Positions 1 to 64,000 of a stretch of 64,000 nucleotides of DNA are shown here, piece after piece. The notes beneath the pieces are model-generated. The model did not search any database, was not told the DNA's origin, and worked only from the letters and a program-made list of their open reading frames with translations. Every line of letters starts with the position of its first letter. Within the stretch, counting starts at the first letter, position 1. The position numbers were made by a program, and so were the translations under genes. The DNA lies in IMG/VR virus record IMGVR_UViG_3300020577_007535, positions 1,401-65,400 of that record. The stretch is one strand, 5' to 3'. Source of the stretch: a virus (Duplodnaviria; Caudoviricetes).

Positions 1-12
1 CGCCGCATCCTG

Positions 13-1374
13 GTGGCGAACCTGCAGCCCGAAGCCCTGGACCTGGTGCGCGAGCAGCGCCTGACCATGGGCGGCGCCGAGGAGCTGGCGCGCGCTCCCA
101 AGGCCGTTCAGTCCGAGTTTCTCCAGACCATGGCCGATCGCGCGCAGCGGTGGAACGCGCACGAGGTCGAGGGAGCCGTCGAGGTTCGGCGCTTCGTCAG
201 GGAGAAAATGAACGTCGCGCGGCTGATCGACGCACCGTTTAGCTTGACCGATGGCGCCCTGCATGGTGGCGCGTGTGAGCAGTGCCCCAAGAATACGGCT
301 CAGCAGCGCGACCTGTTCGACGAGAAAAGCGGTCCGGGAGAGTGCCTTGACCGTCCCTGTTTCGAGATCAAGCAGACGCGGCACTGGGCCGCAAGAGCTG
401 ATGCGGCGCGGGCAAGCGGGGCGCAGGTGCTCGACGTCGAGGAGTCTCGGAAGTACATCAACGTCGGAGGCAGCGGCTTGCCCTACCGCGGTCCGCTCAT
501 CGACCTCAGCGAAGACTGCGAAGAGGATCCGAAATTCGTCAAGGCGCGGGACGAGTTTGACCAGTTTGATCCGGACGAGGCCAACGGCAAGGACCAGCCG
601 TCAGAGCCCAAGGCTCGGACGTATATGGAGCTCCTGAAAGACCATCTGGCGACCCGGCCCGAGGAAGTCATGGTGGTGACCATGCCGCCGGAGGTGCCGC
701 TCTTGAGCCAGGGCCTGCGGTACTGCGTTCGTCGCGAGCGCCTGGCGGACCTGCTGCACGATGCCGGGTATCCGGAGATTGCCGAGGAGGCCCGGAAGGA
801 GATGGAAAACCGCGGCGTCCAGCCCGGTCTGGGCACGCTCGAATCGCCGGGCAGTGCTGCCGATCGGCACAAGGCCGACCTGGAGCGCCGCGCGCTCGAG
901 CAGAAGGCGCACACCAAAGCGCTCGAGCGCGCGATGGTTAAGCTCGGGGACTTCTTTGATGGGCTCAGCTTCGAACTGCCCAAGGCTCAAGAGGAGCAGC
1001 TGGCGGGCGTGCTGTGCGAGCTCGTGCATTTGCGCTGGACCCGCCAGAGGAGCGGCGCGGCGCTCCGGCGCCAGCTCGGCGAGGATGCGCCGCGGCACGA
1101 GTGGCAGGAGAAGAAGATCAAGACGGATCCGCGGCTCGAGGACTATTCGAGCAAGGATCTGCTCGGCTTTCTTGTCGAGCTCCTGATGGAGAATGAGGCG
1201 TCCAGCGTCGGCACCGTCACTCCCCGGGTCAAAAGAGCGCTCAACGCGCTCAACACGGTCGACTATGACGCCCTGGTCGCCGAGGAAACCAAGGTGCTGC
1301 GGGCGAAGGCCAAGGAAAAAGCTGCCAAGGCATCCTTGACCAAGAAGACCAAGGGCAGCAAGGCGGCCAGCTGA
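13..1374 (+). CDS. ParB/Spo0J-family protein (PRTRC ParB-like), 5'-truncated by the window edge
   Basis: The frame is open from base 1 (RRILVANLQ). It has the ParB central helical region (LQPEALDLVREQRLTMGGAEELAR) and the Cys cluster ACEQCPKNT...GECLDRPCF seen in PRTRC-type ParB proteins. Confidence 0.6.
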   Translation: MANLQPEALDLVREQRLTMGGAEELARAPKAVQSEFLQTMADRAQRWNAHEVEGAVEVRRFVREKMNVARLIDAPFSLTDGALHGGACEQCPKNTAQQRDLFDEKSGPGECLDRPCFEIKQTRHWAARADAARASGAQVLDVEESRKYINVGGSGLPYRGPLIDLSEDCEEDPKFVKARDEFDQFDPDEANGKDQPSEPKARTYMELLKDHLATRPEEVMVVTMPPEVPLLSQGLRYCVRRERLADLLHDAGYPEIAEEARKEMENRGVQPGLGTLESPGSAADRHKADLERRALEQKAHTKALERAMVKLGDFFDGLSFELPKAQEEQLAGVLCELVHLRWTRQRSGAALRRQLGEDAPRHEWQEKKIKTDPRLEDYSSKDLLGFLVELLMENEASSVGTVTPRVKRALNALNTVDYDALVAEETKVLRAKAKEKAAKASLTKKTKGSKAAS

Positions 1375-1673
1375 TGCCGGCGCCGCGGTCCAAGCGCCGA
1401 GCGGGCTGGCACCAGCCCAAGCCCGCGCCCCGAGCAGCGCCGCCGCGGCGCCTCCCGCCACCCCGGCGCAGCCCCTGGCATGTCTTTGACGTGCTTGGGG
1501 TCGAGCTCGGGATGCTCGACAGGATGCCCGAGGCGCGATCCCCCGCGCGCCTGCGGGCAACCCGGACCGTGTTCCTGCTGGTTGCCAGCCTGTATCTGAT
1601 GATCGCAGTCGCGGCCATCCTGAGCCGGCCGGGCGAGGCTGCCCGGATGTCGCAGGAGTCGGCCGAGCGCTAG
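1374..1673 (+). CDS. Small hypothetical protein with a C-terminal transmembrane helix
   Basis: TGATG overlap with the upstream stop; hydrophobic stretch VFLLVASLYLMIAVAAIL. Confidence 0.5.
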   Translation: MPAPRSKRRAGWHQPKPAPRAAPPRRLPPPRRSPWHVFDVLGVELGMLDRMPEARSPARLRATRTVFLLVASLYLMIAVAAILSRPGEAARMSQESAER

Positions 1674-1701
1674 AGCAGCACCCACCACGAAAGGCAAGAC
1701 C

Positions 1702-2769
1702 ATGACCGAACAGACCGAAGAGCAGCCGCCGATCCTCCCGCCCCCGCCGACCCCCGTCGAGCTGCTGCTTGACAAGCTCGAAGGGATTTTCCCCGACCCG
1801 CCGGAGGCAAAGCCGGGCAGCCCCGGGTGGGGCCTGCTGCAGCTGATGGGCCACAACCAGCTGTATGGCTTCGTGATGGAGTCCGAGCTGGCGGGGCTGC
1901 GCGTGCTCCGCATCGTCTCCCCGGCTGATGCGTCCGGCCGCTGGCAGGAGCTCGGCAAGTACAGCCCGGGCGCTGTCTACGGCTTCACCCCCTCGACTAA
2001 GCGCCAGGTGCTGGAGAGCCTGTTCTGGGTGAGCGATGCGCTCCGCCGCGCGCGCACCGGGCAACTCGCGCTGCGAGCCCCCGAGCCGCTGGACGCTGAC
2101 GAAGACGACCTGGAAGACCTCGACGATGGCGATCGCTTCGACGACTTCGAGGCCCCGGGCATCCGCGCCGAGCTGGCCGCCGCCGAAAAGAAGCTGGCCG
2201 AGCAGACGGAGCGCGCGGACAAGGCCGAGGCGCAGCTGAAGCGGTACCAGGACGCAGCGCAGCCGGAAGCGGTGAAGCGGCTCGAAGACATCCTTCACGA
2301 CGCCAACACCAACATGGACAGCCCCGACGCGAACGTGCTGTGCAAGGCGCTGGCTGACGCGCTCGACGTCGTGCGGGCCCAGGGATGCGAACTGCGCCGC
2401 GTGCTTCATGAGCCCCCGCCGACGTCGTATGTCGAATTTAAGCGGCGCCACCGGCTGGATGCGATTGCCGCCGCGCGCCCGCAAACCTCGGCCCAGTTCG
2501 ATATCCTTCGAGTGTTCAGCGATTGGCATGTCCGGGATGCTGCTGGCGATCGACTTCAGCTTCCGGAGCAGTTCTGTGTCGCGAGCTTCGAAGATCTCAA
2601 CCGCGCCGTGCTTTGTGATCTGACGGGCCGGGTGATCGATACCGTCGATATCGACCAGATCGTTCAGTTTGTTGGAGTTGCGGCGCAGCTGAACCCGCCC
2701 AACGAAAAGCCCAAGGCCGCGGCGCCTGCGGCCGACGAAGAAGTGCCCGACTGGGTGACGAACAAGTAG
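1702..2769 (+). CDS. Hypothetical phage protein
   Basis: 355-aa ORF in operon order. The N-terminal WGLLQLMGHNQLYGFVMESELAGLRVLRIV resembles a common phage hypothetical domain, followed by a coiled coil. Confidence 0.7.
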   Translation: MTEQTEEQPPILPPPPTPVELLLDKLEGIFPDPPEAKPGSPGWGLLQLMGHNQLYGFVMESELAGLRVLRIVSPADASGRWQELGKYSPGAVYGFTPSTKRQVLESLFWVSDALRRARTGQLALRAPEPLDADEDDLEDLDDGDRFDDFEAPGIRAELAAAEKKLAEQTERADKAEAQLKRYQDAAQPEAVKRLEDILHDANTNMDSPDANVLCKALADALDVVRAQGCELRRVLHEPPPTSYVEFKRRHRLDAIAAARPQTSAQFDILRVFSDWHVRDAAGDRLQLPEQFCVASFEDLNRAVLCDLTGRVIDTVDIDQIVQFVGVAAQLNPPNEKPKAAAPAADEEVPDWVTNK

Positions 2770-2779
2770 CCCCACCCCC

Positions 2780-2838
2780 GCGAGCACGGGACTGCTGCAA
2801 AGGCAAGGTTCCGTGCTCGCCTCTCCCGTGGTAGGAGA
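2780..2838 (+). promoter_or_regulatory. Two hairpins in the queD leader; the second pairs with the Shine-Dalgarno
   Basis: GCGAGCACGGGA (2780-2791) pairs with TTCCGTGCTCGC (2809-2820). TCTCC (2822-2826) pairs with GGAGA (2834-2838), 6 nt before the queD ATG. Confidence 0.5.
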
Positions 2839-2844
2839 TCCCCC

Positions 2845-3375
2845 ATGGCCCTGTGTCCTCCAGTCCCTGTAGCCAATCCCGTCGTTACCATCTCCAAAGA
2901 GATCAAGTTCTCGTCGGCTCACGAGCTGCCGCACCATCAGGGCAAGTGTAAGAACAGGCACGGCCACACATACGTGCTTCAGGTCAAGATCCGGGGCTTC
3001 GTGCGGCCCGTGGATGGGCAGTCCGAAAGCGGCATGGTCTTCGACTTCAGCCGACTCGGCCGGACGCTCAAGCGACTGCACGACGAGTGCCTGGACCACA
3101 AAAATCTGAACGACTTCGACGAGTACCCGACGGCTGAGCGCATGGTGCTGCGCATCGCGTACCTGCTGCTGCTCGATCTGGGCCCGGATCTGCACCCCTT
3201 CGGCGCCTCCATCGCAAGCGTCCGGCTTTACGAGGAGAGCGTTTTTCCCGCCTGCTACGCCGAGATCGAAAACCCGAACCTGCGCATGCTCGGCGATGCC
3301 CTCCCGGACACGAAGCTCTGCCGTCGGGCGGAGTGGACGTCGGTTCCGCTCCTAGGCTCGCGCGTGAATGGCTGA
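2845..3375 (+). CDS. queD: 6-carboxy-5,6,7,8-tetrahydropterin synthase
   Basis: KFSSAHELP, CKNRHGHTY, GMVFDF, LDHKNLND, PTAERM, VRLYEE are PTPS/QueD motifs. Confidence 0.92.
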   Translation: MALCPPVPVANPVVTISKEIKFSSAHELPHHQGKCKNRHGHTYVLQVKIRGFVRPVDGQSESGMVFDFSRLGRTLKRLHDECLDHKNLNDFDEYPTAERMVLRIAYLLLLDLGPDLHPFGASIASVRLYEESVFPACYAEIENPNLRMLGDALPDTKLCRRAEWTSVPLLGSRVNG

Positions 3376-4097
3376 TGCCGCGCTACCCCATCCATGAGCA
3401 CTTCGCCACCTTCCAGGGCGAGGGCGTAAACGTCGGCACCCGGGCCTACTTTATCCGGCTCTACGGCTGCGATGTGCGCTGCTCGTTCTGCGACAGCGCC
3501 GGCACCTGGCACCGCGACTTCAAGCCGGACAACCTGCTCCAGCTGAGCGCCGAGGAGACCGCGGACCTGGTGACGCTGCCGATCCGCTCCCTCGTCGTCA
3601 TCACGGGCGGAGAGCCGGCGCTGCACGACCTCACGCCGCTGTGCTCGGCGCTGCACCAGCGCGGCGCCTATCGCCTCGCCATCGAGACGGCGGGGCACCA
3701 GCCGCTGCCGCGCTTGTTCGATCACGTCGCGCTCAGCCCCAAGACCAAATTCGGGGCGCAGCCGTTGCCCGACAACGTGGTCATGGCGAGCGAGTTCAAG
3801 ATCATCGTCGAGGACGAGGGCGACATCATCGACGGCATCAAGGCGATCGCGGCGCACCGCCGGCCGGGCACGCCCGTCTGGCTGCACCCAGAGTGGTCGC
3901 GCGCGCAAGACCCCAAGGTGCTGCACACCATCCGCGACGCGGTGCTCAACGGTGAGCGCTACCTGCCCGATCCAAACTCGCTGCGCGCCGGCTACCAGTT
4001 GCACAAGCTGTATGCGGCCGACGAGATGAGCGGCGCCGCCCGGCCGCCGGTCCCGCTTGGCGGCCGGCGCGGCCCCCTGCCTCCGAGCTCGCGCTGA
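3375..4097 (+). CDS. queE: 7-carboxy-7-deazaguanine synthase (radical SAM)
   Basis: FATFQGEG, FIRLYGCDVRCSFCDS (CX3CX2C), VVITGGEP, IETAG, LSPK, YQLHK. The ATG at 3375 overlaps the queD stop. Confidence 0.93.
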   Translation: MPRYPIHEHFATFQGEGVNVGTRAYFIRLYGCDVRCSFCDSAGTWHRDFKPDNLLQLSAEETADLVTLPIRSLVVITGGEPALHDLTPLCSALHQRGAYRLAIETAGHQPLPRLFDHVALSPKTKFGAQPLPDNVVMASEFKIIVEDEGDIIDGIKAIAAHRRPGTPVWLHPEWSRAQDPKVLHTIRDAVLNGERYLPDPNSLRAGYQLHKLYAADEMSGAARPPVPLGGRRGPLPPSSR

Positions 4098-4264
4098 TGG
4101 AGCCGCTGCGGCATGTCGCAGGCCTGCTGCTTGCGGCGACCTTCGGGGCGGTGTGCGCCTGGTCGCGGCTGCCCGCGCCGGCGCCGCCCACGCTCTATGG
4201 GGCGCTGCTCGTCGTGGGTGCCACTAGCGGCTACATAATCACCACGCGGCTGCTCGGCCGCTGA
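4097..4264 (+). CDS. 55-aa membrane protein, XapX/DUF1427-like (not in the ORF track)
   Basis: MEPLRHVAGLLLAATFGAVCAWSRLPAPAPPTLYGALLVVGATSGYIITTRLLGR: two hydrophobic helices flanking a P-APP motif. The ATG overlaps the queE stop. Confidence 0.65.
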   Translation: MEPLRHVAGLLLAATFGAVCAWSRLPAPAPPTLYGALLVVGATSGYIITTRLLGR

Positions 4265-4276
4265 GGGGACCGCTGC

Positions 4277-5095
4277 GTGCACCTGCATCTGGCAACGGGG
4301 ATGATGATCCGCGGGCACATCGACTGGATCTACAACCGGGTGCGACGAGACATCCCCAAGCCGCTACTCACCTACGCCTACCCCGAAGCCGTCGAGACGA
4401 TCCCGGTGCACCTTCTCGGCAGCGAGCCGGTGCGGCTGCTGGTCGACTCGGGCGCCTTCACCGCGTTCACCCAGGGCCAAGTGCTCCGGCCTGAAGAATA
4501 CGCCGAGTGGGGCCGCGCGCTCGAGCGCCGCTGGTCCTGGCGGCTCGCGGGCCTGCGCTTCTTTTCGCTCGACGTCATCGGCGATCAAGAGGCGAGCTGG
4601 CGCAACCACACGCGCCTAGAACAGCTCGGGCTGCAAACGATCCCGATCGTCACCTACGGCGCCGAGATGCGGCACTTGGACCGGGCGCTCTGCTACCCGT
4701 ACATGGCGCTCGGGGGGCTTGTGCCGCTGGCCACCCGGCGCGCAGAGCTCGAGTCCTGGCTCGACGTCTGCTTTGCCAGGGTGCGGGCCCACCAGCAGCG
4801 CGTGGGCACCTGGCCCAAGGTCCACATCCTGGGCATCAGCCAGGAGTGGGTGTTAAACCGCTACCCCGCCTACAGCGCCGACAGTTCGACGTGGGCCAAC
4901 GTTATGCGCTTTGGTGCCATCAGATTTGGTGAAGCCTCTGATATGGGTGGTCACAGGCAGATGCCAAAGCCCCAGAGCCAGCGCGAGCAGCTCATCACCT
5001 GCGCTGCGCTGCGCCGCGAGATCAACGTCTACCGGCAGATGGAGCGGCACGCCACCGAGCGCTGGACGGCGCGGGGCGTGACGTTCGAAGATTGA
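4277..5095 (+). CDS. dpdA: DpdA-like deazaguanine DNA transglycosylase (TGT fold), paralogue 1
   Basis: LLVDSGAF, SLDVIGD, MALGGLVP, VHILG and ADSSTW motifs; embedded among preQ0 synthesis genes. Confidence 0.8.
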   Translation: MHLHLATGMMIRGHIDWIYNRVRRDIPKPLLTYAYPEAVETIPVHLLGSEPVRLLVDSGAFTAFTQGQVLRPEEYAEWGRALERRWSWRLAGLRFFSLDVIGDQEASWRNHTRLEQLGLQTIPIVTYGAEMRHLDRALCYPYMALGGLVPLATRRAELESWLDVCFARVRAHQQRVGTWPKVHILGISQEWVLNRYPAYSADSSTWANVMRFGAIRFGEASDMGGHRQMPKPQSQREQLITCAALRREINVYRQMERHATERWTARGVTFED

Positions 5096-5104
5096 AAGGA
5101 CGCC

Positions 5105-5863
5105 ATGACCACCGACGAAAAAACGCCCGAGACCTGTGCCAGCTCCGACCCAGCAGGAGACGCCGCGCCGCCCGAAGACTTTGCGCCCGAGAGCCTGCAT
5201 TCCGAGCCCGAGCCCGGGACCAGGCTCGGGCCACCGGGTCGGCTCGATGCCGAGCGGGCCGTTTGGACGCTGCTCAGCTACATCGGCGAGGACCCCCGCC
5301 GCGCGGGCCTTCGGGACACGCCCGCGCGCGTCGTACGGAGCCTGGAGGACATGACCCGGGGCCTGCGCGAGCCGCACGAGCTCAAGCTGACGCTGTTCGG
5401 CCTGGTCGAGGCCGATCCACATGAACCGGTCATCGTCCGCGGCATCGAGTTCTCAAGTCTCTGCGAGCACCACCTGCTGCCCTTTGTCGGCAAGGCGGAC
5501 CTGGCCTACCTACCGGTCAATCGCCACGTCCTCGGGCTGTCCAAGCTCGCGCGCCTGGTGCAGCACCACGCCGCTCGGCCGCAGGTCCAGGAGCGCCTGA
5601 CAGCGCAGATCGCCGCCGACCTCGGACGCGCGGCCGCGGGCCTGCCGCTCGGGCCGCCCAAGGCAAAGCCCGCCCGCCTCGCCGCGCATCAGCAGCCCGT
5701 GTTGCACAGCTTTGCGCGCCTGGTGGCAAAGCACGGGTGCATGCACTGCCGAGGCGTGCGCACGAGCGCCAAGACCATCACCACGATCGGCACCGGCAAG
5801 CTCGCGCAGGGCGAGACCCTGCGGGGCTACGTCGAGCGGCAGCTCGGAAACACCACTTACTAA
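5105..5863 (+). CDS. folE: GTP cyclohydrolase I
   Basis: [55 protein letters not shown]; carries an insertion of about 25 aa before the last Zn-ligand Cys. Confidence 0.93.
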
Positions 5864-5872
5864 GGAGGCCCC

Positions 5873-6607
5873 ATGCTCGATCGGCTCGAAGATTTCCCCG
5901 CCTGCATCCCCCACCCGCGGCCCGTCACCTCCGTTGCGCTGCTGTCGGGCGGACAGGACAGCGCCGTTACGCTCGCGCTCGCGCTGGCCAACAGCGAGCG
6001 CGTCCTGGCCGTGAGCTTCGACTATGGGCAGCGGCACCGGGTCGAGCTCCGCTGCGCGCAGGTGATCGCGGACTTCTTCCGCGTCGAGCATTTGATCTTG
6101 TCGGTCCGCGCGCTCGCCGAGATCGGAAACTCCGCGCTGCTCTCAAGCCGCCCCGACGCGATCGGCTCTGCCCATCCGCAGGCGCCCGACCTGCCAGCCT
6201 CGTTTGTGCCCGGTCGCAACGGCCTGTTCATGCAGCTCGCCGCCGCGGCCGGCTACGCGCGCGGCGCTGCGCTGCTCTGGGGCGGCTGGTGCCAGACCGA
6301 CTACAGCGGCTATCCCGACTGCCGCGCCGAGTTTTTACAGGCGCAGGAGCGCGCGCTGCAGATTGGCCTTGGCCGCCAGGACCTCACGGTCTGCGCGCCG
6401 CTGCTCCACCAGAGCAAGGCCGAGACCTTCCGGATCGCGCGCCGGCTCGGGGAGACGATCGAAGAAGTCGTGCTCGAGCACACCATGACCTGCTACCGCG
6501 GCGACCGCTCGCAGCGCCACCCCTGGGGCTACGGCTGCGCGGACTGCCCGGCCTGCGGCATCCGCGCCCGCGGCTTCGCTGAGTACCAGGCACATCCCGC
6601 CCTGTAG
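5873..6607 (+). CDS. queC: 7-cyano-7-deazaguanine (preQ0) synthase
   Basis: LLSGGQDS, SFDYGQRH, FVPGRN, TDYSGYPDCR, TMTCYRG, GCADCPAC. Confidence 0.95.
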   Translation: MLDRLEDFPACIPHPRPVTSVALLSGGQDSAVTLALALANSERVLAVSFDYGQRHRVELRCAQVIADFFRVEHLILSVRALAEIGNSALLSSRPDAIGSAHPQAPDLPASFVPGRNGLFMQLAAAAGYARGAALLWGGWCQTDYSGYPDCRAEFLQAQERALQIGLGRQDLTVCAPLLHQSKAETFRIARRLGETIEEVVLEHTMTCYRGDRSQRHPWGYGCADCPACGIRARGFAEYQAHPAL

Positions 6608-6651
6608 ACCTCGCCTCATTTCAGGCCGAAAAACAGGAAACCCCCGCCGCT

Positions 6652-7443
6652 GTGCATCTGCATTTTGTCACCACCCACCAGGCGCCCGGCGGACCGCATC
6701 AGGCCCTGCGCAGCGAAGGTGCTGCCGCCTCGCTCATGAGCTACGCGCACCGGCGCGTCGAGCCCTTTTTGAGCGGCTGCTGGGGACCTCATCACCGGCT
6801 GATCATCGACTCGGGCGCCTTTTCGGCCTGGTCCGCGGGCGAGGTCATTCGCCCCGAGGCTTACGCAGAATGGGCGCTCCGGTTCCAGCGGCGCTGGCGC
6901 GGCCGGCTCGGGGCGCTTGAGTTCATGTCGCTCGACGTCATCGGGGACCAGGCCGCATCGTGGCGCAACCACCAGGCGCTGCGCCTTGCGGGCCTGGACC
7001 CGATCCCGATCGTCACCCATGGGGTCGAACTCCATCACTTGGACCGCGCGATGGACGAGCACCCGCGCGTGGCGCTCGGGGGCCTGGTGCCGCTCACCCG
7101 CGACGCCCGAGCGCTCCGCGGGTGGCTCGACGCCTGCTTTGCGCGGGTGCTCCGCCGCTACAAAACCACGGGCAAGATCGCGCGGCTGCACCTGCTCGGG
7201 GTCACCCAGCCCTGGGTGATGCGGCGCTACCCGGCTTTCAGCGTGGACAGCAGCTCCTGGGAGGTGCTCATCCGCTACGGCGGCGCCGGCGGCATGCTCG
7301 GCGCACACGAAAAGGTCCCGCACAACACCGTGGCGCCCGCCATCAACGTCTACGCGCTGCGCCAGCAACTCCGCCTGTATCAAGGGCTTGCGCGGGAGGC
7401 GTCTGAGATCTGGCGCGCCCGTGGTATTGATTTCGACGCATGA
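6652..7443 (+). CDS. dpdA: DpdA-like deazaguanine DNA transglycosylase (TGT fold), paralogue 2
   Basis: LIIDSGAF, SLDVIGDQAASWRNH, VALGGLVP, LHLLG, VDSSSW; clearly collinear with 4277-5095. Confidence 0.8.
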   Translation: MHLHFVTTHQAPGGPHQALRSEGAAASLMSYAHRRVEPFLSGCWGPHHRLIIDSGAFSAWSAGEVIRPEAYAEWALRFQRRWRGRLGALEFMSLDVIGDQAASWRNHQALRLAGLDPIPIVTHGVELHHLDRAMDEHPRVALGGLVPLTRDARALRGWLDACFARVLRRYKTTGKIARLHLLGVTQPWVMRRYPAFSVDSSSWEVLIRYGGAGGMLGAHEKVPHNTVAPAINVYALRQQLRLYQGLAREASEIWRARGIDFDA

Positions 7444-8234
7444 CCACGCCGCAAGTCGCCCCGCTCCCCATCGATCTGACCCGCCGCCAGGGCCCGCTGC
7501 CGCAGCTGCCGACCCTGCCGCAAAACGCCAAGGCCGCCCGGCGGACCCAGCTGGCAGCGCTCGTGCCGCAGGATGTGCCGATCCAGCTCATCCACTTTTT
7601 CCCGGACAACCACAACGAGCAGGACGAGCGGACCTTTGCGGGCGAGTGCGAGAGCCTGCTGCGCTTCGGCATGGTCGATCCCTGCTTGGTCCGTCCCTTT
7701 GACGAGGCAGACCTTGCGGCCGGCATCGGCGAGCCGGGCGGCTACGAGATGATCGACGGCGAGCACCGCACCCGCAGCATCTTCGCGTGGATGGAAAAGG
7801 GACTGCCCGAGGGCGCCCACAAGGACCTGGTGTACCTGTGCCAGCAGATGGTGGTGCCGTGCCTGGTGCAGCCGATGTCCCGCGCCTGGGCCGCGCGCTT
7901 GCGCATCGTGCTGTCCGAGACTCGAGGCCGGAGCAACGCCGTCAAGCTCGGCAAGGTGCTCAGCCAGCTCGTCGATTCGGTGGGCCTGGAAGAGCTGCGC
8001 GTCGGCACGCCCTGGACGGTCGAGCATGTGCGCGAGATCGTCGAGGTAGGGAAGTTTGACTGGGAGGCCTTCGAGCGCGCCGCCGCCGAGCGCAAGGCCG
8101 GCGCCAAGTCCGAGGCGACCGGGACCGTCAAGGTCACCATCGAGTGCCCAAAGAGCGCCCAGGACCAGCTGCACGCCGACATGCGGCCGCTCATCGAAAA
8201 GCACGGCCTGCGCGTCAAAGTCGCCAAGAAGTAG
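7440..8234 (+). CDS. ParB/Srx N-terminal-domain protein
   Basis: PDNHNEQD...ESLLRFGMVDPCLVRP...YEMIDGEHR is a ParB-like signature; overlaps the dpdA-2 stop. Confidence 0.75.
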   Translation: MTTPQVAPLPIDLTRRQGPLPQLPTLPQNAKAARRTQLAALVPQDVPIQLIHFFPDNHNEQDERTFAGECESLLRFGMVDPCLVRPFDEADLAAGIGEPGGYEMIDGEHRTRSIFAWMEKGLPEGAHKDLVYLCQQMVVPCLVQPMSRAWAARLRIVLSETRGRSNAVKLGKVLSQLVDSVGLEELRVGTPWTVEHVREIVEVGKFDWEAFERAAAERKAGAKSEATGTVKVTIECPKSAQDQLHADMRPLIEKHGLRVKVAKK

Positions 8235-8249
8235 CCCACCCGCTGCGCA

Positions 8250-8804
8250 ATGCCCCGCCGCCCCGCCACGGAGCCGAGCGCCATCCCTCCGCCGCGGCCG
8301 CCACTCAAGCTCCGCCAGCAGACCCAGCAAAGCCCCCCGCCCCCGCGCTCTGAGCCTCAAGTCCCCGAGGCCGAGCGCATCGAGTACGTGATCCAGCTGC
8401 TCAGCAGCGGCTTTACCCGCGCCGAGATCCTGCCGCACCTTGCGCGCAAGTTCGAGGTGGACCGCCGCGCCGCCGCCCGCTACCTCGCCGAAGCGCTCGC
8501 CGAGCTGCGCCGCGCCGCCGCCATCCAGACCACCACCGAGGGCGTGCAGCATGCCGCGATGCTCCGGAGCCTCTACCGGGACTGCGTGCGCACGCAAGAC
8601 CTGCGGACCGCACTCGATGCGCTCAAGCTCCTCATGCGGGTCTCGGGCACCACAATCGCCGAGAGGGACAACGGGGTCCTGATGGTGATTGACGGGCGCG
8701 ACCCAGCGGACCGGAGACAGGGCCGGCGCCTGCCGCCGCCCGAGGTGCTGGACGTTTCGGACCTGGGCGATTTCCCGTCGGGCCAGCCTCGGAAAAAAAG
8801 ATAG
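8250..8804 (+). CDS. HTH protein, terminase-small-subunit-like
   Basis: ERIEYVIQLLSSGFTRAEI...ARKFEVDRRAAARYLAEA (HTH), then DLRTALDALKLL. Confidence 0.5.
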   Translation: MPRRPATEPSAIPPPRPPLKLRQQTQQSPPPPRSEPQVPEAERIEYVIQLLSSGFTRAEILPHLARKFEVDRRAAARYLAEALAELRRAAAIQTTTEGVQHAAMLRSLYRDCVRTQDLRTALDALKLLMRVSGTTIAERDNGVLMVIDGRDPADRRQGRRLPPPEVLDVSDLGDFPSGQPRKKR

Positions 8805-8848
8805 GGACTACCCGTCTATGCGGGGCGGCGCGTAGTATGGACAAACCC

Positions 8849-9598
8849 ATGTCCAAGGGCCCCCAGACCATCAAGCCTGCGTCCGCTAGAAAACCTGCGC
8901 AGCGCGCGCAGCCGGCCCGCAAGGGGCCGAAAAAAAAACGCACCCGCACGCTCAAGACCACCCCCGCGCAGCTCAAGCGTGCGGCCAACACCATCGAGGC
9001 TGTGAAGCTCCGGCGGCAGGGGCTGCAGTACGACGAGATCGGGCAGCGGCTCGGGTGCAGCCCTAAGACCGCGCACGAGATGGTGACCGAGTGGCTCAAG
9101 AAGCTCGCCGCCGAGACGCGCGAGCAGAGCGAGACCCTCCGGGCCATCGAGCTGCGGCGCCTCGATGCGCTCTACGAGGCGATGGAGTCGCTCGCGCTCA
9201 AGGGCAGCCCCAAGGCCACCATGGCGTGCGTCAACATCTCCAAGCGCCGGACTGCGCTGCTCGGTCTAGACAAGCAGAAGGTCGAGATCGACGTGAGCCT
9301 GAAGGGCTACGCGGTGCACGCGGCAAGCCCCGACGCCTGGCCCGATCCGCCCCGGCTCGGCCCTGGCGGCGAGCGCATCATCGACATGCCGGTGCAGCAG
9401 TACCCCGCCGCCGGTCCCGAGGCGTCGCCGGACCTCGACGCCGAGGACAAGGCGGACGATCGCCCGGCCGCGCCCGAGGAGCCAGCCGGCCCGCCGCTGC
9501 CGAACCTGCCACCCGGAGCGCCGGTTCCAAGCCGGCCGGCGCCGCCCCCGCCGGCTGACCCGTGGGAAGAACTCGAGAAGGCCCTGGAGCAAAAATGA
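8849..9598 (+). CDS. terS: Terminase small subunit (HTH type)
   Basis: AVKLRRQGLQYDEIGQRLGCS, ELRRLDALY, ISKRRTALLGLD; lies upstream of TerL. The start may be 8837. Confidence 0.65.
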   Translation: MSKGPQTIKPASARKPAQRAQPARKGPKKKRTRTLKTTPAQLKRAANTIEAVKLRRQGLQYDEIGQRLGCSPKTAHEMVTEWLKKLAAETREQSETLRAIELRRLDALYEAMESLALKGSPKATMACVNISKRRTALLGLDKQKVEIDVSLKGYAVHAASPDAWPDPPRLGPGGERIIDMPVQQYPAAGPEASPDLDAEDKADDRPAAPEEPAGPPLPNLPPGAPVPSRPAPPPPADPWEELEKALEQK

Positions 9599-10869
9599 CC
9601 CGAGTCGACATCATCAAGCGCGCCCGCGGGCTGCAGCAGCTGTGCGGCAGCTCCAACCCTCACGAGGCCGCAGCCGCGCGCCAGCACCTGGAGGCGCTCG
9701 AGCGGCACCACAAGCTGACCGATGCCGAGATCCGCGACCCAAACGAGCGGCCCGACCTCGGGCAGCGCCAGGTGGTGCTGGCGGTCGAGTGCCCGCGGCT
9801 CATCGCAGACTTCGTGCTGGCGGTGGTAGGCGCGCTGCGCATCGGCGGCAAACCCTCGGGAGACCACCACATCCTGGTGGCCGGCTCAGAAGCGGAAGCC
9901 GCCGCAGGGGCGCGCCTTGCGCAGCGGGTCACCGCGCTCATCATGAGCGAGACCGAGCGAAGCGCAGAGCGCGCGGTCCGGCAGCGGGGGCACTTTGACG
10001 GGCCGTCCCTGTGGGCGGGCATCGCGAATGGCTTCATCGAGCGGCTGCGGCCGCCGCCGCCACCCGAGCCCAGCGCAGGCAGCGCCCGAGCTGGGGGAAC
10101 GAGCCCAGCGCAGGCAGCGCCCGAGCAGCCACCCGAGCCAGCGCCCGAGGATGTGGTGATGGAGCCAGCCGAGCCAAGCCCCGATGCGCATGCGCTCGTG
10201 CTCTACCGGCCGCAGGCGCGCCAGGCGCCGCACCGCCGCCGGGCCGTCACGATCGCAAGCCCAGCGGACGAAGCGCGGGGGCGGCAGCTCGCGCGCGACT
10301 TCCCGCTTGAGGTAGCCGGAGACCTGGCCGCGCCCGCAGGAGCTGCGCCAGCCGGCGGCGCCGCGGGGCCTTCGCGGTTTGCGCGCGCGCTCGCCTGGCT
10401 GCGCCGGGTCGGCTGCGAGGACAGCAACAACCCGGGTGCGCAGGCCTTTGCCGGGCAAATCTTGGGCGGGGCGGACGAGCGGACCGCGACGGTGAACTAT
10501 GCGATCTGGCTGTGGGGGCAGTGGCGCGAGCTCCGGCTGCAGATCCAAGAGGAGGAACTGCCCGAGTCTGATGCGCTGCTCCGGCCGCACCCGGAGTCGC
10601 CAAACACAGCGATCGTGCTCGCGCAGCAGTCGCAGACCTTCGAGCTGCTGTTGACCTGGTGCGCCGACGTGGGGCCGCGCTGGTGGCAGCTCGACGGCGT
10701 GGCGCGGGCGGAGGTGCAGGAGCGCAAGCGCAAGCAGCAGGAGAGGCGGCAGCAGATGTGGCGAAACGACATCGACGCTGACCCGATGGCCTGGCAGCGC
10801 ATGGTGCAGGAGATCGTCCTAGGGGTGCGCGGGACCGCGGCGCCAGGGAGCCCACGCAGCGGTGGCTGA
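9595..10869 (+). CDS. DUF2786-like protein
   Basis: N-terminal IIKRARGLQQLCGSSNPHEAAAARQHLEALERHHKL matches the DUF2786 pattern; the ATG overlaps the terS stop. Confidence 0.6.
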   Translation: MTRVDIIKRARGLQQLCGSSNPHEAAAARQHLEALERHHKLTDAEIRDPNERPDLGQRQVVLAVECPRLIADFVLAVVGALRIGGKPSGDHHILVAGSEAEAAAGARLAQRVTALIMSETERSAERAVRQRGHFDGPSLWAGIANGFIERLRPPPPPEPSAGSARAGGTSPAQAAPEQPPEPAPEDVVMEPAEPSPDAHALVLYRPQARQAPHRRRAVTIASPADEARGRQLARDFPLEVAGDLAAPAGAAPAGGAAGPSRFARALAWLRRVGCEDSNNPGAQAFAGQILGGADERTATVNYAIWLWGQWRELRLQIQEEELPESDALLRPHPESPNTAIVLAQQSQTFELLLTWCADVGPRWWQLDGVARAEVQERKRKQQERRQQMWRNDIDADPMAWQRMVQEIVLGVRGTAAPGSPRSGG

Positions 10870-12280
10870 TCTCGTTCCGCAAGACGTCGGCACGACGAGC
10901 CTCTATGTCACCGAGGCCCCGCCGAACAGCGTCAAGCTGCACCAGACGTTCACGCCGCTGGATTGGCAGATCGCGCCTTGGCAGGACCGGTCGCTGGTGC
11001 TGCTGCTCACCGGCGCAGCCGGCGGCGGCAAGAGCCAGCTTGCCGGCGAGAAGATCCACGCGCTGGCCATGAAGTACCCGGGCTCGACCTCGCTCATCGT
11101 CCGCAAGGCCCGGGAGTCGATGACCAACGGCACCGTGCCGTTTTTCTCGACGGTGATCATCGGCGATGACCCCAGGGTTCGCATCCTGCCGAGCAAGCAC
11201 CGCTGGGAGTATGCAAACGGCAGCGTCGTCGTCTGGGGCGGCATGTACGACGCCAAGCAGCGGGAGGCGATCCGCTCGATCGGCGTGCGCGGTGGCGTGG
11301 ATTTCGTCTGGATGGAGGAGGCGACCGCCTTCACCGAGGAGGACTTCAACGAGATCCTGATGCGCATGCGCGGCAACATGGCCGGCTGGACGCAGGTGAT
11401 CCTGACGACCAACCCGGATCGCCCGACGCACTGGATCTACCGCCGGCTGATCAAGGGACGGGAGGCCAAGACCTTCTACAGCCGCGCCGCGGACAACAAG
11501 TACAACCCGGCGAGTTACGCGCAGCACCAAGCCAAGCTCACCGGCGCGCAGTACCTGCGCCTGGTCAAGGGGCGGTGGGTCCAGGCCGAGGGCGTTGTGT
11601 ACTCGCAGTGGGACCCGGGCAACCGGGGCGGACACGTCATCCGCCGCTTCGCGATCCCCGAGGACTGGAGACGCATCCGGGCGATCGACTTCGGATTTAC
11701 CAACCCCTTTGTCTGCCTGTGGATCGCGATCGACCACGACGGGCGGATGTACGTCTACCGCGAGATCTACCGCACGCAGCGCCTGGTGGAGGACCACGCC
11801 CGCACCATCAACGCGCTGACGGGCGTGGAGCGAATCGAGGCAACGATCGCCGACCACGACGCCGAGGGGCGCGCGACGCTCAACAAGTACGGCATCGAGA
11901 CGGTGGCAGCCTACAAGGACATCGAGCGCGGGATCGAAGCCCTCAAGGCGCGGATGCTCCGCCAGCCCGACGGCCTGCCGCGCATCTTCTGGTTCGAGGA
12001 TGCCCTGGTGGACCCCGATGAAGCCCTCATCGAGGCAAAGAAGCCTTACTCGGGCCTGCAAGAGTTTGAGTCCTACCGCATGCCCCCCAAGTCGAAGAAC
12101 AACACGGAAAAGGAGCTGCCGATCAACGAGGACAACCACGCGATGGACGCGCTGCGCTACGGCGGCGCCTACGTGGACGGCCTCAAGATCCGGGGCAACC
12201 CCCGCGGCATCATCCTGGCGGCCGGACAGGCGCCGCACCGAAACAAAGACGTAATCGACGCGCTCACTCCGGACTGGTAG
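10862..12280 (+). CDS. terL: Terminase large subunit (PBSX-like)
   Basis: Walker A GAAGGGKS, Walker B WMEEA, LTTNP, and nuclease motifs IDFGFTNP and DNHAMDALRY. Confidence 0.95.
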   Translation: MADLVPQDVGTTSLYVTEAPPNSVKLHQTFTPLDWQIAPWQDRSLVLLLTGAAGGGKSQLAGEKIHALAMKYPGSTSLIVRKARESMTNGTVPFFSTVIIGDDPRVRILPSKHRWEYANGSVVVWGGMYDAKQREAIRSIGVRGGVDFVWMEEATAFTEEDFNEILMRMRGNMAGWTQVILTTNPDRPTHWIYRRLIKGREAKTFYSRAADNKYNPASYAQHQAKLTGAQYLRLVKGRWVQAEGVVYSQWDPGNRGGHVIRRFAIPEDWRRIRAIDFGFTNPFVCLWIAIDHDGRMYVYREIYRTQRLVEDHARTINALTGVERIEATIADHDAEGRATLNKYGIETVAAYKDIERGIEALKARMLRQPDGLPRIFWFEDALVDPDEALIEAKKPYSGLQEFESYRMPPKSKNNTEKELPINEDNHAMDALRYGGAYVDGLKIRGNPRGIILAAGQAPHRNKDVIDALTPDW

Positions 12281-12286
12281 CAGGCG

Positions 12287-12772
12287 ATGAAATCCGACAA
12301 GCCCCGCCGCCGCGTGCGGCTCCTCGTGCCGCGCCCCCCTGTCGCCACCACGCGCCACCACGCCGAAGGAGTAGGCGCACCGTTCGATGGCGTGCAGGGC
12401 CATGCCGGCGGCGAGCAACTCTGGGCGTACGGCTACCTCGACGTGGCTCACTTAAAGGGCGTCGAGCCTGGCTCGGTCCGCCGGGCGGTGCTGCGCGGGC
12501 AGGTCATGATGGGGGACCTGCTGAGCGTGGCGCGCTACGTCTACAGCCGCAGCATCTGCCGCTGCTGCGAGCGGCCCATCCTCCCCCCGCCGGGGTCACC
12601 GCCCGAGCCGGAGGAGCTCCAGAGCTTCGAGCCGAGCGGGCCGCCGCGCCCCCAGCCGACTCCGCCGACCGAGACGGAGCGGTATTGCATGATGTGTTGG
12701 GATGACGCCGCGGATCGTCTGACGTGCCTGCGGCCGGGCTGCGCATGCGCATGCCACGCACCGAAAAAGTAA
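12287..12772 (+). CDS. Hypothetical protein with Cys pairs
   Basis: ORF directly after TerL with CRCC, CMMC and CACAC motifs. Confidence 0.55.
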   Translation: MKSDKPRRRVRLLVPRPPVATTRHHAEGVGAPFDGVQGHAGGEQLWAYGYLDVAHLKGVEPGSVRRAVLRGQVMMGDLLSVARYVYSRSICRCCERPILPPPGSPPEPEELQSFEPSGPPRPQPTPPTETERYCMMCWDDAADRLTCLRPGCACACHAPKK

Positions 12773-12775
12773 GTT

Positions 12776-12799
12776 GATGGCAAAAAAGATCTTGCTATC
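12776..12799. promoter_or_regulatory. Palindromic operator, copy 1 (GATGGCAA-N8-TTGCTATC), overlapping a likely -35
   Basis: Imperfect inverted repeat also present at 17438 and 51007. TTGCTA-17 nt-CATCAA lies upstream of the ATG at 12828. Confidence 0.75.
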
Positions 12800-12827
12800 G
12801 CATAAGTCGTAGGGCATCAATTGACCC

Positions 12828-13103
12828 ATGACGAACGCGACGCATCACCCCGCGAATCAACCCCGGTTCGCGGCGCGTCGTGCTCCCAGCCAAAGGATCT
12901 CGAACATGTACTTCCTGCGCGTCATCGAAAGCCAGTCGACCAACCCCAAAATCTTCCCCTGCAACGCAGAGTCCCTTCGTGGCGCGCGTAAAGAGGCAAA
13001 TAAGTTCCTCGGCGGCTGCCACATCGGCAGTGGTCGCGTCGAGATCTACGACAAGGACCCGCGCAAGGTGGAGAGCGATCCCGTCGTCACGCTCAGTGCC
13101 TAG
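12828..13103 (+). CDS. Hypothetical protein
   Basis: First ORF downstream of operator copy 1. Confidence 0.55.
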   Translation: MTNATHHPANQPRFAARRAPSQRISNMYFLRVIESQSTNPKIFPCNAESLRGARKEANKFLGGCHIGSGRVEIYDKDPRKVESDPVVTLSA

Positions 13104-13220
13104 ACGCAGACCTAGGACCCCCTTGAAGCGTTCGAGCGGCGCGCCGCTCGTCCTATCCCCTGCCGCGGTGTGGGGCTCCATTGGGCGCACTCACGCGCCA
13201 ACTTTCACAAGGGGATACCG

Positions 13221-13640
13221 ATGCTGACCATGAAAGAAATTGCCGAGCAAACAATGGAAGACCTCAAAGCGCGCATTCATGCTGCTGTCACCAGCGCGGC
13301 AAGCGCAACCGAGGTAGCGGCCGAGCTGCGCGATACGGTCCGGATGGCGCTCGCGGCCAAGATGGGCAAGGGCGTGCTGCTGCGCGACCGCAACACTGAC
13401 GAGGCGGTACCGGCCGATGGGTTCGCGGTGTTCGAGCAGTGGGCCGTCAGTGATAGCGACTCGGTGACGTGGTACCCGACCGATGGGCAGGCGCTGGCTC
13501 ACCTGCACGAGCTGGGCATGCGGCATCACCGCCAGGTCGAGATCATGGACCAGGGCCGCGCCCAGGTCGATCTGACCGCGGACGGGTGCAACATGTCGCG
13601 GGCCTACTACGTGCGGGTCAAGAAAGGCCAGCAGCTGTAA
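13221..13640 (+). CDS. Hypothetical protein
   Basis: SD-like AAGGGGA precedes the ATG at 13221; coding-like sequence. Confidence 0.6.
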   Translation: MLTMKEIAEQTMEDLKARIHAAVTSAASATEVAAELRDTVRMALAAKMGKGVLLRDRNTDEAVPADGFAVFEQWAVSDSDSVTWYPTDGQALAHLHELGMRHHRQVEIMDQGRAQVDLTADGCNMSRAYYVRVKKGQQL

Positions 13641-13668
13641 GGCGAACAGCCGGGGAGACCCGGCACAA

Positions 13669-13782
13669 GGGGCCGTGGTGTAGGGAACGAGCCGCAGCGA
13701 GGCGTACGACGGACTGCGAGGATGTCCCAGGAAGCACACAGCGGTGATGCTTATGGTGCGGGTTCAACTCCCGCCGGCTCCA
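13669..13782 (+). ncRNA. tmRNA/tRNA-Ala-like mini-RNA (tRNA-like domain without an mRNA-like domain)
   Basis: 5' GGGGCCG pairs with 3' CGGCTCC-A, giving G3:U70 and discriminator A. The T-arm GCGGG-TTCAACT-CCCGC is the tmRNA-type 3' end. It is intergenic and 114 nt long, with no encoded CCA. Confidence 0.7.
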
Positions 13783-13801
13783 TCTACCGGGAGGACCATC
13801 A

Positions 13802-14134
13802 ATGAAGACCGAAAAGAAGGGCATGACGTTCCGAGACCTCAAGGCAGCTATCGGCGAAATGGATGAAGCGCAACTCGATCTGCGCGTTCTCTGGGCCGGG
13901 GACGAGCGCGGCGGGGTGGTTCATATGCTCGATATCCTCAAAGAGGACCACATCAATCCGTCTGGGGAATGCTGGGAACCGCGCAGCGTGTACCTGGACC
14001 CGATCAAAGAGAAGATCAAGAACTTCGAGGGAACACCGGAAGAGCTGGCCGACCTACAGGCCGAGCTTGAGGACTACGAATCGGAGCCCGTTGTCGGCGT
14101 CAAGGGACAGGGCGTTCTGGCTGTCGATCTGTAG
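13802..14134 (+). CDS. Hypothetical acidic protein
   Basis: GGAGG SD; coding-like sequence. Confidence 0.65.
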   Translation: MKTEKKGMTFRDLKAAIGEMDEAQLDLRVLWAGDERGGVVHMLDILKEDHINPSGECWEPRSVYLDPIKEKIKNFEGTPEELADLQAELEDYESEPVVGVKGQGVLAVDL

Positions 14135-14144
14135 CGGCAAGACC

Positions 14145-14486
14145 ATGGGCCTGCTCAAGTTCCTATCCAGCCTGGGATCATCGTTTAAGCGAGGCACCCA
14201 GGCTGGCTACGCCGAAGCCGTAAGCGCCTCGCGTCCATCGACTGCGCCGCTGCTGCCTGCGGATGCCGTAGGGCCGCATGCAGACCCCGCGTTCATCGCA
14301 GCCGAGAAGCAGATGCGCTTTGAGGTGACCTGGTGCGCGCATGTCTCGGTCTACACGGCGCTGACGATGTGGGAAGTGCATGCCTTCTGGTTCGTTCCGA
14401 GCGGGAAGAACCGCAGCCTGACGCTCTGCAAGCTGCGAGCTGCTGGGTTCGGCCCGTTCCCGGACGAGCTCTACCCCAAGAACTGA
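14145..14486 (+). CDS. Hypothetical protein
   Basis: ATG at 14145 (MGLLKFLSSLG) in operon order. Confidence 0.5.
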   Translation: MGLLKFLSSLGSSFKRGTQAGYAEAVSASRPSTAPLLPADAVGPHADPAFIAAEKQMRFEVTWCAHVSVYTALTMWEVHAFWFVPSGKNRSLTLCKLRAAGFGPFPDELYPKN

Positions 14487-14496
14487 GGAGACCCCA

Positions 14497-14889
14497 GTGA
14501 ACATCAAGGTCAGCTACGCATCGATCCGGATCGGAGGCGGCATCTTGCCGATCGAGTCAATCGCGTACTCGGAAAAAGTATCAAAAGGCGAGTTGTGCGG
14601 CGCGAGTCCGAAGCCGCTTGGCAAGTCCACCGGCGACTATAGGGCATCGGGCTCGATCATCGCAGGAGTGAAGAACCAGAACCCGCTTGCGCGAGACGGC
14701 GAAGTCCAGGTGAGCGAAATCAAGCTGCAGGTGCGTTGCATCAAGCGGCGGTTCGTTCCGACCGTGCGCGGCCCCGTCATCAACCGCCTGCGCAAGTACA
14801 TCCGGCGCAACGGCAACCTGATGTCGGTCCGCACCCGCGGCCGGACGGGCTACCGCACGGTCGAGGAAGCCACGGAGGCCGCGTCGTGA
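14497..14889 (+). CDS. Tail-tube paralogue (N-terminal about 60 aa homologous to 40131-40649)
   Basis: IESIAYSEKVSKGELCGASPKPLGKSTGDYRASGS aligns without gaps to IISLNFEDGVERGYARGASRMKLGRTAGDYDATAS (14/35 identical); GAGGAG SD. Confidence 0.7.
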   Translation: MNIKVSYASIRIGGGILPIESIAYSEKVSKGELCGASPKPLGKSTGDYRASGSIIAGVKNQNPLARDGEVQVSEIKLQVRCIKRRFVPTVRGPVINRLRKYIRRNGNLMSVRTRGRTGYRTVEEATEAAS

Positions 14890-15518
14890 GCCAGAAAGCA
14901 GACGCCGCCGCGGCTCTGGTCGGAGCGGGCGCCAGGCGCAAGGCCATGCGCGAGGGACTGGTGACAGGCGCCAAGGTCTACGGTCACGAGCAGCTCACCC
15001 CCAAGGGCTTGCAGTTCGCGCTGCTCCACTTGGCAGAGGTGCTCGTGCACACAAAGGCTGCCTCGCTGGCTGGTCCGCTTGGCGTGGCCGCTGACTTCGT
15101 GGGGCGCAACAAGAAGGCGCCGGACTTCAGCGTGTCTTCGCTCGCCGCGCCGAGCCAGGCCGAGCCGCCCATCGCAGGCACTTGGCTGGAGCTCGCAGCT
15201 CGGGTCGCGCTTGGCCAGATCCCGGGCGCCACAGTGCGCGTCCGCTGCGCCACCAAGGCCGAGTCCGCGACGTTCCAAGGCGTCGGCGCAGACTCGCTGC
15301 GCATTCAGGTGATGGCCGATGGGCCGGATACTGAGTGCGAGCCGTTCTGGGCCAGCGCGCAGGAGTGGGCCGCCGCGCTCCAGCAGGCGATGAAAGGATC
15401 GAGCCATGCGGCACCGAAAGAAGTCACTCCCGCAGCCCCCGCCCCCGTTCAGCGAGTCGGCCGGAAGCCTGGCCAAACTGCGCGAGCACGAGGAGCCGCA
15501 GCCTCAGCGAGAAATTGA
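14886..15518 (+). CDS. Hypothetical protein
   Basis: The GTG start overlaps the upstream stop. Confidence 0.55.
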   Translation: MSQKADAAAALVGAGARRKAMREGLVTGAKVYGHEQLTPKGLQFALLHLAEVLVHTKAASLAGPLGVAADFVGRNKKAPDFSVSSLAAPSQAEPPIAGTWLELAARVALGQIPGATVRVRCATKAESATFQGVGADSLRIQVMADGPDTECEPFWASAQEWAAALQQAMKGSSHAAPKEVTPAAPAPVQRVGRKPGQTARARGAAASARN

Positions 15519-15641
15519 GCAGAGGGACGGGCACCGCTCGCCCTCGTTTGCAATGCACCACGACGACAGCGGCTGCGCCGAGTATCGCGACGAGAGCGAG
15601 CCGGGGTCGCTATTCGACCGGCCTGGACGAAAGGACAGACG

Positions 15642-16211
15642 ATGACGCGTCGAGCAGCTATCGAAGGGAAGTGGAAGGCCGCGGAGCGGGCGTTACCAAA
15701 GACGCCTGCGCCGCGCGGGCATGCTGGCATCGGTCAGCGGCTCCTGATGGCGCGTGTTCGAGCTCGGATGAGCCAGCGCGAGCTCGGTCGCAAGATCGAC
15801 ATCTCGACGCAGACCATCATCCGCTGGGAGCGCGGTCTGTGCTGGCCCGATGTGCGCGACCTGGATCGCATTGCCGCGGCCCTGGGAATTCCCGCCGTGA
15901 TTCTGACTGGATGGTCGGAAGCGGCGAACTGGGTCCCCCAGGAGGGCGGCGGCTACTGGCTCGGCTGCCCGCAGTGCAAGCCCGAGCTCGGCCAGATCCG
16001 CCTGCCCTACGGGGTCAAGGGAGACGGCCCCTTCGCTTCGACGTACGCCCCGCCGAGTCTGTACGTGGCGAGCTTCAACCCGCAGGGCGCTGCGGGCGTG
16101 CGCGCTGAGAACGGCCGCATGCTCGGGATCAAGCCGAGCGAGTTCATCTGGCTCTATCCCGTCCCCCCGTATGACCGCTGGTGCCAGGGCGCCGGTGGAA
16201 TCCATCGCTAG
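15642..16211 (+). CDS. XRE/Cro-CI HTH transcriptional regulator with an extra C-terminal domain
   Basis: RLLMARVRARMSQRELGRKIDISTQTIIRWERGLCWPDVRDLDRIAAALGI. Confidence 0.85.
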   Translation: MTRRAAIEGKWKAAERALPKTPAPRGHAGIGQRLLMARVRARMSQRELGRKIDISTQTIIRWERGLCWPDVRDLDRIAAALGIPAVILTGWSEAANWVPQEGGGYWLGCPQCKPELGQIRLPYGVKGDGPFASTYAPPSLYVASFNPQGAAGVRAENGRMLGIKPSEFIWLYPVPPYDRWCQGAGGIHR

Positions 16212-16223
16212 TTCGAGGTCAAC

Positions 16224-16724
16224 ATGAGCACGCACGAGTGGATGAAGTTGTTAGGCGTTCCCACGGCACCCCAGTTGAAGGTATTGGAACAGCTTCAAGG
16301 CACCGAGTGGCCCCGTGGTCTGATTGACATAGTGGGTGGCCCAGGCTCTGGACGCAGCACCACGTTGGCAATGTGTGCAGTTTGGGGGCTCATCAACGCC
16401 AAGACCGTTGGCATTCTGTGTCCAATGGGAACGGCGCCTCCGGCCGGCGGTTTGGTCAGCATTATCGCCAAACATTTCCCCCTGGCCGCAGGTCGAACGC
16501 TGTGTGAAGCAGTGACCTTGAACGGAGCCGGAAGGATTTGGCTTCTGCACGGAGATGAAGAGGGAATCGATCTGCTCCTCGCCGATACCGAGGCCGTGCC
16601 TTTCTTGCCAATCCCCAGCAAGGCAGGCCTGGCTATTGCTGCGGTCGGCTCGCTCAAGGAGCACGAGGCGCTTTCTGCGCGCTGGTGCGCAGTGGCAGTG
16701 GACCAGCCGGTGCTGCTGCTATGA
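16224..16724 (+). CDS. Degenerate P-loop-like protein
   Basis: IDIVGGPGSGRSTTL is a Walker A with Arg in place of Lys; locally AT-richer. Confidence 0.5.
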   Translation: MSTHEWMKLLGVPTAPQLKVLEQLQGTEWPRGLIDIVGGPGSGRSTTLAMCAVWGLINAKTVGILCPMGTAPPAGGLVSIIAKHFPLAAGRTLCEAVTLNGAGRIWLLHGDEEGIDLLLADTEAVPFLPIPSKAGLAIAAVGSLKEHEALSARWCAVAVDQPVLLL

Positions 16725-17434
16725 ATTCCGGCGATAGTTGCCTGGTGCTCCCCACCGGCAAGGGCAACAAGCGCCGCACCGCGGTCGTGCTCGAGTCCTG
16801 CGACAAGAGCTGCAAGGTCAAGTTCGATGACGACGACAGCGAGGAACGGGTGAGCTGCACCAAACTGCGCCCGCTGGGTCGGCCCAAGGCCGCGCCGCCG
16901 CCGGCCGAGTCTCCGGCTGAACCGATCCGCTGGCGCACCGGGCCGCTGCCGCCCGCTGGCTCAGATGGTCAGCCGGCCAAGGCGGGGCCGCAGCCCAAGC
17001 CCGAGCCGCCCGCGCGGTCCGAGGCTTACAAGGCGTTCATCCGGCGCCAGCCCTGCTGCAACTGCGCCCGCGACGGCCTGGTGAGCGAGGGCCTCTCGGA
17101 CCCCGACCATGAAGGCCCCCGCGGCGTCGGTCAGAAGACCTCAGACTTTCTGACGATCCCGCTCTGCCGCCCGTGCCACCGCATCATCACCGACACGTAT
17201 TGCCTGCCCGCGGCGTATTCCAGGCTCTGGGCCAAGCCCATCCTCGAGACCCGGGCCTGGACCGAGGTGTTTATCCAGATGACCCAGGCCGAGCTGCTGC
17301 AGCGGGTGCTGAGCAGTCTGGAGCTGGGCGATAGGCTCAAGGCGCTCGAAGTGGCCGTGCGCACCCTGGATAGCAAAGTCTTGGCCGCGGCGCTTATCGA
17401 TATGACGGGCGCGGACTCTGAGCAGAAAAAGTGA
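16721..17434 (+). CDS. SH3/Tudor-like domain fused to a DUF968-like Zn/HNH-type domain
   Basis: N-terminal SCLVLP...AVVLESCDKSCKVKFDD beta-barrel pattern; C-terminal YKAFIRRQPCCNC...DPDH...QKTSDFLTIPLCRPCH. Confidence 0.6.
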   Translation: MNSGDSCLVLPTGKGNKRRTAVVLESCDKSCKVKFDDDDSEERVSCTKLRPLGRPKAAPPPAESPAEPIRWRTGPLPPAGSDGQPAKAGPQPKPEPPARSEAYKAFIRRQPCCNCARDGLVSEGLSDPDHEGPRGVGQKTSDFLTIPLCRPCHRIITDTYCLPAAYSRLWAKPILETRAWTEVFIQMTQAELLQRVLSSLELGDRLKALEVAVRTLDSKVLAAALIDMTGADSEQKK

Positions 17435-17437
17435 AGC

Positions 17438-17461
17438 GATATCAAAAATAATCTTGCTATC
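17438..17461. promoter_or_regulatory. Palindromic operator, copy 2 (GATATCAA-N8-TTGCTATC)
   Basis: Extends to GCGATATCAA...TTGCTATCGC; intergenic, upstream of 17491. Confidence 0.75.
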
Positions 17462-17490
17462 GCTTCAGCCGCAGGAGTAAGAGGTTGGCA

Positions 17491-18297
17491 ATGGCAAATC
17501 AATCAAGCACTCCCATGGTCTTGGACATGCGCCGCAAGGGATTCCTGCCGCGGCTCAGCGTCGCCCCGGTGCTGCGGAGCAGTGCCATCGACGCGGAAAC
17601 AAACCGCCTCCGTCAAAAGTTCTGGGCCTCGCAGCAGGACACGCCGACTTGGGAGGTAGACCAGGCCGGTGTGGTCAGCGCGGTCCCGGCGCCCGCTGTC
17701 CCCGAGGTGCTGTGCACCATGGCTGATGTCTTGCAGCACGCCACCCGCGGCGTCCGGGTCTGCGAGGTGTGCGGCTGGGGCGTCCCCGAGATCATGGTGT
17801 GGAACGAGCCGTGCCCGCACTGCCTGCGGCCGATGTATCACCGCCCCCGCCGCGAGCCGCTTGGCGTCTACGAGTCCGGCGGACCCACCTGCGCCAAGCC
17901 CGGGCGGCAGTGGCTGACGCGCGCCCCGCTGCCCTGGGAGAGCAACCCCTATATCCGGTACCGCCAGTGGGAGCGCCCGATCTACCTGTGCGAGGTGAGC
18001 CCGGTGGAGTGGCCCCCGGGGTGGGGATACATCACCGCACGGTGGAAGCTGCGCATCGAGGGCGATGCCGAGGTCTTTGCAGCGCTCGGGGAGTTCTGGC
18101 GCGGCCGGCCGGAGCGCTGCGCCCGTTGCAAGGCGCGGGGGATGAACTGCCCGCACACGCTGCGGCGCCGCCGGCTGCTACCGGGCTGGCGCTGGAGCCG
18201 GGGCATCGACTTTGCGGAGCGCGCGTCGATGTACATTACCTGGCGAGATAGCTCGCTTGACTCCGTGGTCGTTGCAGACGGGGGCGCCGATGTCTAA
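17491..18297 (+). CDS. Zn-finger-containing hypothetical protein
   Basis: CEVC...CPHC and CARC...CPH; first gene after operator copy 2. Confidence 0.6.
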   Translation: MANQSSTPMVLDMRRKGFLPRLSVAPVLRSSAIDAETNRLRQKFWASQQDTPTWEVDQAGVVSAVPAPAVPEVLCTMADVLQHATRGVRVCEVCGWGVPEIMVWNEPCPHCLRPMYHRPRREPLGVYESGGPTCAKPGRQWLTRAPLPWESNPYIRYRQWERPIYLCEVSPVEWPPGWGYITARWKLRIEGDAEVFAALGEFWRGRPERCARCKARGMNCPHTLRRRRLLPGWRWSRGIDFAERASMYITWRDSSLDSVVVADGGADV

Positions 18298-18859
18298 CGC
18301 CGAAGGCCCTCCGATGTTTCGCGTGCACTCAGACGGCAGCATTGACGCGCCATCCCGCGAAGCCGCGATGCAGGTTCATCACGAGCTCGCAAAGGGCGAA
18401 CTGGCGCAGCTGCGAAGCCAGGTGATTGACCTGCGGGCGCAGCATCAGGCCGTGCTGGACGAGTTGCCCGGCTGCGCAACTCTTGAGGACGTGCGCCAGG
18501 CAATCCGGCAGCTCCGGCTATCGGGTGGGGATGAGGCGCTGCGCATCGAACTGCGGTACCAGCGCGCCCGGGCGCAGGAGCTGGCCGAGGAGTGCTTTGG
18601 ACATTCTGAGCGAAGAGGCGTTGCTGTGTGCTCACGAGCACATCCGGAATCCTCAGCCCGAGCCACCATCGGAGTGCGAGATCATCATCGCTCTGGCGAT
18701 GTACATCGGCAACCTCTTCGAACGCGCCCGCGCCAAGGACCCATGCGCGTCAGCACAGCAGCAACCCTGCGAGCCGCACACGGCGGCGCCCGCAACGTAC
18801 CTGGCGTGGCATGTGTGGGCCGAGAAGATGTCCAAGACCCATCGGCAGCGCCGGTGTAA
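18290..18859 (+). CDS. Coiled-coil hypothetical protein (3' part overlaps the next ORF)
   Basis: The ATG overlaps the upstream stop; heptad-rich N-terminal half. Confidence 0.45.
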   Translation: MSNAEGPPMFRVHSDGSIDAPSREAAMQVHHELAKGELAQLRSQVIDLRAQHQAVLDELPGCATLEDVRQAIRQLRLSGGDEALRIELRYQRARAQELAEECFGHSERRGVAVCSRAHPESSARATIGVRDHHRSGDVHRQPLRTRPRQGPMRVSTAATLRAAHGGARNVPGVACVGREDVQDPSAAPV

Positions 18860-18929
18860 GGGCTGCGGCCTGTACGTCATCTGGGAGCCGAAACCCGGCA
18901 TCGCTCCTCCTGCCAAGGAACCATCATGA
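18597..18929 (+). CDS. Small phage Zn-ribbon protein
   Basis: TTG start after GAGGAG; PATYLAWHVWAEKMSKTHRQRRCKGCGLYVIW resembles a recurrent phage motif. Confidence 0.5.
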   Translation: MDILSEEALLCAHEHIRNPQPEPPSECEIIIALAMYIGNLFERARAKDPCASAQQQPCEPHTAAPATYLAWHVWAEKMSKTHRQRRCKGCGLYVIWEPKPGIAPPAKEPS

Positions 18930-19258
18930 CCACCCCAGCACAGAAGCCGCCGGAGCCGGCCGCGCACGTTGACTGCGATGACGTGATCGACCCCGAGCGC
19001 ACGACCGACGAGCAGCTAAAGGACTTCATCCAGATCACCCGCGCCGACGGCCGGGCCTACATCATCCACGCCGAGGACTACAAGAGGCTGCAAGAGGACG
19101 GCCTGGTGGGAACGATCCGGCTGCGGTCGATCGATGGCTTCTGGCTCGACGTCGTGCGCACCAGTGACGGGACGGTCTACTTTCCCAACGCCCTGCACAA
19201 CAACCGCGGGGAGACCCGCCCGGCCCCGTACTACGTCCCAGCGGACAAAGGAGCTTGA
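18926..19258 (+). CDS. Hypothetical protein
   Basis: ATGA overlap; AAGGA SD. Confidence 0.6.
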   Translation: MTTPAQKPPEPAAHVDCDDVIDPERTTDEQLKDFIQITRADGRAYIIHAEDYKRLQEDGLVGTIRLRSIDGFWLDVVRTSDGTVYFPNALHNNRGETRPAPYYVPADKGA

Positions 19259-19260
19259 CC

Positions 19261-19467
19261 GTGGATCACTTCAACGAGAGCCAGCGCCGCCGGGAAGAGG
19301 AGCGGACGCGGGAGCAGATCCGGCAGCTCGAATACGACCTCTCGGAGCGCGACCGGCAGATCCGGACGCTGGAGACGGCCAACCAGCAGAACCGGGAGGT
19401 CATCGAGGAGCAGGGGCGCCGCATCGAGGAGCTGGAGCAGCAGCTAAAGGAGCTTGAAAACCAATGA
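19261..19467 (+). CDS. Small coiled-coil protein
   Basis: AAGGAG SD before the GTG; E/Q/R-rich heptads. Confidence 0.6.
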   Translation: MDHFNESQRRREEERTREQIRQLEYDLSERDRQIRTLETANQQNREVIEEQGRRIEELEQQLKELENQ

Positions 19468-19943
19468 TCCCCAAGCACAAGACCGAGCTGGACGAGCAGA
19501 GCTACACCCTGGGCGAGCGGGCGCAGCTCCTGAAGATGTTCCGGCACTTCCTGCACGAGTTCGCGCTGAGCGCGCAGCTGGCCCCGTCAGATGATCCCGT
19601 GCTTGACCTGGCGACCCGGCTTGCGCGGGCGGAGGTCGAGCTGCGGGAAGTCCGCGCCAAGCTGCGGCGGCTGTGCCGGGAGCACGGCGATAACTCCTGG
19701 GATGACGAGCTGTGCTTGCCGGACGTCATTGAAAAGCACCTGGTCAACCCGCTGCTGGACCGTGCGTCGACGCCTCAGCCCGTCGACGCGTCGACGCCCA
19801 AAGAGGAGCCGCTGATCGTGCTGGCCAAGCCGCCGGAGACCGATCTCAACCCGACGGGCGAGAGCTTCCAGTATGCCGACGATCCGGGCGAGACCGAGAT
19901 CCACAGCGACGTGTGGGCTATCACCACGCCGGACAAGACATGA
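19464..19943 (+). CDS. Hypothetical protein
   Basis: ATGA overlap; coding-like sequence. Confidence 0.6.
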   Translation: MIPKHKTELDEQSYTLGERAQLLKMFRHFLHEFALSAQLAPSDDPVLDLATRLARAEVELREVRAKLRRLCREHGDNSWDDELCLPDVIEKHLVNPLLDRASTPQPVDASTPKEEPLIVLAKPPETDLNPTGESFQYADDPGETEIHSDVWAITTPDKT

Positions 19944-20131
19944 GCAGCGCGAAGAAAGACATCAGCCTGCTGATCAGCAAGATCGAAGGCGTCGAGCAGG
20001 CCAGCCCGCTCGATCCGAACGTCTCTATGGCGCTCACCGCGCGCGGTTTTCTCAACCTGAAGGCGTGCCGGCTGTTCTTGGCTCAGGCCCGGATCTTTGC
20101 CGAGCTGGCGCGCGAAGAAGCGGGGGACTGA
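19940..20131 (+). CDS. Small hypothetical protein
   Basis: ATGA overlap. Confidence 0.5.
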   Translation: MSSAKKDISLLISKIEGVEQASPLDPNVSMALTARGFLNLKACRLFLAQARIFAELAREEAGD

Positions 20132-20135
20132 CTCC

Positions 20136-20435
20136 ATGACCGCATCCCGAGACTTCAAAAAACTGGTCCGCGCCCGGATGAAAGACACGGGCGAAAACTA
20201 CACCACGGCGCGCGCGGCGCTGCTCAAGACCAAGACCGCGCCGCGCGTCCTCAGCGGGGATGAGGTCAAGCAGGAGGTCGCCAAGATCTGCGCCTTCCAG
20301 GACCTTGTGCTTGATAGGAAGCCACCGGCCGAGGCGTTCGCCATGTCCCAGCAGAGCCCGCGCCGGTTCCTGTCTCCTGCTCTGGCTGCTGATCTCCGGC
20401 TGGAGACGCTTGTGCCAGAAAGCAAAAAACAGTGA
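20136..20435 (+). CDS. Small basic protein
   Basis: N-terminal DFKKLVRARMKDTGENYTTAR, a motif recurrent in GC-rich bacteria. Confidence 0.6.
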   Translation: MTASRDFKKLVRARMKDTGENYTTARAALLKTKTAPRVLSGDEVKQEVAKICAFQDLVLDRKPPAEAFAMSQQSPRRFLSPALAADLRLETLVPESKKQ

Positions 20436-20460
20436 GCCTCCCGCCCTACACCGTTGATTT

Positions 20461-21150
20461 TTGGGCCGGTATGACGTCGGCATTCTTCATTCTTGGCTGG
20501 CAGAAGATTGTGCCGACTCGCGCGATGTGCTGGACCTTCGCGGCGATCACGGCTCTGCTGATGCGGTGTCAACACTCATGAGGCGCACCCGCCGCGTTCC
20601 CTGCCTGCCGCAGGTCGAGATGATCAAGGCCGTCGAGCTCCTGGATGACATCTACAGGAGCGAAGGCGCCGGCTGCTGCATGCACATCGTCACGGACGAT
20701 CTGAACCTCAAAGACAGCGACATCCAGTTTTGCCTCGAACAGGCAGTCCCGGATGGCTGCGAGAAATGCGAGCGCCTCGCCCGCTGGATGCTCCGGATGA
20801 GCGCCACCCAGCGCCACAAACTCTGCACGGGCGGCTACGCCCGGATGATGGAGGTGGTCCAGGCGGAGCGCAAGCGCAGGATCTGCAAGGGTCTGGGCGT
20901 GAAACTCGACCCCTACGGCTTCCCGGTGAATCCGCTGCTGCCGCAGGACCGGTCGATCGTCAACAAGCACCCCGAGGGATTCCTCGGCCGCAGGACGGAC
21001 GGCAAGTCAGGCCGGGCGCTCCAGGACGAGCTGGTGAAGTACAGCCGCTTCCAGGCTCTGGTGCTACGCGGCAAGCCCAAGGCCGAAGCCTATGCCGAGG
21101 TCTATGGCGAAGTGCTGTTTGATGCGACCACAGAGGAGCCATCTTCATGA
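20461..21150 (+). CDS. Hypothetical protein (start uncertain)
   Basis: GAGCCMHIVTDDLNLKDSDIQFC...CEKCERLA, followed by a basic C-terminal region. Confidence 0.55.
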   Translation: MGRYDVGILHSWLAEDCADSRDVLDLRGDHGSADAVSTLMRRTRRVPCLPQVEMIKAVELLDDIYRSEGAGCCMHIVTDDLNLKDSDIQFCLEQAVPDGCEKCERLARWMLRMSATQRHKLCTGGYARMMEVVQAERKRRICKGLGVKLDPYGFPVNPLLPQDRSIVNKHPEGFLGRRTDGKSGRALQDELVKYSRFQALVLRGKPKAEAYAEVYGEVLFDATTEEPSS

Positions 21151-21485
21151 CGGACGAGGCCAAGGAACGTAAAGAGGGCGCACCGGTCGGCACCGAAAAG
21201 GAAGCCGACTCGAAGCCGCCCATCACCATCAACATCCCGGTCCCCGCGTTCTACGTCTGCGGGCTCATCGGGGCGATGCTGATCTACTTGAAGGCCACCG
21301 GGCAGACGAATCTTTCCTGGTTCTGGGTCCTGTCGCCGATGCTGTGGCCGTTCTACCTCATGGCAAGCGCGGTCTGCATTGCCGCCGCACTCGGGACCTG
21401 CGCGCTCATTGTGTACGGGCTGTTTTCCTTGGTGGTGTGGGTGCGCGAGAGGCAAGAGCGGCGGCGGCGGCGGAACCGGAAATGA
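21147..21485 (+). CDS. Phage membrane protein
   Basis: YLKATGQTNLSWFWVLSPMLWP plus flanking transmembrane helices; GAGGAG SD. Confidence 0.65.
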   Translation: MTDEAKERKEGAPVGTEKEADSKPPITINIPVPAFYVCGLIGAMLIYLKATGQTNLSWFWVLSPMLWPFYLMASAVCIAAALGTCALIVYGLFSLVVWVRERQERRRRRNRK

Positions 21486-21670
21486 AGCGCTGCCAACGGT
21501 GTATTTCCTCTCCTCGCCCGGGCTGGCTGATCGATGGCACGTTCTATCGCCGCTGCTCTCTGTGCAACGGCAGCGGAATGGACCCAGAAGAGATCGAGTT
21601 GCAAAAACGCGAGTCCCAGGCCTGGCTTGACTTGTATCGAGCGCAGTTTCGTCAGGGGATCTTTCGATGA
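21482..21670 (+). CDS. Small Zn-finger protein
   Basis: CQRC...CSLCNGSG (DnaJ-type CxxCxGxG). Confidence 0.55.
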   Translation: MKRCQRCISSPRPGWLIDGTFYRRCSLCNGSGMDPEEIELQKRESQAWLDLYRAQFRQGIFR

Positions 21671-22062
21671 AACCGTTGCCCACCGCTGCGCCGCCCGAGC
21701 TGCCGCCTTATCGCGGACCGTCTGCCTTGAACGAAATCTTCTGGCTGGTGCTCCGCCCGCTCCTGCTCATCGCGCTTTGCTTGCTGATGTGCTGGCTCGG
21801 CGGGCTTCGTTTTGACGTCCAACCACAAGCAGCAGGAGAGGGAGTCCGGACCATGCAGGAGTGCAAGATCATCGCCGCGTGGAGCGAGGACATCGAATAC
21901 GACGAAACCCGCGTGAACGATCTGCTCGCCCAGGGATACCGGATCGAGCACGTCATCCAGCCGCTGCTGATCCAGGACGGCGAGGCGCGAGCTGCGCGGC
22001 TGATTCTGGTTCGCGAGAAGCCACCCAGTGGCAAGCCCCCACCGACTCCCAGCCCGAGCTAG
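21667..22062 (+). CDS. Membrane-anchored hypothetical protein
   Basis: Hydrophobic FWLVLRPLLLIALCLLMCWLGG. An internal SD (GGAGAGGGAG) before MQECK suggests it may be two genes. Confidence 0.45.
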   Translation: MKPLPTAAPPELPPYRGPSALNEIFWLVLRPLLLIALCLLMCWLGGLRFDVQPQAAGEGVRTMQECKIIAAWSEDIEYDETRVNDLLAQGYRIEHVIQPLLIQDGEARAARLILVREKPPSGKPPPTPSPS

Positions 22063-22065
22063 AGC

Positions 22066-22401
22066 ATGTCCAGGATTCAGAACCGGCGCCATAAGGTGCG
22101 CAAGCTCAGGGAGCGGGATGGCGACTTCTGCCGCATCTGCGGGCGCCGGCTCAACTTCGAGATCACCGAACCGAAAAACTGGGCGCTGCCGACCATCGAC
22201 CACATCAAGCCGCGGTCCAAGGGCGGCCAGAACGACCTTGGAAATCTTCGACTCGTCCACGCCAAGTGCAACGGCGTGCGAGGGAATCTGCCCGCCGAGT
22301 ACTTCACCACGCACCGGCCAGCGCGCCCCGAGCCGCCGTTAGCAAAGAGCCCCGCAGGCCCCGGAGTGGTGAGCGGCGATCGATGGGTCGATCGCGAGTA
22401 G
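22066..22401 (+). CDS. HNH endonuclease
   Basis: CRICG...TIDHIKPRSKGGQNDLGNLRLVHAKCN. Confidence 0.9.
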   Translation: MSRIQNRRHKVRKLRERDGDFCRICGRRLNFEITEPKNWALPTIDHIKPRSKGGQNDLGNLRLVHAKCNGVRGNLPAEYFTTHRPARPEPPLAKSPAGPGVVSGDRWVDRE

Positions 22402-22452
22402 ATGCGGCCGGCCGGAACTATTGACCGTCACAGCAAACCACAGGAGGAAAAC

Positions 22453-22674
22453 ATGCGAACGTTAGTTTTATTGGTTATTCTCGGCGTTTCGTTTGACGCC
22501 ATAGCCCGTGAGGTTCGCTGCGGAACGGCTTGCGCGGCCAATGAGGAGTCGTTCTCCGGATATGACTGCGCTCCGCAGCCAATATCGGAGAGCCCATTGG
22601 ATGCGAATGACTGCAAAGAGCGTTGCTATTGCGTGCCCGCAGAGAAACAAAAAAAGAAGACGAAAAAGAAATAG
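22453..22674 (+). CDS. Small secreted Cys-rich peptide
   Basis: AGGAGG SD; signal peptide MRTLVLLVILGVSFDAIA; six Cys; Lys-rich tail. Confidence 0.6.
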   Translation: MRTLVLLVILGVSFDAIAREVRCGTACAANEESFSGYDCAPQPISESPLDANDCKERCYCVPAEKQKKKTKKK

Positions 22675-22696
22675 GCCACGGCAGCAATAGTACTGC

Positions 22697-22745
22697 TTGG
22701 CGTGTCAAAATCGCGCACGTATCAATCGTAACTAACCAAAGGAGG
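22697..22745 (+). promoter_or_regulatory. Candidate sigma70-type promoter and SD for 22752
   Basis: TTGGCG-17 nt-TATCAA, then AAAGGAGG, in an AT-rich gap. Confidence 0.45.
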
Positions 22746-22751
22746 TATCTG

Positions 22752-23105
22752 ATGGACATCGAAGCCCAGCAAGCGCTCATCTACACGCAACACATCACCG
22801 CCAAGATCACGAAAGAAGCAGAGCGGCGCATCTCAGAGATAAAGATGCTCTGGCTCCAGTCGCTGGTGCCTGGCGACACCGTGATGGCACAGGGGAGACA
22901 GTGCATCATAACCACCATCTCGCCGGATCGCTCCGCTTTTGAGTTGATTGATGGCGATGGCCCCGGCGATAGGGTCGCTCCGCTTGACGGTGAGGCGTTC
23001 GAACCGGCCAGTATCCACCCGTGGGTGTCTCGGCAGAATACGACCTGGAACATCATCAAGGCCGAACCTCCACCGCCGACTTGTGCTCACCTGCCATCTG
23101 CCTAG
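22752..23105 (+). CDS. Hypothetical protein
   Basis: Strong AAAGGAGGT SD before the ATG at 22752. Confidence 0.65.
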   Translation: MDIEAQQALIYTQHITAKITKEAERRISEIKMLWLQSLVPGDTVMAQGRQCIITTISPDRSAFELIDGDGPGDRVAPLDGEAFEPASIHPWVSRQNTTWNIIKAEPPPPTCAHLPSA

Positions 23106-23281
23106 CTGATATATGGCGCTGCGGCTCCTGGTCGATCGCGTTCCCGCCCTGGTGGCCGGACCTTGACCATCACAGCAAAACCGGGGTAGGTACATCCTCG
23201 GCCCCCGCGTCAAAACCCCGCCAGCTCTCCGCCCGAGGCTACGCGGGTATGGCGTGGGGGCCATCTGAGGAGCCCGCCCAC

Positions 23282-23707
23282 ATGCCCCACAAATCCCACC
23301 TCATCGCAGGTCTATCGCTCGCCGCCCTCCTGGGCGTTGCATGCCTGCCCAAGCCGGTATTCAAGACCCACGAAGAGATGGCCGCGCTTGTGAACGGCGC
23401 CGCTCTCATGCTCAAGGACAAGCCCGGCGGGGATCCGCTTATCCTGAGCTGCGCAGAGAAAGCCAACCAGGCCGGCAAGGCGCTCCAGGCGTACTGGAAG
23501 GCCGCAGCAAAGGCTGCCGACCCCGGCGCCACCGGTCCCACCGCTTCGGAGTATGCCGCGGCGATCGTCGAGCCCGTGTCGGCCGCTGCTGCCTGCGCGA
23601 CCGCGAACGTAAAGCCCGTGCCGTTCGTGCCGCCGGGTCGCCCCGCGCCTGCCGCCGCTCCCTCTGCATCGGCTCCAGCTCCTGCTGCACCCGGGGTGAC
23701 TCCGTGA
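23282..23707 (+). CDS. Lipoprotein
   Basis: MPHKSHLIAGLSLAALLGVAC lipobox; GAGGAG SD; Pro/Ala-rich tail. Confidence 0.65.
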   Translation: MPHKSHLIAGLSLAALLGVACLPKPVFKTHEEMAALVNGAALMLKDKPGGDPLILSCAEKANQAGKALQAYWKAAAKAADPGATGPTASEYAAAIVEPVSAAAACATANVKPVPFVPPGRPAPAAAPSASAPAPAAPGVTP

Positions 23708-23919
23708 GCGCGCCGCTTGTCACCGAGGTCGTAAACAAGGGCCTGGACCTCATCATCGGCGCCGCCCAGGGCATCAAGAACTACCTGGCCAAGAAAAACG
23801 CCGCCGAGGCCGCGGTCAACGCCGCCAAGGGCGAGGTCCTCAACGAGCAGATGGACCAGCAGCTCGCCGAGATCCGCAAGACCGCAGCCGCGCAGGGAGG
23901 CAAGCCCGATGCCGGGTGA
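23704..23919 (+). CDS. Small helical protein
   Basis: The GTG overlaps the upstream stop. Confidence 0.55.
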   Translation: MSAPLVTEVVNKGLDLIIGAAQGIKNYLAKKNAAEAAVNAAKGEVLNEQMDQQLAEIRKTAAAQGGKPDAG

Positions 23920-24157
23920 CGCGCCGCAGCCGCTGGAAGTGGTCATCGTCCCGGCCGAAGAGAGCGAGCCGCCGGACGCAGGCGATGAAACGGAGCCCGA
24001 AGAAGGCTCGGCCGACCCGATCGCAGGGCTCGGCCGGCTGATCAAGGGAGTCGCAAGTGTCGTCAGCGATGTGGCATCTGCTGCATCGCCGGACGACGAC
24101 AACAGCGCGTCCCAAGAGGACGCAGAGGATGACGACGATGTGGAAGACTCGGACTAA
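23909..24157 (+). CDS. Small, highly acidic protein
   Basis: D/E-rich 82 aa; GGGAGG SD. Confidence 0.5.
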   Translation: MPGDAPQPLEVVIVPAEESEPPDAGDETEPEEGSADPIAGLGRLIKGVASVVSDVASAASPDDDNSASQEDAEDDDDVEDSD

Positions 24158-24758
24158 AAGTTTCCTGATGGGTGTCTGCCTTTTTGCCCTGCTGGTGCCG
24201 CTCGGGGGCGGGTGCGGGATGACAGGTCCGCACATAAACGGCGTGTCGAGCTCCGGCGCGCCGCTCGGAGCCGGCGTCAAGGTCCCCGACGATCCCTGCC
24301 GTGCGATGGACGGCCAGATGGTGCTGCTCCCGAGCACGAGCCGGGAGGTGCAGCAGACCAAAGAAGGCCCGTGCGGCGCTGACATCGTGCTCGGCAAGAC
24401 CACGGAGTATTCCGTCGTGGTCCGCCGCGACATGCTGACCGGGATGCAGGGCGCGCGCCTCGCAGTGGGGCTGTACTACTCCTCCCCCATCGCGATCCGG
24501 GTGTTCGTGGGCCTGATGGACAGCTTCGGCCCCTCGCATGCCGAGTCCATCCAGTCGGTGGTGCTGCCACCCGGAAAGGATCGGGTCTTCATCGAGGCCA
24601 CGTTCCCGCAAAACCCGGACAGCATGACTTTCGGCTTCAAAATCTCCCCCGAGGGCACTCCGCGGGCGACCCTGGAAGGAACCCGCATCCACGGCCAGGC
24701 GATCTACCGATTCGGGATGCCCGCGGGCACGCCGAAGGTCTTGACGGTCGACCGGTAG
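24138..24758 (+). CDS. Lipoprotein
   Basis: MWKTRTKSFLMGVCLFALLVPLGGGC lipobox; beta-rich mature part. Confidence 0.6.
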   Translation: MWKTRTKSFLMGVCLFALLVPLGGGCGMTGPHINGVSSSGAPLGAGVKVPDDPCRAMDGQMVLLPSTSREVQQTKEGPCGADIVLGKTTEYSVVVRRDMLTGMQGARLAVGLYYSSPIAIRVFVGLMDSFGPSHAESIQSVVLPPGKDRVFIEATFPQNPDSMTFGFKISPEGTPRATLEGTRIHGQAIYRFGMPAGTPKVLTVDR

Positions 24759-24791
24759 CCCCCGCGCCGGCCGGCGCTGTATGATGCCGGC

Positions 24792-25607
24792 ATGCCCGAT
24801 GCGGTAGTCCCCTTCTCTTCCTTCCCGCTCGAAGTCCTCCCCCCGCCATCGCCGCTTCTGTACGCGCTGCGCCAGGTCGCGCGGCACGAGCAGGGCGGCC
24901 CAAACCTTGGCCCCATCGTAGAAGAGTCCCTGGCCCTGTGGACCGGGCGCCCCACCATGAGCGCGGCCTGGTGCGCTGGGTTTCTCAGCACCGGGCTTGT
25001 CGCTGGCGGCGCGCTCGGAGCGCTCACGGTCGGGCACCTCAGCGCCGAGCAGCTTTGGAAGAACCTCCGCGCCTGCTGGGTCAAGGACACGCCGCCGGCG
25101 CCGCTGCCCGGCGATGTCGCCTGGTTCCGGCGCGCTGATGGCGGCTGGCACGTCGGCTTTATCGCCGCGGTGGTCAGCCCCTTTCCGGACCTGCGCATCC
25201 AGACGATCGAGGGCAACTCCCATAACCAGGTCAACGTGCGCACGGTCGCCTGGCGGGACGCCAAGATCATCGGCCTGGCGCGGCCGATTCTCATCGGCAT
25301 CTGCGGGGCGCTGCCGCCCGAGTGCGGGCCGATCGCCCCGTGCGCGCAGCCGGCCGGACACGTCGGGCCGTGCGACTCGCCGCGCCAGCTCGGGCCAGAC
25401 CTGGGCTTGGCTGTCTCGCTGGTGCGCATCGGGCACCCGCAGCAGGGGCGGGCGCTGCGCTTTATGCGCGGCCGGATGTCGGTCGAGGCCTGCGCCGAGC
25501 GCTTCCGCACCACACCCGAGACCTGGCAGCAGCTCGAATACGGGCGGGCGTTCATCGACCCGGAGAGCTTCGCGCGGATCTGCCGCGGGCTCATCGTCAC
25601 CACGTAG
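24792..25607 (+). CDS. CHAP-domain cell-wall hydrolase (candidate endolysin) fused to a C-terminal XRE-like HTH
   Basis: AWCAGF, PGDVAWF, WHVGFI and TIEGNS are CHAP catalytic motifs. C-terminal RALRFMRGRMSVEACAERFRTTPETWQQLEYGR is XRE-like. Confidence 0.75.
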   Translation: MPDAVVPFSSFPLEVLPPPSPLLYALRQVARHEQGGPNLGPIVEESLALWTGRPTMSAAWCAGFLSTGLVAGGALGALTVGHLSAEQLWKNLRACWVKDTPPAPLPGDVAWFRRADGGWHVGFIAAVVSPFPDLRIQTIEGNSHNQVNVRTVAWRDAKIIGLARPILIGICGALPPECGPIAPCAQPAGHVGPCDSPRQLGPDLGLAVSLVRIGHPQQGRALRFMRGRMSVEACAERFRTTPETWQQLEYGRAFIDPESFARICRGLIVTT

Positions 25608-25646
25608 CGCTGGCCTCGGGATAGCCCGGGGCGCTACTCTGCGCAC

Positions 25647-27431
25647 ATGTCAAGGATTTCCGAGTTTCTGGGCGCGATCAACCCCTTCGCCCCTCCCGAG
25701 CCCCGCATCGACCTGGACGCCATCGTGCCAGGCAGCGCCGCGATCCCGGTGTCCTATGGCGAGGCGATGCAGCTGATGGTGCGCCCCCCCGCGGCCGAAC
25801 CGTATGCCGGCGGGAGCATGCAGGAGGACCCGGGCGAAGCGCTCATGGCGCTGTTCCAGGAGCCGGGGGCGCTGCACGCCATCGAGCCGCCGCTGGATGT
25901 CAAGGACGCCAGGCCCAAGCCGGCGGAGGGCGAGTACAGGCAGCTGCCCTACCTGTCCATGTGGCCGACCTTCGGCGATCAGCCGACCTGGAAGCCTCCG
26001 CTTGCGCGCAAGGCGATCAACGCCATGGACGCCGGCGACTTCCAGATGGCGGGGCTGCTCATGGAGGAGCTGCAGAAAGACGACGCCAACTACCACGGCC
26101 TGCGCACCCGCACCATCAACCTGTTCACGCTCAAGCAGCGGATCATCCCGAGCAAGCGCCGCGGCGGCAAGCGCGCCGCCCGCATCTTCGCGCAGCACCG
26201 AAACATCATCTTTCCGACGGGCGTGCTCCGGGAGGCGATGAAGTACCTGTATCACTTCCGCTTCGCCATCCTCGAGATCGTGAACGTCAAGGTCCGAAAC
26301 CCAGACGGCGACCCGCCCTACTGGGACATCCCACAGCTGAAGGCCTGGCACCCGAGCTTCATCTACTGGCGGACCAACTTCGGCAGCGAACTGGCGCAGT
26401 ACGGTGGAGATCAGAACGGCGGCAACTACGTCATCATCACCCAGGACGGCCCGGTGGATCTGGTGGGTGAGAACGCCCCCGGGGCAGGTCGCTTCGTCAT
26501 GCTCAACGCCGGCGGCTCGCGCCCGTGGCTCGACGGCATGATCCGGCCGCTGTGGAACCCGGTGCTCCGCCGGATCTATACCCGCGTCTTTCACGCGCGC
26601 TTCGAGGAGCGGCACAGCCTCGGCATCATCAAGGTCCGCTTCCCAACCTACATGGGAGGCGAGTCGGCGGACTGGAAGCACTTCCAGGAGTCCTTGCGGA
26701 CCATGGGCAGCAACGGCGTGCTGATGTGCCCCCGCGACAAAGAGAACCCCGAGACGGGGATCGACGCCGACTTTATCGGGCCGCCGAACGCCGCCGCGCT
26801 CCAGAGCTTCGACCTGTCCAAGAAAGAGCAGGACCTGGACATCTACACGCTCTGGCTCGCGCAGAGTCTGACCACCGCGGCCGGCGAGAACGGCGGCTCA
26901 CACGCTGCCGTCATCGGCCAAGGCGGCAAGGAAGACACGCTCGCCCGGGATGACTCGCTCACCATCTCCGACGCGCAGATCGAGTGGTATCCCTCGCCCG
27001 AAGAGGTGGACAACGGCGCCGAGCGCTGGCACATGGTCCCGTCTGACGGTCCGCTGCGCACCCAGGTCTGGCGGTACTTCGCCTATCACAACTTCGGAGA
27101 CCCAGACCTGGCGCCCTACTTCCTGTTCGACGCGACGCCGGACGAGCAGCGCAAGGAAGCCGCGGACCTGAAGAAGACCGCTGCCCAGACGCAGCAGTCC
27201 CGAGCTCTGGCCGCGCAGCAGATGGGCAACGCGATCGCCGACCTGCAAAAATATAAGACGGTCCAGTACGACCCGGCGCACATGTTCAAGCAGATCGGCA
27301 TCACGCTGATGCCCGAGCCCGAAGACCTCGACCCGCACGACGACATCGGCGTCATGCGCGCGGTCAAGGCCCTGCTCGCCAAGCGCCGGCAGCGCAAGAC
27401 CACCCGCGCCGCCCGAGCTGCTGCAGAGTGA
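25647..27431 (+). CDS. Portal protein (DUF935 / Mu gp29-like)
   Basis: 594 aa; MEELQKDDANYHGLRTR, HARFEERHSLG, LWLAQSLTT patterns; precedes a Mu-like protease and capsid. Confidence 0.8.
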   Translation: MSRISEFLGAINPFAPPEPRIDLDAIVPGSAAIPVSYGEAMQLMVRPPAAEPYAGGSMQEDPGEALMALFQEPGALHAIEPPLDVKDARPKPAEGEYRQLPYLSMWPTFGDQPTWKPPLARKAINAMDAGDFQMAGLLMEELQKDDANYHGLRTRTINLFTLKQRIIPSKRRGGKRAARIFAQHRNIIFPTGVLREAMKYLYHFRFAILEIVNVKVRNPDGDPPYWDIPQLKAWHPSFIYWRTNFGSELAQYGGDQNGGNYVIITQDGPVDLVGENAPGAGRFVMLNAGGSRPWLDGMIRPLWNPVLRRIYTRVFHARFEERHSLGIIKVRFPTYMGGESADWKHFQESLRTMGSNGVLMCPRDKENPETGIDADFIGPPNAAALQSFDLSKKEQDLDIYTLWLAQSLTTAAGENGGSHAAVIGQGGKEDTLARDDSLTISDAQIEWYPSPEEVDNGAERWHMVPSDGPLRTQVWRYFAYHNFGDPDLAPYFLFDATPDEQRKEAADLKKTAAQTQQSRALAAQQMGNAIADLQKYKTVQYDPAHMFKQIGITLMPEPEDLDPHDDIGVMRAVKALLAKRRQRKTTRAARAAAE

Positions 27432-27529
27432 TGTTGTAGCCCCGCGGCATTTAGCCTAGAGTCCGTGGTGCCACCCGGCGGACCCTCTTGCCTGGCAAGG
27501 GGCAACGTCACCCAGCTCGTCTGGGACCG

Positions 27530-27570
27530 GCCGCTGCGCAGCGCCTCACCGGCTGCGCAGCGGCTTTTTT
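27530..27570 (+). terminator. Rho-independent terminator after the portal gene
   Basis: GCCGCTGCGCAGC / GCTGCGCAGCGGC 13-bp stem followed by T6. Confidence 0.85.
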
Positions 27571-27670
27571 GTTTGTGCCGCGCGCCTTGACAGCCGGCCG
27601 GGGGCTGTGGTCAGGACATAGAGCACAAGCCACAGCGCCCGCCCATCCACCCCGCCCCAGGAGAGAGATC

Positions 27671-27901
27671 ATGCCGACCGACATCGAGAACGCCGCCCCC
27701 ATCGCCGAAACCCCGCAGGACCTGCGGACGCTCGAACGCACCGCCCCGGCCGACGAGCCCGAGAAGGAAGCCGCGCCGCAGCGCATGGGCCTGACCGAGA
27801 CCGCGCCGGCCGCGCTGCGCAGCCCCCGCCCGCACCTGGGCGCCGCGGGCGTCGTCGTGCCGAACGAGCCGGCCGAGCACGAAGAGGCGCCGCAGAAGTA
27901 G
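27671..27901 (+). CDS. 76-aa acidic Pro/Ala/Glu-rich protein in its own transcription unit
   Basis: TTGACA at 27587, AGGAG SD, flanked by two terminators. Confidence 0.7.
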   Translation: MPTDIENAAPIAETPQDLRTLERTAPADEPEKEAAPQRMGLTETAPAALRSPRPHLGAAGVVVPNEPAEHEEAPQK

Positions 27902-27922
27902 CAGCGCCCCGCGTAAGACTCG

Positions 27923-27960
27923 AGCCCCGCGATGCCGCTCCGGCGCCGCGGGGCTTTTTT
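27923..27960 (+). terminator. Rho-independent terminator
   Basis: AGCCCCGCG...CGCGGGGCT followed by a T run; sits at a convergent gene junction. Confidence 0.85.
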
Positions 27961-28678
27961 AGTTGGAGTAGGTGAGGACCAGGCGCCCGGCGGCGCCGAG
28001 GTAGGCGCGGATGTCATCGGTGCAGATCGTGATGACACCCACGCAGTCTCTGTGCTGGGCAATGACGCCCTCGACTTCGAGAGGGCCGATCGCCTCGGAC
28101 AGTCCCCCGGGGGTGGTGCGGAAAAACTCGCCCCGGTCGTTGCGCTGGATGAGCGGCAGCCCGCGCATGGTCTTGTCGGCCTCGGCCATGATCTGCTGCC
28201 AAGGCATCGCCGCCAGAATCAGCTCGCGCGGGTACGGCGCAACCGGCGGATGGGGATCGAGCAGCGACGCCGCTGCCAGGAGGAACGCGCGCCGGTCCGG
28301 CATCTCCGGCGGCGAGTCCGGGATCGCGCCGGCGAGCGTCCGGAAGAACAGCGCCAGATGGTCGCTGCCCAGCACCTCGTTGACTTCTTTGGGCGCGCGC
28401 TCGAGCGCGGATGCGAGCAGGTCGAGCACCGCGTAAAAGGGCCGATACGAACCGTGCAGCGCCTGGGTGAGCGCGCGCAGCCCAGCGGCCGCTGAGATCC
28501 TGCGGTGATGCAGCTGCTGCTGCACGTAAGTCCCGGCCTCGGGCGGCAGCTCCGCCGGCTCGCCGTGCTCGACCACCCACCCCAGACCCGAGGGGCAGGG
28601 CTTGGGCGACTCGATGGGCTCAAGAAGCCGACCGAATGCCTCGGCGCGCGTCAGGTCGATAAACCGCAGCGAGGGCAT
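27959..28678 (-). CDS. Hypothetical protein
   Basis: 239-aa ORF coupled to 28678-29049 by a TGATG overlap. Confidence 0.65.
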   Translation of the reverse strand: MPSLRFIDLTRAEAFGRLLEPIESPKPCPSGLGWVVEHGEPAELPPEAGTYVQQQLHHRRISAAAGLRALTQALHGSYRPFYAVLDLLASALERAPKEVNEVLGSDHLALFFRTLAGAIPDSPPEMPDRRAFLLAAASLLDPHPPVAPYPRELILAAMPWQQIMAEADKTMRGLPLIQRNDRGEFFRTTPGGLSEAIGPLEVEGVIAQHRDCVGVITICTDDIRAYLGAAGRLVLTYSN

Positions 28679-29049
28679 CAGCCGGCCGCCTTATCGGTGG
28701 GTTTGTCGCTGCGGCCCTTCTTGACCGAGTCGTACCAGGCGACGAGCTTGTTTGCGGCGTCTTCGTTGAGATGCTCGGGGACGAGCACCGCGAACGGCGT
28801 GATGACGCCCGAGTTGATGTTGACCGCCTCGACGGTCAGGCCGCGATACTCGCGCTTGATCGCCCACAGCGCCCCGAAGCGCGCCTGGTTCTCGGGGACG
28901 GGGTTATGCCGCATGATAATCTGCCGCAGGTTCGTCTGCGTCGTTTCCCAGCGGATCTGTGCCACCTCCTCTGGCGTCTTGGCGGGAGGCGCGGCCTGCT
29001 GCTGGGCGGGCTGCTGGGACTGCTGCTTTGACTGCTGCTGAGCGCTCAT
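28678..29049 (-). CDS. Hypothetical protein
   Basis: AGGAG SD; the ATGA overlaps the RHH gene stop. Confidence 0.65.
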   Translation of the reverse strand: MSAQQQSKQQSQQPAQQQAAPPAKTPEEVAQIRWETTQTNLRQIIMRHNPVPENQARFGALWAIKREYRGLTVEAVNINSGVITPFAVLVPEHLNEDAANKLVAWYDSVKKGRSDKPTDKAAG

Positions 29050-29288
29050 TTCTTGCTCCTGGCCGGCGCTGCCGGCGGGTGAACGGTCTTTCGACCGGGT
29101 AAGCGGATCGCCCGGGGGTAGTTGATGCCCTCACGAGCGCAGAAGTCCGCGATTGCGTCTCGGACGATATCCGCGTGCGTCTTGTTGTCGCCAGTGCGGC
29201 GCCGGTACGCGGCGATGGCCGATTCGTAGGCTTTGCCCTCCGGGACCGTCAGCAGCACCGGGGGCAGGCGGGGGGTTTTGATAGACAC
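29046..29288 (-). CDS. Ribbon-helix-helix (CopG/Arc-like) DNA-binding protein
   Basis: VLLTVP strand, then KAYESAIAAYRRR and THADIVRDAIADF helices. GTG start 7 nt after TACGCT, with TTGTGT-17 nt-TACGCT upstream. Confidence 0.65.
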   Translation of the reverse strand: MSIKTPRLPPVLLTVPEGKAYESAIAAYRRRTGDNKTHADIVRDAIADFCAREGINYPRAIRLPGRKTVHPPAAPARSKK

Positions 29289-29316
29289 GGGGCGCAGCGT
29301 AGCTCTGTTGAGCTGC

Positions 29317-29337
29317 TCACACAACATCAGTGTGTGA
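29317..29337. promoter_or_regulatory. Inverted repeat TCACACA-N7-TGTGTGA between the RHH gene and the head operon
   Basis: Perfect 7-bp inverted repeat overlapping the -35 of the RHH promoter. Confidence 0.55.
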
Positions 29338-29399
29338 CATCTGTGCAGCCCGCCCAACAGCTTGATCGGGGAATCCCTTGACTGTCCACTTGATGAGCC

Positions 29400-31304
29400 A
29401 TGGACATCGCCCAGACAGCACTGCTACCGCCGGACGTCCAGTTCGCGCTGTGCGACATCTCGGCGACGCCCAACATCGGACGGGCCTACACCTACGCCCC
29501 GATCCTCGCCAAGGACGGCGCCGACGAGGTGGAGCCCCCGACCGAGATCTTGCTGTGGCGCGCGGGCATCACCAAGACCACCAAGGGCAACTTTCTCCTC
29601 GACGACAAGGCCCTTGCGGCCGTCTGGGCGGACTGGCAGCAGCGCATGGGGGGCGTCGTCTCCCCGAGCGGCGCCGGTCCGGGGTCGTTTGACTACGACC
29701 ACGACGAATGGAATCCGAACCTCCCCGGGTACATGAAGCTGTCCGCGGGGTCTTTTGACCTCGGCAAGGACGGCAAAGACCTGTGGATGGTCAAGTGCGA
29801 CTTCACCGAGCTCGCGGACGGACAGATCCGCCGCAAGGAGAAGCGCAGCACCTCGCCCGCCTTTGATTTCGACCCGAAGACCGGGCGCTTTCTGCGGCTG
29901 TACAACTGCGCGATCACCAACGTCCCGGCGACGCACAAGCAGGCGCTGCTCGCAAGCCTGGGCACCCCGGGCGAGCTGCTGCTGCCCCCGCCCGAGCAGG
30001 CGGCGGATAAGCGCGTGGTGTCCGTCCAGGTCCCGCTGACCTTCGAGATCGATTTCAACGCCGGCCTGGGCGCCGATGCGCTCAAGCAGGCAGTGCTGTC
30101 CGCGGGCGCCGACCTGTGGGCCTCCTGGGCGCAGAGCATCAACCTCGACGCCGCGCAGCCCGCGCCGGCGACCGCTTCGGCTGCAAGCGCGACGCCGGCC
30201 CCGGTGGCGACTCCCGCAACCCCTCCGCCCGCCGAGCCCCCGCCGGCGGTCACGTCCGATAACGCAGCATCTACCCCGGCGGCAGCCTCGGCGCCAGCCG
30301 TCACGACACGGAGCGAAAACATGTGGTACGAGCGACTCGGCCAGGACGAGCTGGTGATGTACGCGATGGGCGAGACCATCGAGCGGCTGTTTCTGAGCGC
30401 CACGCTGGCCAAGAAGTGCAGCGCCGGCAGCGCCGAACAGAAGATGTTCACGGCCCAGATGGACGACGCGGTGAACTTCATGTCCGCGCTGTCGAGCTAC
30501 GCGGCCAAGGTCAGCGTCTCGGCCCCCGAGGCCGTCGTGATGGATATGGACGAGGACGAGACGGAGATGATGTCCGTGCTGTCCGCCGACCATCAGGCCG
30601 TGGTCAAAGCGTGCCTCAAGTTCGGCGCCGTCCGTCCCGCCAAGCAGCTCGCCGGCATCCAGGCGCAGCTCGGCGTGTCGAGCATCACCGGTCTGCGGCC
30701 CGAGATCCTCAGTCTCAAGACCGAGCTCGAAGAGAGCAAGAAAGCTGCTGCCGACGCGGTCAAGCTCGCGACCGACGCCACCAAGCTCGCCAACAGCAAC
30801 ACCGCGGGCGCCTGCCGCGCGCTGGTGGCGCAGCTCCAGAGCGAGAACCTGATGAGCGCCGCGCTCGCGCAGGAGGCGCTGGGGGTCGATCCGGTGACCG
30901 GCAAGCCGCGCATGATCACGCTGAGCGGCGGCAAGAGCATCCCGGCCGATCCGTGGACCATCGGTGAGCTGAGGACCTACGAGGCCAAGGCGCGCGAGCG
31001 GCTCAAGAGCGGCGGCCCCGCCGCGCTGGCGAGCGTCGGCGGCGGCGCTCCGCCCCCGGCGACCGCTTCGGCCGACAAGCCGGCGACCGCTCCGGCGCTC
31101 CCGGCGGGCAGCGATCCCAGCGCGATCGTGACCGAGGAAGAGATCGCGTTCGTCATCGCGGCAGTCGAAGCGAGCGGCGCGTCCTGCACCCGCGAAGAGG
31201 CCGTGCAGCAGCTCAAGGCCAACAAGGCCGGCAAGTTCGGCCCCGAGGCTTCGCGCCTGATCGCGGCCAGCAACGCCGCCAAGCCCGGCAAGACCGCGGC
31301 TTAG
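29400..31304 (+). CDS. Mu-like prohead protease/scaffold (gpI-like)
   Basis: FDYDH, WMVKCDFTELADGQIRRKEKRSTSPAF and AITNVPA in the protease domain; long Ala/Pro-rich helical scaffold region. Confidence 0.85.
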   Translation: MDIAQTALLPPDVQFALCDISATPNIGRAYTYAPILAKDGADEVEPPTEILLWRAGITKTTKGNFLLDDKALAAVWADWQQRMGGVVSPSGAGPGSFDYDHDEWNPNLPGYMKLSAGSFDLGKDGKDLWMVKCDFTELADGQIRRKEKRSTSPAFDFDPKTGRFLRLYNCAITNVPATHKQALLASLGTPGELLLPPPEQAADKRVVSVQVPLTFEIDFNAGLGADALKQAVLSAGADLWASWAQSINLDAAQPAPATASAASATPAPVATPATPPPAEPPPAVTSDNAASTPAAASAPAVTTRSENMWYERLGQDELVMYAMGETIERLFLSATLAKKCSAGSAEQKMFTAQMDDAVNFMSALSSYAAKVSVSAPEAVVMDMDEDETEMMSVLSADHQAVVKACLKFGAVRPAKQLAGIQAQLGVSSITGLRPEILSLKTELEESKKAAADAVKLATDATKLANSNTAGACRALVAQLQSENLMSAALAQEALGVDPVTGKPRMITLSGGKSIPADPWTIGELRTYEAKARERLKSGGPAALASVGGGAPPPATASADKPATAPALPAGSDPSAIVTEEEIAFVIAAVEASGASCTREEAVQQLKANKAGKFGPEASRLIAASNAAKPGKTAA

Positions 31305-31344
31305 CCCCGAGACCATCGATCCAGACACCTAAGGAGGGGCCCCA

Positions 31345-31779
31345 ATGGCTCTCACGAACGATCGCAGCAATCCCGTCGGTAACCCGAACCCGAGCCAGAG
31401 CGGCTCGGTCGCCGCAAACGGCAGCAGCTATGCCGGCGGCCTGGTCGGCGCCAACGCCTCCGGCTACACCACCAAGATTCCGGGCCCGGCGGTCAACAAC
31501 TCCGCCTTCCGCGTCCAGGGCATCGCGCACGAGCGCTTCAGCAATGCGAACGGAGCCAACGGCGCCTTCGTGGTCAAGATCGACCGCCCCACCATCGTCA
31601 CGGGTCTGAAAAACCTGTCGACCGATCCGGTGACCCAGGCCGACCTCGACAATGAAGTCTACATCGAGGACGACGAGACGATCCGGCGCACGAGCAACAC
31701 GAGCACGCGCTGCGGCGGCCTCATCCTCTACCGCATCAACGTCGACGGGACCGTTGACGTCAAGTTCAAGACGCCCTAA
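31345..31779 (+). CDS. Capsid cement/decoration protein (Mu-like)
   Basis: YAGGLVGANASGY...DPVTQADLDNEVYIEDDETI; lies between protease and capsid. Confidence 0.75.
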   Translation: MALTNDRSNPVGNPNPSQSGSVAANGSSYAGGLVGANASGYTTKIPGPAVNNSAFRVQGIAHERFSNANGANGAFVVKIDRPTIVTGLKNLSTDPVTQADLDNEVYIEDDETIRRTSNTSTRCGGLILYRINVDGTVDVKFKTP

Positions 31780-31811
31780 CCGGCACCACCAGTCAGAAGG
31801 GAGCCAAAAAA

Positions 31812-32828
31812 ATGAGTGGAGTACCCAATCTGAGCGTGCCGGTCGAAGGCAATGCCAACGCGCTCATCACCGTTCTCGATACCCGGTTCAACGCCGGGTT
31901 CATTCGCACCCAGGGGCAGACCTGGAGCAAGCTGCTCGCCGACGATGTGAACTACACCAAGGGCAAGACGATCGTCGTGCCCTGGACCGATCCGGCCAAG
32001 CGCTACAGCCGCTACATCGGCGAGTTCATCGTCCAGCCCTGGGTGGTCAATGCCATCCAGACGCAGAGCGAGCCCTGGACGAACAACATCATGTTCGACC
32101 GGGACGCCATCATCGAAAACGTGGTGGCCGAGATCGGTCCGCTCGTCGATTCGCTCGGCGTGCAGTCCGCCAAGCTCCCCGACGACATCGCCGCGCTCGC
32201 GCTGCGCAACGGCGGCAGTTCCAGCATCACGCCCTTCACGTGGTACGACGGCAAGCCTGTCTTCGCCGAGGATCACCCGATCGATCCCAAGGGCTATACG
32301 CCGGGGACCTGGCGGAACCTGTTCAAGGGCCTGCCGCTCACCAACGAGAACGTCACCACCGTGTGGCAGGCGATGTCCAACGGCATCAAGCTGCCGAACG
32401 GCCGCCACGTCCAGTGCCGCCCGAACAGGCTCGGCGTCTCGCCCAAGTACGAGATCCAGGCGCGCAAGATCTGTGAGAATGAGCTCGTCGTGGAAGCCAT
32501 CGCCAGCTCGCTCGTGCCGGCCGGCGCCTTCGCCGCGACGCAGAACCCGATTTGCGGCATGCTCACCCCGGTCATCATGCCGGAGCTCGATGAGACGATC
32601 GAGGGCGTGCCCGGTGAGCCGGACGTCTGGTACCTGTGGGACGACCGGTACATGAAGCCGATGACCATCTACTGGATTCGTCGCCCGAAGGTGACCCCGG
32701 TGGTCTCGGACTCCGACATGCGCGTCAACGAGCTCAACTCGTACGCCTACTGCGGTCGCGCGCACGGCACCGCGATCATCCTGGCCCCCTGGATCATCGC
32801 CCGCGTCGAGCCGGGCCTGGGCCTGTAG
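31812..32828 (+). CDS. Major capsid protein (Mu gpT-like)
   Basis: FDRDAIIE, SAKLPDDIAALALRNG, WYDGKPVFAEDHP, PNRLGVSP, WYLWD, YAYCGRAHG. Confidence 0.88.
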   Translation: MSGVPNLSVPVEGNANALITVLDTRFNAGFIRTQGQTWSKLLADDVNYTKGKTIVVPWTDPAKRYSRYIGEFIVQPWVVNAIQTQSEPWTNNIMFDRDAIIENVVAEIGPLVDSLGVQSAKLPDDIAALALRNGGSSSITPFTWYDGKPVFAEDHPIDPKGYTPGTWRNLFKGLPLTNENVTTVWQAMSNGIKLPNGRHVQCRPNRLGVSPKYEIQARKICENELVVEAIASSLVPAGAFAATQNPICGMLTPVIMPELDETIEGVPGEPDVWYLWDDRYMKPMTIYWIRRPKVTPVVSDSDMRVNELNSYAYCGRAHGTAIILAPWIIARVEPGLGL

Positions 32829-32921
32829 TCCGTCGCGCAGCACAAGCAGTTCTGGTCCCGTTCCCGTTCCTCTATCCCGATGGCCGGCGCCCCCGCGGCG
32901 CCGGTCGTTTAGGAGCATCCG

Positions 32922-33797
32922 ATGTCCTTGATGACGATCTTGCCCATCTCGCCCATCCCGACCTCGGGCCCGGGCGGACTGGGCGGCATCACTCCCGCAA
33001 TCCTGCTGTCCAACACCCGCGGCATCCTCTCGGGCGCAGCGGCCAACGGCAGCGCCACCGTGATGCTGCTCGCCTGGTCGGTGGCGCTCCAGAAGTGGGA
33101 TTACGTCTACGACCCGCAGGGCCCCAACCAGCGCCTCAGCATCACCCCGAGCTCGGGCCCGGGCGGCGCGGAGTCCAAGACGTTCTACAACCCGGCGCCG
33201 ACCTACTACATGGCGATGCTCGGGACGGCGGCGCCCTCGGGCGACGTCAATAACCTCACCGTGGACCTGTCGGCCGCTTCGGGCTCGGATGCCTACAGCC
33301 GGACGCAGATCTGGGCCAAGACGGTCGCGGCCAAGTCCGGCACCGCGATCCACGCGGCCTACGCCGGCAACAACGCGACCAACACGTTCCCCGGTCCCAT
33401 CTCGGCGCCCGACGTGCCGCGCAACCTCTCGGCGGTCGCGCAGGCCAACTACGACGGCGGCGCGCTCACCATCGTCGGAATCAACCAGTTCGACGAGTCG
33501 GTGACCGAGGTGATCACGCCCGTCGCGGCGAGCACCGTCTACGGCACCAAGGTCTTCAAGTCGGTGAGCAGCATCACCAAGGCGGCGGTCGGCGCCAACT
33601 CCGCCACCGTCTCGGTCGGCACGGGCGACGTCATCGGCGTGGACTTCCGCATCGAGAACGTGACGCCCAAGGCGTACGCGCTGTTCGTGTCGCAGGTGGC
33701 CGAGGCCGCGTCGGTGGTCAACCCCACCTACAGCAGCTTCACGCCGAGCACTACGCCCAACTCCCAGGTCTTCACGTTCATCGCCAACCGGGCGTAA
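32922..33797 (+). CDS. Putative virion protein (beta-rich)
   Basis: T/S/A/G/V-rich; AGGAG SD; directly after the capsid gene. Confidence 0.65.
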   Translation: MSLMTILPISPIPTSGPGGLGGITPAILLSNTRGILSGAAANGSATVMLLAWSVALQKWDYVYDPQGPNQRLSITPSSGPGGAESKTFYNPAPTYYMAMLGTAAPSGDVNNLTVDLSAASGSDAYSRTQIWAKTVAAKSGTAIHAAYAGNNATNTFPGPISAPDVPRNLSAVAQANYDGGALTIVGINQFDESVTEVITPVAASTVYGTKVFKSVSSITKAAVGANSATVSVGTGDVIGVDFRIENVTPKAYALFVSQVAEAASVVNPTYSSFTPSTTPNSQVFTFIANRA

Positions 33798-33804
33798 CAA
33801 GACC

Positions 33805-34398
33805 GTGAACCCGACGCTTGACACGCCGCTGCCGAACAACAACCCAGCAACCGCTGGGTCGGCTGGCGCCCTGCAACAAAACCCAGTGGAGCCGGGCGTC
33901 CCGCCTCCGCTGAGTCAGCTCGTGTGGAACGGGCTGGCGCCGCCGAACAACACGTACAACAGCCTCACGTCCAAGCGCCCGATCCTCGTCGCGCGCCTGG
34001 ACGGTCCGTTTCCGACAAGCGGCGTGTGGTTCCCGGACCAGGGGATCGGCAGCGGCACGAGCGTGCAGAGCTCGGCGAACCTCGACGAGGCGGCCGGTCC
34101 GCCGATGCTCTTCGAGTTCCAGGAGATCTCGGACTTCATCCTGACGGTGGCCAACGGCCCATCGTCCGATGAAGAGATCACGATCTGGGTCAAGCCCAAC
34201 GCCACGGGAGTCTGGGAGCCGACGGCGGTCGTCCTGGAACTGCCGACGGGGGATGTGACAGCCGAGACCGCCGCCGGGGTCAAGCTGTCGCTTGTGCGGG
34301 GGGACCAGATCTGCGCGGTGCTCGGGTCGACCGGGGGGTTCTCACCCGGCACCACGCAGCTCTGGGGCGCCATTTGCCCCACCAAAACGCTCACGTAA
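33805..34398 (+). CDS. Putative virion protein
   Basis: In the structural operon; beta-rich. Confidence 0.6.
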   Translation: MNPTLDTPLPNNNPATAGSAGALQQNPVEPGVPPPLSQLVWNGLAPPNNTYNSLTSKRPILVARLDGPFPTSGVWFPDQGIGSGTSVQSSANLDEAAGPPMLFEFQEISDFILTVANGPSSDEEITIWVKPNATGVWEPTAVVLELPTGDVTAETAAGVKLSLVRGDQICAVLGSTGGFSPGTTQLWGAICPTKTLT

Positions 34399-34407
34399 GG
34401 GAGTCCG

Positions 34408-34815
34408 ATGCCTGACTTTTATTCGCCACCGTCTGACCTGTCGTCTCGGCGCAAGCTGCGCGCTACCATGGTTTCAAGCATCGCGATCGGGATGCTCGTC
34501 CGGATCACCAAGTGGCCGACCTCGGCCACGGACACGGGCGATGCGATCGTGTGCCCGGACACCGATGAGCCGCATGCGTTCGTCGAGCAGCCGCTGAGCG
34601 ATGTGGACTCGACGGGCTTTGCCTGCCCGGCCGCGCGGGACTGGTGCCGCGCGCGAGCTGGCGCCGCGTTCGCAGCGGACAAGCCGCTCAAGCTCTCGGG
34701 CGGGCGCCTGGTCGAGGCGACCACCGGCAACACGGCCTACTTCACCTCGATCAAGGCCGCGGCCGCAGCCGATGACCTCGTGCTCGTGCGCTGGACCGGC
34801 AAAACGATCGTCTAG
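34408..34815 (+). CDS. Second capsid cement-like protein (DUF2190-like)
   Basis: RAGAAFAADKPLKLSGGRLVEATTGNTAYFTSIKAAAAADDLVLV pattern. Confidence 0.55.
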   Translation: MPDFYSPPSDLSSRRKLRATMVSSIAIGMLVRITKWPTSATDTGDAIVCPDTDEPHAFVEQPLSDVDSTGFACPAARDWCRARAGAAFAADKPLKLSGGRLVEATTGNTAYFTSIKAAAAADDLVLVRWTGKTIV

Positions 34816-34824
34816 GAGCCCACC

Positions 34825-35277
34825 ATGAGCGGCAGCGGCACGTCTTTTCCCAGCTTCGACCAGCAGCAGGCCGCGTTTTCGTGGGCCTCTGATCAGGTCG
34901 TCAGCGTCTCGGGCGCGGTGACCAATGCCGGCGTCCTGCGCCTGCAGCTGGGACGGCGGCACACGATTGCCGGCACCTCGGATGTGATCGGCGATCGTGA
35001 TGAGTACTGGCGCGTGTGGATCGCCGACGGCGCCGCCAACGCCAACCAGCCGCTGGTGTTCAAGCTGCTCAAGATCGGCGACGCCACGCCGAACGTCGCC
35101 GCCATGACGCCTGGCACCTCGCCGGCCGCGCTCATCGTCAAGTCGAGCGCGCTCGAAATTGCGATCCGGGTCACCGCGCAGCGGCCAGACCTGGCGGTGT
35201 GGTGGGGCAAGTCCGGCGGCACCACCACCATCTACTGCAACCGCTACGCCCCCTATAACTTCCAGCCGGGCGCGTAG
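34825..35277 (+). CDS. Putative virion protein
   Basis: AGGAG SD; in the structural operon. Confidence 0.6.
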   Translation: MSGSGTSFPSFDQQQAAFSWASDQVVSVSGAVTNAGVLRLQLGRRHTIAGTSDVIGDRDEYWRVWIADGAANANQPLVFKLLKIGDATPNVAAMTPGTSPAALIVKSSALEIAIRVTAQRPDLAVWWGKSGGTTTIYCNRYAPYNFQPGA

Positions 35278-35285
35278 GACGAGCC

Positions 35286-36326
35286 ATGACCTTCGCGCTC
35301 AACCAGACGCCAGCGGATGGCGCAGTGGCGATGTACACGCTGCTGCAGACCGCCGCCTACCCGCTCATCGAGCCGGGGATCTGGTCGTGCGCGCGCTCGG
35401 GGAGCGGGACCGGCGGCGTGTACTCGGTCTGCGGCTCGGTCTTTTCCGCGGCCGCGCAGCTCGCAAACCCCTATGCGTGGTTTGTGCTCAAGAGCCCGGG
35501 CTACGTGGTGAGCCCGGCGCCGGCCGGGGGCCTGCAGTACTACCGCGAACTATGTTTTCAGCGCGGCGCGGATAACACGCAGTGGCGGGTCAAGTACTCG
35601 CCGCGCGCAGGCTTTACCGGCGGCTCGCCCGATCCGGACACCACGCCATCGGCGACCGATGAGCAGGTCATCCTGGGCGGGGGCACCGACGCGCTGCCGA
35701 CCTTCGGCACGCTGCTGCCGACCGACGGCACCTACCGGATGCAGATCAACATCTACAGCGAGGACATCGGGTTCTATTTGGTGACCTATCCGCTGGGCAG
35801 CGCGGTGCCGAACGCCTGCTTGATGATGGACCCGCTTTTGCCCGGGAGCTACCCGCTCGATGTAGCGGGCAACTCGCTCGAGCAGGACCCGGTGGTCATC
35901 TACCAGGCGACCGGATCGAATACGCTCAAGGGCGCAACGCTCGGCAGCGAGTCCACCGGCCCGCTCGGCTGGCTCAACTTCAGCCAGCCCGGGGCGCTGT
36001 GGACGCGGCTGCCCTGCTCGCTTTTGTGCGTGTACAACAGCGGCGGCGCGCTGCAGCCGGTCATCCCGGCGGGCCTGGCGCAGTCCTCGCTGTCCCTGGA
36101 CGTGGACGTGGGGCGCGGCACCTACAGCCGGCGCGCTGCGCTCGGCAGCACCACGGGCAAAAAGGGCGACCCGGGCATGTGGCGCTGGAACGGCATCCTC
36201 GGGGTGACGAGCGGCACGCTGCTCGGCCAGGCCGACGCCTCGGGCTACGCGCAGCCCTACTACTGGATCGTGCTCGGCGATGCGCTGCTGCGCTGGGACG
36301 GCACGACCTCACAGGTGCTGCTGTGA
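35286..36326 (+). CDS. Putative virion protein
   Basis: 346 aa, G/P/T-rich, in the structural operon. Confidence 0.65.
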   Translation: MTFALNQTPADGAVAMYTLLQTAAYPLIEPGIWSCARSGSGTGGVYSVCGSVFSAAAQLANPYAWFVLKSPGYVVSPAPAGGLQYYRELCFQRGADNTQWRVKYSPRAGFTGGSPDPDTTPSATDEQVILGGGTDALPTFGTLLPTDGTYRMQINIYSEDIGFYLVTYPLGSAVPNACLMMDPLLPGSYPLDVAGNSLEQDPVVIYQATGSNTLKGATLGSESTGPLGWLNFSQPGALWTRLPCSLLCVYNSGGALQPVIPAGLAQSSLSLDVDVGRGTYSRRAALGSTTGKKGDPGMWRWNGILGVTSGTLLGQADASGYAQPYYWIVLGDALLRWDGTTSQVLL

Positions 36327-36808
36327 CCGCGGCCGCGCCCTTACCGAGCGGCGGCAGCGGCGCCGGCCGGCTGTCCAACGGCGGCATGCGGTATGCCCAG
36401 GGCGACCTCGACTCGGGGGCATACCTCGCCTATCGCGATGTCATTACCTTCGGGCTGCAGTCCCGCACGGTGTCTGACATCGGCGAGGGCGTGGTATCGA
36501 GCCATTGCATCTCGGCGTCCTCGTATGCCAACGGGTTTTTGCGCAAGCGCTACAAGCTCCCGCTGGCGAGCTGGGGCCTGGACCTGGTTGAGCAGCTGGC
36601 GATCATCGTCGGCTATCGCTGCTTGTCCGGAGTCCGCGGCTTTAACCCCGAGGGCGGTGCCGGCAACAAGGAGTACCAGGCCCGATACAACGAGGCGCTG
36701 CAGTGGCTCAAGGACGTCCGCGACCTGAAGATCGATCCGGACGTGATCGAAGGCGTGCCGGTCACCTTCACGCCGCGCGCTGAGTCCGATCCGCGGCTGG
36801 GGTGGTGA
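36323..36808 (+). CDS. Head-tail adaptor (DUF1320 / Mu gp36-like)
   Basis: ASSYANGFLRKRYKLPL, YQARYNEALQWLKDVRD. Confidence 0.8.
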   Translation: MTAAAPLPSGGSGAGRLSNGGMRYAQGDLDSGAYLAYRDVITFGLQSRTVSDIGEGVVSSHCISASSYANGFLRKRYKLPLASWGLDLVEQLAIIVGYRCLSGVRGFNPEGGAGNKEYQARYNEALQWLKDVRDLKIDPDVIEGVPVTFTPRAESDPRLGW

Positions 36809-36809
36809 C

Positions 36810-37283
36810 ATGTTCGCCATCCGCACCAGCAGCACGAACCGGCTCGCCCGCATCGGCGCGTTTATCGCGCAGGCGCCGTTTCGCCTGACCGAGCAGCTCG
36901 CCAAGGAGACCGAGCGGGAAGTGATGCCGCTCATCCAGGAGGGCTTCATGCGCCGGGAGGACCCCTATGGCGTCCGCTGGCCCAAGCCCAAGGCCGGCAA
37001 TCCTCCGCTCGAGCGCACCGGCGCCGGTCGGCGCGCCTACCAGGTGATCCGCTCGATTCGCGGCGGCAAGTGGGCCGTGCTCGTCATGAACCTGGCGCGC
37101 TCGCGCGACGGCTACTACTACATGGGCGCGCTGCAGCGCGGCTACGTGCACTGGCGCAGCGGGATGATGATCATGCCCCGCCGCCAGGTCCCCGACACCA
37201 GGACCATGCCGGACCGGTGGCGCTACCGCTTCAAGGCGGCGGCTCGGCGCGCAGACAGCGCCTGGCGAAGGATGGCCCCATGA
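36810..37283 (+). CDS. Virion morphogenesis / neck protein (Mu gpG, P2 gpS-like)
   Basis: FMRREDPYGVRWPKPK...PLERTG; PRRQVP. Confidence 0.75.
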   Translation: MFAIRTSSTNRLARIGAFIAQAPFRLTEQLAKETEREVMPLIQEGFMRREDPYGVRWPKPKAGNPPLERTGAGRRAYQVIRSIRGGKWAVLVMNLARSRDGYYYMGALQRGYVHWRSGMMIMPRRQVPDTRTMPDRWRYRFKAAARRADSAWRRMAP

Positions 37284-37939
37284 GCGACAGGTACGCGGGG
37301 CCTCCGGACCCACCGGGGGAGCCGACCGATACGGGCGAGTGGCGCACGCAGCAGGGCGTAAGGCTCGGCTTCGTCGAGATCTGCACGAACATCATGCAGA
37401 TCCTCGGGCAGTTCTACGCGCCCGAGTACGAGGTGAACCACCAGCGCCACCAGCGCGAGTGGGTCCGCGGCGGCATCCCCGGATCTCCCGAGGTCGATGT
37501 CCAAGACGCTGCGAAGGCGCCGAACTGGTTCATCGGTGAGCAGTACCTGACGACCGAAGGCGCGCCGCATCGGATCGTGTTCGCGCGCACGAGCGGCATC
37601 CGGGTGCGGCTCCAGCCGCCCATGAAAGCCGGCTTCGAGGACATCGGCTACAAGCAGATTTTTAACTCCGTCTGGACACTGCCGGTCCGCGTCTGGGCCT
37701 TCGACGATGACGACCTGCAGGGGCTCGTCAACATGCTGCTGGCCGCGACGTACTACCTGACCCTGGGGAGCAGCCAGGGGCCGGTGGCCACCGACTTTGA
37801 CGTGCTGCCCAAGACTGACGGCTCCCGCGGCGTCGTCGCAGTCGTCCCGCTGCTCATCGGCATCCCCATGTGGTTGCCGCCTCTCAAGCCCGTCCGCACC
37901 CAGGCTGTGCGGGCGATCGGAAGGATTACGACCCCATGA
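37280..37939 (+). CDS. Putative tail terminator/completion protein
   Basis: Position between neck and sheath; VRVWAFDDDDLQGLVNMLL. Confidence 0.55.
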   Translation: MSDRYAGPPDPPGEPTDTGEWRTQQGVRLGFVEICTNIMQILGQFYAPEYEVNHQRHQREWVRGGIPGSPEVDVQDAAKAPNWFIGEQYLTTEGAPHRIVFARTSGIRVRLQPPMKAGFEDIGYKQIFNSVWTLPVRVWAFDDDDLQGLVNMLLAATYYLTLGSSQGPVATDFDVLPKTDGSRGVVAVVPLLIGIPMWLPPLKPVRTQAVRAIGRITTP

Positions 37940-38346
37940 CCCAGCGCCGACAGCTCTCGGAGCACATCACCAAATACGAACAGGACAAGCGTCCTGCGTG
38001 GATCTTGGCCGCGGCGCAGCACCAGCAGGCCTGGCACCGGCTGCCGTTTGCGCACCCCGCGCTCGACCTGACCGAAGAGGAGTTCGAGCGCGCGCTATCG
38101 CTCGCCGAGCACCACTCGCCCGGGCAGCCGATCGAGCTCGTGCGTCCGGTCAAGCTCGCGCTCGAAGAGCACGAGGGCGCCGCGCGCGCTGAGTCGGAGC
38201 GCAACGAGCAGGCGCTTGCCGCCCGCGCCAAGGCCGAAAAGGATGCAGCTGCCGCAGCTGCCGCAGCTGCCGCAGCTGCGCCTGCGCCCGCCCCTGTCTC
38301 GGACTCCGATCCCACCGCCCATGAAAACGAGGAGCACGGTCGATGA
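37936..38346 (+). CDS. Small pre-sheath protein with a poly-Ala tract
   Basis: WILAAAQ...DLTEEEFERAL; (GCAGCTGCC)n repeat near 38245-38280. Confidence 0.6.
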   Translation: MTQRRQLSEHITKYEQDKRPAWILAAAQHQQAWHRLPFAHPALDLTEEEFERALSLAEHHSPGQPIELVRPVKLALEEHEGAARAESERNEQALAARAKAEKDAAAAAAAAAAAAPAPAPVSDSDPTAHENEEHGR

Positions 38347-40115
38347 GCATCGTCCCCTATCAGTCAGCAGTGGTCGTTGATGGCGGCCTGGGCATCCCGG
38401 CCACCACGCCCGATCAGCTGCACGCCAAGATCGGCGTCAGCTCGGGCGGGCCGCGCAACACCCCTGTCTATGTCCCCGACCTCGCCACGCTCGTCAGCGT
38501 CTTTGAGGGCGGCCCCCTCGTGCGCGCTGGCGCCTACCACCTCAAGCAGACCGGCGGCTTTTGGGCCGTGCGGACCGCGACGAGCAACAACGGAACGCTG
38601 TCCTCGGTCACCAAGCAGCCGAACGGCGTGGACACCGGGACGCTCGCGATCGCGCTGTCCATCTTCACGATCCACGCGTCCGCCCCGGCCGGCGCGGCGC
38701 TCAACCTGACCTCGGGCTTCACCGACTTCCCCATCCCGGGCAAGCTCAAGATCGCGCTGGCCTCGCCGGGCGTTGCGACCACGTACGTCGTGCAGGGCGT
38801 GGACATCTACGGCAACACCGTGAGCGAGAACGTCGCGCTGCTCGTCGGTCCGAGCAATGCGACCTCGGTCAACGAGTACCAGCGGATCATCTCGATCACC
38901 ACGGCCGCCAACCCCGAGGGCGTGAGCACCTTCACGTCGGAGTCCGGCACGCCGATCGACCAGTTCGAGGCGATCGTCGAGGTCATGGTGGCCGGCTCGG
39001 TCGCCGCGGGCTCGATGCAGTACCGCTACAGCCTGGACAACGGGCGGACCTACAGCCCGACCCTGGTGGTCCCGGTCAACGGCGTCGTGGACCTTCAGAC
39101 CTACACCTCGGGGAGCTCGAACCCGTACCTCGGGTTCAAGATGACGTTCACCGATGGTGCGGGGCCGAACTACTTCAACGTCGGCACCAAGTATACCTTC
39201 ACCACGACGGCCCCGAGCTGGAGCGGCGGCGCGCTCATCACCGGCATGCAGGCGATGACGAGCAACCGCGATATCGCGAACCTGTTCAGCGGTTACCACG
39301 CGGTCGGCCCGGCCGACGGGACGATCTTCGTCTCGGTGGACAGCCAGCTGGAGAGCGACGCCAGCCAGCAGATCCTCTACAAGTTCGCCTACCTCGAAGC
39401 GGTCCGCATGGGCAACACCGCTGAGGCGACCTGGGCGGCGAACCTCATCACCGACTACGCGACCCGCAGCGTCCGCGTCGGCGTCGTCGCGGCCGACATG
39501 AACATGGAGAATCCGGCCTACGGCACCTACGACCGCTGCAACGCCGGCGCGGTGTACATGGGGCGCCTGATGGCGTGCCCTATCTCCGAGAGCCCCGCGC
39601 ACGTCAAGTGCGAGACGGTCTTCGGCTCCAAGACGTCGCTGCCGGGCGTCACCAAGCTGTACCAGACGATGACCTCCATCGTGCCGCTGACGGGCGCCAA
39701 CTTCGTCACCATGCGCCAGTTCACCACGCGCACCGGGTACTACGTCACCAAGGGCATCCTCAAGGCGCAGGAGACCTCGGATTTCAAAGAGATCACCAAC
39801 CGGCGCGTCATGGACGTCGCCCTGGTCATCGGCTACGACGTGCTGCTCGACTACCTGCAGGGCTCACCGCTGACCGACCCAGCGACGGGGCGGCTCGACG
39901 GGTCCACCGCGAACAAGATCGCGCAGGACGTGACCGCCAAGGAGCGCGCGCGCCTGCTCGGCGGCGGTCGGCAGCATGCCTCAGGGCTGCTCGTGCAGGT
40001 CGATGATACCCGCGACTTCCAGCGGGAGCGGACCCTGTACGGGACGATCAGCCTCGTGCCGCGCGGCATGGTCGACGCGATCATCAGCACCTTCCAGTAC
40101 GTGGCCACGCTGTAA
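38343..40115 (+). CDS. Tail sheath protein (DUF2586-like)
   Basis: 590 aa; SDFKEITNRRVMDVAL and GTISLVPRG C-terminal sheath motifs. Confidence 0.85.
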   Translation: MSIVPYQSAVVVDGGLGIPATTPDQLHAKIGVSSGGPRNTPVYVPDLATLVSVFEGGPLVRAGAYHLKQTGGFWAVRTATSNNGTLSSVTKQPNGVDTGTLAIALSIFTIHASAPAGAALNLTSGFTDFPIPGKLKIALASPGVATTYVVQGVDIYGNTVSENVALLVGPSNATSVNEYQRIISITTAANPEGVSTFTSESGTPIDQFEAIVEVMVAGSVAAGSMQYRYSLDNGRTYSPTLVVPVNGVVDLQTYTSGSSNPYLGFKMTFTDGAGPNYFNVGTKYTFTTTAPSWSGGALITGMQAMTSNRDIANLFSGYHAVGPADGTIFVSVDSQLESDASQQILYKFAYLEAVRMGNTAEATWAANLITDYATRSVRVGVVAADMNMENPAYGTYDRCNAGAVYMGRLMACPISESPAHVKCETVFGSKTSLPGVTKLYQTMTSIVPLTGANFVTMRQFTTRTGYYVTKGILKAQETSDFKEITNRRVMDVALVIGYDVLLDYLQGSPLTDPATGRLDGSTANKIAQDVTAKERARLLGGGRQHASGLLVQVDDTRDFQRERTLYGTISLVPRGMVDAIISTFQYVATL

Positions 40116-40130
40116 GAAAGGGATTCTCAG

Positions 40131-40649
40131 ATGCCCGTCATTGTTCCTTTCGTGCCGTATCCCAGGATCAACGGCAAATACTTCCAGTTCAGCTCGATCC
40201 GCTTCCACATCAACGGCGTCGAGTTCACCGACATCATCTCGCTCAACTTCGAGGATGGCGTCGAGCGCGGGTATGCGCGCGGCGCGAGCCGCATGAAGCT
40301 CGGACGGACCGCGGGCGACTACGATGCCACGGCGAGCTTTGACATCTGGACGACCAAGCTCGATGACTTCCTCAACATCGTGGACCCCGGCCGCCGGGGC
40401 TTCTACGACATCGAGGGCCTGGACGTCTCGGCGGACTTTGCCGAGCCGAACATGCCGCTGCAGACCGTCTCGCTCATCGGGCCGATCATCAACAAGATCT
40501 CCGACGCGCACAGCCAGGGCACCGAGCCGCTGAAGAACACCATCACGCTCGACATCTACGGCGTGCTGCGCAACGGTCGGCCCCCGATCGAGGGCATCGA
40601 CTTTGGCGCCGGCGCCGCGGGTGCTCCGCTGGTCCAGCAGAGCGTCTAG
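40131..40649 (+). CDS. Tail tube protein
   Basis: Directly after the sheath; FSSIRF...RGASRMKLGRTAGDYDATASF. Confidence 0.8.
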   Translation: MPVIVPFVPYPRINGKYFQFSSIRFHINGVEFTDIISLNFEDGVERGYARGASRMKLGRTAGDYDATASFDIWTTKLDDFLNIVDPGRRGFYDIEGLDVSADFAEPNMPLQTVSLIGPIINKISDAHSQGTEPLKNTITLDIYGVLRNGRPPIEGIDFGAGAAGAPLVQQSV

Positions 40650-40699
40650 CCCGCTCCCGCTCGTGGTATAGAGAGGCCACCCAAAGGAGGGTCTGACCC

Positions 40700-41281
40700 A
40701 TGACGACGACGACATCGCACGCGCAGCACAAGAGCCCCGCCCAGCAGGACGAGCTGGCGGGGCCGCACTTCAGCCAGGCCGAGCAGGCCGCGGCTGCACG
40801 GTACAGCATCAAAGACTGGCTGGAGCAGGACAGCACCATCAAGCGTGAGGACCTGTGCCTCTACGTGACCTTGAAGGGCTTGAACCCCGACACGGCCTAC
40901 GAGGGCATCGAGTTCACGCACGCCGAGCTCGGAGCGGCGCTGGCTGAGGTCGCGGACCTGCGCGCCAAGGTGCAGCAGGACAACAACCTGTCGGCCGAAA
41001 ACAGCGCGGTGGTCACCAGCCGTGAAGGCGCCATGGTGGGCTTTATCTGCCGCCGGCCCACGGCGGCCATCAGCGAGCGGTTCATGAATTCGCTGCTCAG
41101 CGACAGCGCCAAGGACAAGACCGCGGCGCAGCGGCAGATCTTCAATGACTGCGTGCTCTGGCCGCTGCCCGAGCGTCGCCAGCAGATCCTGGGTCGGTAC
41201 ACCATGATGGTGTACGGCCTGGGGGCGCAGCTCTACGAGATCGCCAGCGGAGTCAAGATCGACTCCGAAAAAAAGCGCTAG
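40700..41281 (+). CDS. Tail assembly chaperone (gpG-like)
   Basis: Between tube and tape measure; AAAGGAGG SD. Confidence 0.7.
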   Translation: MTTTTSHAQHKSPAQQDELAGPHFSQAEQAAAARYSIKDWLEQDSTIKREDLCLYVTLKGLNPDTAYEGIEFTHAELGAALAEVADLRAKVQQDNNLSAENSAVVTSREGAMVGFICRRPTAAISERFMNSLLSDSAKDKTAAQRQIFNDCVLWPLPERRQQILGRYTMMVYGLGAQLYEIASGVKIDSEKKR

Positions 41282-41472
41282 ACCTGCTCGCCGCCGCGCT
41301 GAGGACGGACGGCACTGGTTCGTACGTCGCCGCCCAGATGCTCCGGCTCTGGCTCGACAAGGACCCCGAAGAGGTGGCGGCGCGCAGGGCCATGGAGATG
41401 CTGATTGCCCGAGCTCTCATCGGGCTCGCTCGCCTGGATGACTTCCTGGCGAGCTTTATGACCGACTCGTAA
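41269..41472 (+). CDS. Programmed -1 frameshift extension (gpGT-like)
   Basis: Slippery A-AAA-AAG at 41269-41275 in the last codons of the chaperone. The -1 frame (ALDLLAAAL...FMTDS*) is open to TAA 41472, just before the tape measure. Confidence 0.8.
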   Translation, partial: KKALDLLAAALRTDGTGSYVAAQMLRLWLDKDPEEVAARRAMEMLIARALIGLARLDDFLASFMTDS

Positions 41473-41480
41473 GGAGCTGA

Positions 41481-43811
41481 GTGGACCCGCTCGAATGGAT
41501 GCTGGAGTTTGTGGACCGGATCTCCGCCCCCGCCAAGGCCATGAGCCTGGCGGTGCGGGGTCTTGTCGTGCAGCTCCGGGACCTCGAAAAGGTCTTTGAC
41601 CGGCTTATCGCCAAGGGCCGCGCGCTCGAGTCCATGTTCAAGCGCGCGGCCGGCGTGGCCAACGCTGCCGCCAAGATCTCGACCGCGGTCGATAAGATCG
41701 AGCGGGCAGCGTCAGGAGGTAGCGGCCGGAGCCGCAACCCCGAGGCCGAGCGGCTGCGCCAGGAGCGCGCCGCGCAGAAAGAGATCGCGCGCGCCTCGCG
41801 CCTCGCCGAGCGGCAGACCAAGATGGCCGAGAAAGAGGCGGCCAAGATCGAGCGGATGGCGACGCGCAAGGCCGAGAAAGAGGCCAACGTCGCAGCTCGC
41901 ATCGCCGCGCGCGGGGCCAAGATCAAGGAGCGCGAGGGCATCAAGGCCGCCAAGCAGGCCGAGCGCATCCGCAACGCGGGGCCGGGCTCCAAGACGATCA
42001 GCTGGAGCCAGGCCAAGGAAGTCTTCAGCGGCTCGGGGCAGAACTTCGAGATCTTCAAAGGCAAGCTGCAGGGCCTGGGCGTGTCGGCCATGGACAGCGC
42101 GCTGCTCGTGCGCAAGCTCCGCCGCGAGCTCGAAGGCAGCCGCAAGGAGGCGATGAAGCTCGGCGAGGGCGGCTGGCTCGCCACCTTCCGGCGCAACATC
42201 TGGACGCTGAGCCACACGCTCAACGTCTTTAAGACCGCGGCCGGCGCCGTATATGGGGCGCCTCAGCAGGTCTACGGCGTGGGATCGGCCGGCATCGGGG
42301 CGGTGCTCGACTCGGCGCAGTTCCGCGAAAACACGCTCGTCAGCTTCCAGGAGATGCTCAAGCCCTTCTACGGCGAGGAGGGGAAAAAGGGCGCCGCCGT
42401 CGAGATGTTCGGCAAGGCGCAAAAATTCGCCGTCGAGACGCCGATGGAGACGCATGACGTCGTGGAGGGCTACAACAGCTTCCTCGGCGCCGGCGTCGAT
42501 CCGATGCACGTCGAGAAGATGTTCGCCTCGGGCGCCGACGTCTTCGCCAAATACGGAAAATCTGCCTATGACAGCTACCTGCACGGCATGGTCAAGATGC
42601 AGGCGCTCGGCAAGGTGAACCAGGACACCTTGACCGAGATGGCGGCCGGCTCTCACTTGAACCTCACCCAGGTGTACGCCAGCCTCGGCAAGATGGCCGG
42701 CTTCAAGGGCGACGAGGACCAGGTACGCGAGCAGGTGATCAAGAAGCTCGGCAAGGGGGAGTTCCACAGCACCGCCGGCCAGTGGGCGGCCATGACCGCG
42801 ATGTCCGGCGGCGAGGACTTTGGCGGCTTCGCGAAGAAGCAGAGCGAGACGCTGACGGGCTCCATCTCCAACCTCAAGAGCTCGCTGACCGACCTCATGG
42901 AGTCCACCGACATGTCCAAGTGGCCGGGGATCTCCGAGCTGAAGGAAACGATCAAGTGGCTGACCGAGCAGATCAAGCCCGGCTCGGCTTACGGCGAGCG
43001 GCTGCTCAAGTCCATCGAGCGCGTCGTCAACGCCCTGTTCGGGGGCCTCGAGGGCATCCGCGCCTCGGGAATCGAGGGTGTGATCGGCTTTATCGAAGAC
43101 GCCAGCGTCAAGATCGCCAAGGCGCTTGATCAGGCCTGGGACGCGCTGCTCAAGATCTCGGGCGGCGGGGGCCTGGACGATCTGGGCTCGATGCTGAGCA
43201 ACACCTTCGAGAACCTGGGCGGCCTGGTGGGCAAAGGCTTCGGGATGGCGCTCGTCGATCTGATCCCGTGGATCGTGGAGAACACGATCAAGGCCATCCC
43301 GGCGGCGCTCAACGCCGTGGGGAGTGGCGCCGCCGGGCTTGGGATGAGCCTCGGCCAGAGCCTGGGCCGGGCCTTCCCCAATGTCAGCTCCGCCGCGGCG
43401 ACGGTGATCAACCCCGTCCTGAAGGCCGATGCCTGGGCGACCGAGAAGATCATCGGCATGTTCGGCAGCGGGGGCGGCGGCGCGCCGGCGCCGGTGCCGA
43501 GCGGCGGCGAGAGTTCCAGCGACGCCCCGATCCCCGCGTACGACTCCGGCGGCCGCGTTCCGGGACCGACCGGCCGCAAAGTCATGGCGTGGGTCCGCGG
43601 CGGCGAGCGCTGGGAGGGCATGGGTTCGAGCTCGCGCGGTGGCTTTGGCGGCGGCGGCGGAAACAACATCACCGTCGAGAATTACAACTACTTCGGCGAC
43701 ATGTCTGACGGCGACGCCGAGGACTCGCTGGCCCGCTCGCTCGAACAGAGCACAAGCCGCGGCGTGCTGCGCGCGCTTGAGCGCCTCGGCTCCTCGCAGG
43801 GGGTCTTCTGA
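41481..43811 (+). CDS. Tape measure protein
   Basis: 776 aa, helical; tape-measure domain QKFAVETPMETHDVVEG...QSETLTGSISNLKSSL. Confidence 0.9.
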   Translation: MDPLEWMLEFVDRISAPAKAMSLAVRGLVVQLRDLEKVFDRLIAKGRALESMFKRAAGVANAAAKISTAVDKIERAASGGSGRSRNPEAERLRQERAAQKEIARASRLAERQTKMAEKEAAKIERMATRKAEKEANVAARIAARGAKIKEREGIKAAKQAERIRNAGPGSKTISWSQAKEVFSGSGQNFEIFKGKLQGLGVSAMDSALLVRKLRRELEGSRKEAMKLGEGGWLATFRRNIWTLSHTLNVFKTAAGAVYGAPQQVYGVGSAGIGAVLDSAQFRENTLVSFQEMLKPFYGEEGKKGAAVEMFGKAQKFAVETPMETHDVVEGYNSFLGAGVDPMHVEKMFASGADVFAKYGKSAYDSYLHGMVKMQALGKVNQDTLTEMAAGSHLNLTQVYASLGKMAGFKGDEDQVREQVIKKLGKGEFHSTAGQWAAMTAMSGGEDFGGFAKKQSETLTGSISNLKSSLTDLMESTDMSKWPGISELKETIKWLTEQIKPGSAYGERLLKSIERVVNALFGGLEGIRASGIEGVIGFIEDASVKIAKALDQAWDALLKISGGGGLDDLGSMLSNTFENLGGLVGKGFGMALVDLIPWIVENTIKAIPAALNAVGSGAAGLGMSLGQSLGRAFPNVSSAAATVINPVLKADAWATEKIIGMFGSGGGGAPAPVPSGGESSSDAPIPAYDSGGRVPGPTGRKVMAWVRGGERWEGMGSSSRGGFGGGGGNNITVENYNYFGDMSDGDAEDSLARSLEQSTSRGVLRALERLGSSQGVF

Positions 43812-44455
43812 TGCTGCCCTCCGTCATCGGCACGCCCGCGCGGCCGCTCGCAATCCGGGGCTTTGGCGCCTGGGACATGATCGTCATCCGGGGCATCACG
43901 TTCGTGCTCGCCGATCAGCCCAAGTACGAGCGCAAGACCCGGCTCGACAAAAAGGGCGGCCCCGGCCACGACAACACGAACAACACCGGCAAGGGCCAGA
44001 TCAGCAGCGACATCCACATCGACTTGCTGCTGTGGCTCGATACGAGCGGGTACAACTGGCTTCAGGTCTACGCGGACCTGGTGCCGCTCATCCAGTCCAA
44101 GGACCCGAACAAGCGCTTTGCGGTGCCGGTCTACGCCGTCGGCCTGACGAACCTCTTTGGCATCAACAGCATCGTCGTCACCAGCTGCTCGACGCCCCAG
44201 TACAAGGGCAAGCAGATGTTCACCGCGTCGATCAAGGCCGCCGACTCGCGGCACATCGGCAAGGGCAACGCGACGAAAAAAATGGTCCGCGCTGACCAGC
44301 TCGGCGGAAAGACCGTGGTCAACCGCGACGTGGTGAACCCGCCGCAGTCGCCAAACCAGTCGATCCAGGAGTACCAGTCCACGATCGGCCCGGCCTCGGC
44401 CGAGCAGCTCCAGAGCCGCGTGAACACGCCGGCCACCCGGTCCACGCGCCCATGA
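43811..44455 (+). CDS. Tail tube initiator / baseplate-proximal protein
   Basis: Follows the tape measure with a TGATG overlap. Confidence 0.55.
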   Translation: MLPSVIGTPARPLAIRGFGAWDMIVIRGITFVLADQPKYERKTRLDKKGGPGHDNTNNTGKGQISSDIHIDLLLWLDTSGYNWLQVYADLVPLIQSKDPNKRFAVPVYAVGLTNLFGINSIVVTSCSTPQYKGKQMFTASIKAADSRHIGKGNATKKMVRADQLGGKTVVNRDVVNPPQSPNQSIQEYQSTIGPASAEQLQSRVNTPATRSTRP

Positions 44456-45141
44456 GCGGTGGCGATGCGACAGTCGCCGGCATCACCGTCGTCAATGGCA
44501 ACCTCTCCGAGGGACGGATCGGCAACTGGCAGGGCGAGTTTCTGCTGGAGCTGGCGGGCGAGCAGCCGGCGCCGACGGGCCTGGCAGAGTTCAACCTGCT
44601 CGGCACCACCTGGCAGGGCTACATCCAGCGCTCGGGCGAGCCGTACCAGCAGGCGCGCGTCCGGATGGTCGGCGGCAAGGGCAAGCTGCGCGACAAGATA
44701 CCGGCGCGGGACTACCGGGTGTGCAGCTACCTTCAGGTCATCCAGGAGACGATCGAGGATGCCGGGGAGGAGATCAACACCACCGATTCCGTCGGCAGGT
44801 TCGACATCATCGACGGGTGGTCACGCTTCAACCAGCGCATGATCATCGAACTCGGGCAGCTCATCGCGCTGCGCAGCCAGAGCGATGGCACCTGCTGGCG
44901 CATGGGCCGGGACGGGCGGATCATCGTGGCGCCGCCGGTGGTGACCGACGTGACGCAGAGCCTGATTCTCGTCGGCGACTGGCCCCAGGAGGCGCGGCGG
45001 ATGTACGCGCTGGAGGACGAGGCCGATGGCGTAAACATCTTCGCCGGGCAGCGGCTGGAGCCCGGGGTGCTCATCGACCGGATCGACTGGACGATCATTC
45101 CCAAAAAAACGCGCCTCACCGTCTGGACCGTGCCCGAATGA
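44452..45141 (+). CDS. Baseplate hub (gpD/gp44-like)
   Basis: Position; VRMVGGKGKL; WRMGRDGRIIV. Confidence 0.6.
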   Translation: MSGGDATVAGITVVNGNLSEGRIGNWQGEFLLELAGEQPAPTGLAEFNLLGTTWQGYIQRSGEPYQQARVRMVGGKGKLRDKIPARDYRVCSYLQVIQETIEDAGEEINTTDSVGRFDIIDGWSRFNQRMIIELGQLIALRSQSDGTCWRMGRDGRIIVAPPVVTDVTQSLILVGDWPQEARRMYALEDEADGVNIFAGQRLEPGVLIDRIDWTIIPKKTRLTVWTVPE

Positions 45142-45902
45142 GCCTCGAAGACCGCGCCGCCGAGATCATCGAGCTGCTGGTGCAGGATGCGCTGACGCGC
45201 ATTACGCTGAGCCCCCTTGGTATCTACGGGGCCACCGTCGTCAACACCCACACCAATGGCAAGGTCGATGTGCTCTGCGATGAGGAGCGCATCAGCTACG
45301 TCAACGACTGCGACGTCTACCCCGGCATCCCAGGCTTGCAGGTCACGCCGGTCGCCCAGTCTTTGATCTCGCCGGGGGCGCGGTGCCTGCTGCTGTGGCG
45401 GGGCGGAAACAAGCAGTACAAGACCGTCATGGGCTTCGGCTCGAGCCCGACGAACAGCGCCCGCGCGCTGGAGCTCCAGGTGCGCGAGAAGGTGCTCGTC
45501 AAGGTCCCCGACTACGTGATCGACGGGACGCTGACCTGTAACCGCCTGCTGTCCGGCGGGCGCCCCTCGGTCGGCGCGATCATCGGCATCGCGCTCGGGG
45601 GCGACGACGCGCAGATCATCAGTCAGAGCGGGACCGATATGGCGTTCAAGCTCACGGTCAAGGCCTGCACCAACCTCATGCCGCCGCCGACGGTGGGCCA
45701 GATCGCGCTTGTGCCGTTTGCAAACGGGCCGTACCCGGGCGAGGTGTTCCCGATGGTGATGCCCGACAAGGACGCGCTGGGCCTGAAGATCACGGTGCAG
45801 CCAATCGGGTCGCTGGGCCTTTCCATTAATTGCGACTCGCCCCCGACGCCAGCGCTTCAGTTTTCGGTCGTTGTGCATACGATAGGGACGGCTGCGGCCT
45901 GA
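45138..45902 (+). CDS. Baseplate spike (gpV/gp45-like OB fold plus C-terminal domain)
   Basis: YGATVV...GKVDVLCDEE...PGIPGL...PGARCLLLWRGG. Confidence 0.65.
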   Translation: MSLEDRAAEIIELLVQDALTRITLSPLGIYGATVVNTHTNGKVDVLCDEERISYVNDCDVYPGIPGLQVTPVAQSLISPGARCLLLWRGGNKQYKTVMGFGSSPTNSARALELQVREKVLVKVPDYVIDGTLTCNRLLSGGRPSVGAIIGIALGGDDAQIISQSGTDMAFKLTVKACTNLMPPPTVGQIALVPFANGPYPGEVFPMVMPDKDALGLKITVQPIGSLGLSINCDSPPTPALQFSVVVHTIGTAAA

Positions 45903-45906
45903 CACC

Positions 45907-46329
45907 ATGCCCACCAACTACGGCACCGATATCTCGACGTTCACCAGCCCAGATGGCAGGGCGGACCTCGATCCGAACTTCACCAAGATCAGCGGCGCGC
46001 GCGTCCCCTTGGAGCGCCTGGCGCGCAAGCTCCAGACCCCGGGCGGCTCGATGCTCAAAGCCGGCTGGGGCTATGACGTACGGGACCTGCTGCAAGGCTC
46101 GCTCACGCCTGCTGAAGTCGCCGCCGCCGCCGGTGAGATCGAGCAGCAGTGCCTGGACGAAGAAGAGGTGTCCACGGTCAACGTCGATATCCCGCCGCTC
46201 GGGCCGGACCGGACGCTGAGAATCACGATCCGCGTCGAGCTGGCGGAGGGCGAGGTGTTCGATCTGATCTTTGTCCTGACGCCGGATAACGTCCAGACGA
46301 TCATCAACGCCATCACCGAGGAGTCCTGA
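45907..46329 (+). CDS. Baseplate gp25/gpW-like sheath initiator
   Basis: RLARKLQTPGG...WGYDVRDLL...IEQQCLDEEEV. Confidence 0.8.
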   Translation: MPTNYGTDISTFTSPDGRADLDPNFTKISGARVPLERLARKLQTPGGSMLKAGWGYDVRDLLQGSLTPAEVAAAAGEIEQQCLDEEEVSTVNVDIPPLGPDRTLRITIRVELAEGEVFDLIFVLTPDNVQTIINAITEES

Positions 46330-46331
46330 CG

Positions 46332-47588
46332 ATGGTAACGCTCACCCAGCTCCTGACGGTCAGCACGCCCGTCCAGAACATGAGCTACCTGCTCGGGCTG
46401 CTCGCCGCAGAGGGATACGCCAACACCACGGCCTGGACCACAGGGACTACGCCCGAGGGGCTGCTCGAAGTCGATGCGGTGTCGCTGACGGACGTGCAGC
46501 AGAGCCGCTACAACTTCGCGGCCGGGGGATTGCTCGACTACGCCGGGACGGTGATCGACAAGGAGACCGGGGACACGCCGTACCTGACCCTGCACGGCGA
46601 TCAGGTCTTCAACAACCAGCGCTTCCCGGCGCAGTCGGCAGTCTATCTGGAGCGGTTCACCGACACGCTGGGCATCGGCTACACCATCCAGCCGGGCGGC
46701 GCCGGCGTCAGCCGCGGACCCGGGCAGCCGATCTACCGCACGATCAACACCGCCCCGGTGGCGATCCCGCCGGGCAGCTATGCCGACATCCAGGTGCGCG
46801 CGCCGGTGCCGGGCACCGAGGGCAACGTCCCTGACGGCTCGCTGACCTACTTCGCAGCCGGCGCGCTGCCGGGCGTCACCGTGACAAACCCGGGCCCCGG
46901 CGCGGTGGTGAACGGCCTGGCGTCCGAAGGCGTCGTGCCGTTCGTCAACCGCTGCCGGACGAAATGGGAGCTGCTGTCTGGCGGCGCGACGACGGGCGCC
47001 TACGTCAACATGGCGCTGTTTGCCGGCGCCGGCCAGGTCACCAAGGTCCGCACGCGCAGAAACGCGGTGCTCGATGATCCCGGCCGGGTCGATGTGTACC
47101 TGGCGAATGGCTCCGGACCGGTGGCCGGCGGCGTCGTCACGACGGTGCAAAACTTCATCGATCAGCCCCCGGCTGACGCGCGGCGCATCAGCACCCGCAT
47201 CCCCGAGACGGCCAAGTGCGTGGTGCACAACACCGTGGCGCATACCGTCGCCATCGTCGGCACGATCGCGGTCTGGCCCGAGTACAACAACACGGCGTTT
47301 CTCACCCAGATCCAGGATGACCTGCTTGCGTTCCAGATCGACTTCCCGATCGGGGGCCTCATCCAGCCGCCGCCAAGCATCAGCCCAGACGGCTACGTGC
47401 CGCGCTCGCGCGTCATCCAGCTGCTGCTCAACCGCTCGGGCGTGGCGCTCGGGCCGGCGCAGAGCGTGACGCTGCCGACCCTGAGCATCGGCGGTTCGTT
47501 CACAGATGACATCATTTTGGCCTTCAACGAGGTGCTGGTCTTCAACGTCTCGGGCTTGCAGCTCGTCGCGGTGGCGAGGACCACCTAG
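46332..47588 (+). CDS. Baseplate J-like wedge protein
   Basis: VRAPVPGTEGN, VTVTNP, GATTGAY, PGRVDVYL. Confidence 0.85.
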   Translation: MVTLTQLLTVSTPVQNMSYLLGLLAAEGYANTTAWTTGTTPEGLLEVDAVSLTDVQQSRYNFAAGGLLDYAGTVIDKETGDTPYLTLHGDQVFNNQRFPAQSAVYLERFTDTLGIGYTIQPGGAGVSRGPGQPIYRTINTAPVAIPPGSYADIQVRAPVPGTEGNVPDGSLTYFAAGALPGVTVTNPGPGAVVNGLASEGVVPFVNRCRTKWELLSGGATTGAYVNMALFAGAGQVTKVRTRRNAVLDDPGRVDVYLANGSGPVAGGVVTTVQNFIDQPPADARRISTRIPETAKCVVHNTVAHTVAIVGTIAVWPEYNNTAFLTQIQDDLLAFQIDFPIGGLIQPPPSISPDGYVPRSRVIQLLLNRSGVALGPAQSVTLPTLSIGGSFTDDIILAFNEVLVFNVSGLQLVAVARTT

Positions 47589-47590
47589 CG

Positions 47591-48439
47591 ATGGCGGCCA
47601 ACCTTCCGGACTTCACGACCTATGTCGATTTCCGGCTCCAGATCAATAAGCCTTGGCTCGATGGTCCTTGGGGCCGCGCCTGGCAGACCGCCATGGGTAA
47701 GGCTTGGGACGCCGAATACGACCTGCTAAAGGCCGCCGGCCGAGTCGGCTGGCCCGAGCACACGCCATCGGATGCGCTCGGGCCGCTTGGCTCGGAGCGC
47801 GGGCTGTGGCAGTTCCCGTCCTCGCTGCACCTGACGGGCGAGACGGAGGCCGAGTTCCGGCTGCTGCTCAAGAACGCCTGGGGCGCCTACGGACAGCCGC
47901 TGCCCACACCAGACGGTCCGCACGGCACCCCGGCGGTGCAGCGCTACAGCTTGCCCCAGGGTTTCTGGGAGAAACAGGGCACCCCGGGCGGCCACATCGC
48001 GAACTTCCTGCGCGCCGGCCTAACGAGCGTCGCCGTGTATCGGCAGCACGAGTGGAGTTTCCCCCCGTACGTCGGTGGGCCGCTGTTCAACCAGTGGCAG
48101 CAGAAGTGGAGCACGTTCTACATCGTCATCACCCAGCCGCACGCGTTCGCAGCGCTGCACTGGGGCGACCCGGGCCTGAACTGGGGTCCGATGTCTGGCA
48201 CCTGGGGCAGCACGGCGCTGCCGACCGAAGTGAACGCGCTCAAGTCCCTGGTGACGCAGTACTCCAGCGGGCACTCGACCTGCGCGGCGATCGTGCTCCA
48301 GCTCGGGACCGGGCGACTGTGGGGCACGGGCGCCTGGGCCGATGGCGGAACGTGGGGCGGCACGGGCCTGATGTCCATCGTCTGGCCGGTCGGCGAACGG
48401 CACTGGTGGGAACCCGAGACCGTCTGGCCGATTGTGTGA
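47591..48439 (+). CDS. Baseplate wedge subunit (gpI/DUF2313-like)
   Basis: DALGPLGSERGL...ETEAEFRLLL; follows J. Confidence 0.65.
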   Translation: MAANLPDFTTYVDFRLQINKPWLDGPWGRAWQTAMGKAWDAEYDLLKAAGRVGWPEHTPSDALGPLGSERGLWQFPSSLHLTGETEAEFRLLLKNAWGAYGQPLPTPDGPHGTPAVQRYSLPQGFWEKQGTPGGHIANFLRAGLTSVAVYRQHEWSFPPYVGGPLFNQWQQKWSTFYIVITQPHAFAALHWGDPGLNWGPMSGTWGSTALPTEVNALKSLVTQYSSGHSTCAAIVLQLGTGRLWGTGAWADGGTWGGTGLMSIVWPVGERHWWEPETVWPIV

Positions 48440-48452
48440 TAGGTCTGGACCC

Positions 48453-49484
48453 ATGACGACGACATCGCCAGCCCCCAAGACCCCAGCACCTGCCGCGCAG
48501 CCCGCGGCGCCCCAAGCCATGCGCGGCGAGCCCCTTGCGCTCCAGCTTGAGCGCCTGCGGCTCACGCAGGACATGCTGCTCAAGCAAGCCAACTACCAGA
48601 GCGAGCGTATCGCGATCCTCGGCGCGCAAGCCGCCGACCACCGCGCGCGCATCGCCGCGCTGTCCAAGGAGCCGCCGGGACCCAGGCGCGATGAGATGAT
48701 GGCCGATGCGGAGCGCGAAGCGCGGCTGCTCACCAACCAGAGCAAGGCGCTGCTCGACGAAACGCAGAGCCTGCTGCTCATGCTGCACGGGCCCGGCCCC
48801 GCGGCCGGCGCGCAGGCGGTGCCCGGCCAGCCGGCGGCGCCTCCGCAGGTCACTCCGAAGTGGAAGCGGGGCGAGTTCTGGACGCTGCTGTTTCAGGTCA
48901 CCGACGCGCTGAGCAAGGCCCGTGACTACCTCGACTCGCAGGGCGAAGTGGCCAAGGTCGAGCGCGCGCGAGTCGGCGACATCGCCATGCGCGCGCTGCA
49001 CAAGGCGGTAAACCTGCTCCACCGCGCCTCCGCGCAGTCGCCGCGCGTGAGCATGGGCGCCGACCTCTATGACGAGCTGGCGGAGCTGCTCGGGGACGCG
49101 CTGCGGCTCATCGAGCCGTTTCCGTGGCACCTGGGCGGCATCGAAGGCGGCGGCGAGGCGCTGGACTGGCTGCGAAGCCTGGTGCACGAGGTCCCGCAGC
49201 AGGTCTTTGCGGCCGAGCCTGAAGGCACCCCGTCTCTCGAAGTCCGGACGATCGATCTGGCCGCCAAGATCATCGCCGAGATGGAAGCCGCCGGCTCCAA
49301 GGAGACTCCGAACGCCAAGCTCGGGCTCTTCCACCTGAAAAGCGGCGAGTACTACTCGGCCAAGCGGACCTTCGACGCCACCACCCCGCCGGACCCGAGC
49401 CTCTACGAGATGCGCAAGCTGCGCATCATGATCAAGCAGCTCGACGACGCCAAGGCACAAGCCGCCGCGGCGCCTGCACCATAA
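48453..49484 (+). CDS. All-helical hypothetical protein inserted in the tail operon
   Basis: Coiled-coil N-terminus, helical remainder; composition unlike the flanking beta-rich tail genes. Confidence 0.65.
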   Translation: MTTTSPAPKTPAPAAQPAAPQAMRGEPLALQLERLRLTQDMLLKQANYQSERIAILGAQAADHRARIAALSKEPPGPRRDEMMADAEREARLLTNQSKALLDETQSLLLMLHGPGPAAGAQAVPGQPAAPPQVTPKWKRGEFWTLLFQVTDALSKARDYLDSQGEVAKVERARVGDIAMRALHKAVNLLHRASAQSPRVSMGADLYDELAELLGDALRLIEPFPWHLGGIEGGGEALDWLRSLVHEVPQQVFAAEPEGTPSLEVRTIDLAAKIIAEMEAAGSKETPNAKLGLFHLKSGEYYSAKRTFDATTPPDPSLYEMRKLRIMIKQLDDAKAQAAAAPAP

Positions 49485-49502
49485 CTTTCGGAGCCCCGTC
49501 CT

Positions 49503-50333
49503 ATGCCGACGAACATCATCCCCCCAGCGATTCCCGCGCTCAGCCCGTCGAACTTCTTGATCACGGGCCCGGCCGACAGCGATCCCTTGTTGGCTGCCAG
49601 CGTCAACAACGCCTTCACGCCGCTGGCGGAGCGCTCGAAGATCTCGTTCGTCGGGTTGCGCGGCTCGCGCGCGGCGTATCACGAGTTCGTCTGCGACGAC
49701 GGTGTTACGTGGGTTTGGTCGGGCTTCGCTGCCGCGCGCAGCACGACGCGCTCTTTCGGGAAGGTCTTCACGACCGACACGATCAACAGCCTCGGGCTCG
49801 GCGCGCTCGCCGCGAACACGATTTATTACATCTACGCGCAGGACTCCGGCGGCGTGTGGCAGGTGGTGGGCAGCACCACCCCGCCCGATACCTTCCGCCG
49901 GTACCAGCTCGGCAACGAAGATCTGGTGTTCCTGTCGATGTTTATCACCGACAGCGGCGCCGCGATCGTTCCCTGGTCGCAGTGGGACACCCACTACAGC
50001 TTTACCAACCCCGTCCCCGTCCTGACGGCAGGCGGAGCCACTACGTGGGCCACCGTCGCGCTGAACAACATTGTGCCGCCGTGGGTAGAGCTGGTTACTG
50101 CCGACGTTCGCGTGGTCAACAGCGACAGCACTGACATTAAATTTATCCAGCTGAGCAAAGACGGCGTGACTGCGCATCGGCAGCTTTTCTGCGGCGTCCC
50201 GCCGGCCACAAAGAGCATGTTTGGAAACGCTGAGATGACCATCCCCTGCGCCTCGGGAGGCGTCGGCTTCAAGTACCAGCTCAGCGGCGGTTCCTGCACC
50301 AGCACCATCCGGCTCACTGGGATGTTTCTGTGA
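49503..50333 (+). CDS. Tail fibre / baseplate-proximal fibre protein
   Basis: N-terminal PADSDPLLAASVNNAFTPLAERS; LAANTIYYIYA; beta-rich. Confidence 0.6.
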   Translation: MPTNIIPPAIPALSPSNFLITGPADSDPLLAASVNNAFTPLAERSKISFVGLRGSRAAYHEFVCDDGVTWVWSGFAAARSTTRSFGKVFTTDTINSLGLGALAANTIYYIYAQDSGGVWQVVGSTTPPDTFRRYQLGNEDLVFLSMFITDSGAAIVPWSQWDTHYSFTNPVPVLTAGGATTWATVALNNIVPPWVELVTADVRVVNSDSTDIKFIQLSKDGVTAHRQLFCGVPPATKSMFGNAEMTIPCASGGVGFKYQLSGGSCTSTIRLTGMFL

Positions 50334-50986
50334 GCAAGCAGATCGTCGGCACCGTCCGCAACCTGCTCGCGGATGGCAGCGTGTCCCCCGTCTCTGGTCG
50401 GACGGTCTACGCCATCCCGACGCCGCTCGAAATGCAGACCAAGATCGCCGGCATCTGGTCCGGCGTCTGGGCGAACACGGGCCTGCCGGCTCCGTACAGC
50501 TACGGCATCAAGGCGCTGACGAACACGCAGGGGCAGTTCAGTTTCACGCTGCCGCAGGTGAGCGAGACGAACATCCCGGGCGGCCTGCTCGCTGCGCAGT
50601 GGATCATCCTCGACCCGCTGACCAACATCGTGTACCGGGGCGAGGTCCGCGACGCCATCGCCTCGCCGGTCTCCATCAAGGAACTGCTCGACACCTACGA
50701 GTGGACGGTCAGTTCGGGACAGGTCGCCAGCGGCGCCGGGGCGTCGCGGCGCGGCATCGCGATCTTCAACAGCAGCACCGGCAGCGAGATCGCGATCCCG
50801 CTCGTGCCGCCGATGCCGAGCAGCAGCTACGTCCCGATGGCAGCGAACGCGACGGACGAACTGGGCACGACGCTCTACACCGCGTATGTCAAGCAGGGGT
50901 GGACCGATGCGGAGCTGCGCATCATCATTTCCGACGCTGTGCCGTCTGGTCGCACGGTGCTCATCCCGTGGCGAATCGACGGGTAG
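50330..50986 (+). CDS. Tail-associated protein
   Basis: GTGA overlap; LTNTQGQFSFTLP carboxypeptidase-regulatory-like pattern. Confidence 0.55.
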   Translation: MSKQIVGTVRNLLADGSVSPVSGRTVYAIPTPLEMQTKIAGIWSGVWANTGLPAPYSYGIKALTNTQGQFSFTLPQVSETNIPGGLLAAQWIILDPLTNIVYRGEVRDAIASPVSIKELLDTYEWTVSSGQVASGAGASRRGIAIFNSSTGSEIAIPLVPPMPSSSYVPMAANATDELGTTLYTAYVKQGWTDAELRIIISDAVPSGRTVLIPWRIDG

Positions 50987-51006
50987 CCGAATGGTTGATC
51001 CGATCT

Positions 51007-51030
51007 GATAGTAAAAAAAATATTGCTATC
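51007..51030. promoter_or_regulatory. Palindromic operator, copy 3 (GATAGTAA-N8-TTGCTATC)
   Basis: Same motif as 12776 and 17438; upstream of the lipoprotein pair. Confidence 0.75.
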
Positions 51031-51105
51031 GCATTAGAATCGGTGGCATAGGTCTTTCCAGCTGGGCCGCGCAGTGCGGTTCATCACACCAAGGAGAAAG
51101 ACCCT

Positions 51106-51645
51106 ATGCCGACCGCCATCACCCGCACCATCCTGGCCCCCATCCTCGCTGTCTTCCTTGCCGCCTGCGGCGGTCCCATCACGGGGCCGCACGAGAGCTA
51201 CAACCCCGGCGGCGACCAGACGATCACCAAGCGTCCGCGCCTGGTCGTGGAAACCGATGGGCTCCTGCATGACCGCCTGATGGGCGGTCAGGTCTGCAAG
51301 TTCTTGCCGACCACCGGGACCTGTGAGAAGCGCTGCTACCCGCCGGAGCCGACGTTCCGCGCATGCGGAGGGGACGGCATCGAGTACTTGTACACCCGGC
51401 AGTACCTGACCCGCGTGCAGACCTGGGGTATCAACCGGACCCGCCAAGATCCGGCCTGCGGCGGCGACGAGACGGTCACCCTGGTCAAACTGGTTCAGCA
51501 GACGCCAGAATGGGCGCATCCCTGCGACTCGCCAGGGGAATACTCGCAAAGCACGTTGACCGATCGCATCTGGTACGTGGCGCGCCCGCCCGAGCTGGAA
51601 CCGGCCACCGTCAAGGACATCCCGCTCGACTACCAGCAGTACTAG
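51106..51645 (+). CDS. Cys-rich lipoprotein, paralogue A
   Basis: LAVFLAAC lipobox; AAGGAG SD; six mature Cys shared with 51673. Confidence 0.8.
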   Translation: MPTAITRTILAPILAVFLAACGGPITGPHESYNPGGDQTITKRPRLVVETDGLLHDRLMGGQVCKFLPTTGTCEKRCYPPEPTFRACGGDGIEYLYTRQYLTRVQTWGINRTRQDPACGGDETVTLVKLVQQTPEWAHPCDSPGEYSQSTLTDRIWYVARPPELEPATVKDIPLDYQQY

Positions 51646-51672
51646 CACCTCGAAGGAAAAGGAGCCCCGCCC

Positions 51673-52161
51673 ATGAAACGCCTCTTGCTCGCCTCGCTTT
51701 TTGCTCTGTCCGCTGCATGCACCTCGTCGGGCGGGGCTGACTACCTTCCGCCCGACGCGCACAACACGCCGCGCCTTACCCGAGACGTGTTCGGCTCGAT
51801 TCGCGACCGTCTGCTCGGCAACCAGGAATGCTGGATGCGCAAGCAGTACGGCACCTGCCAGGTCCGGTGCTTCCCAGAAAACATATATAAGGCGTGTGCC
51901 AACGGCATCGCCTACTTCTACAGCCGGCCGACACTCCAGATCGTGCTCAACTATGGGACGGTGGCGCACCTGGCGGACCCCGGATGCGGCGGGGACGTGA
52001 CGGCGGAGCTGGTCAAGGTATCGCCGGACCGGCCGACAAACCCGGTGGACTGCATCAGCGGCGCCGACCTGTCCCCGAGCCTCAACGATCGGTACTGGTA
52101 TCAGGCATACCCGCCGGACGTTGATCCGGCTCTGCTCGCCGACCTGCCCCCGAACCGCTAG
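51673..52161 (+). CDS. Cys-rich lipoprotein, paralogue B
   Basis: MKRLLLASLFALSAAC lipobox; shares GTC..RC.P, AC..GI.Y.Y.R, DP.CGGD.T..LVK and DR.WY.A.PP with 51106. Confidence 0.8.
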   Translation: MKRLLLASLFALSAACTSSGGADYLPPDAHNTPRLTRDVFGSIRDRLLGNQECWMRKQYGTCQVRCFPENIYKACANGIAYFYSRPTLQIVLNYGTVAHLADPGCGGDVTAELVKVSPDRPTNPVDCISGADLSPSLNDRYWYQAYPPDVDPALLADLPPNR

Positions 52162-52200
52162 GGGTTCCCGCGCAAGCGGCTCGGCCGTACACTGCGGCCC

Positions 52201-53772
52201 ATGCCAAGACCCCTCGTCCTCCTCTTCGTTGCCTCCCTCCTATCGCTCTTGTCTGGCTGTGATGCCTCGGGCCAGGTTCACTGGTTCCCGGGCGCATCGC
52301 ATCCGCCTGCTGCCGCTGCCGCCGCCGATCCGGGGGCGCTCGGGACCGCAACCGATTACGTCTCGATGTCTACCCGGCTCGCCCCGAGCGCGCCCGGCCG
52401 GGGGATCCTGTACACCGACAGCCAGACCGGCAAAGTCCGGATGATCGACGCCGCGGGCTACTCGGTGGAGATGGGCACCGCGGACCGGGCGCAGACCTTC
52501 AGCTCCGCGCCGGGCACCCCGAGCGAGGGCAGCATCTATGGCAACACCACCGCGCACACGCTCAACTACTACGACGGCAGCAGCTTCAAGACGCTCGCCA
52601 CCACCGCCGGCACGGTCCCCACGACGCGGCAGATCATCTGCGGCAACGGCCTTGCCGGCTGCGGGGACTTCTCTGCGGACCGCACGATGTCTGTGTCGCT
52701 CGCGGCGACGCCGGGCCTTCAGTTCTCGGGTGGCGGCGTTGCGGTGCTGCCCAAGCCCGGCGGCGGCCTGGCGGTCGATTCCGGGGGCGTGTATCAGAGC
52801 GCCTCGGGCGTCTCGGCGGCAAGCTACCCGACATCGGGGCAGATCCCGACGTTCACCGTCAACGCCTCTGGCCATCTGACGGCGGCGGGCAGCTCCACCG
52901 ATGGCAGCGGCCTAGCCTCGCTCAATGCCAGCTCGCTCACGAGCGGCACCGTTCCGACCGCGCGCCTGTCCGCCATCCCGAATGCCTCTCTTGCCAACAG
53001 CAGTGTATCGCTGACGGCGGGCACGGGCCTGACCGGCGGCGGCTCTTGCTCGCTCGGGGCGAGCTGCCCGGCCATGTCGATTGACTCCACCGTCGTCACC
53101 CGCACCGGCACCCAGACGCTCACCAACAAGACGATCGACGGGGCGTCGAACACGCTCAGCAACATCCCCCTCGGCTCTGGCGTAACCGGGGTGCTCGGCG
53201 TCGCCAATGGCGGCACCGGACAGAGCACGCTCACTTCATACGCTGTGCTCGTCGGCGCCGGCTCCTCGATCTCCCTCGTGGGCCCAGGGAACGGCGGGCA
53301 GGTCCTGACGGGTCAAGGCATGTTCGCGAGCCCCACGTTCGCAAACCCCGTCACCGCGACGTACGGCACCGCGACGCTCGGCAGCACCTATACGATCCCG
53401 ACCGACAACGGCTCCTACGCCAGCACGGGCCTGACCATCCCCCTGCCGTCGGACGGCACCTATGCAGTCTTTTACGAGGTCCGCTCGAACATCCAGGCCA
53501 GCACCACCGCCGGGGCCTACATCCTGACGGAGCTGTACAACGTGACCGATGCGAGCGTAGTGACCGACTCAGAGAAGATCGGCGCCTACGGCAGCACCAT
53601 CAACGTCGCGTACTACGGCAGCGCCACCGCGATCATGATCGTCACCGTCAACGGCAGCAAGACCATGGCGGTCTATGCCAAGTGCGTCGCGCCCAGTTCG
53701 ACGGCGACGCGCACCATCAACAGCGACGCCAACGGAAGGAGCCGAATCGGATATGTCAAGCTCTCAAACTAA
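52201..53772 (+). CDS. Tail-fibre-like protein carrying a lipoprotein signal peptide
   Basis: MPRPLVLLFVASLLSLLSGC lipobox; fibre-like S/G/T-rich repeats (TRTGTQTLTNKTI, VLGVANGGTGQST); TACACT 7 nt before the ATG. Confidence 0.7.
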   Translation: MPRPLVLLFVASLLSLLSGCDASGQVHWFPGASHPPAAAAAADPGALGTATDYVSMSTRLAPSAPGRGILYTDSQTGKVRMIDAAGYSVEMGTADRAQTFSSAPGTPSEGSIYGNTTAHTLNYYDGSSFKTLATTAGTVPTTRQIICGNGLAGCGDFSADRTMSVSLAATPGLQFSGGGVAVLPKPGGGLAVDSGGVYQSASGVSAASYPTSGQIPTFTVNASGHLTAAGSSTDGSGLASLNASSLTSGTVPTARLSAIPNASLANSSVSLTAGTGLTGGGSCSLGASCPAMSIDSTVVTRTGTQTLTNKTIDGASNTLSNIPLGSGVTGVLGVANGGTGQSTLTSYAVLVGAGSSISLVGPGNGGQVLTGQGMFASPTFANPVTATYGTATLGSTYTIPTDNGSYASTGLTIPLPSDGTYAVFYEVRSNIQASTTAGAYILTELYNVTDASVVTDSEKIGAYGSTINVAYYGSATAIMIVTVNGSKTMAVYAKCVAPSSTATRTINSDANGRSRIGYVKLSN

Positions 53773-54805
53773 GCTCGGGTTCTTCGCCGCGCTGGCGCTC
53801 CTGTGCGCCTGTGGCGGCCCCGCCGCCAGCCCCCAGCCGCCGCTTGGCTTCGATCCGCTGGAGGTGGCCACGGGCGGCCCGGGGCAGCCGCGGCACTTCC
53901 CGTTCGCCTTCGACACGAGCCGCGGAGCGCTCGTCGCCTACAGCGAGCACGAAGACGAAGTGATCGCCGATCCGACCGATGCCCTCGTGCGGATCTCCGA
54001 CCGCGCGACAAGCCGCGCGCCCAACTTCTACCTCACCGGGATCGCCGAGCTGCCGGACGGCACGCTCTACGGGGCGAGCTACATCACCCAGGCGATGGGG
54101 CCGCGCGCCGTCCGTTCGTTCGGCTGGACCTCACGCGACGGAGGGGCGAGCTGGCAGCCGCGCCTGGGGGTGGTTCAGCTCCAGCAGCCCGGCAAGGAGC
54201 GCGCGGCCGGCTGGGGCGCGCTGCTGTTCCACCGGCGCCTGCATGTTCTGCCGGACGGCTCGATCGCGGGCACGATGTACGGAAACCACGCCGCCGACCC
54301 AGATGCCTATGTCACGGTCTGGGTAACGTCACGAGACCTGGGCGCGAGCTGGCAGATCGCGGGCGAGGTCGCCGCCGGCGCCGCCGGGCAGGAAGGCTAC
54401 GGAGAGCCCGTCTCTGCGCTGTGCCCAGACGGCAGCATCGTCGTCATCATGCGCACCGGGCACAACACGCCAATGCGCACGGCGCGCTCCCGGGATGGCG
54501 GCCGGAGCTGGAGCCCGGCGCGCGAGCTGCCGTTTATCGGCTGGGACCCGGACCTTTTGCGCGTCGGCGGGAGCTTATACCTGACCTTCGGCACGCCCGA
54601 TCGCGGCGCCGGGGTGCCGGCGGCGGTGTATCTGGCGCGCTCGGAGGACTGCGGGCAGAGCTGGCGCGGCGGCGAGCCGATCGCGGACATCCCGACGAGC
54701 AGCGGCTATACGGGCCTAGCGCTGCACCGCGGCGCGCTCGTCATCTTCACCGACACCCAGGGTGAGCGGGCGATCCGGGGCTTCCCAGCGCCGCAGGTCC
54801 GCTAA
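53753..54805 (+). CDS. BNR/Asp-box sialidase-like beta-propeller with a lipoprotein-like signal
   Basis: Asp boxes SRDGGASW, SRDLGASW, SRDGGRSW, SEDCGQSW; YGEP; signal KLGFFAALALLCAC. Confidence 0.8.
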   Translation: MSSSQTKLGFFAALALLCACGGPAASPQPPLGFDPLEVATGGPGQPRHFPFAFDTSRGALVAYSEHEDEVIADPTDALVRISDRATSRAPNFYLTGIAELPDGTLYGASYITQAMGPRAVRSFGWTSRDGGASWQPRLGVVQLQQPGKERAAGWGALLFHRRLHVLPDGSIAGTMYGNHAADPDAYVTVWVTSRDLGASWQIAGEVAAGAAGQEGYGEPVSALCPDGSIVVIMRTGHNTPMRTARSRDGGRSWSPARELPFIGWDPDLLRVGGSLYLTFGTPDRGAGVPAAVYLARSEDCGQSWRGGEPIADIPTSSGYTGLALHRGALVIFTDTQGERAIRGFPAPQVR

Positions 54806-55032
54806 GGGGTTGGCTGCGCCACCGGGCCGACCGGCAGGTTGCTCGACGCCAGGGCCGAGGGGGGCGGCCGGCGTCCTGAGTGCATCCACAGCCCGACGAA
54901 AAACGCGAGCGCTCCGGCTGCGACCTGCTCGTGATTGGTCTTGAGCGCGTAGAGCGCCAGGCCCACCGACATCACGGACAGGATGATGTTTCGGATGAAG
55001 ATGCGACGGCGGCGCTGCTCGGGGGTCTCCAT
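54802..55032 (-). CDS. Small two-TM membrane protein (holin-like topology)
   Basis: METPEQRRRRIFIRNIILSVMSVGLALYAL...VAAGALAFFVGLWM; TATGGT 7 nt before the ATG at 55032. Confidence 0.6.
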   Translation of the reverse strand: METPEQRRRRIFIRNIILSVMSVGLALYALKTNHEQVAAGALAFFVGLWMHSGRRPPPSALASSNLPVGPVAQPTP

Positions 55033-55113
55033 GGCGGGCACCATACGCCAGGCGCAGCGGACGCGAAAGCAACTTGACAGGCAGGCAGACCCGCGGCTTA
55101 CTCGCTGCCGCTT

Positions 55114-55187
55114 TGCGGTGTGGCGCAGCCCGGTAGCGCATCTGGTTCATACTCAGAGTGTCGGTGGTTCAAATCCACCCGCCGCAA
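55114..55187 (+). tRNA. tRNA with anticodon CAT (Met / fMet-derived / Ile2 unresolved)
   Basis: Full cloverleaf: acceptor TGCGGTG/CGCCGCA, D-arm GCGC-AGCCCGGTA-GCGC, anticodon arm TCTGG-TTCATAC-TCAGA, T-arm GGTGG-TTCAAAT-CCACC. TTGACA at 55074. Confidence 0.9.
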
Positions 55188-55193
55188 CTTCCA

Positions 55194-55228
55194 GGCCCCG
55201 AGAAGAAATCCCGGGGCCTCTTTTTTTT
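55194..55228 (+). terminator. Rho-independent terminator after the tRNA
   Basis: GGCCCCG / CGGGGCC stem followed by T8; at the convergence with the leftward arm. Confidence 0.85.
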
Positions 55229-55814
55229 ACAGCGTGCCGGTCCAGGCGACTTCGCCGGCCATGGGCTGCCCGCACAGCGATGCCAGGCCCGAGCTGGCGC
55301 CCGGCTCGTCCTGCTGGGGCCTGGACCCCGAGCCCGAGCCCTTGGGCTGCCTCCCCTTGCTCTTGCCGGGCTTGCGCTCCTCTGCGGCGCACACGCAGCT
55401 GCGGCTGACGCACCGGCAGCCATACCCGCAGTCCTTGCTCTCTGTGCAGTGCTGCGCCAGCTCCATCGGCGGCGCCAGCGTCATGTCTGGCTCTGGCGGG
55501 GGTACGAGCGTGGGCACCGCGGGGGACTCCGGCCGGGCGAGCATCGGGCGAATCGGCGGACGCACAATGAGCCCGAGCCCGAGCGCGGCGCTGCCGAGGA
55601 AGAACGCAAAGACCGTGTGCCGGCTGAGGCTCTCGGGCATCTCGGGCGGCGCGGTGAGCACCGCTTGCTCGGCCTGGGACTTGGCGAGGCGCTTTCGCTC
55701 CTCGTGCCGGTCCCAGGCTCTCAGGCGCAGCCAGTAGGCGATGGCCTTGATTGCGAGGGTAAAGAGCATGGCCGCCGTGCCGACAATCGTGAGCGCCTGG
55801 GAGAGTTGTTCCAT
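55227..55814 (-). CDS. Membrane protein with a Pro-rich linker and a myxobacterial-type Cys-rich module
   Basis: Two TM segments, then CTESKDCGYGCRCVSRSCVC. Confidence 0.65.
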   Translation of the reverse strand: MEQLSQALTIVGTAAMLFTLAIKAIAYWLRLRAWDRHEERKRLAKSQAEQAVLTAPPEMPESLSRHTVFAFFLGSAALGLGLIVRPPIRPMLARPESPAVPTLVPPPEPDMTLAPPMELAQHCTESKDCGYGCRCVSRSCVCAAEERKPGKSKGRQPKGSGSGSRPQQDEPGASSGLASLCGQPMAGEVAWTGTL

Positions 55815-55862
55815 GCCCGGCATTTTGCAGCTTTTGCAGGCTGGATGGGAAGCGGGGCCAGG

Positions 55863-56069
55863 TCAGCGGCGGCGGGCACGTCGCGCGGCAACCCGGCGAC
55901 AGCGCTGCCGATACGCCTCGTCCGTCTCTTGCGCGCGGCGCCGGAGCCCATACCAGAAGTGCCCGTAGTGCCCGAGCGTTTCGCCCGTGGCCTCGTCAAA
56001 CATCTTCTGCACCATGCGCTCCCGTTCATCGCCTGCGGCCGGCGTCGGCTCTGCTGGCTTCTCGATCAC
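55863..56069 (-). CDS. Small hypothetical protein
   Basis: Overlaps the stop of 56066-56509. Confidence 0.5.
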   Translation of the reverse strand: MIEKPAEPTPAAGDERERMVQKMFDEATGETLGHYGHFWYGLRRRAQETDEAYRQRCRRVAARRARRR

Positions 56070-56509
56070 CCCGGCCCCCGCTGCGCCCGCACGTAGTTCT
56101 CGATCGGGCCGATGTTGGGCAGCAGCAGCCCGACGTGCTCGATCCGCAGGATGCCATCCCCGGACGGATGGGGATCGTGGATCTCCCGGAAGCGCGCCCC
56201 CGTCCGGTCGCTGCGATACAGGACCGAGTGCAGCAGCGCGCCGCGCTTGGTCGGGCCCGAGGCGATGAACACCGTCTCTGGCGGCAGGATGATCCCGATC
56301 TTGCCCTCATGGTCGGCCGGCGCGATCTTCAGGTCCACGTAGAGCACATCGAACTGCGCCAGCTTCTCGCAGGCGACCTCGTACCAGTTCGGCCCGTGCT
56401 CAAGGCACGAGAAATCGATCGCTGCCAGCTCGACCTCGAGGATGGACGCAAAGCATGCGGCGAGGCAGTTCCCGGCGCCGCCGGTGCGGGTCTGGTAGAC
56501 GGGCTTCAT
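56066..56509 (-). CDS. Papain/C39-like Cys-His-Asp fold protein
   Basis: YQT...GNCLAACFASIL, LHSVLY, IHDPHP. Confidence 0.6.
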   Translation of the reverse strand: MKPVYQTRTGGAGNCLAACFASILEVELAAIDFSCLEHGPNWYEVACEKLAQFDVLYVDLKIAPADHEGKIGIILPPETVFIASGPTKRGALLHSVLYRSDRTGARFREIHDPHPSGDGILRIEHVGLLLPNIGPIENYVRAQRGPG

Positions 56510-56673
56510 GGCTTTACCTGTGCAAGCGTGATGAGCGGCTCGTCGATGGGCTCGGGCTCGCTCGGCTTTGGCGGCCAGTTTTTGATGTGCAGGAACCGGG
56601 GAGACGACCAGGCGCGCTTCAGCGTGTCCAGGATGCGCGGGTCAACGGGCGGCGGCGTTGTCAGGATCGGCAT
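56506..56673 (-). CDS. Small Pro-rich protein
   Basis: ATG at 56673 after an AAAGGA SD; ATGA overlap with the next gene. Confidence 0.4.
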   Translation of the reverse strand: MPILTTPPPVDPRILDTLKRAWSSPRFLHIKNWPPKPSEPEPIDEPLITLAQVKP

Positions 56674-57064
56674 GGGCGGACAGTCCTTTCTGTTCTTCTT
56701 CGGTGGGTTCCAGCGCCGCCTGCGCCTGGTGCGCGCGCTTGGTCTTGACCTGAAAGCTTGCGAGCACGGTGGCCGGCAGCAGGTACTGCCCGGTCGGCGG
56801 GTGCCGGGTCTTGGCGAGCAGCCCGTCCCCGCACCACCAGCAGCCGTGCTCCCCCTCGCACACCGCCAACTCCAGCAGCAGCATGTGGAAGCGCCGCTCC
56901 AACTCGGGCGGCGCGCCCCAGTTGAACCAGCAGACTTCGCGGCCAAACTCCCGCAGCTCGGGGGTGTGCTGCGCGCAGCGGGCGATGTGCAGCCAGATCT
57001 GCAGCGCCTGGGGGTGGGTCTTGGCGCCGCAGAGGCACTGCCACCAGATGCCGGCGGGGCTCAC
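56642..57064 (-). CDS. Zn-binding hypothetical protein
   Basis: CLC...H..C and C...GCWWC motifs. Confidence 0.5.
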   Translation of the reverse strand: MSPAGIWWQCLCGAKTHPQALQIWLHIARCAQHTPELREFGREVCWFNWGAPPELERRFHMLLLELAVCEGEHGCWWCGDGLLAKTRHPPTGQYLLPATVLASFQVKTKRAHQAQAALEPTEEEQKGLSAHADPDNAAAR

Positions 57065-57077
57065 TTTCGGCCCCGCT

Positions 57078-57419
57078 TCACTGGTCGGCCCCAGGCTTGG
57101 GGGTCGGCGGATCGTAGACCCACCCGATCGGGTCGGTCCCGTGCCGGATGCGGTACCGGCTGAAGCTCCCCTGCATCTGCTTGAGCTGCGCCGACAACGC
57201 CGGCCCCTGCGCGTCCGTCATCCCGAGCCGCTTGAGGATCTCCGCCAGGCGCAGCGGGTTCATCCCAGGCCGCTTGGGGTCGTGCCGCTCCTTGAGCAGC
57301 GCCACCACTTCTTCAGGTGCCACCACGAAGAGCTGGCCCATCATCGGGCAGCCGGTTTTGTGCCTTCGTGGGGTCTTGGTGTTGCAGGTGCACTTCTTCG
57401 ACGGCGGTTTAGTTTCCAT
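57078..57419 (-). CDS. Hypothetical protein with a Cys/His motif
   Basis: GAGAGGG SD; CTC...HKTGCP. Confidence 0.55.
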   Translation of the reverse strand: METKPPSKKCTCNTKTPRRHKTGCPMMGQLFVVAPEEVVALLKERHDPKRPGMNPLRLAEILKRLGMTDAQGPALSAQLKQMQGSFSRYRIRHGTDPIGWVYDPPTPKPGADQ

Positions 57420-58137
57420 GGGTCCGTACCCTCTCCTCGAATGCCCGCAGCGCGGGCTTTAGCTCTGGGTCGAGCGCCCAGGCGAATCCAATCTTTCCCG
57501 TCATCCCCTGCCCGAGCTGCGCGGCGCCGGCGCCGACATAGAGCGCGCCATCGTGTCCGCGGTCTGGATCGGCGTGCGTCACGAGCAGCCGCGGGATCGC
57601 GCGCAGCCCGCCTTCGCGCAGTTTCCGATCTGCCCACTCCTTGGCGAGCGGCTGCAGCGCTGACCGGGCGCAGCCCTTGACGACGCGGCGGATCACCTCG
57701 GGCATGAAGTCCGGCGCCAGCTCGGGCCCGAGGTCATCGGCGCGCCACAGGCGGCACAGGGTCAGCACCTCCATCTTGTGCAGCCCGAGCACCGCGGTCA
57801 CCGGGTAGGCCGCCGGCAAAAGCGCCAGCGTGCAGACGCCGGCGGCGCCGGCCGGCCCTGGGTCGCAGCCGTCCAGGTCTGCGAGCAGCGACAGCATCAG
57901 CGTCTTGGGCGGAACCGGCCACCGCCCGAGGTAGTGCCGCTCGAGCAGCACCTGGCGCACAAGCGTCCGATCGGATCGGCTGTCTGCCACCCGCAGGCGC
58001 AGCGCCCGGTGGACCCAGCCCCGCCGGCCGGGCTCGGCGCCGAGCGGGAGCTGATGCAGGTAGGACGTCTTCAGCAGCGTGGTGTCCTGCCTGCTGACAT
58101 CGGCCCCGCCGCCGGGCTGTGCGCTGTAGAGGTTCAC
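57409..58137 (-). CDS. Mom-like GNAT-fold DNA adenine-modification enzyme
   Basis: LERHYLG, VLTLCRLW and LLVTHADPDRGHDGALYVGAG match the Mom-family HYL / ELxRL / (Y)ADxxxGHxGxxY pattern. Confidence 0.7.
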   Translation of the reverse strand: MNLYSAQPGGGADVSRQDTTLLKTSYLHQLPLGAEPGRRGWVHRALRLRVADSRSDRTLVRQVLLERHYLGRWPVPPKTLMLSLLADLDGCDPGPAGAAGVCTLALLPAAYPVTAVLGLHKMEVLTLCRLWRADDLGPELAPDFMPEVIRRVVKGCARSALQPLAKEWADRKLREGGLRAIPRLLVTHADPDRGHDGALYVGAGAAQLGQGMTGKIGFAWALDPELKPALRAFEERVRTHGN

Positions 58138-60617
58138 TTCGCGCCGCCCCCGATCAGCTCCCAGGGAATAGGGAGGCCGCCGCGGATAGGTCGATACAGC
58201 GTCCCGCCATACGGAGCAGCCTTGGACTCAAACGAGACGCCCGGGGTCTCATGGGAGCAGAGCTGGCTTTTCCAGGGGATCGCGTCTGTGTACGCATTGT
58301 GATACTCGCCGTTCAGCGCCGACGAGACGGGATCGGAGACCCCGAGCGCTTGGGCCAGCTGCTCAGGCGTCATCCTCGGAACCGCTGAGGCAGCATCCAT
58401 CTTGCCCAGATAGGCCGCGGCCTCGGTCTCGACAGAAGACCACAGGCGATCGAGGGGACGCAGCCCGCAGTTCCTCCAGAGGCGCTCATCGGGGGCGAAC
58501 CATTCATTGCTGCCGCGCCACCGAAAGCAGGGGTCTTCGTAGCGCGCCTGGATCACGTCACCCGTCTCTACCTGCTGCCACCACTTGTGAACAGCGCGCA
58601 GGGCGCGCGTGGGCGGTCCAGGCCGGAAGTCGTGGTCACGACAGAACCCGGCCTTGGAGATAAGGGCGGCGCAGCCAAAATGCTCGCACGACCAAAGGTC
58701 CCGATCGGTGCCCACGACTTTGCCCATGGGGAGGGTCTTGGAAAAGCGCAGGTTGCCCATGATGGGCATCTCGTGCGCGTTGCCCTCAAACAGCATCCCG
58801 CAAAAAACGCAACGCCTCGAAACCAGATCAAAGACGTGCGGCAGAGCATCTCGACGGGTCGGGCAGCGCGTGCCGGTTCCGTGCGCCAGCTTCTCCGGAG
58901 CCGGCACCGCGGCGGCATACGCTTCGTTGTATGCAGCAACCGCATGGTCGATGTCCGAGGACCAATTCTTGAGCAGCGCGCTCAGCTGCTCGGCGGTCGC
59001 CTTCTTCCGTCCTGCGGCTGCATCCAAGCGCCCGAGCCGCGCGGCAGCTTCGCACTCGACGGCCTTCCACGTCTTTCCGCCGTGCGGACGCATGTGCGTG
59101 AAGTCGTCATATGGTGATTCTGGATTCGGACTCCAGGTCTCCCATTGCCCGCAGACAGCCAGCAGGGCTTCGCTGGGCCACTTCGGGCGGTACTCCTCTC
59201 CATCTGGAGGCGCGACCGGCTGATGGCGATAAACGCCGTTCCGATGGATCTTGACGTGCATGCTGCACACGGGTGCCGCGCCGTTATACCAGCAGCGCTC
59301 CGCCCCGAAAATGTTGATGAATTCCCAGAACGGCAGGCGGAGCCGAGGGCCGGTGTACTGCTTGCGGACAGCCAGCTCATTCACGGCGAGCACCTGCTTG
59401 CCCCGTTCGGTCAGCTCGACCTCGACGTCATCATTCAGGTTGATGTTGACGACGCGATCAGTGGGCTCGAACCGCTCGGAGCCGGCGGCCTGGATGAGCG
59501 GCTCGGGTACGGGCTTCTCCGAGCCGCCGCTATCGAAAGCGGGGAGCGTCTGCTTCGGAGAATCCATACCGGGCTTGGCTCTGGCATCGGCATCACCTGC
59601 TTTCGGCTTCTTGTGGCACTCGCACGGGCAGGGGGTCGAAGCGCAGAAGGGACCGCGCCCATCATTGCGGCACTTCTGGCACGGGGTCGGGCAGCTCGTG
59701 CAGGGCCAAGTGTGCTCTCCGACCTGCATCCAATGCGTGTCATTGCAGGTCGCGCAGACGAACTCAGGCTTATCTTCCGCCTCCACCATCCCCACCGGCC
59801 CCGTATCCGCCTCCTCGTACGACTTGACCAAGGCGCGCAGGCGAGAGATCTCGGCCCTGATGCGCTCCTCTGAATCCCACCGCGGGCCAAGCAAGCCGAG
59901 AGCCCTCGCGATGCGGCAGCGCTGAAGGTTGGCAACGGGGTGCCTGTCGAGTCGGCTGCACATGTCATCGATGTCGGCGGCGGCCATTGGGTTGGCGTTT
60001 TCGAGTTCGCGCACCACGGCGCGCAGGCTGTTGCGCTCGGTCTCAAGATCGCCGATGACTACGCGGGCATCGACCAGCTCGCGCTTGAGGTTGTCGCGGT
60101 CGGCCAGCGCCGCAAGCTGTGCGCCGTGGAAGATCCTGGCCTTGGTCCGGAAGCCGCGGGCGCACCGCTTCCAGGCGTGGGCCCACTGGCCGCGCGCAAC
60201 GATCGTTGCCGCCTGGTTGCTTCGTGTGTCGCGCGCCCACATGCGCTCCTGTTCGATCCTAGCCTTCAACCGCCCTACCTCCGCACGGACCTTGGCCAGT
60301 TCGGCGATCAGCGCGTCCCGCTCCTTGCGCAGCCGCGCCGCCTCGCGGTTCCGCCCGGTCTCCTGCTGCGCGAACAGCTTCAGCCGCGCGCCGATCGCTT
60401 CGGCGGGGCTCTGCTGCGCCAGCTTCTGCGGGCACATCTTTGCCAGGGTCACGAGGTCTTTGAGCCGCGCGCTGGCCACGCTGTCCGCTTCTTGCAGCTT
60501 GCGGGTCAGGCTATCCACGGATTCCTGGAGATACCTGTTCTGCTCCGTCAGGATGTTGATCTTGCCGTTAAGAAAGTCGGGGTGATGCAGATCTTCGATC
60601 GTGATCTCTGCGCTCAT
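58134..60617 (-). CDS. Large mosaic protein (coiled coil, Cys clusters, internal repeat)
   Basis: 827-aa ORF coupled to its neighbours by 4-nt overlaps. Confidence 0.65.
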
Positions 60618-60928
60618 GTTTCTTCTCCATCGCCACTCACGGTGACCGCCGGCTTTTCCTTGATCGAATCGCGGGCGGCCGATGCCGTCCGAATCACGTC
60701 CTCGAAGATCGAGCGCAGGCGCCAGATCTCGGCCTGCTGGCGCTGCGCGAGTTCCACCAGGTCATGCCGCGGTGGCAGGGCCTTGATCTCCTGCAGGATG
60801 TCAACGCACAGGCCCACGCAGTCAGGGCAGATGAAAACGCCCGGGCCCGAGATGAGATGCCGGGCCCGGCGCTGCTCCTGGCCGCAGAAGCTGCAACTAA
60901 ACCCGTGGTCCTTTGCTGTCGCGGTCAT
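60614..60928 (-). CDS. Stand-alone ClpX C4 zinc-binding-domain protein
   Basis: [36 protein letters not shown]; no AAA+ domain follows. Confidence 0.85.
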
Positions 60929-61230
60929 AGGCTCACCTGCGCGTCTGCCTTGCGCACCTTGCGCTCCAGGGTCTCCCAACTCGTGCCGCGCGGCCGGAAA
61001 GACAGCGGGGCCTCCGCATCTCCTGAGAGCCATGACACGGGGTTCCACTTTGAGCCCTGCGGCCAGGACTCATAGCGGTAGTGCATCCCTGTCGAATCGA
61101 AGATCAGCGCGTCGTGGTCGTTGTCTTCCCAGCTCGGCCAGACGCGGCGGAAGGCGAGCGGGGGCAGGTTCATCCGGAACATCGGCACACTCGCGGCCGG
61201 GGCTGCCTTGGGGCGCTTGGGCATGCTCAT
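60925..61230 (-). CDS. Hypothetical protein
   Basis: ATGA overlaps on both sides. Confidence 0.55.
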
Positions 61231-62060
61231 TTGCCGAGCTCCGATGCGCGAGCTGCGGCGCACTCCATCCGAAGATAGCGCGAGGCGGGGCCTTCGGGCT
61301 CCAGACGGTCCCGATAGCGCCAGCCATTGGAGGCAACGACGAGGGGCTGAGCGCAGACGCGGTTGATTGCTGCCTTGGCTTCGATAAAGGCGCGGTCGTA
61401 CGCGCTGACCAGGCGGGAGCCCATTTCCATCAAAAGCTCTGCCTGATTGATGCCGAGCTTCAAGAAGATCTCTTCAGCTGAAGGGCGCGCACGGATTCTG
61501 ATTAAAGCGTGCTCCCGCCCCAGCCTTTCGGCGGCTTTCTCTTGTCCATCCCGCTCGATTTCGTCGCGCAGTTCAGCAAGCTCTGCCTCGACCTCCTTGT
61601 GAGCGGCCTTCGTCGAGGTCATCTCTTGCTCGGCCGCGCGTCTTTCTTGCGCCAGCCACACGTTTTTCCCGGCCAACTCGTCGCGCTCCCTGGCTGTGAG
61701 CTGCGCGACCTTGCGCATTTCGCCGCATGCCGCGGCGGCCTGCGCCAGCTCGGCTTCTGCCTTGTTGGCGCGCTCTGTCTCTGCGGCGTATGCTTTGGCC
61801 AGCTCCTCATAGCCATGGCCCAGCATCGGGTAGTACTTCCGGGCGGAGATCATGAAGACCATGTTTCTCGGCCAGTTTTCCCTGCTGGCTTTCATCATCT
61901 TGGGCGGGGCACATGCGACGATGTTTCCGTCTACGGGGGCGCGCGTGCCGATGTAGTCGTGATCGTCGCACCACGGCCCAGGAGTAGCCTCCTCGCCAGC
62001 GGAGACGGCGATGCGCGCTGCTTGCAGAAGCTCAGGGGTGACAGGCGGGTTCATTGCCAC
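61227..62060 (-). CDS. Ead/Ea22-like coiled-coil protein
   Basis: ATPGPW...NMVFMISAR followed by long heptads. Confidence 0.6.
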   Translation of the reverse strand: MAMNPPVTPELLQAARIAVSAGEEATPGPWCDDHDYIGTRAPVDGNIVACAPPKMMKASRENWPRNMVFMISARKYYPMLGHGYEELAKAYAAETERANKAEAELAQAAAACGEMRKVAQLTARERDELAGKNVWLAQERRAAEQEMTSTKAAHKEVEAELAELRDEIERDGQEKAAERLGREHALIRIRARPSAEEIFLKLGINQAELLMEMGSRLVSAYDRAFIEAKAAINRVCAQPLVVASNGWRYRDRLEPEGPASRYLRMECAAARASELGK

Positions 62061-62127
62061 ACCGACCGCGGCAGCACGAGCAGCGCACTGGCGCCGAGCA
62101 GGACGATCATCACTTCGCGAAGGCGCT

Positions 62128-63243
62128 TCATCGGCTTACCTCGGGAAACTGGCGGGTGCCAAGGTCATTCGGCCACTGCTCGACGTCGGCGCCTTTCTTG
62201 TCGGACAGGCCCGCGCGCCACAGCCACCGGTCCTGCGGGTAGATCCCCGGGATGCCGAGATCATCGAGTTCCTCTTGCGAACTTGCCGCGCGCGCCTCGC
62301 TCACCACGTAGGCGCCCATCTGCTTGCCGAAGAACGGGACGCCCGCCTCTGCGCACTGCTCGCGCGCATCCTGGAGCCATTCGATTGCGCACGGCCTGGC
62401 GTTGTTTCCGCTCTCTCCGCCCGCGATCACCCAGTTGATGCCCCGCCGGGTCTTGCTCGGGTAAGCGCGCAGCCAGTGACCATGGGAGAGCTCCCCCGTT
62501 GAGTCATTGGCCGCGCATTCGTTGCAGTATTCGTGCCCGCCCTCGTCCGTCCGGACGAACTGGCGATCGTGGGTGTCGCACCGGCCGCGGTCGAAATCGA
62601 CCGGGCCGAGCGCCGGCTCATAGGAGACAAAGCGCACTGGAGCTGGGATCTTGAGCAGCTGCGGGATGCGCTCCTCCGCGCGCTCCTGGTTCTCGACCGT
62701 GCAGCCGATCCAGACGTGATCGGGCCAGTTCGAGCCCAGGCGCTGGCAGGTGCACAGGCCGCCCTTGAACCAGCCGCAGTAGTCTTCGTGTACCCACGCC
62801 TTGGGGACCATCTTCAGGACGTTCTCGGGGCGCTTGGTGAGCAGCAGCATATCGAGCGCCGGGCAATCCTCGATCAGGTTGAACAGCTTCTCGCGCACCC
62901 CGTCGAGGCCCTTCATGGTGCCGACGTTGAGCACCTTGCCGTGGAAGTCCTCGAAGACATCGGCCATCGAAGCGATGAACACGCGCCGCCGGACTCCCTC
63001 CTGCTCGGCCTTGGCGTTCCAGCGCTCCACCTGGTTCCAGTTCATAAACGAGGTCACCCGGCGCGGCGCACCGCCGCCCCAGATCGGGAGCTTCGCCGCG
63101 GCCTTGTCCTGTCCGAGCACCAGGTGCGGCGCGCGCTTGGACAGCGCCTCGGCGTAGCAGTTCTTGCAGCCCTCGCTGACCTTCGTGCAACCGATCCACG
63201 GGTTAAACGTGTAGTCCGCCCATTCGATTTTTGTTCTGGCCAA
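62128..63243 (-). CDS. DUF5131 / phage Gp37-Gp68 family protein
   Basis: TKIEWADYTFNPWIGCTKVSEGCKNCYA, VFIASMADVF, LLLTKRPEN, WIGCTVENQ, WVIAGGESG; TTG start after AGGAG. Confidence 0.92.
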   Translation of the reverse strand: MARTKIEWADYTFNPWIGCTKVSEGCKNCYAEALSKRAPHLVLGQDKAAAKLPIWGGGAPRRVTSFMNWNQVERWNAKAEQEGVRRRVFIASMADVFEDFHGKVLNVGTMKGLDGVREKLFNLIEDCPALDMLLLTKRPENVLKMVPKAWVHEDYCGWFKGGLCTCQRLGSNWPDHVWIGCTVENQERAEERIPQLLKIPAPVRFVSYEPALGPVDFDRGRCDTHDRQFVRTDEGGHEYCNECAANDSTGELSHGHWLRAYPSKTRRGINWVIAGGESGNNARPCAIEWLQDAREQCAEAGVPFFGKQMGAYVVSEARAASSQEELDDLGIPGIYPQDRWLWRAGLSDKKGADVEQWPNDLGTRQFPEVSR

Positions 63244-63278
63244 GGTCTCTCTCCTGTCGTCGTCGTCGTCGCGCAGCG

Positions 63279-63998
63279 CTAGGCTGCGATCTGGCGCACC
63301 AAGTCATCCGGCGCGCTCTTTGGTAGCCGCGAAGCGATCATCAGCCGCTCGGCGCTCTGCACGGGCCACACGCCCTGCGCTCCGCGGCACGGTACGGGCG
63401 CATCGAGCACCACCACCTGCGGCGTGGACCACCCGATCTGGGGGCGCCCGACGTACCACCCGCGGGCATCCCCGAAGATGAACCGGTCGAGCTTGGCGAG
63501 CGCCACGATCCCCCGGCCATGGGTCAAGATGTCCCGCGGCGTCACGTTGACGGTGATGCCCGCGGCATGCTGCGCCATCTTCAGCATGTCCGCGATCACC
63601 TGGCGGTGGTCATCCCGCACGGCCCCCTCGCCGTGCTGGATGCCGCCGATGCACTTGCCGCCATGGATCGCGAACCACTTGCCTTTGAGCTGCTCGCTGC
63701 GCCAGCTCCGATTCTCCACGTCCTTGCCGAAGTAGGCATAGGCGTAGGCCCACTCCGGCAGGAGCGTGATCGCTAGCAGCTCGGCGCCGGCCGACGTTTC
63801 GCCGTGGTAGGTCGCGCGCCCGGCCGAGCTGCGCACCAGGATGTCCGCCGCCAGGCTCCGGTGGCAGTACCGCGGGTCTTTGCAGTAGCAGACCAGCACG
63901 AGTTGTTTGCGGTCGAGCAGGTGCCGGAACACCGCGGGATCGCGCCGGTACCGCTCGCGGATCTCGCTGAGGTAGCGGTCGGAGTACTCCGGCCACAT
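63279..63998 (-). CDS. DUF488-like domain fused to an ASCH domain, probably 5'-truncated by the window edge
   Basis: LVLVCYCKDPRYCHRSLAA (DUF488-like), then AITLLPEWA...GKDVENRSW...WFAIHGG (ASCH). Confidence 0.7.
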   Translation of the reverse strand: MWPEYSDRYLSEIRERYRRDPAVFRHLLDRKQLVLVCYCKDPRYCHRSLAADILVRSSAGRATYHGETSAGAELLAITLLPEWAYAYAYFGKDVENRSWRSEQLKGKWFAIHGGKCIGGIQHGEGAVRDDHRQVIADMLKMAQHAAGITVNVTPRDILTHGRGIVALAKLDRFIFGDARGWYVGRPQIGWSTPQVVVLDAPVPCRGAQGVWPVQSAERLMIASRLPKSAPDDLVRQIAA

Positions 63999-64000
63999 CT

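Follow-up and report, generated by a model that had tools for sequence, protein, structure and literature searches.

Previous work on Rosebush, an actinophage of 69% GC, showed that a phage with the four synthesis genes FolE, QueD, QueE and QueC and a single DpdA carries dPreQ0 at 28% of G (PMC6884629). In Salmonella Montevideo, DpdA, a TGT-barrel enzyme that inserts preQ0 into DNA, lies beside DpdB, a ParB-fold ATPase with the motif DGQQR and an SspE-like C-terminal domain (PMC10164549; PDB 7ui4). The known DpdAs are motif-limited, acting at GA in phage iggy and at GA and GGC in CAjan (PMC10484667); these are the only two motif sets known for phage DpdAs, and the modified fraction of G spans 0.1% to 100% across DpdA subfamilies. 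How DpdA enzymes pick the guanines to be replaced is a question on which a phage locus with two DpdA genes bears.

The window analysed here, 64,000 nucleotides long, is from an uncultured high-GC phage. Tail sheath, tape measure and terminase genes establish the phage context, and the terminase large subunit (10862..12280, + strand; phrog_2, 4.4e-34) has its closest isolate relatives, at 33-37% identity, in Thermobifida and Streptomyces phages. Window positions 2845-8234 hold a single tight operon of eight + strand genes that are separated by 9-44 nt or overlap. The first two encode QueD, a 6-carboxy-tetrahydropterin synthase of the PTPS family (2845..3375; PF01242, 3.6e-23; phrog_2389), and QueE, a radical SAM 7-carboxy-7-deazaguanine synthase (3333..4097; phrog_2076, 4.3e-32; Radical_SAM, 1.2e-6) whose real start may lie some codons downstream of 3333. 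The QueE stop is overlapped by the start of a 55-aa XapX-domain ORF (4097..4264; TIGR03510, 2.1e-9, 36.8 bits against a cut-off of 27.8), for which tblastn found matches at the equivalent position in four related loci (L004, L005, L086 and L087). There follow DpdA-a, a predicted DpdA1-type DNA guanine transglycosylase of 272 aa (4277..5095; phrog_887, 3.5e-28) with a GTG start preceded by GAGGGG; FolE, GTP cyclohydrolase I (5105..5863; PF01227, 1e-46); QueC, 7-cyano-7-deazaguanine synthase (5873..6607; PF06508, 5.8e-61); DpdA-b, a second predicted DpdA1-type transglycosylase, of 263 aa and also with a GTG start (6652..7443; phrog_887, 1.2e-27); and a ParB N-domain protein of CTPase fold with a helical C-terminal part (7440..8234; family profile against ParB/Noc, 4e-14). 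The initial annotation had described a queD-queE-(XapX)-dpdA1-folE-queC-dpdA2-parB operon, and the profile matches bear out all eight genes, with their positions and strand. With the four synthesis genes, two intact DpdAs and a ParB-type gene, its reading as a phage operon for preQ0 synthesis and insertion into DNA also stands.

Judged by its genes, the pathway is complete up to preQ0, which would be made from GTP by FolE, QueD, QueE and QueC and then, once the phage has replicated its double-stranded DNA, exchanged there for guanine; the resulting dPreQ0 would block restriction by the host. This predicted product is shared with the Rosebush-type phages, as are the four synthesis genes, a DpdA bearing a particular conserved His, and the lack of an amidotransferase and of QueF. 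Rosebush also resembles the window in its high GC and in an operon that adjoins terminase genes. The Rosebush-type phages differ in having one DpdA where the window has two, with identity of only 27-34%; the XapX-like ORF and an evident partner of ParB fold are further features of the window.

The initial annotation had suggested that two enzymes might insert two different bases. A version in which each DpdA uses its own 7-deazaguanine, say preQ0 for one and a pathway intermediate such as CDG or ADG for the other, is improbable. DpdA subfamilies have shifted their base preference and the nt-1 DpdA2 seems promiscuous (PMC6884629, PMC10516641), and the QueC reaction goes via ADG, but the pocket motifs argue for a common base: DSGAF, LDVIGD, GGLVPL, H-LG and DSS-W are identical in the two copies, and GGLVPL fits GGhsbb, the mark of preQ0-using enzymes (PMC10164549). 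These motifs also bear out the shared core that had been described. Moreover, the 65.4-kb record, about 69% complete, yielded no tailoring enzyme. QueF, YaaA/DpdC-type and ArcS (DUF5591) domains had no match there, and QueC, at 244 aa, has no amidotransferase fusion, so that the reported absence of queF, gat-queC and arcS holds for this record. A search of the same partial record for DpdC (PF03883, YaaA/DUF328-type), which converts dPreQ0 to dADG and is part of the bacterial Dpd system, likewise gave no match. The adjoining ORF at 8250-8804 does not resemble an enzyme; it is more like a small protein of HTH or terminase type.

Both DpdAs appear to be minimal TGT-barrel proteins. A structure model of DpdA-a (pLDDT 88) has the TGT-type (beta/alpha)8 barrel, and its best 50 structural matches are all TGTs with Z of 16-17; it matches arcTGT 1iq8 with Z 17.4 and rmsd 3.8 over 242 aligned residues and Z. 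mobilis TGT with Z 16.8 over about 240 residues, and Foldseek matches include DpdA 7ui4. The barrel is assigned to DpdA-b by its 48% identity to DpdA-a over 220 residues (E 3e-72). Residues D57, F61, D99 and D202, which together would supply the stacking Phe, the base-recognising Asp and the catalytic aspartates (general acid/base and nucleophile), are invariant across the family and kept by both copies; matched by motif rather than by superposition, they correspond to Asp95, Phe99, Asp130 and Asp256 of S. Montevideo DpdA (PMC10164549), with which the window proteins share the catalytic Asp pair and the preQ0-type pocket motif. In addition, H183 of DpdA-a and the equivalent His of DpdA-b align with His196 (KVHGFG) of phage 9g DpdA, a conserved residue that is lacking in DpdA2 and so separates DpdA1 from DpdA2 (PMC6884629). 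The DpdA1 assignment of both copies rests on this His and on direct tblastn matches to the DpdAs of 9g, CAjan and the Rosebush type. The bacterial models fit poorly: the DpdA equivalog NF041059 gave 11.9 bits for DpdA-a against a cut-off of 200 and no match for DpdA-b, and the PADLOC DpdA model gave E values of 0.01 and 0.044 for the two DpdAs.

The same features bear on an earlier suggestion that the two enzymes divide DNA and RNA between them. The family descends from tRNA-guanine transglycosylases and the phage encodes one tRNA-Met, so that a host or phage tRNA could be imagined as a substrate. Both proteins, however, are bare barrels of 263-272 aa that lack the zinc subdomain and the C-terminal domains for tRNA binding. 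Their nearest relatives are phage DpdA1 members that act on DNA, and the two do not differ in how TGT-like they are. The suggestion thus finds no support, and we regard an RNA-directed paralogue as very improbable.

The DpdA pair is maintained. Two other, independent assemblies, L004 and L086, contain the pair with the gene order unchanged, and an assembly artefact was therefore rejected. DpdA-a orthologues are 71-74% identical in L004, L005 and L086, and DpdA-b orthologues 71-73% identical in L004 and L086 and also as P0029 and P0038. Purifying selection is equally strong on the two copies (dN/dS 0.22 for DpdA-a and 0.25 for DpdA-b). When the window is compared with L004, no other operon gene is as well conserved as these two, at 74% amino-acid identity each. 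The two are not a recent local duplicate, since each of them clusters with DpdAs from other loci, and the closest relatives of DpdA-a are single-copy genes in complete operons (L007 and L087). Of 141 related loci, metagenomic or viral, about 8% have two DpdAs. This doubling had five or more independent origins, one of them in a Kutzneria prophage. Independent sister-pair duplications are found in L072, L107, L159 and L168, and L019, P0132/P0136 and P0130/P0143 are probably further cases; in the 15 pairs examined every copy keeps the catalytic residues. The initial annotation had taken known phages to carry one DpdA. This holds almost always for isolates: a 2019 catalogue of 182 viruses has one DpdA per virus, and GenBank phage searches gave 222 records with 225 places for one of two queries and 224 records with 226 places for the other. 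It fails for the two-DpdA loci among the metagenomic or viral ones, and no mention of DpdA doubling in related phages was found in the literature searched.

A pair of conserved paralogues raises the question of whether they form one heteromeric enzyme. QTRT2 is the non-catalytic subunit of the eukaryotic queuine TGT, which like the window combines two TGT-fold paralogues. TGT-family enzymes have been described as active dimers (PMC6884629), and in eukaryotes the TGT is a heterodimer formed by paralogues (PMC10164549). A DpdA heteromer would resemble the eukaryotic pair, or a TGT dimer with one catalytic and one substrate-holding subunit. The location of both genes in one operon, their joint presence in three genomes, their equal constraint and the recurrence of doubling in the family are all consistent with such an arrangement. 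The window copies differ from QTRT1/QTRT2, however, in their predicted substrate, DNA rather than tRNA, and in that both keep all catalytic residues; the catalytic Asp residues are retained by both members of 15 of 15 pairs. Further, S. Montevideo DpdA is monomeric in the crystal and in solution, and the nearest relatives of DpdA-a occur singly in complete operons. We consider a heteromer unlikely.

The initial annotation had placed the differences between the paralogues in the first 50 or so residues and after DSS-W. This placing holds, because 21 of the 46 fixed differences between the a and b orthologue groups fall within the first 52 residues and 15 beyond residue 204, that is, 36 outside the core of residues 53-204. 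The N-termini are nonetheless diverged homologues, both starting V-HLH, and not unrelated segments. In many relatives the plastic N-terminal module is tandemly repeated. Conservation across the whole family is lowest in just those segments where a and b differ, and divergence alone is therefore no sign of a change in specificity.

Among the proposals made at the outset, two sequence specificities is the best reading. We infer that DpdA-a and DpdA-b are two separately active DpdA1-type insertases that use one common base in different DNA contexts with a ParB-type helper, a view held tentatively and at slightly less than an even chance. Distinct contexts seem most likely because divergence between the two affects the first two beta-alpha units as well as the loop and helix that follow the catalytic DSS-W; jointly they would cover more guanines than either could alone. 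Only 19% of the G residues in the window are followed by A. A second enzyme is not strictly needed, since the single CAjan DpdA handles two motifs. The copies might instead share both their base and their target sites, the second serving dosage, timing or partner use, with, for example, DpdA-b working with the ParB-like protein on replicating DNA and DpdA-a working alone. The identical pocket motifs, the coupling of the ParB-like gene to DpdA-b only, and the position of the operon just upstream of terminase genes (here 2.6 kb from the large subunit gene), a position also found in Rosebush and the Kutzneria prophage, would fit. Plain redundancy, however, is seldom kept in copies that have diverged to 48% identity and each show dN/dS near 0.2, and separate timing is unlikely because both genes are in one operon. 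Shared sites are in our estimate an unlikely explanation.

The favoured reading, two insertases with different contexts, includes the ParB-like protein. A four-letter overlap, ATGA, holds both the stop of DpdA-b and the start of the ParB-like gene and couples the two in translation. A ParB-like gene is present in 42 of the 42 closest loci of this DpdA clade, a constant partner that recalls bacterial DpdB and was overlooked in the initial annotation. The family profile matches C. crescentus ParB at E 4.1e-14, and a structure model (pLDDT 87) predicts the fold of the ParB N-terminal domain, matching Noc 7ng0 with Z 13.7 and rmsd 1.5 over 95 aligned residues, KorB with Z 13.5 and ParB-CDP 6sdk with Z 13.2. 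Set against the nucleotide-binding GxxRxxA box of ParB-type CTPases, the family has IIDGEHR and mostly also NPWNPN, in place of which the window protein has DNHNEQ. Like DpdB it is a predicted ParB-superfamily NTPase-fold protein beside a TGT-barrel DpdA, with IDGEHR at the position of DGQQR, but structurally it is closest to ParB, Noc and KorB and less like DpdB with its SspE-like architecture. In a PADLOC scan of seven neighbouring proteins it matched none of the models, a set that includes the DpdA model. A second, larger ParB-family protein (13..1374, + strand; TIGR03734 PRTRC ParB, 5.6e-10) is cut by the window start; the equivalent upstream position elsewhere holds a ParB_N and HTH_ParB ORF of 647 aa in L004 and 636 aa in L005. 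In the literature searched, a link between DpdA and ParB was found only for bacterial DpdB. Arthrobacter phage Mufasa8 (MN586027) has a similar arrangement, with DpdA (gp90) followed by an overlapping ParB_N gene, gp91 (PF02195, 8.8e-10; a ParB-like nuclease domain protein), and then the preQ0 genes, but its DpdA is single and 27% identical. Encoded right after DpdA-b, the window protein probably helps to load or move the enzyme on DNA, as DpdB assists bacterial DpdA.

Natural DpdA pairs, having one pocket and different peripheral segments, offer a comparison for mapping the determinants of specificity, with at least five independent pairs usable as replicates and the prophage of Kutzneria viridogrisea DSM 43850 as a cultured entry point. 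Given the constancy of the ParB-type neighbour, deazaguanine insertion into DNA may commonly involve a nucleotide-dependent DNA clamp or loader, in phages as in bacteria, which would change how deazaguanine systems are reconstituted in the laboratory. The fuller proposal, that DpdA doubling is recurrent and selected and that two context-different insertases with a ParB-type nucleotide-switch protein are the phage counterpart of DpdA/DpdB, is possible but on the unlikely side. If true, guanine replacement in these phages would rise well above the reach of a single motif-limited enzyme, and the N-terminal module would set the choice of context or partner.

The record behind the window, which spans its bases 1401–65400, is linear, 65.4 kb long and about 69% complete as judged by CheckV. 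GC content is about 67%, and the genes include those for the large terminase subunit, a tail sheath and a tape measure protein. The tail sheath and its companion genes, together with a terminase sharing 33–37% identity with its counterparts in Thermobifida and Streptomyces phages, mark the source as a contractile-tailed phage remote from every isolate, whose host may be an actinobacterium. A megablast search of the deazaguanine operon against GenBank phages gave zero matches. The initial annotation placed a 7-deazaguanine cluster of eight genes in one operon (2845–8234), and all eight were found on the + strand: QueD (PF01242, 3.6e-23), QueE (phrog_2076, 4e-32), a 55-aa ORF with a XapX domain (4097–4264; TIGR03510, 2e-9, above the model cut-off), DpdA-a (4277–5095, 272 aa; phrog_887, 3.5e-28), FolE (PF01227, 1e-46), QueC (PF06508, 6e-61), DpdA-b (6652–7443, 263 aa; phrog_887, 1.2e-27) and a ParB-like protein with the motif IDGEHR (7440–8234). 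Neighboring genes are separated by 9–44 nt or overlap, and the DpdA-b stop and the ParB-like start share an ATGA. Orthologues that open with M-HLHL at the same site back the GTG start assigned to each DpdA gene. In line with the initial annotation, which recognized no queF or arcS, QueF, ArcS-type and YaaA/DpdC-type domains were not found in the 65.4-kb record, itself about 69% complete, and the expected product is therefore preQ0. The XapX-like ORF has tblastn matches at the same operon position in the related loci L004, L005 and L086, and in the more distant L087. For the ORFs at 1702–2769 and 8250–8804, Atlas searches offered no hint of an enzyme.

The two DpdAs were recognized as TGT relatives through structure. 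With default thresholds, Pfam matched neither DpdA, its TGT model included, nor the ParB-like protein, and PDB sequence searches with DpdA-a or with the family profile returned nothing relevant; the link to TGTs came from fold comparison only. DpdA-a was modelled with AlphaFold from 25 relatives (pLDDT 88), and over about 240 residues the model aligned with the archaeosine and bacterial TGTs at Z scores of 16–17. The best 50 structural rows for this model were all TGTs, and its Foldseek match list includes the DNA preQ0 insertase DpdA, 7ui4. DpdA-b, which shares 48% identity with DpdA-a across 220 residues, is predicted to have the same barrel. Invariant positions in the family alignment include D57-S-G-A-F61, L-D99-V-x-G, G146, H183-x-x-G and S200-x-D202, and I103, D103, G147, L148 and W206 are near-invariant; each DpdA retains every one of the invariant and near-invariant positions. 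At the motif level these match residues of Salmonella Montevideo DpdA, namely Asp95, Phe99, Asp130 and Asp256, the nucleophile; in that enzyme Asp95Ala and Asp256Ala each abolished activity (PMC10164549). The conserved His of both proteins aligned with His196 of phage 9g DpdA, a residue with no equivalent in DpdA2 (PMC6884629). Judged by these residues, DpdA-a and DpdA-b are of the DpdA1 type, and each appears to be active. Both also have GGLVPL, in agreement with GGhsbb, the motif that marks preQ0-using enzymes as against those using preQ1 or queuine (PMC10164549). The proposal in the initial annotation that the two enzymes insert different bases is disfavored, because the pocket motifs are identical and tailoring genes are absent from the record. 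The accompanying proposal of a DNA/RNA division of labor, in which one paralogue acts on RNA, found no support.

The pair is conserved. In L004, a Logan contig, the order is QueD, QueE, small ORF, DpdA, FolE, QueC, DpdA, ParB-like, as in the window; its first DpdA is 73% identical to DpdA-a and its second 72% identical to DpdA-b. L086, a 3.3-kb NCBI metagenome contig, has an a-type gene, FolE, QueC, a b-type gene and the start of a ParB-like gene. An assembly artefact was rejected, since the same pair is found in three assemblies. In the comparison of the window with L004, no operon proteins are better conserved than the two DpdAs, each at 74% identity, with dN/dS values of 0.22 for DpdA-a and 0.25 for DpdA-b; the other operon genes gave 0.29–0.49. 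These values, along with intact motifs in both proteins, rule against a decaying or inactive copy. Plain redundancy, in which the copies do the same work, is hard to square with two copies retained together for so long, at 48% identity and strongly constrained. When four a-orthologues were compared with four b-orthologues, 46 positions were fixed differently: 21 in residues 1–52, 10 in the core (53–204) and 15 beyond 204. This upholds the earlier observation that the paralogues diverge in the first 50 or so residues and after DSS-W. In the DpdA-a model residues 1–52 form the first two beta-alpha units, residues 205–234 a helix and a low-confidence loop directly after the nucleophile, and residues 235–265 a long C-terminal helix. 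The pattern could reflect altered DNA context or partner use, but it is no proof of either, because the regions where a and b differ are also the least conserved regions of the whole DpdA family.

Previous work catalogued 182 viruses in 2019, each with one DpdA or DpdA2, and full-text literature searches turned up no account of a phage carrying two DpdAs. GenBank phages largely conform: the DpdA-a query hit 225 places in 222 records and the DpdA-b query 226 places in 224 records, with two or three records having two DpdA-like places. The single DpdA that the initial annotation described for known phages is nevertheless not universal among the related loci. Single-protein searches of IMG/VR gave nothing useful and a profile search was needed; across IMG/VR, JGI/NCBI metagenomes and GTDB genomes, two DpdA-like genes were present in 11 of 141 distinct related loci, a lower bound because many contigs are short. 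The copies are exclusive sisters in L072, L107, L159 and L168 (support 99–100) and in L019 (92/94). P0132/P0136 and P0130/P0143 are also sister proteins, their co-location being putative, from equal lengths of the source contigs, as is that of P0089/P0040. Non-sister pairs are those of L008/L166, L149 and the window type. L159 has the window-like order QueD, QueE, DpdA, FolE, QueC, DpdA at only about 30% identity. L168, a prophage in the chromosome of a cultured actinomycete, Kutzneria viridogrisea DSM 43850 (NZ_JACJID010000002.1, about 1.277–1.292 Mb), has the order small terminase, DpdA, DpdA, QueC, QueD, QueE, FolE, large terminase, with a DUF6884/YaaA-like gene close by on the opposite strand. 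The operon is likewise directly upstream of, or between, terminase genes in the window (2845–12280) and in Rosebush (L171, 1–6041), an adjacency that may reflect coupling of modification to packaging. Some family members are long forms of about 360–470 aa (P0005, P0008, P0016, P0017, P0024, P0078, P0083 and L019:8536–9855) in which an N-terminal barrel module of about 45 aa (xIHLAD...RGQ...LFSYAY), for which Pfam gave no match, is tandemly repeated one to three further times. By a crude motif count, 44 of 158 family proteins have at least two modules. Several two-DpdA pairs consist of one long and one short copy.

A careful maximum-likelihood tree of 43 proteins (LG+C20) bears on the origin of the pair. 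A 17-row clade (support 96/86) divides into a b side (100/99), with the orthologues from the window, L004 and P0038 plus P0037, P0101, P0035 and P0043, and an a side (89/82), with the a-orthologues plus P0007, P0005/P0008 and P0010/P0011. P0007 (locus L007) and P0008 (L087) are single DpdAs, each followed by a ParB-like gene, in complete operons. Since these single-copy proteins fall on the a side, the a/b split predates the separation of several single-copy lineages. A recent local tandem duplication was rejected because DpdA-a groups with single-copy DpdAs of other phages. The tree suggests either an old duplication with loss of one copy elsewhere, or the gain of one copy from a related phage. 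A heteromer of the QTRT1/QTRT2 kind is weakened by the single-copy state of the closest relatives of DpdA-a, by retention of the catalytic residues in both copies of every pair examined (15/15), and by the monomeric state of bacterial DpdA (PMC10164549).

A profile of 20 relatives of the ParB-like protein matched ParB and Noc CTPase domains (4e-14 and 1e-13), and a model of the window protein (pLDDT 87) aligned with Noc, KorB and ParB-CDP at Z 13–14; family motifs are IIDGEHR and, usually, NPWNPN. When loci with a DpdA of at least 130 bits and room downstream were surveyed with an HMM of this family, the gene was present in 42 of 42, directly downstream of DpdA in 29; loci with the gene include L004–L026 and L087. 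Arthrobacter phage Mufasa8 shows the same pairing, with DpdA (gp90) followed by a ParB_N protein (gp91, 8.8e-10); in its deazaguanine cluster (L172, 53807–56674) both gp92 and gp96 are annotated as GTP cyclohydrolase I. A further case may be Rosebush gp1, a weak match to the family (hhalign probability 47%) whose gene shares 4 nt with that of DpdA. Bacterial DpdA requires DpdB, a ParB-fold ATPase (PMC10164549), and in the literature searched a DpdA-ParB link was found for bacterial DpdB only. Model searches did not class the phage protein as DpdB, but it could be a functional parallel, the phage counterpart of DpdB, and this is the most economical reading. A larger ParB-family protein, PRTRC ParB-like (5.6e-10), is encoded upstream of the operon at 13–1374; at the matching position L004 and L005 have an ORF with ParB_N and HTH_ParB (647 and 636 aa), with a Dam methylase gene still further upstream.

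The reading we favor, though we give it somewhat less than an even chance, is that DpdA-a and DpdA-b would be two active preQ0-DNA insertases, each acting in different DNA contexts; every functional step here we infer. Two contexts would fit what is known: DpdAs are limited by short motifs, whose frequency sets the share of G that can be replaced (PMC10484667). In this genome only 19% of G precede A and 11% lie in GGC. In sum, the operon in the window is a genuine and conserved version of the phage dPreQ0 system already known, with two DpdAs instead of one, and it belongs to a DpdA clade that, in the loci surveyed, always travels with a ParB-type protein. Beyond the interest of the variant itself, the recurrent DpdA pairs offer naturally replicated comparisons from which DpdA specificity could be worked out.

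Follow-up and report, generated by a model that had tools for sequence, protein, structure and literature searches.

Does an RNA that carries the alanine-identity ends of tRNA-Ala and tmRNA, but neither an anticodon nor a message, represent a gene of its own when it lies between two protein-coding genes of a phage, and to which family would such a gene belong? The question is raised by a 114-nt element of the window, i.e. the whole stretch of 64,000 nucleotides analysed here, which is part of an IMG/VR virus record of 65.4 kb with 67% GC and an estimated completeness of 69% (CheckV). The record encodes a terminase, a Mu-like portal, a protease and capsid, and tail genes. No close cultivated relative of it was found by blastn against GenBank phages or by comparison of portal and TerL; the sole match of the portal is Myxococcus phage Mx4 (24%), and the TerL proteins nearest to that of the record belong to actinophages (around 36%). 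TerL relatives with 41-56% identity are present on the contigs L002-L006, where no such RNA element occurs within 6 kb.

Locus and anatomy of the 114-nt element

The element is located inside a rightward operon, adjoining structural and accessory genes, in a gap of 161 nt between the end of an ORF at 13640 and the start of the next gene at 13802. Both flanking genes have coding-type GC3, and the RNA fills the gap exactly, with its 3' end 7 nt ahead of the downstream SD (Table 1). No promoter-like or terminator-like site proper to the RNA was seen at this operon-internal locus, and the DNA contigs of the sequencing runs contain no variants inside it. The protein encoded upstream has only distant homologues, found on the contigs L246-L248, in which no tRNA-like element is present. 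The protein encoded downstream has no relative among the viral contigs, and its homologue P0003 (83% identical) lies on L015, a metagenome contig of about 2 kb.

Table 1. Position of the tRNA-like RNA, its parts and the flanking features in the window.
Feature	Position	Strand	Remarks
Upstream ORF	13170..13640	+	156 aa, no family; stop codon 28 nt 5' of the RNA
Leader hairpin GCCGGG-GAGA-CCCGGC (GNRA-type loop) followed by ACAA	13649..13664; ACAA 13665-13668	+	Fold -14.1 kcal/mol, z = -4.2
Anticodon-less alanine-identity tRNA-like RNA gene, 114 nt, no encoded CCA	13669..13782	+	
Acceptor 5' strand GGGGCCG	13669..13675	+	G1-G4 as in tRNA-Ala/tmRNA; pairs with 13775-13781; G3 with U70 (13779)
Linker UGGUGUA, single-stranded, D-loop analogue	13676..13682	+	U8 and A14 as in tRNAs; constrained fold
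Arm 1, predicted irregular 12-bp hairpin with 16-nt loop	13683..13728	+	GGGA/UCCC, CG/UG, CCGCAG/CUGCG.G; pair probabilities ~0.5-0.8
Arm 2, predicted extra hairpin AAGCA-CAC-AGCG-GUG-A-UGCUU	13732..13752	+	8 bp, one bulge, tetraloop; pair probabilities 0.85-0.98 (constrained ensemble)
Spacer AUGGU, 5 nt, like a tRNA variable loop	13753..13757	+	Replaces (G)NAC of tmRNA TLDs
T arm GCGGG-UUCAACU-CCCGC	13758..13774	+	
Acceptor 3' strand CGGCUCC and discriminator A73 (13782)	13775..13782	+	
Downstream gene	13789..14134	+	SD GGGAGGA 13789-13795, ATG 13802; 110 aa, no family

The two ends of the element combine into a minihelix of 12 bp, made of acceptor and T arm, with G1:C72, G2:C71, G3:U70, G4:C69 and A73. 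All 12 pairs are perfect and the T loop is canonical, so that the acceptor (GGGGCCG/CGGCTCC-A), the G3:U70 pair and the T arm are as a first-pass annotation, made from the letters of the DNA, had described them. No CCA is encoded after 13782, where TCT comes next. The same annotation had called the D-loop essentially stemless and had seen neither a canonical anticodon loop nor a recognisable tag ORF, and these claims hold: there is no credible D stem in TGGTGTAGGGAACGA, directly 3' of the acceptor 5' strand, a 7-nt anticodon loop is absent, and the lone frame inside the RNA lies in predicted helices. A scan of both strands for any T arm combined with any 7-bp acceptor returned the element, a tRNA-Met at 55114, and one further match that lies inside a gene and is probably due to chance. 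In 300 first-order Markov simulations of the window, with the ends 40-140 nt apart, a T arm and 7-bp acceptor with G3:U70 and A73 occurred 0.003 times per window, compared with one observed.

The fold of the centre is less firmly placed. When acceptor and T arm are fixed, a four-way junction with two hairpins is favoured (-44.1 kcal/mol), in the order UGGUGUA linker, arm 1, AGG, arm 2, AUGGU and T arm. The first-pass annotation had instead proposed a closing helix (GAGCCGC with GCGG..GCTT) and had listed alternative pairings beside it. The helix (GAGCCGC/GCG..GCUU, enclosing about 45 nt) is possible but not favoured, as it reaches -33.7 kcal/mol, i.e. about 10 kcal/mol worse, and CGCAG/CUGCG, one of those alternative pairings, is used in the favoured fold. 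The unconstrained fold of the whole molecule is no more stable than that of shuffled sequences (z = -0.09), and thus the inner structure of the RNA is a prediction only. As the inner 82 nt have no look-alike among the sequences compared, arms 1 and 2 are also without comparative support, and they may be either tolerated insertions or add-on binding sites.

Annotation tools pass over the locus. ARAGORN in default and tmRNA modes finds nothing at 13669-13782, and ARAGORN in default mode, like Rfam at the gathering threshold, reports only the tRNA-Met at 55114. With loose settings, the Rfam tmRNA model (RF00023) aligns locally with the T arm only (model positions 347-363), at 13.5 bits as compared with a cut-off of 47. 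At E values up to 10 on 13500-13950, the remaining Rfam matches are chance ones (tmRNA_permuted with 18 bits, and others), and mt-tmRNA is not among the models listed.

Two readings would nevertheless fit the element into a conventional gene type. ARAGORN with the option -i reports, at its default threshold, a 76-nt tRNA-Ser(CGA) whose anticodon loop would be interrupted by an insert of 38 nt; its anticodon stem, GCCGC/GCGGU, is the closing helix of the first-pass annotation. Such a tRNA would have its insert at 33/34 with G in place of U33, a D stem of two Watson-Crick pairs, one G:U and one mismatch, a variable loop of 12 nt, and a fold about 10 kcal/mol worse; moreover, the RNA found on L015, with its 59 nt, is too short for it. 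Bacteria are not known to have an enzyme for short tRNA introns, and we give this intron-bearing tRNA hardly any credence. The other reading is a true minimal tmRNA, with a resume codon GCA at 13695, a stop UGA at 13746 and a 17-residue tag AARRTTDCEDVPGSTQR, for which an open frame (GCA GCG ... CGG UGA) is indeed present inside the RNA. The tmRNA mode of ARAGORN, however, remains negative at this locus even at a threshold of 70% (ps70), the frame is buried in predicted helices, neither a pseudoknot nor a resume context upstream is present, the tail lacks the hydrophobic ..AA character, and L015 has no equivalent. A tag-encoding molecule is thus equally hard to credit.

The related slot on contig L015 and the conserved leader

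Contig L015 was reached through the neighbouring protein and not through an RNA pattern, and its RNA was then found by a pattern-free scan. This RNA is 59 nt long (426-484) and reads GGGACGG ... GCAGG-UUCGAUU-CCUGC-CCGUUCC-A, with a centre composed of the 8-nt linker UACUGGUA and one hairpin of 19 nt directly adjoining the T arm; with respect to it, the window RNA has a longer hairpin and one added. The search for covariation in homologues that the first-pass annotation had proposed is answered by three pairs that changed on both sides, namely acceptor pair 4 (G:C to A:U), acceptor pair 6 (C:G to G:C) and T-stem pair 3 (G:C to A:U). Three of the 12 pairs are therefore doubly changed and none is broken, and G3:U70 and A73 are kept. 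These compensatory changes indicate that the slot holds a selected RNA gene, whose core, to judge from one ortholog, is an alanine minihelix with a linker and a hairpin; as the ortholog is a single one, selection on G3:U70 rests on two sequences.

The similarity extends upstream of the RNA. A 22-nt block CCGGGGAGACCCGGCACAAGGG (13650-13671) is identical in L015 at 406-428, between flanks that cannot be aligned. In the window, the leader consists of the hairpin and ACAA and then runs into the GGG of the RNA, and the same CCGGGGAGACCCGGCACAA leader precedes the RNA of L015 (405-425). The leader hairpin with ACAA could serve the RNA module in processing, stability or protein binding. Directly 3' of the 59-nt RNA, at 485-567, L015 also contains a branched structure of 83 nt, in which CCCACCCC...GGGGUGGG closes two hairpins (-45.5 kcal/mol, z = -4.2, none of 200 shuffles as stable), with no counterpart at that place in the window.

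The comparison with L015 also bears on the possibility that the element is a decaying pseudogene of a tRNA-Ala, or of a mini-tmRNA, that acquired insertions in the D and anticodon region and lost its function. The first 15 nt resemble a tRNA 5' half (12/15 identical to a mycobacterial tRNA-Ala), the inner 82 nt are unique, the relative that is closest by neighbour gene has a far shorter RNA, and the fold does not exceed that of shuffles, all of which would suit decay. On the other hand, the 12 pairs of acceptor and T arm are intact and the T loop is canonical, the changes with respect to L015 compensate each other so that both helices are kept, the leader is conserved, and 114 nt of dead sequence are rarely kept in a tight phage operon. 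We therefore consider a pseudogene quite improbable.

Sequence searches in wider collections gave no direct homologue. Neither 901 nt nor the 114 nt themselves found one in GenBank phages by blastn, the only matches being ssrA/attP ends of 25-28 nt in proteobacterial phages. The T arm of the window RNA is identical in sequence to the one in E. coli ssrA, in agreement with the ssrA matches. Among viral contigs, exact patterns for the 5' 25 nt, the leader, or the loose end of a possible relative had no match. Likewise, the pattern GGGGCNGTGRTGTA..GGTTC retrieved neither a relative nor a host from genomes, its matches being mostly archaeal or planctomycete tRNA-Pro-like genes with inserts, in addition to chance upstream matches. 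A 5.9-kb contig of the riverine metagenome run X2 matches only 13759-13783 (2 differences) and an 18-nt piece (13309-13326), past which it diverges into GTATCGCTGAGGAATGAATGACC; the run X1 has the same loose end. This contig may be a diverged relative with a related RNA.

Many phages use ssrA 3' ends as attP, and the short blastn matches are of precisely this kind, so that one may ask whether the T arm and the 3' acceptor strand were copied from a host gene used for integration (the 3' end of ssrA or of a tRNA), with a 5' strand that pairs by chance. No tyrosine integrase, serine recombinase or rve transposase (PF00589, PF07508, PF00665) is present in the 65.4-kb, 69%-complete record, though, a complete 7-bp 5' strand with GGGG is in place, the acceptor of the ortholog differs in sequence and still pairs, and the position is operon-internal, beside structural and accessory genes. 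An attP remnant is thus very improbable. The tag-ORF, intron-tRNA and attP readings were all rejected.

Position among message-less tRNA-like RNAs

A natural term of comparison is the 'TLD only' (CDS-less) tmRNA published for mycobacteriophage DS6A (tmID 11587, Phage__Mycobacterium.9; PMC4131195; PMC11915505). The passages of these papers that cite Mao et al. 2009 describe strong inhibition of tmRNA by a similar molecule, with titration of SmpB as a possible mechanism. In the phage genome, the element spans 80 nt (JN698994, 28478-28557) between gp33 and gp34, the latter encoding DNA polymerase III, and is unannotated in GenBank; DS6A also encodes an RtcB-like RNA ligase (gp76). The RNA of DS6A resembles that of the window in being phage-borne and intergenic, in its acceptor (GGGGCCG/CGGCUCC) with G3:U70 and A73, in its canonical T arm, and in lacking a D stem, an anticodon, a tag frame and an encoded CCA. 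It differs in its 80 nt and in a single hairpin, which is preceded by a D-loop analogue of 14 nt with GAC at its end and followed by a GCAC spacer. In the 114-nt RNA, the linker has 7 nt, a 46-nt arm is joined by the additional hairpin of 21 nt, the spacer is AUGGU, and the GAC/AC motif is missing. Hence the window RNA lacks the signature of the DS6A type, namely ..GGU..GAC, one P2a hairpin, and (G)NAC on the 5' side of the T stem.

In viral contigs, a pattern scan retrieved 57 loci; of the distinct sequences among them, about 35 are anticodon-less mini-RNAs of 67-90 nt, within a family on which the scans imposed the acceptor and T-arm pattern. The consensus of 27 phage minis reads GGGGCCG-nnnn-GGU-nnn-GAC-[hairpin]-G-nn-AC-[T arm], and its GGU..GAC ... 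AC motif is missing from both the window RNA and the L015 RNA. In tmRNA this region is the one contacted by SmpB, and binding of SmpB is therefore less certain for the window RNA than for that of DS6A. A covariance model (R1) built from the 27 minis, with acceptor and T pairs only and no inner hairpin, scores the window RNA at 38.7 bits (E 2.5e-5), the L015 RNA at 37.4 bits and the genuine tRNA-Met at 19.3 bits; the seeds were picked by a pattern that the window RNA also fits, so that its score is partly circular and only that of L015 is independent. The check with ARAGORN and Infernal-type models proposed in the first-pass annotation is negative with ARAGORN in default and tmRNA modes and with the Rfam models, which remain below threshold. 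MAFFT gave no structurally consistent alignment of the short class with the RNA of the window or with that of L015.

Fragments of the window RNA nevertheless recur in short viral elements. In particular, the 28 nt U13757-U13784 are identical in the 80-nt elements L188 and L191, and the base of arm 1 (GGGAAC...GUCCC) is common to the 68-nt elements L186 and L168. In addition, the leader CACAA resembles the ..ACAAC of L186, L179 and L192, the UCU trailer resembles the UCY trailer of L168, L179 and L192, and the first 14 nt are found again in a set of tRNA-like RNAs (L152, L158/L181 and L193) that vary in their cores and measure 70-105 nt. The 68-69-nt elements (L186, L168, L179, L192), the 80-nt ones (L188, L191) and the 59-nt RNA of L015 all have alanine identity, as does the window RNA. 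The short minis and the RNA of L015 (59-80 nt) have one hairpin each, placed directly or almost directly next to the T arm. The window RNA differs from them by a longer arm 1, which occupies the place of the P2a-like hairpin of short phage mini-tmRNAs, and by the added arm 2 with its linkers; arm 2 has no counterpart in L015, L186 or DS6A.

These relatives are also of relevance for a reading in which the fold serves as a processing signal ('t-element'). RNase P and the 3' tRNA-trimming enzymes would be recruited in order to cut the operon transcript, leaving the downstream mRNA with a 5' end 7 nt before its SD, and charging would be irrelevant. A locus inside an operon at which no separate promoter- or terminator-like site is seen, a 3' end so close to the next SD, the very stable 83-nt structure (z = -4.2) that follows the mini RNA of L015, and a conserved leader hairpin that could belong to a processing module are all consistent with it. 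RNase P, however, has no need for G3:U70, A73 and G1-G4, and the full alanine set is kept in both orthologs though two other acceptor pairs changed. Moreover, some of the 68-nt relatives have clear promoters of their own, such as the sigma-70-like TTGACA-17-GATAAT of L192, and are thus stand-alone RNA genes. We regard a purely processing role as unlikely, although it retains some weight.

The ends of the element had been taken in the first-pass annotation as the hallmark of tmRNA. They are present, but are equally those of tRNA-Ala, and the tmRNA D-loop/P2a signature of the 27 minis is absent. The TLD of bacterial tmRNA (RF00023) shares with the window RNA the alanine acceptor (G3:U70, A73), the T arm and the lack of a D stem. 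Unlike bacterial tmRNA, the window RNA has no mRNA-like domain, pseudoknots, long P2 helix or GAC/AC motif; only 82 nt separate the acceptor 5' strand from the T arm, which leaves no room for the pseudoknots and the long P2, and no mRNA-like domain with resume codon, tag frame and stop was found. With tRNA-Ala, the window RNA has in common G1-G4, G3:U70, A73, U8, A14, the GG of the D-loop and the T arm, and its 5-nt spacer resembles a tRNA variable loop. It departs from tRNA-Ala in its 114 nt and in having no D stem and no 7-nt anticodon loop; the canonical D stem and the anticodon arm with a 7-nt loop (U33) of RF00005 are absent, and tRNA finders refuse it. The message-less tmRNAs of mitochondria and plastids also consist of a TLD without a tag frame, but are AT-rich and of about 65-100 nt (PMC11915505).

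Taken together, we favour, with a probability of roughly 0.55, the view that the phage has here a true gene for a tRNA-like RNA of alanine identity, which lacks both anticodon and message and would represent an expanded variant of the DS6A-type TLD-only class. Of the message-less alanine-identity phage RNA put forward in the first-pass annotation, the gene itself is upheld, with a slot conserved in L015, and the attribution to tmRNA is weakened by the missing GAC/AC. Since U8, A14 and the GG with the 5-nt spacer look equally like tRNA-Ala and tmRNA, the 114-nt RNA is filed as an expanded variant of the class and not as a tmRNA.

Other extended elements were encountered on viral and metagenome contigs. 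L126, L051, L010, L008, L007/L011/L012 and L009 are RNAs of 104-120 nt that resemble tmRNA and begin as tmRNA typically does (GGGGCUGAUGG.UUCG..), so that extended message-less forms are not unique to the window. Nine metagenome elements, mostly from soil (L018, L030, L052, L062, L071, L077, L080, L097 and L115; 107-124 nt), start with GGGGCCGCAGCAYGAG and, in alignment A3, have an alanine acceptor, a T arm and a closing helix CCCGC/GCGGG, within which GGGGUU/AACCCC and UUGCUCG/CGAGCA interleave as in an H-type pseudoknot; they look like a TLD with a PK1-like knot and no obvious tag. Finally, in the tRNA-like genes L017, L043, L045, L087 and L093 (about 120 nt), L092/L086 and L040/L114, the acceptor stem is Ala-type (G3:U70), the D arms are normal, and the anticodon region is enlarged by inserts of 35-50 nt; some of these genes lie on human-gut metagenome contigs, and they may be intron-bearing or expanded tRNAs.

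A possible role in infection

Trans-translation is the main ribosome-rescue and quality-control pathway of bacteria, and for several phages it is a requirement or a limitation. Mimicking the tRNA-like head of tmRNA alone would be a cheap route for a phage to tamper with this pathway. AlaRS needs only an acceptor/T minihelix with G3:U70 for charging, as reported for the alanine minihelix of Francklyn and Schimmel. EF-Tu binds the acceptor/T stack, and a message-less TLD can occupy SmpB but cannot resume translation. Along these lines, the RNA of the window would be excised from the operon transcript by RNase P and 3' trimming, receive its CCA from a host enzyme, and be charged with alanine by AlaRS. 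The alanylated RNA could then bind EF-Tu and/or SmpB and, being message-less, would compete with the host tmRNA, so that trans-translation and ssrA tagging would be damped during infection. The decoy of SmpB or tmRNA to which this leads, also suggested in the first-pass annotation, is the published proposal for the 'TLD-only' tmRNA of DS6A (PMC4131195, PMC11915505), a closer precedent than the jakobid forms named in that annotation. The concept is thus already known, and what is unusual here is the size and shape of the window RNA.

More speculatively, arms 1 and 2 may be functional, in which case the molecule would be an alanine-charged scaffold with added binding sites and not a passive sponge for SmpB. 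It might then work as a message-less rescue RNA that delivers a single alanine and releases stalled ribosomes with no degradation tag added; alternatively, the two arms might bring a phage or host protein to an alanyl donor or decoy. We hold such a scaffold to be a long shot; if the arms were functional, it would constitute a new functional class of phage tRNA mimic.

As regards the single locus, the claim is modest, i.e. one more, unusually large, member of the class, known from sequence. In the literature searched, DS6A is the sole case of such an RNA, as compared with the dozens found here in viral contigs, which annotation tools leave uncalled. The same minihelix tolerates large insertions (total lengths of 59, 68, 80 and 114 nt), which sets limits on the functional core, and the size series offers natural variants for recognition by AlaRS, EF-Tu and SmpB.

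As for the control of the operon, an earlier report of a third copy of the motif TTGCTATCGC, at 51007, was not confirmed by a repeat search. The motif occurs at 12792-12801 and 17454-17463, in two intergenic regions 5' of rightward genes, the second copy being part of a 14-nt inverted repeat (17432-17467), and may be an operator or a -35 element of the RNA-bearing operon.

Follow-up and report, generated by a model that had tools for sequence, protein, structure and literature searches.

The stretch of DNA considered here (the window, 64,000 nucleotides) makes up nearly all of a 65.4-kb IMG/VR record with a CheckV completeness of 69%, and its source is an uncultured, high-GC, Mu-like myophage. 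Terminase and portal genes are normally adjacent in Mu-like phages; in the window, ~13 kb of accessory genes (12287-25607) lie between the large terminase and the Mu-type portal (Table 1), and among them are an HTH regulator, a DUF968/HNH-like gene and a tmRNA-like RNA. The open reading frame at 14497-14889 (hereafter the ORF) belongs to this block and is a genuine accessory gene. Its Shine-Dalgarno sequence overlaps the TGA stop of the upstream gene (14484-14486), its own stop overlaps the GTG of the downstream gene at 14886, and its GC3 of 0.83 is sustained at 0.75-0.93 along the entire frame, the basic C-terminus included. No second copy of its family was found in the phage.

Table 1. Coordinates of the features discussed in the text, as positions in the window.
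Feature	Position	Strand	Remarks
Large terminase	10862-12280		phrog_2, 4.4e-34
AT-rich 51-nt element, copy 1 of 3	12763..12813	+	GATnGCAA...TTGCTATC palindrome; from repeat search
Shine-Dalgarno GAGGAG	14485..14490	+	6 nt 5' of GTG; read from sequence
CDS of the ORF	14497..14889	+	130 aa, GTG start, pI 10.5, net charge +14
Tube-like segment, residues 5-54	14509..14658	+	Aligned to tube residues 18-70
Residues 55-100, possible further tube homology	14659..14796	+	GPVINR opposite tube GPIINK; not significant alone
Arg-rich hairpin, residues 96-120	14782..14856	+	Family-defining; followed by short C-terminal helix, residues 122-129
Mu-type portal	25647-27431
Mu-like I protein	29400-31304
Tail sheath gene	38343..40115	+	Pfam DUF2586 5.5e-25; phrog_907 'tail sheath' 9.5e-21
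Tail tube gene, XkdM type	40131..40649	+	172 aa, pI 4.8; directly 3' of sheath gene

An earlier note on this DNA, made from the sequence alone, had placed the ORF, with its own Shine-Dalgarno sequence, in an 'operator-1' operon, and both elements are present: the GAGGAG precedes the start codon and an AT-rich 51-nt element heads the block. Two other copies of this element occur (17425-17475 and 50994-51044), and each of the three heads a gene block, namely that of the ORF, the block next to it and a lipoprotein pair, in a genome that is otherwise high-GC. The element is probably a shared operator or promoter. A promoter/terminator scan of 12200-18600 gave no informative signal. The tmRNA family match lies 700 nt upstream of the ORF (13669-13785, plus strand), with 37.9 bits against a gathering threshold of 47 and an E value of 3.3e-12.

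The tail genes of the phage lie well downstream, in a module that appears complete from neck to baseplate and syntenic with that of Mx4. We accept the gene at 40131-40649 as the phage's tail tube, as the earlier note had assumed when it placed the real tube gene 25 kb from the ORF. In addition to its adjacency to the sheath gene, it has a match to phrog_4579 'tail protein' (6e-6) and is 36% identical to Mx4_p56, which comes after the Mx4 sheath, and 33% identical to the 'XkdM' of the Meiothermus phage MMP7. No relatives of this tube were found in IMG/VR. The ORF is not beside the sheath, being 25 kb upstream of it.

The starting point for a connection between the two proteins was a 35-residue ungapped block with 14 identities, including GAS..LG...GDY.A..S, and that description proved exact: residues 19-53 of the ORF align with residues 35-69 of the tube. 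Not one of 2000 shuffles reached 14 identities in a 35-residue block, the maximum being 12. BLASTP of the ORF against the tube gave 18/53 identities with a pairwise E value of 1e-5, and the Smith-Waterman score was 66, with a shuffle mean of 27.7 and a Gumbel p of 1e-5. In an all-against-all BLASTP of 72 window proteins, the ORF/tube pair ties with three other unexplained non-paralogous pairs (E 0.001-0.003), so it is the profile tests, and not BLASTP, that carry the claim of homology. Unexplained similarity within the genome was recorded between 14145-14486 and 29400-31304 (40% over 35 aa, E 0.003), and between 20097-20435 and 20461-21150 (50% over 30 aa, E 0.001).

For the profile tests we built a tube profile from five tubes, including Mx4_p56 and the MMP7 'XkdM', without the ORF. 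The HMM-HMM comparison, which the earlier note had named as a check on its alignment, was significant: hhalign matched residues 5-100 of the ORF to tube residues 18-125 over 96 columns with a probability of 95% and an E value of 2e-8. The score of 52.9 compares with 24.1 for the next-best among 70 other window proteins, and with a mean of 11.9 and a maximum of 18.6 for 200 shuffles. HMMER with the same profile detected the ORF at E 1.5e-8. In the reverse direction, among 1326 six-frame ORFs, a profile of the ORF's family with the ORF included (the family is described below) retrieved the tubes of Meiothermus and Mx4, with E values of 1.2e-4 and 6e-3, respectively. The alignment register was identical in all comparisons. 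Only residues ~5-55 are significant alone; residues 58-130 score 15.7 against the tube profile, with a probability of 1%. As far as comparison of sequences can establish it, homology with the N-terminal region of XkdM-type contractile-tail tubes, the resident tube included, covers the first ~55 residues of the ORF and perhaps reaches ~100 residues.

What the ORF shares with the tubes, and what it does not, can be stated by region. Tube residues 18-70, which we read as a strand, a long hairpin and a strand of the tube fold, are represented in the ORF by a segment that retains most of the Gly/Ser/Ala positions invariant in the tube alignment. The region opposite tube residues ~71-84, which we take to be a flanking helix of the fold, is shortened by a gap. 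The invariant H127, S128, G130 and T131 of the C-terminal HSxGT region of the tubes are absent, and an Arg-rich hairpin takes the place of that region. With the 71-84 stretch shortened, the HSxGT region missing and residues 58-130 at background, the ORF is not a complete tube domain. The acidic charge of the tube is inverted, from -6 (pI 4.8) to +14 (pI 10.5). Recent gene conversion from the resident tube was considered and rejected, as the DNA of the shared block is only 53/105 identical.

The hairpin has turned out to be the most conserved part of the protein. The earlier note had called this region an unrelated basic C-terminus and the whole a truncated tube subunit, and neither description held. 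An exhaustive phmmer search found eight proteins that match ORF residues ~86-129 at 50-60% identity, and a profile search enlarged this family from eight to 27 proteins, all metagenomic. They share the motif RLRK[FY]..R.G.L..VR.RGRTG.R, with invariant columns at R97, L98, R99, K100, R112, R114, G115, R116, T117 and G118 (ORF numbering), and nine invariant positions fall within 24 residues of proteins otherwise ~30% identical. The ORF has all of the invariant columns; at two that are nearly invariant it carries Y in place of F and S in place of E. A family profile built without the ORF aligned to it over 120 columns (residues 8-129) with an hhalign probability of 98.9% and an E value of 2.4e-17, from which it follows that the ORF is a whole, short, full-length member of the family rather than a fragment of a tube with filler attached.

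The family varies considerably in length. The ORF is one of its short members and the most tube-like. In members of 99-112 aa the tube-like part is mostly or entirely missing and little is left beyond the hairpin half, and long members have CxxC...CxxC extensions at either end. No match to Pfam, PHROG, NCBIfam or PADLOC was obtained with the ORF or family members, nor did a PADLOC 2.0 scan of the ORF give one, and nothing usable came from searching PDB sequences with the ORF, with the tube or with either profile. No family member was found by motif scans of IMG/VR and 185,579 species genomes, or by a six-frame HMM search of five IMG/VR terminase relatives, the 6.4-kb Mx4 tube region and a Meiothermus prophage. 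On these sequence comparisons, the ORF belongs to an undescribed, phage-restricted family with a near-invariant cationic beta-hairpin and a short helix after it.

A number of candidate members and relationships were rejected in the course of defining the family. The hits of P0005 and P0014, long tandem-repeat surface proteins, were spurious sums of many weak repeat matches, and that of P0008 arose from a near-perfect tandem repeat. A few members matched Portal_Mu over one 30-residue stretch at E 0.0045, which fails the cut-off, and BLASTP against the window's portal gave no match. The R.RK of the family presumably resembles SmpB. An SmpB-like partner of the tmRNA-like RNA was rejected because it has no profile support (with the ORF and eight other members of alignment A1, no Pfam match to the SmpB profile at E values up to 1) and because there is no tRNA-like gene in five related loci.

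Across the family, the tube signal is much fainter than in the ORF. The family profile without the ORF aligned to the tube profile in the same register with an hhalign probability of 58% and an E value of 1e-4, and five single members scored 21.7-28.0 against the tube profile, exceeding the shuffle maximum; most members were at background. In the tube HMM search family members rank immediately behind the ORF, and the tube's LGRTAGDY corresponds to LGPTAGDY in the orthologue at locus L006. Among the ESM-atlas feature hits of the member P0021, three tail-tube families were the only named ones (score 0.78, a lead only), and an ESM atlas search with the ORF gave nothing usable. Taken together, these comparisons point weakly to a tube derivation of the whole family.

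The structure model of the ORF is poor (pLDDT 55), with hairpin strands and helix at pLDDT 78-87. That of the family relative P0013 reached pLDDT 74.5, with two strands and a helix at 87-95. A wide structure search with the P0013 model returned phage-tail or injection-system entries in four of 12 rows (9lbn_M, 9cb9_B, 9b45_M and 6j0b_a), all weak (Z 2.0-2.4, rmsd 4.3-7.0 over 81-91 residues). E values in Foldseek searches of PDB and BFVD with the same model were never below 0.19, and the best Z in three VIA searches was 2.4. No nucleic-acid-binding family or fold was matched in Pfam, PHROGs, NCBIfam, PDB sequences or the structure searches.

Comparison of orthologues revealed how the two halves of the protein evolve. 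The earlier note had suggested dN/dS as a check for neutral decay, and the two close orthologues available, at L005 and L006, are under purifying selection (dN/dS 0.23), with 0.27 in the N-terminal part and 0.14 in the rest. The synonymous divergence between them is 0.75 in the tube-like N-terminal 60 codons (L005:5250-5430) and 0.24 in the remainder, a ~3-fold excess that suggests the tube-like segment has been exchanged between phages or has a separate recombination history. In the alignment of L005:5250-6032 with L006:802-1641, the L005 copy loses frame just past a CDVC motif, by either a frameshift or an assembly error, and is therefore without the Cys-rich, zinc-ribbon-like C-terminal extension that is kept in L006, P0021 and P0024.

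Two phages whose tubes are 79% identical to the resident tube each appear to carry a family member, as the longest contig is 51,565 bases for both P0024 and P0003, and a contig of 36,960 bases is indicated for both the L005 member and P0004. The family members of those phages are only ~30% identical to the ORF, and the tube-like hairpin motif, invariant in their tubes, varies in their family proteins.

The accessory-gene context downstream of the terminase was inspected in the window, L005 and L003. Both in the window and in L005 the family gene comes after the large terminase, the terminase end in L005 being confirmed at 55% identity; in L003 an upstream fragment resembles the terminase C-terminus by eye only, and a neighbouring ORF reads by eye like a DNA cytosine methyltransferase. 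The position of the gene is not fixed, since in L005 an unrelated 140-aa ORF occupies the equivalent slot and the family gene is further downstream. In the five IMG/VR phages with related terminases the gene is absent. Twister-sister ribozymes (RF02681, gathering threshold 34) were identified at L005:5159-5231 (plus strand, 43.4 bits), directly upstream of the family gene, and at L006:278-350 (plus strand, 39.5 bits), one ORF upstream of it; the window had no RF02681 match in 10000-27000. Directly upstream of the L005 ribozyme is a 360-aa gene (L005:4075-5157, plus strand) which by eye has a DUF1874/B116-type N-terminus followed by a nucleotidyltransferase-like part.

The explanation that we favour, tentatively, is that the ORF is a tube-derived scaffold bearing a predicted polyanion-binding hairpin, whose ligand is most likely nucleic acid; its function is one we infer from the pattern of conservation and the setting of the gene. 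A tube-derived beta domain would have been recruited as a scaffold for docking or oligomerisation, the invariant Arg/Gly hairpin would be the working part that binds a polyanion, most likely DNA or RNA, and such binding would fit a protein of the terminase-portal accessory block that acts in regulation or handles nucleic acid. Polyanion binding is favoured because selection concentrates on the cationic hairpin, because the hairpin half is found independently of the tube-like part and because zinc-ribbon-like extensions recur. That the hairpin is the working part is supported by its invariant positions, by the hairpin-only short members and by its lower dN/dS. The leaning towards nucleic acid comes from the charge of the ORF, the CxxC...CxxC extensions, the HTH and DUF968/HNH-like neighbours, the methyltransferase-like ORF of L003, and the structured RNA genes just upstream (tmRNA-like here, twister-sister in L005 and L006). 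The evidence from context is circumstantial, being drawn from five loci of which two are closely related. An acidic protein surface would suit a basic hairpin equally well, and the rival ligand is the acidic end or lumen of a tail tube.

Such a ligand would fit the idea with which the earlier note began, that of a protein that caps or poisons tail tubes, which we consider unlikely. Here the tube-like hairpin would dock on a growing tube or hexamer, and the missing helix and cationic hairpin would stop stacking or plug the acidic lumen, so that the tails of competing phages, tailocins or T6SS would be blocked, or the phage's own tail assembly timed. The homology covers tube residues 18-70, which, from contractile-tail tube structures, we expect to make inter-subunit contacts. 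The ORF and tube are oppositely charged, the AT-rich control element is common to the ORF's block and the lipoprotein pair, and the tube-like segment evolves faster and looks exchanged, as a specificity module might. Proteins that stop tail assembly by other phages are also known from prophages and satellites, Tab (tail assembly blocker) acting on the tape measure (PMC10884400) and Tai (tail assembly inhibition) on the central tail fibre (PMC11364771). These accessory proteins have the function that had been proposed for the ORF. However, neither is described as a structural mimic or reported to be a copy of a structural protein, whereas the ORF carries a tube-derived part and tail blocking by it is putative. 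The idea loses some ground because selection is focused on the basic hairpin, and not on the tube contact elements, and because the tube-like hairpin does not track the near-invariant tubes of the phages that carry it. Furthermore, most members are barely tube-like, some have no tube-like part, and IMG/VR phages with related terminases do without the gene. By extension, the family as a whole could be a new class of structural-mimic assembly inhibitors, in which an exchangeable tube-derived module would target the tubes of competing phages, tailocins or T6SS and the hairpin would cap or plug them, a putative role that we regard as rather unlikely.

The possibility that the ORF is a minor virion component or assembly factor encoded outside the tail module, for example an additional tube-fold protein serving as another terminator or initiator, or else a basic protein that accompanies the DNA, appears improbable. 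Capping or initiation of tubes by tube-fold paralogues is standard among tailed phages, and the gene shares its strand with the structural genes and is located between terminase and portal. Known capping paralogues include the terminators gpU of lambda and gp3 of T4 and the initiators gp48 and gp54 of T4, and the ORF is like them in concept only, that of a divergent tube-fold protein capable of occupying the end of a tube. Their genes are in the tail module, essential and conserved in position; the ORF is outside a tail module that already appears complete, the position of its gene varies, and essential virion parts are rarely so sporadic among related phages.

It is very improbable that the ORF is an anti-defence decoy, whose tube-like surface would putatively occupy a tube-sensing host immune sensor, such as DSR2, without activating it. 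Tube proteins do trigger immunity and phages do carry sensor inhibitors, as DSR2 and DSAD1 illustrate (PMC10981675, PMC11087589), and an accessory gene of variable position with a fast-evolving N-terminal part would be in keeping with such a role. However, nothing links the gene to a sensor (the PADLOC scans, which gave no match, hold models of defence and not of anti-defence), and a decoy leaves the invariant Arg-rich hairpin and the members without a tube-like part unexplained. The least probable reading is that the tube resemblance is convergent or due to chance, a generic Gly/Ser/Ala-rich beta-hairpin pattern, as might be argued from the short significant segment of ~50 residues, the background scores of most members, the other BLASTP pairs at similar E values and the low Z of the structural matches to tube chains; against it stand the hhalign score of the ORF relative to shuffles and to the other window proteins, its detection by HMMER with a profile that excludes it, the retrieval of two tubes in the reverse search and the single register throughout.

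The scaffold and hairpin reading that we favour can be set against known tube proteins. With XkdM/DUF2001-type tubes the ORF shares the region of tube residues 18-70 and most of its invariant Gly/Ser/Ala positions, at a profile E value of 2e-8. It is unlike them in length (130 versus ~150-172 aa), in its shortened 71-84 stretch and replaced HSxGT region, in being basic rather than acidic and in its place in an accessory block 25 kb from the sheath and tube genes, and its family is separate from them in that the tube-like part is optional. The 'evolved' Hcp proteins of T6SS are secreted tube subunits with C-terminal extension domains that carry toxins. The ORF resembles them in combining a putative tube-fold domain with a C-terminal module of different function, but the appended part is a 35-residue cationic hairpin and there is no T6SS context.

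The feature is real, its family is undescribed, and it is a variation on the tube-fold theme. If we have read the homology correctly, a clade of uncultured myophages maintains, under selection, an accessory gene made from a copy of a core virion building block that was shortened, inverted in charge and fused to a new, extremely conserved basic hairpin. Pfam, PHROGs, NCBIfam and PADLOC contain no model of the family, and its nine invariant hairpin residues offer a sharp experimental handle. If the target is the tail tube, subunit mimicry would join the known ways of blocking virion assembly, as a counterfeit-subunit defence, a mechanism that has not been reported for either Tab or Tai. If nucleic acid is the target, the family would be an example of a tube fold reused outside the virion.
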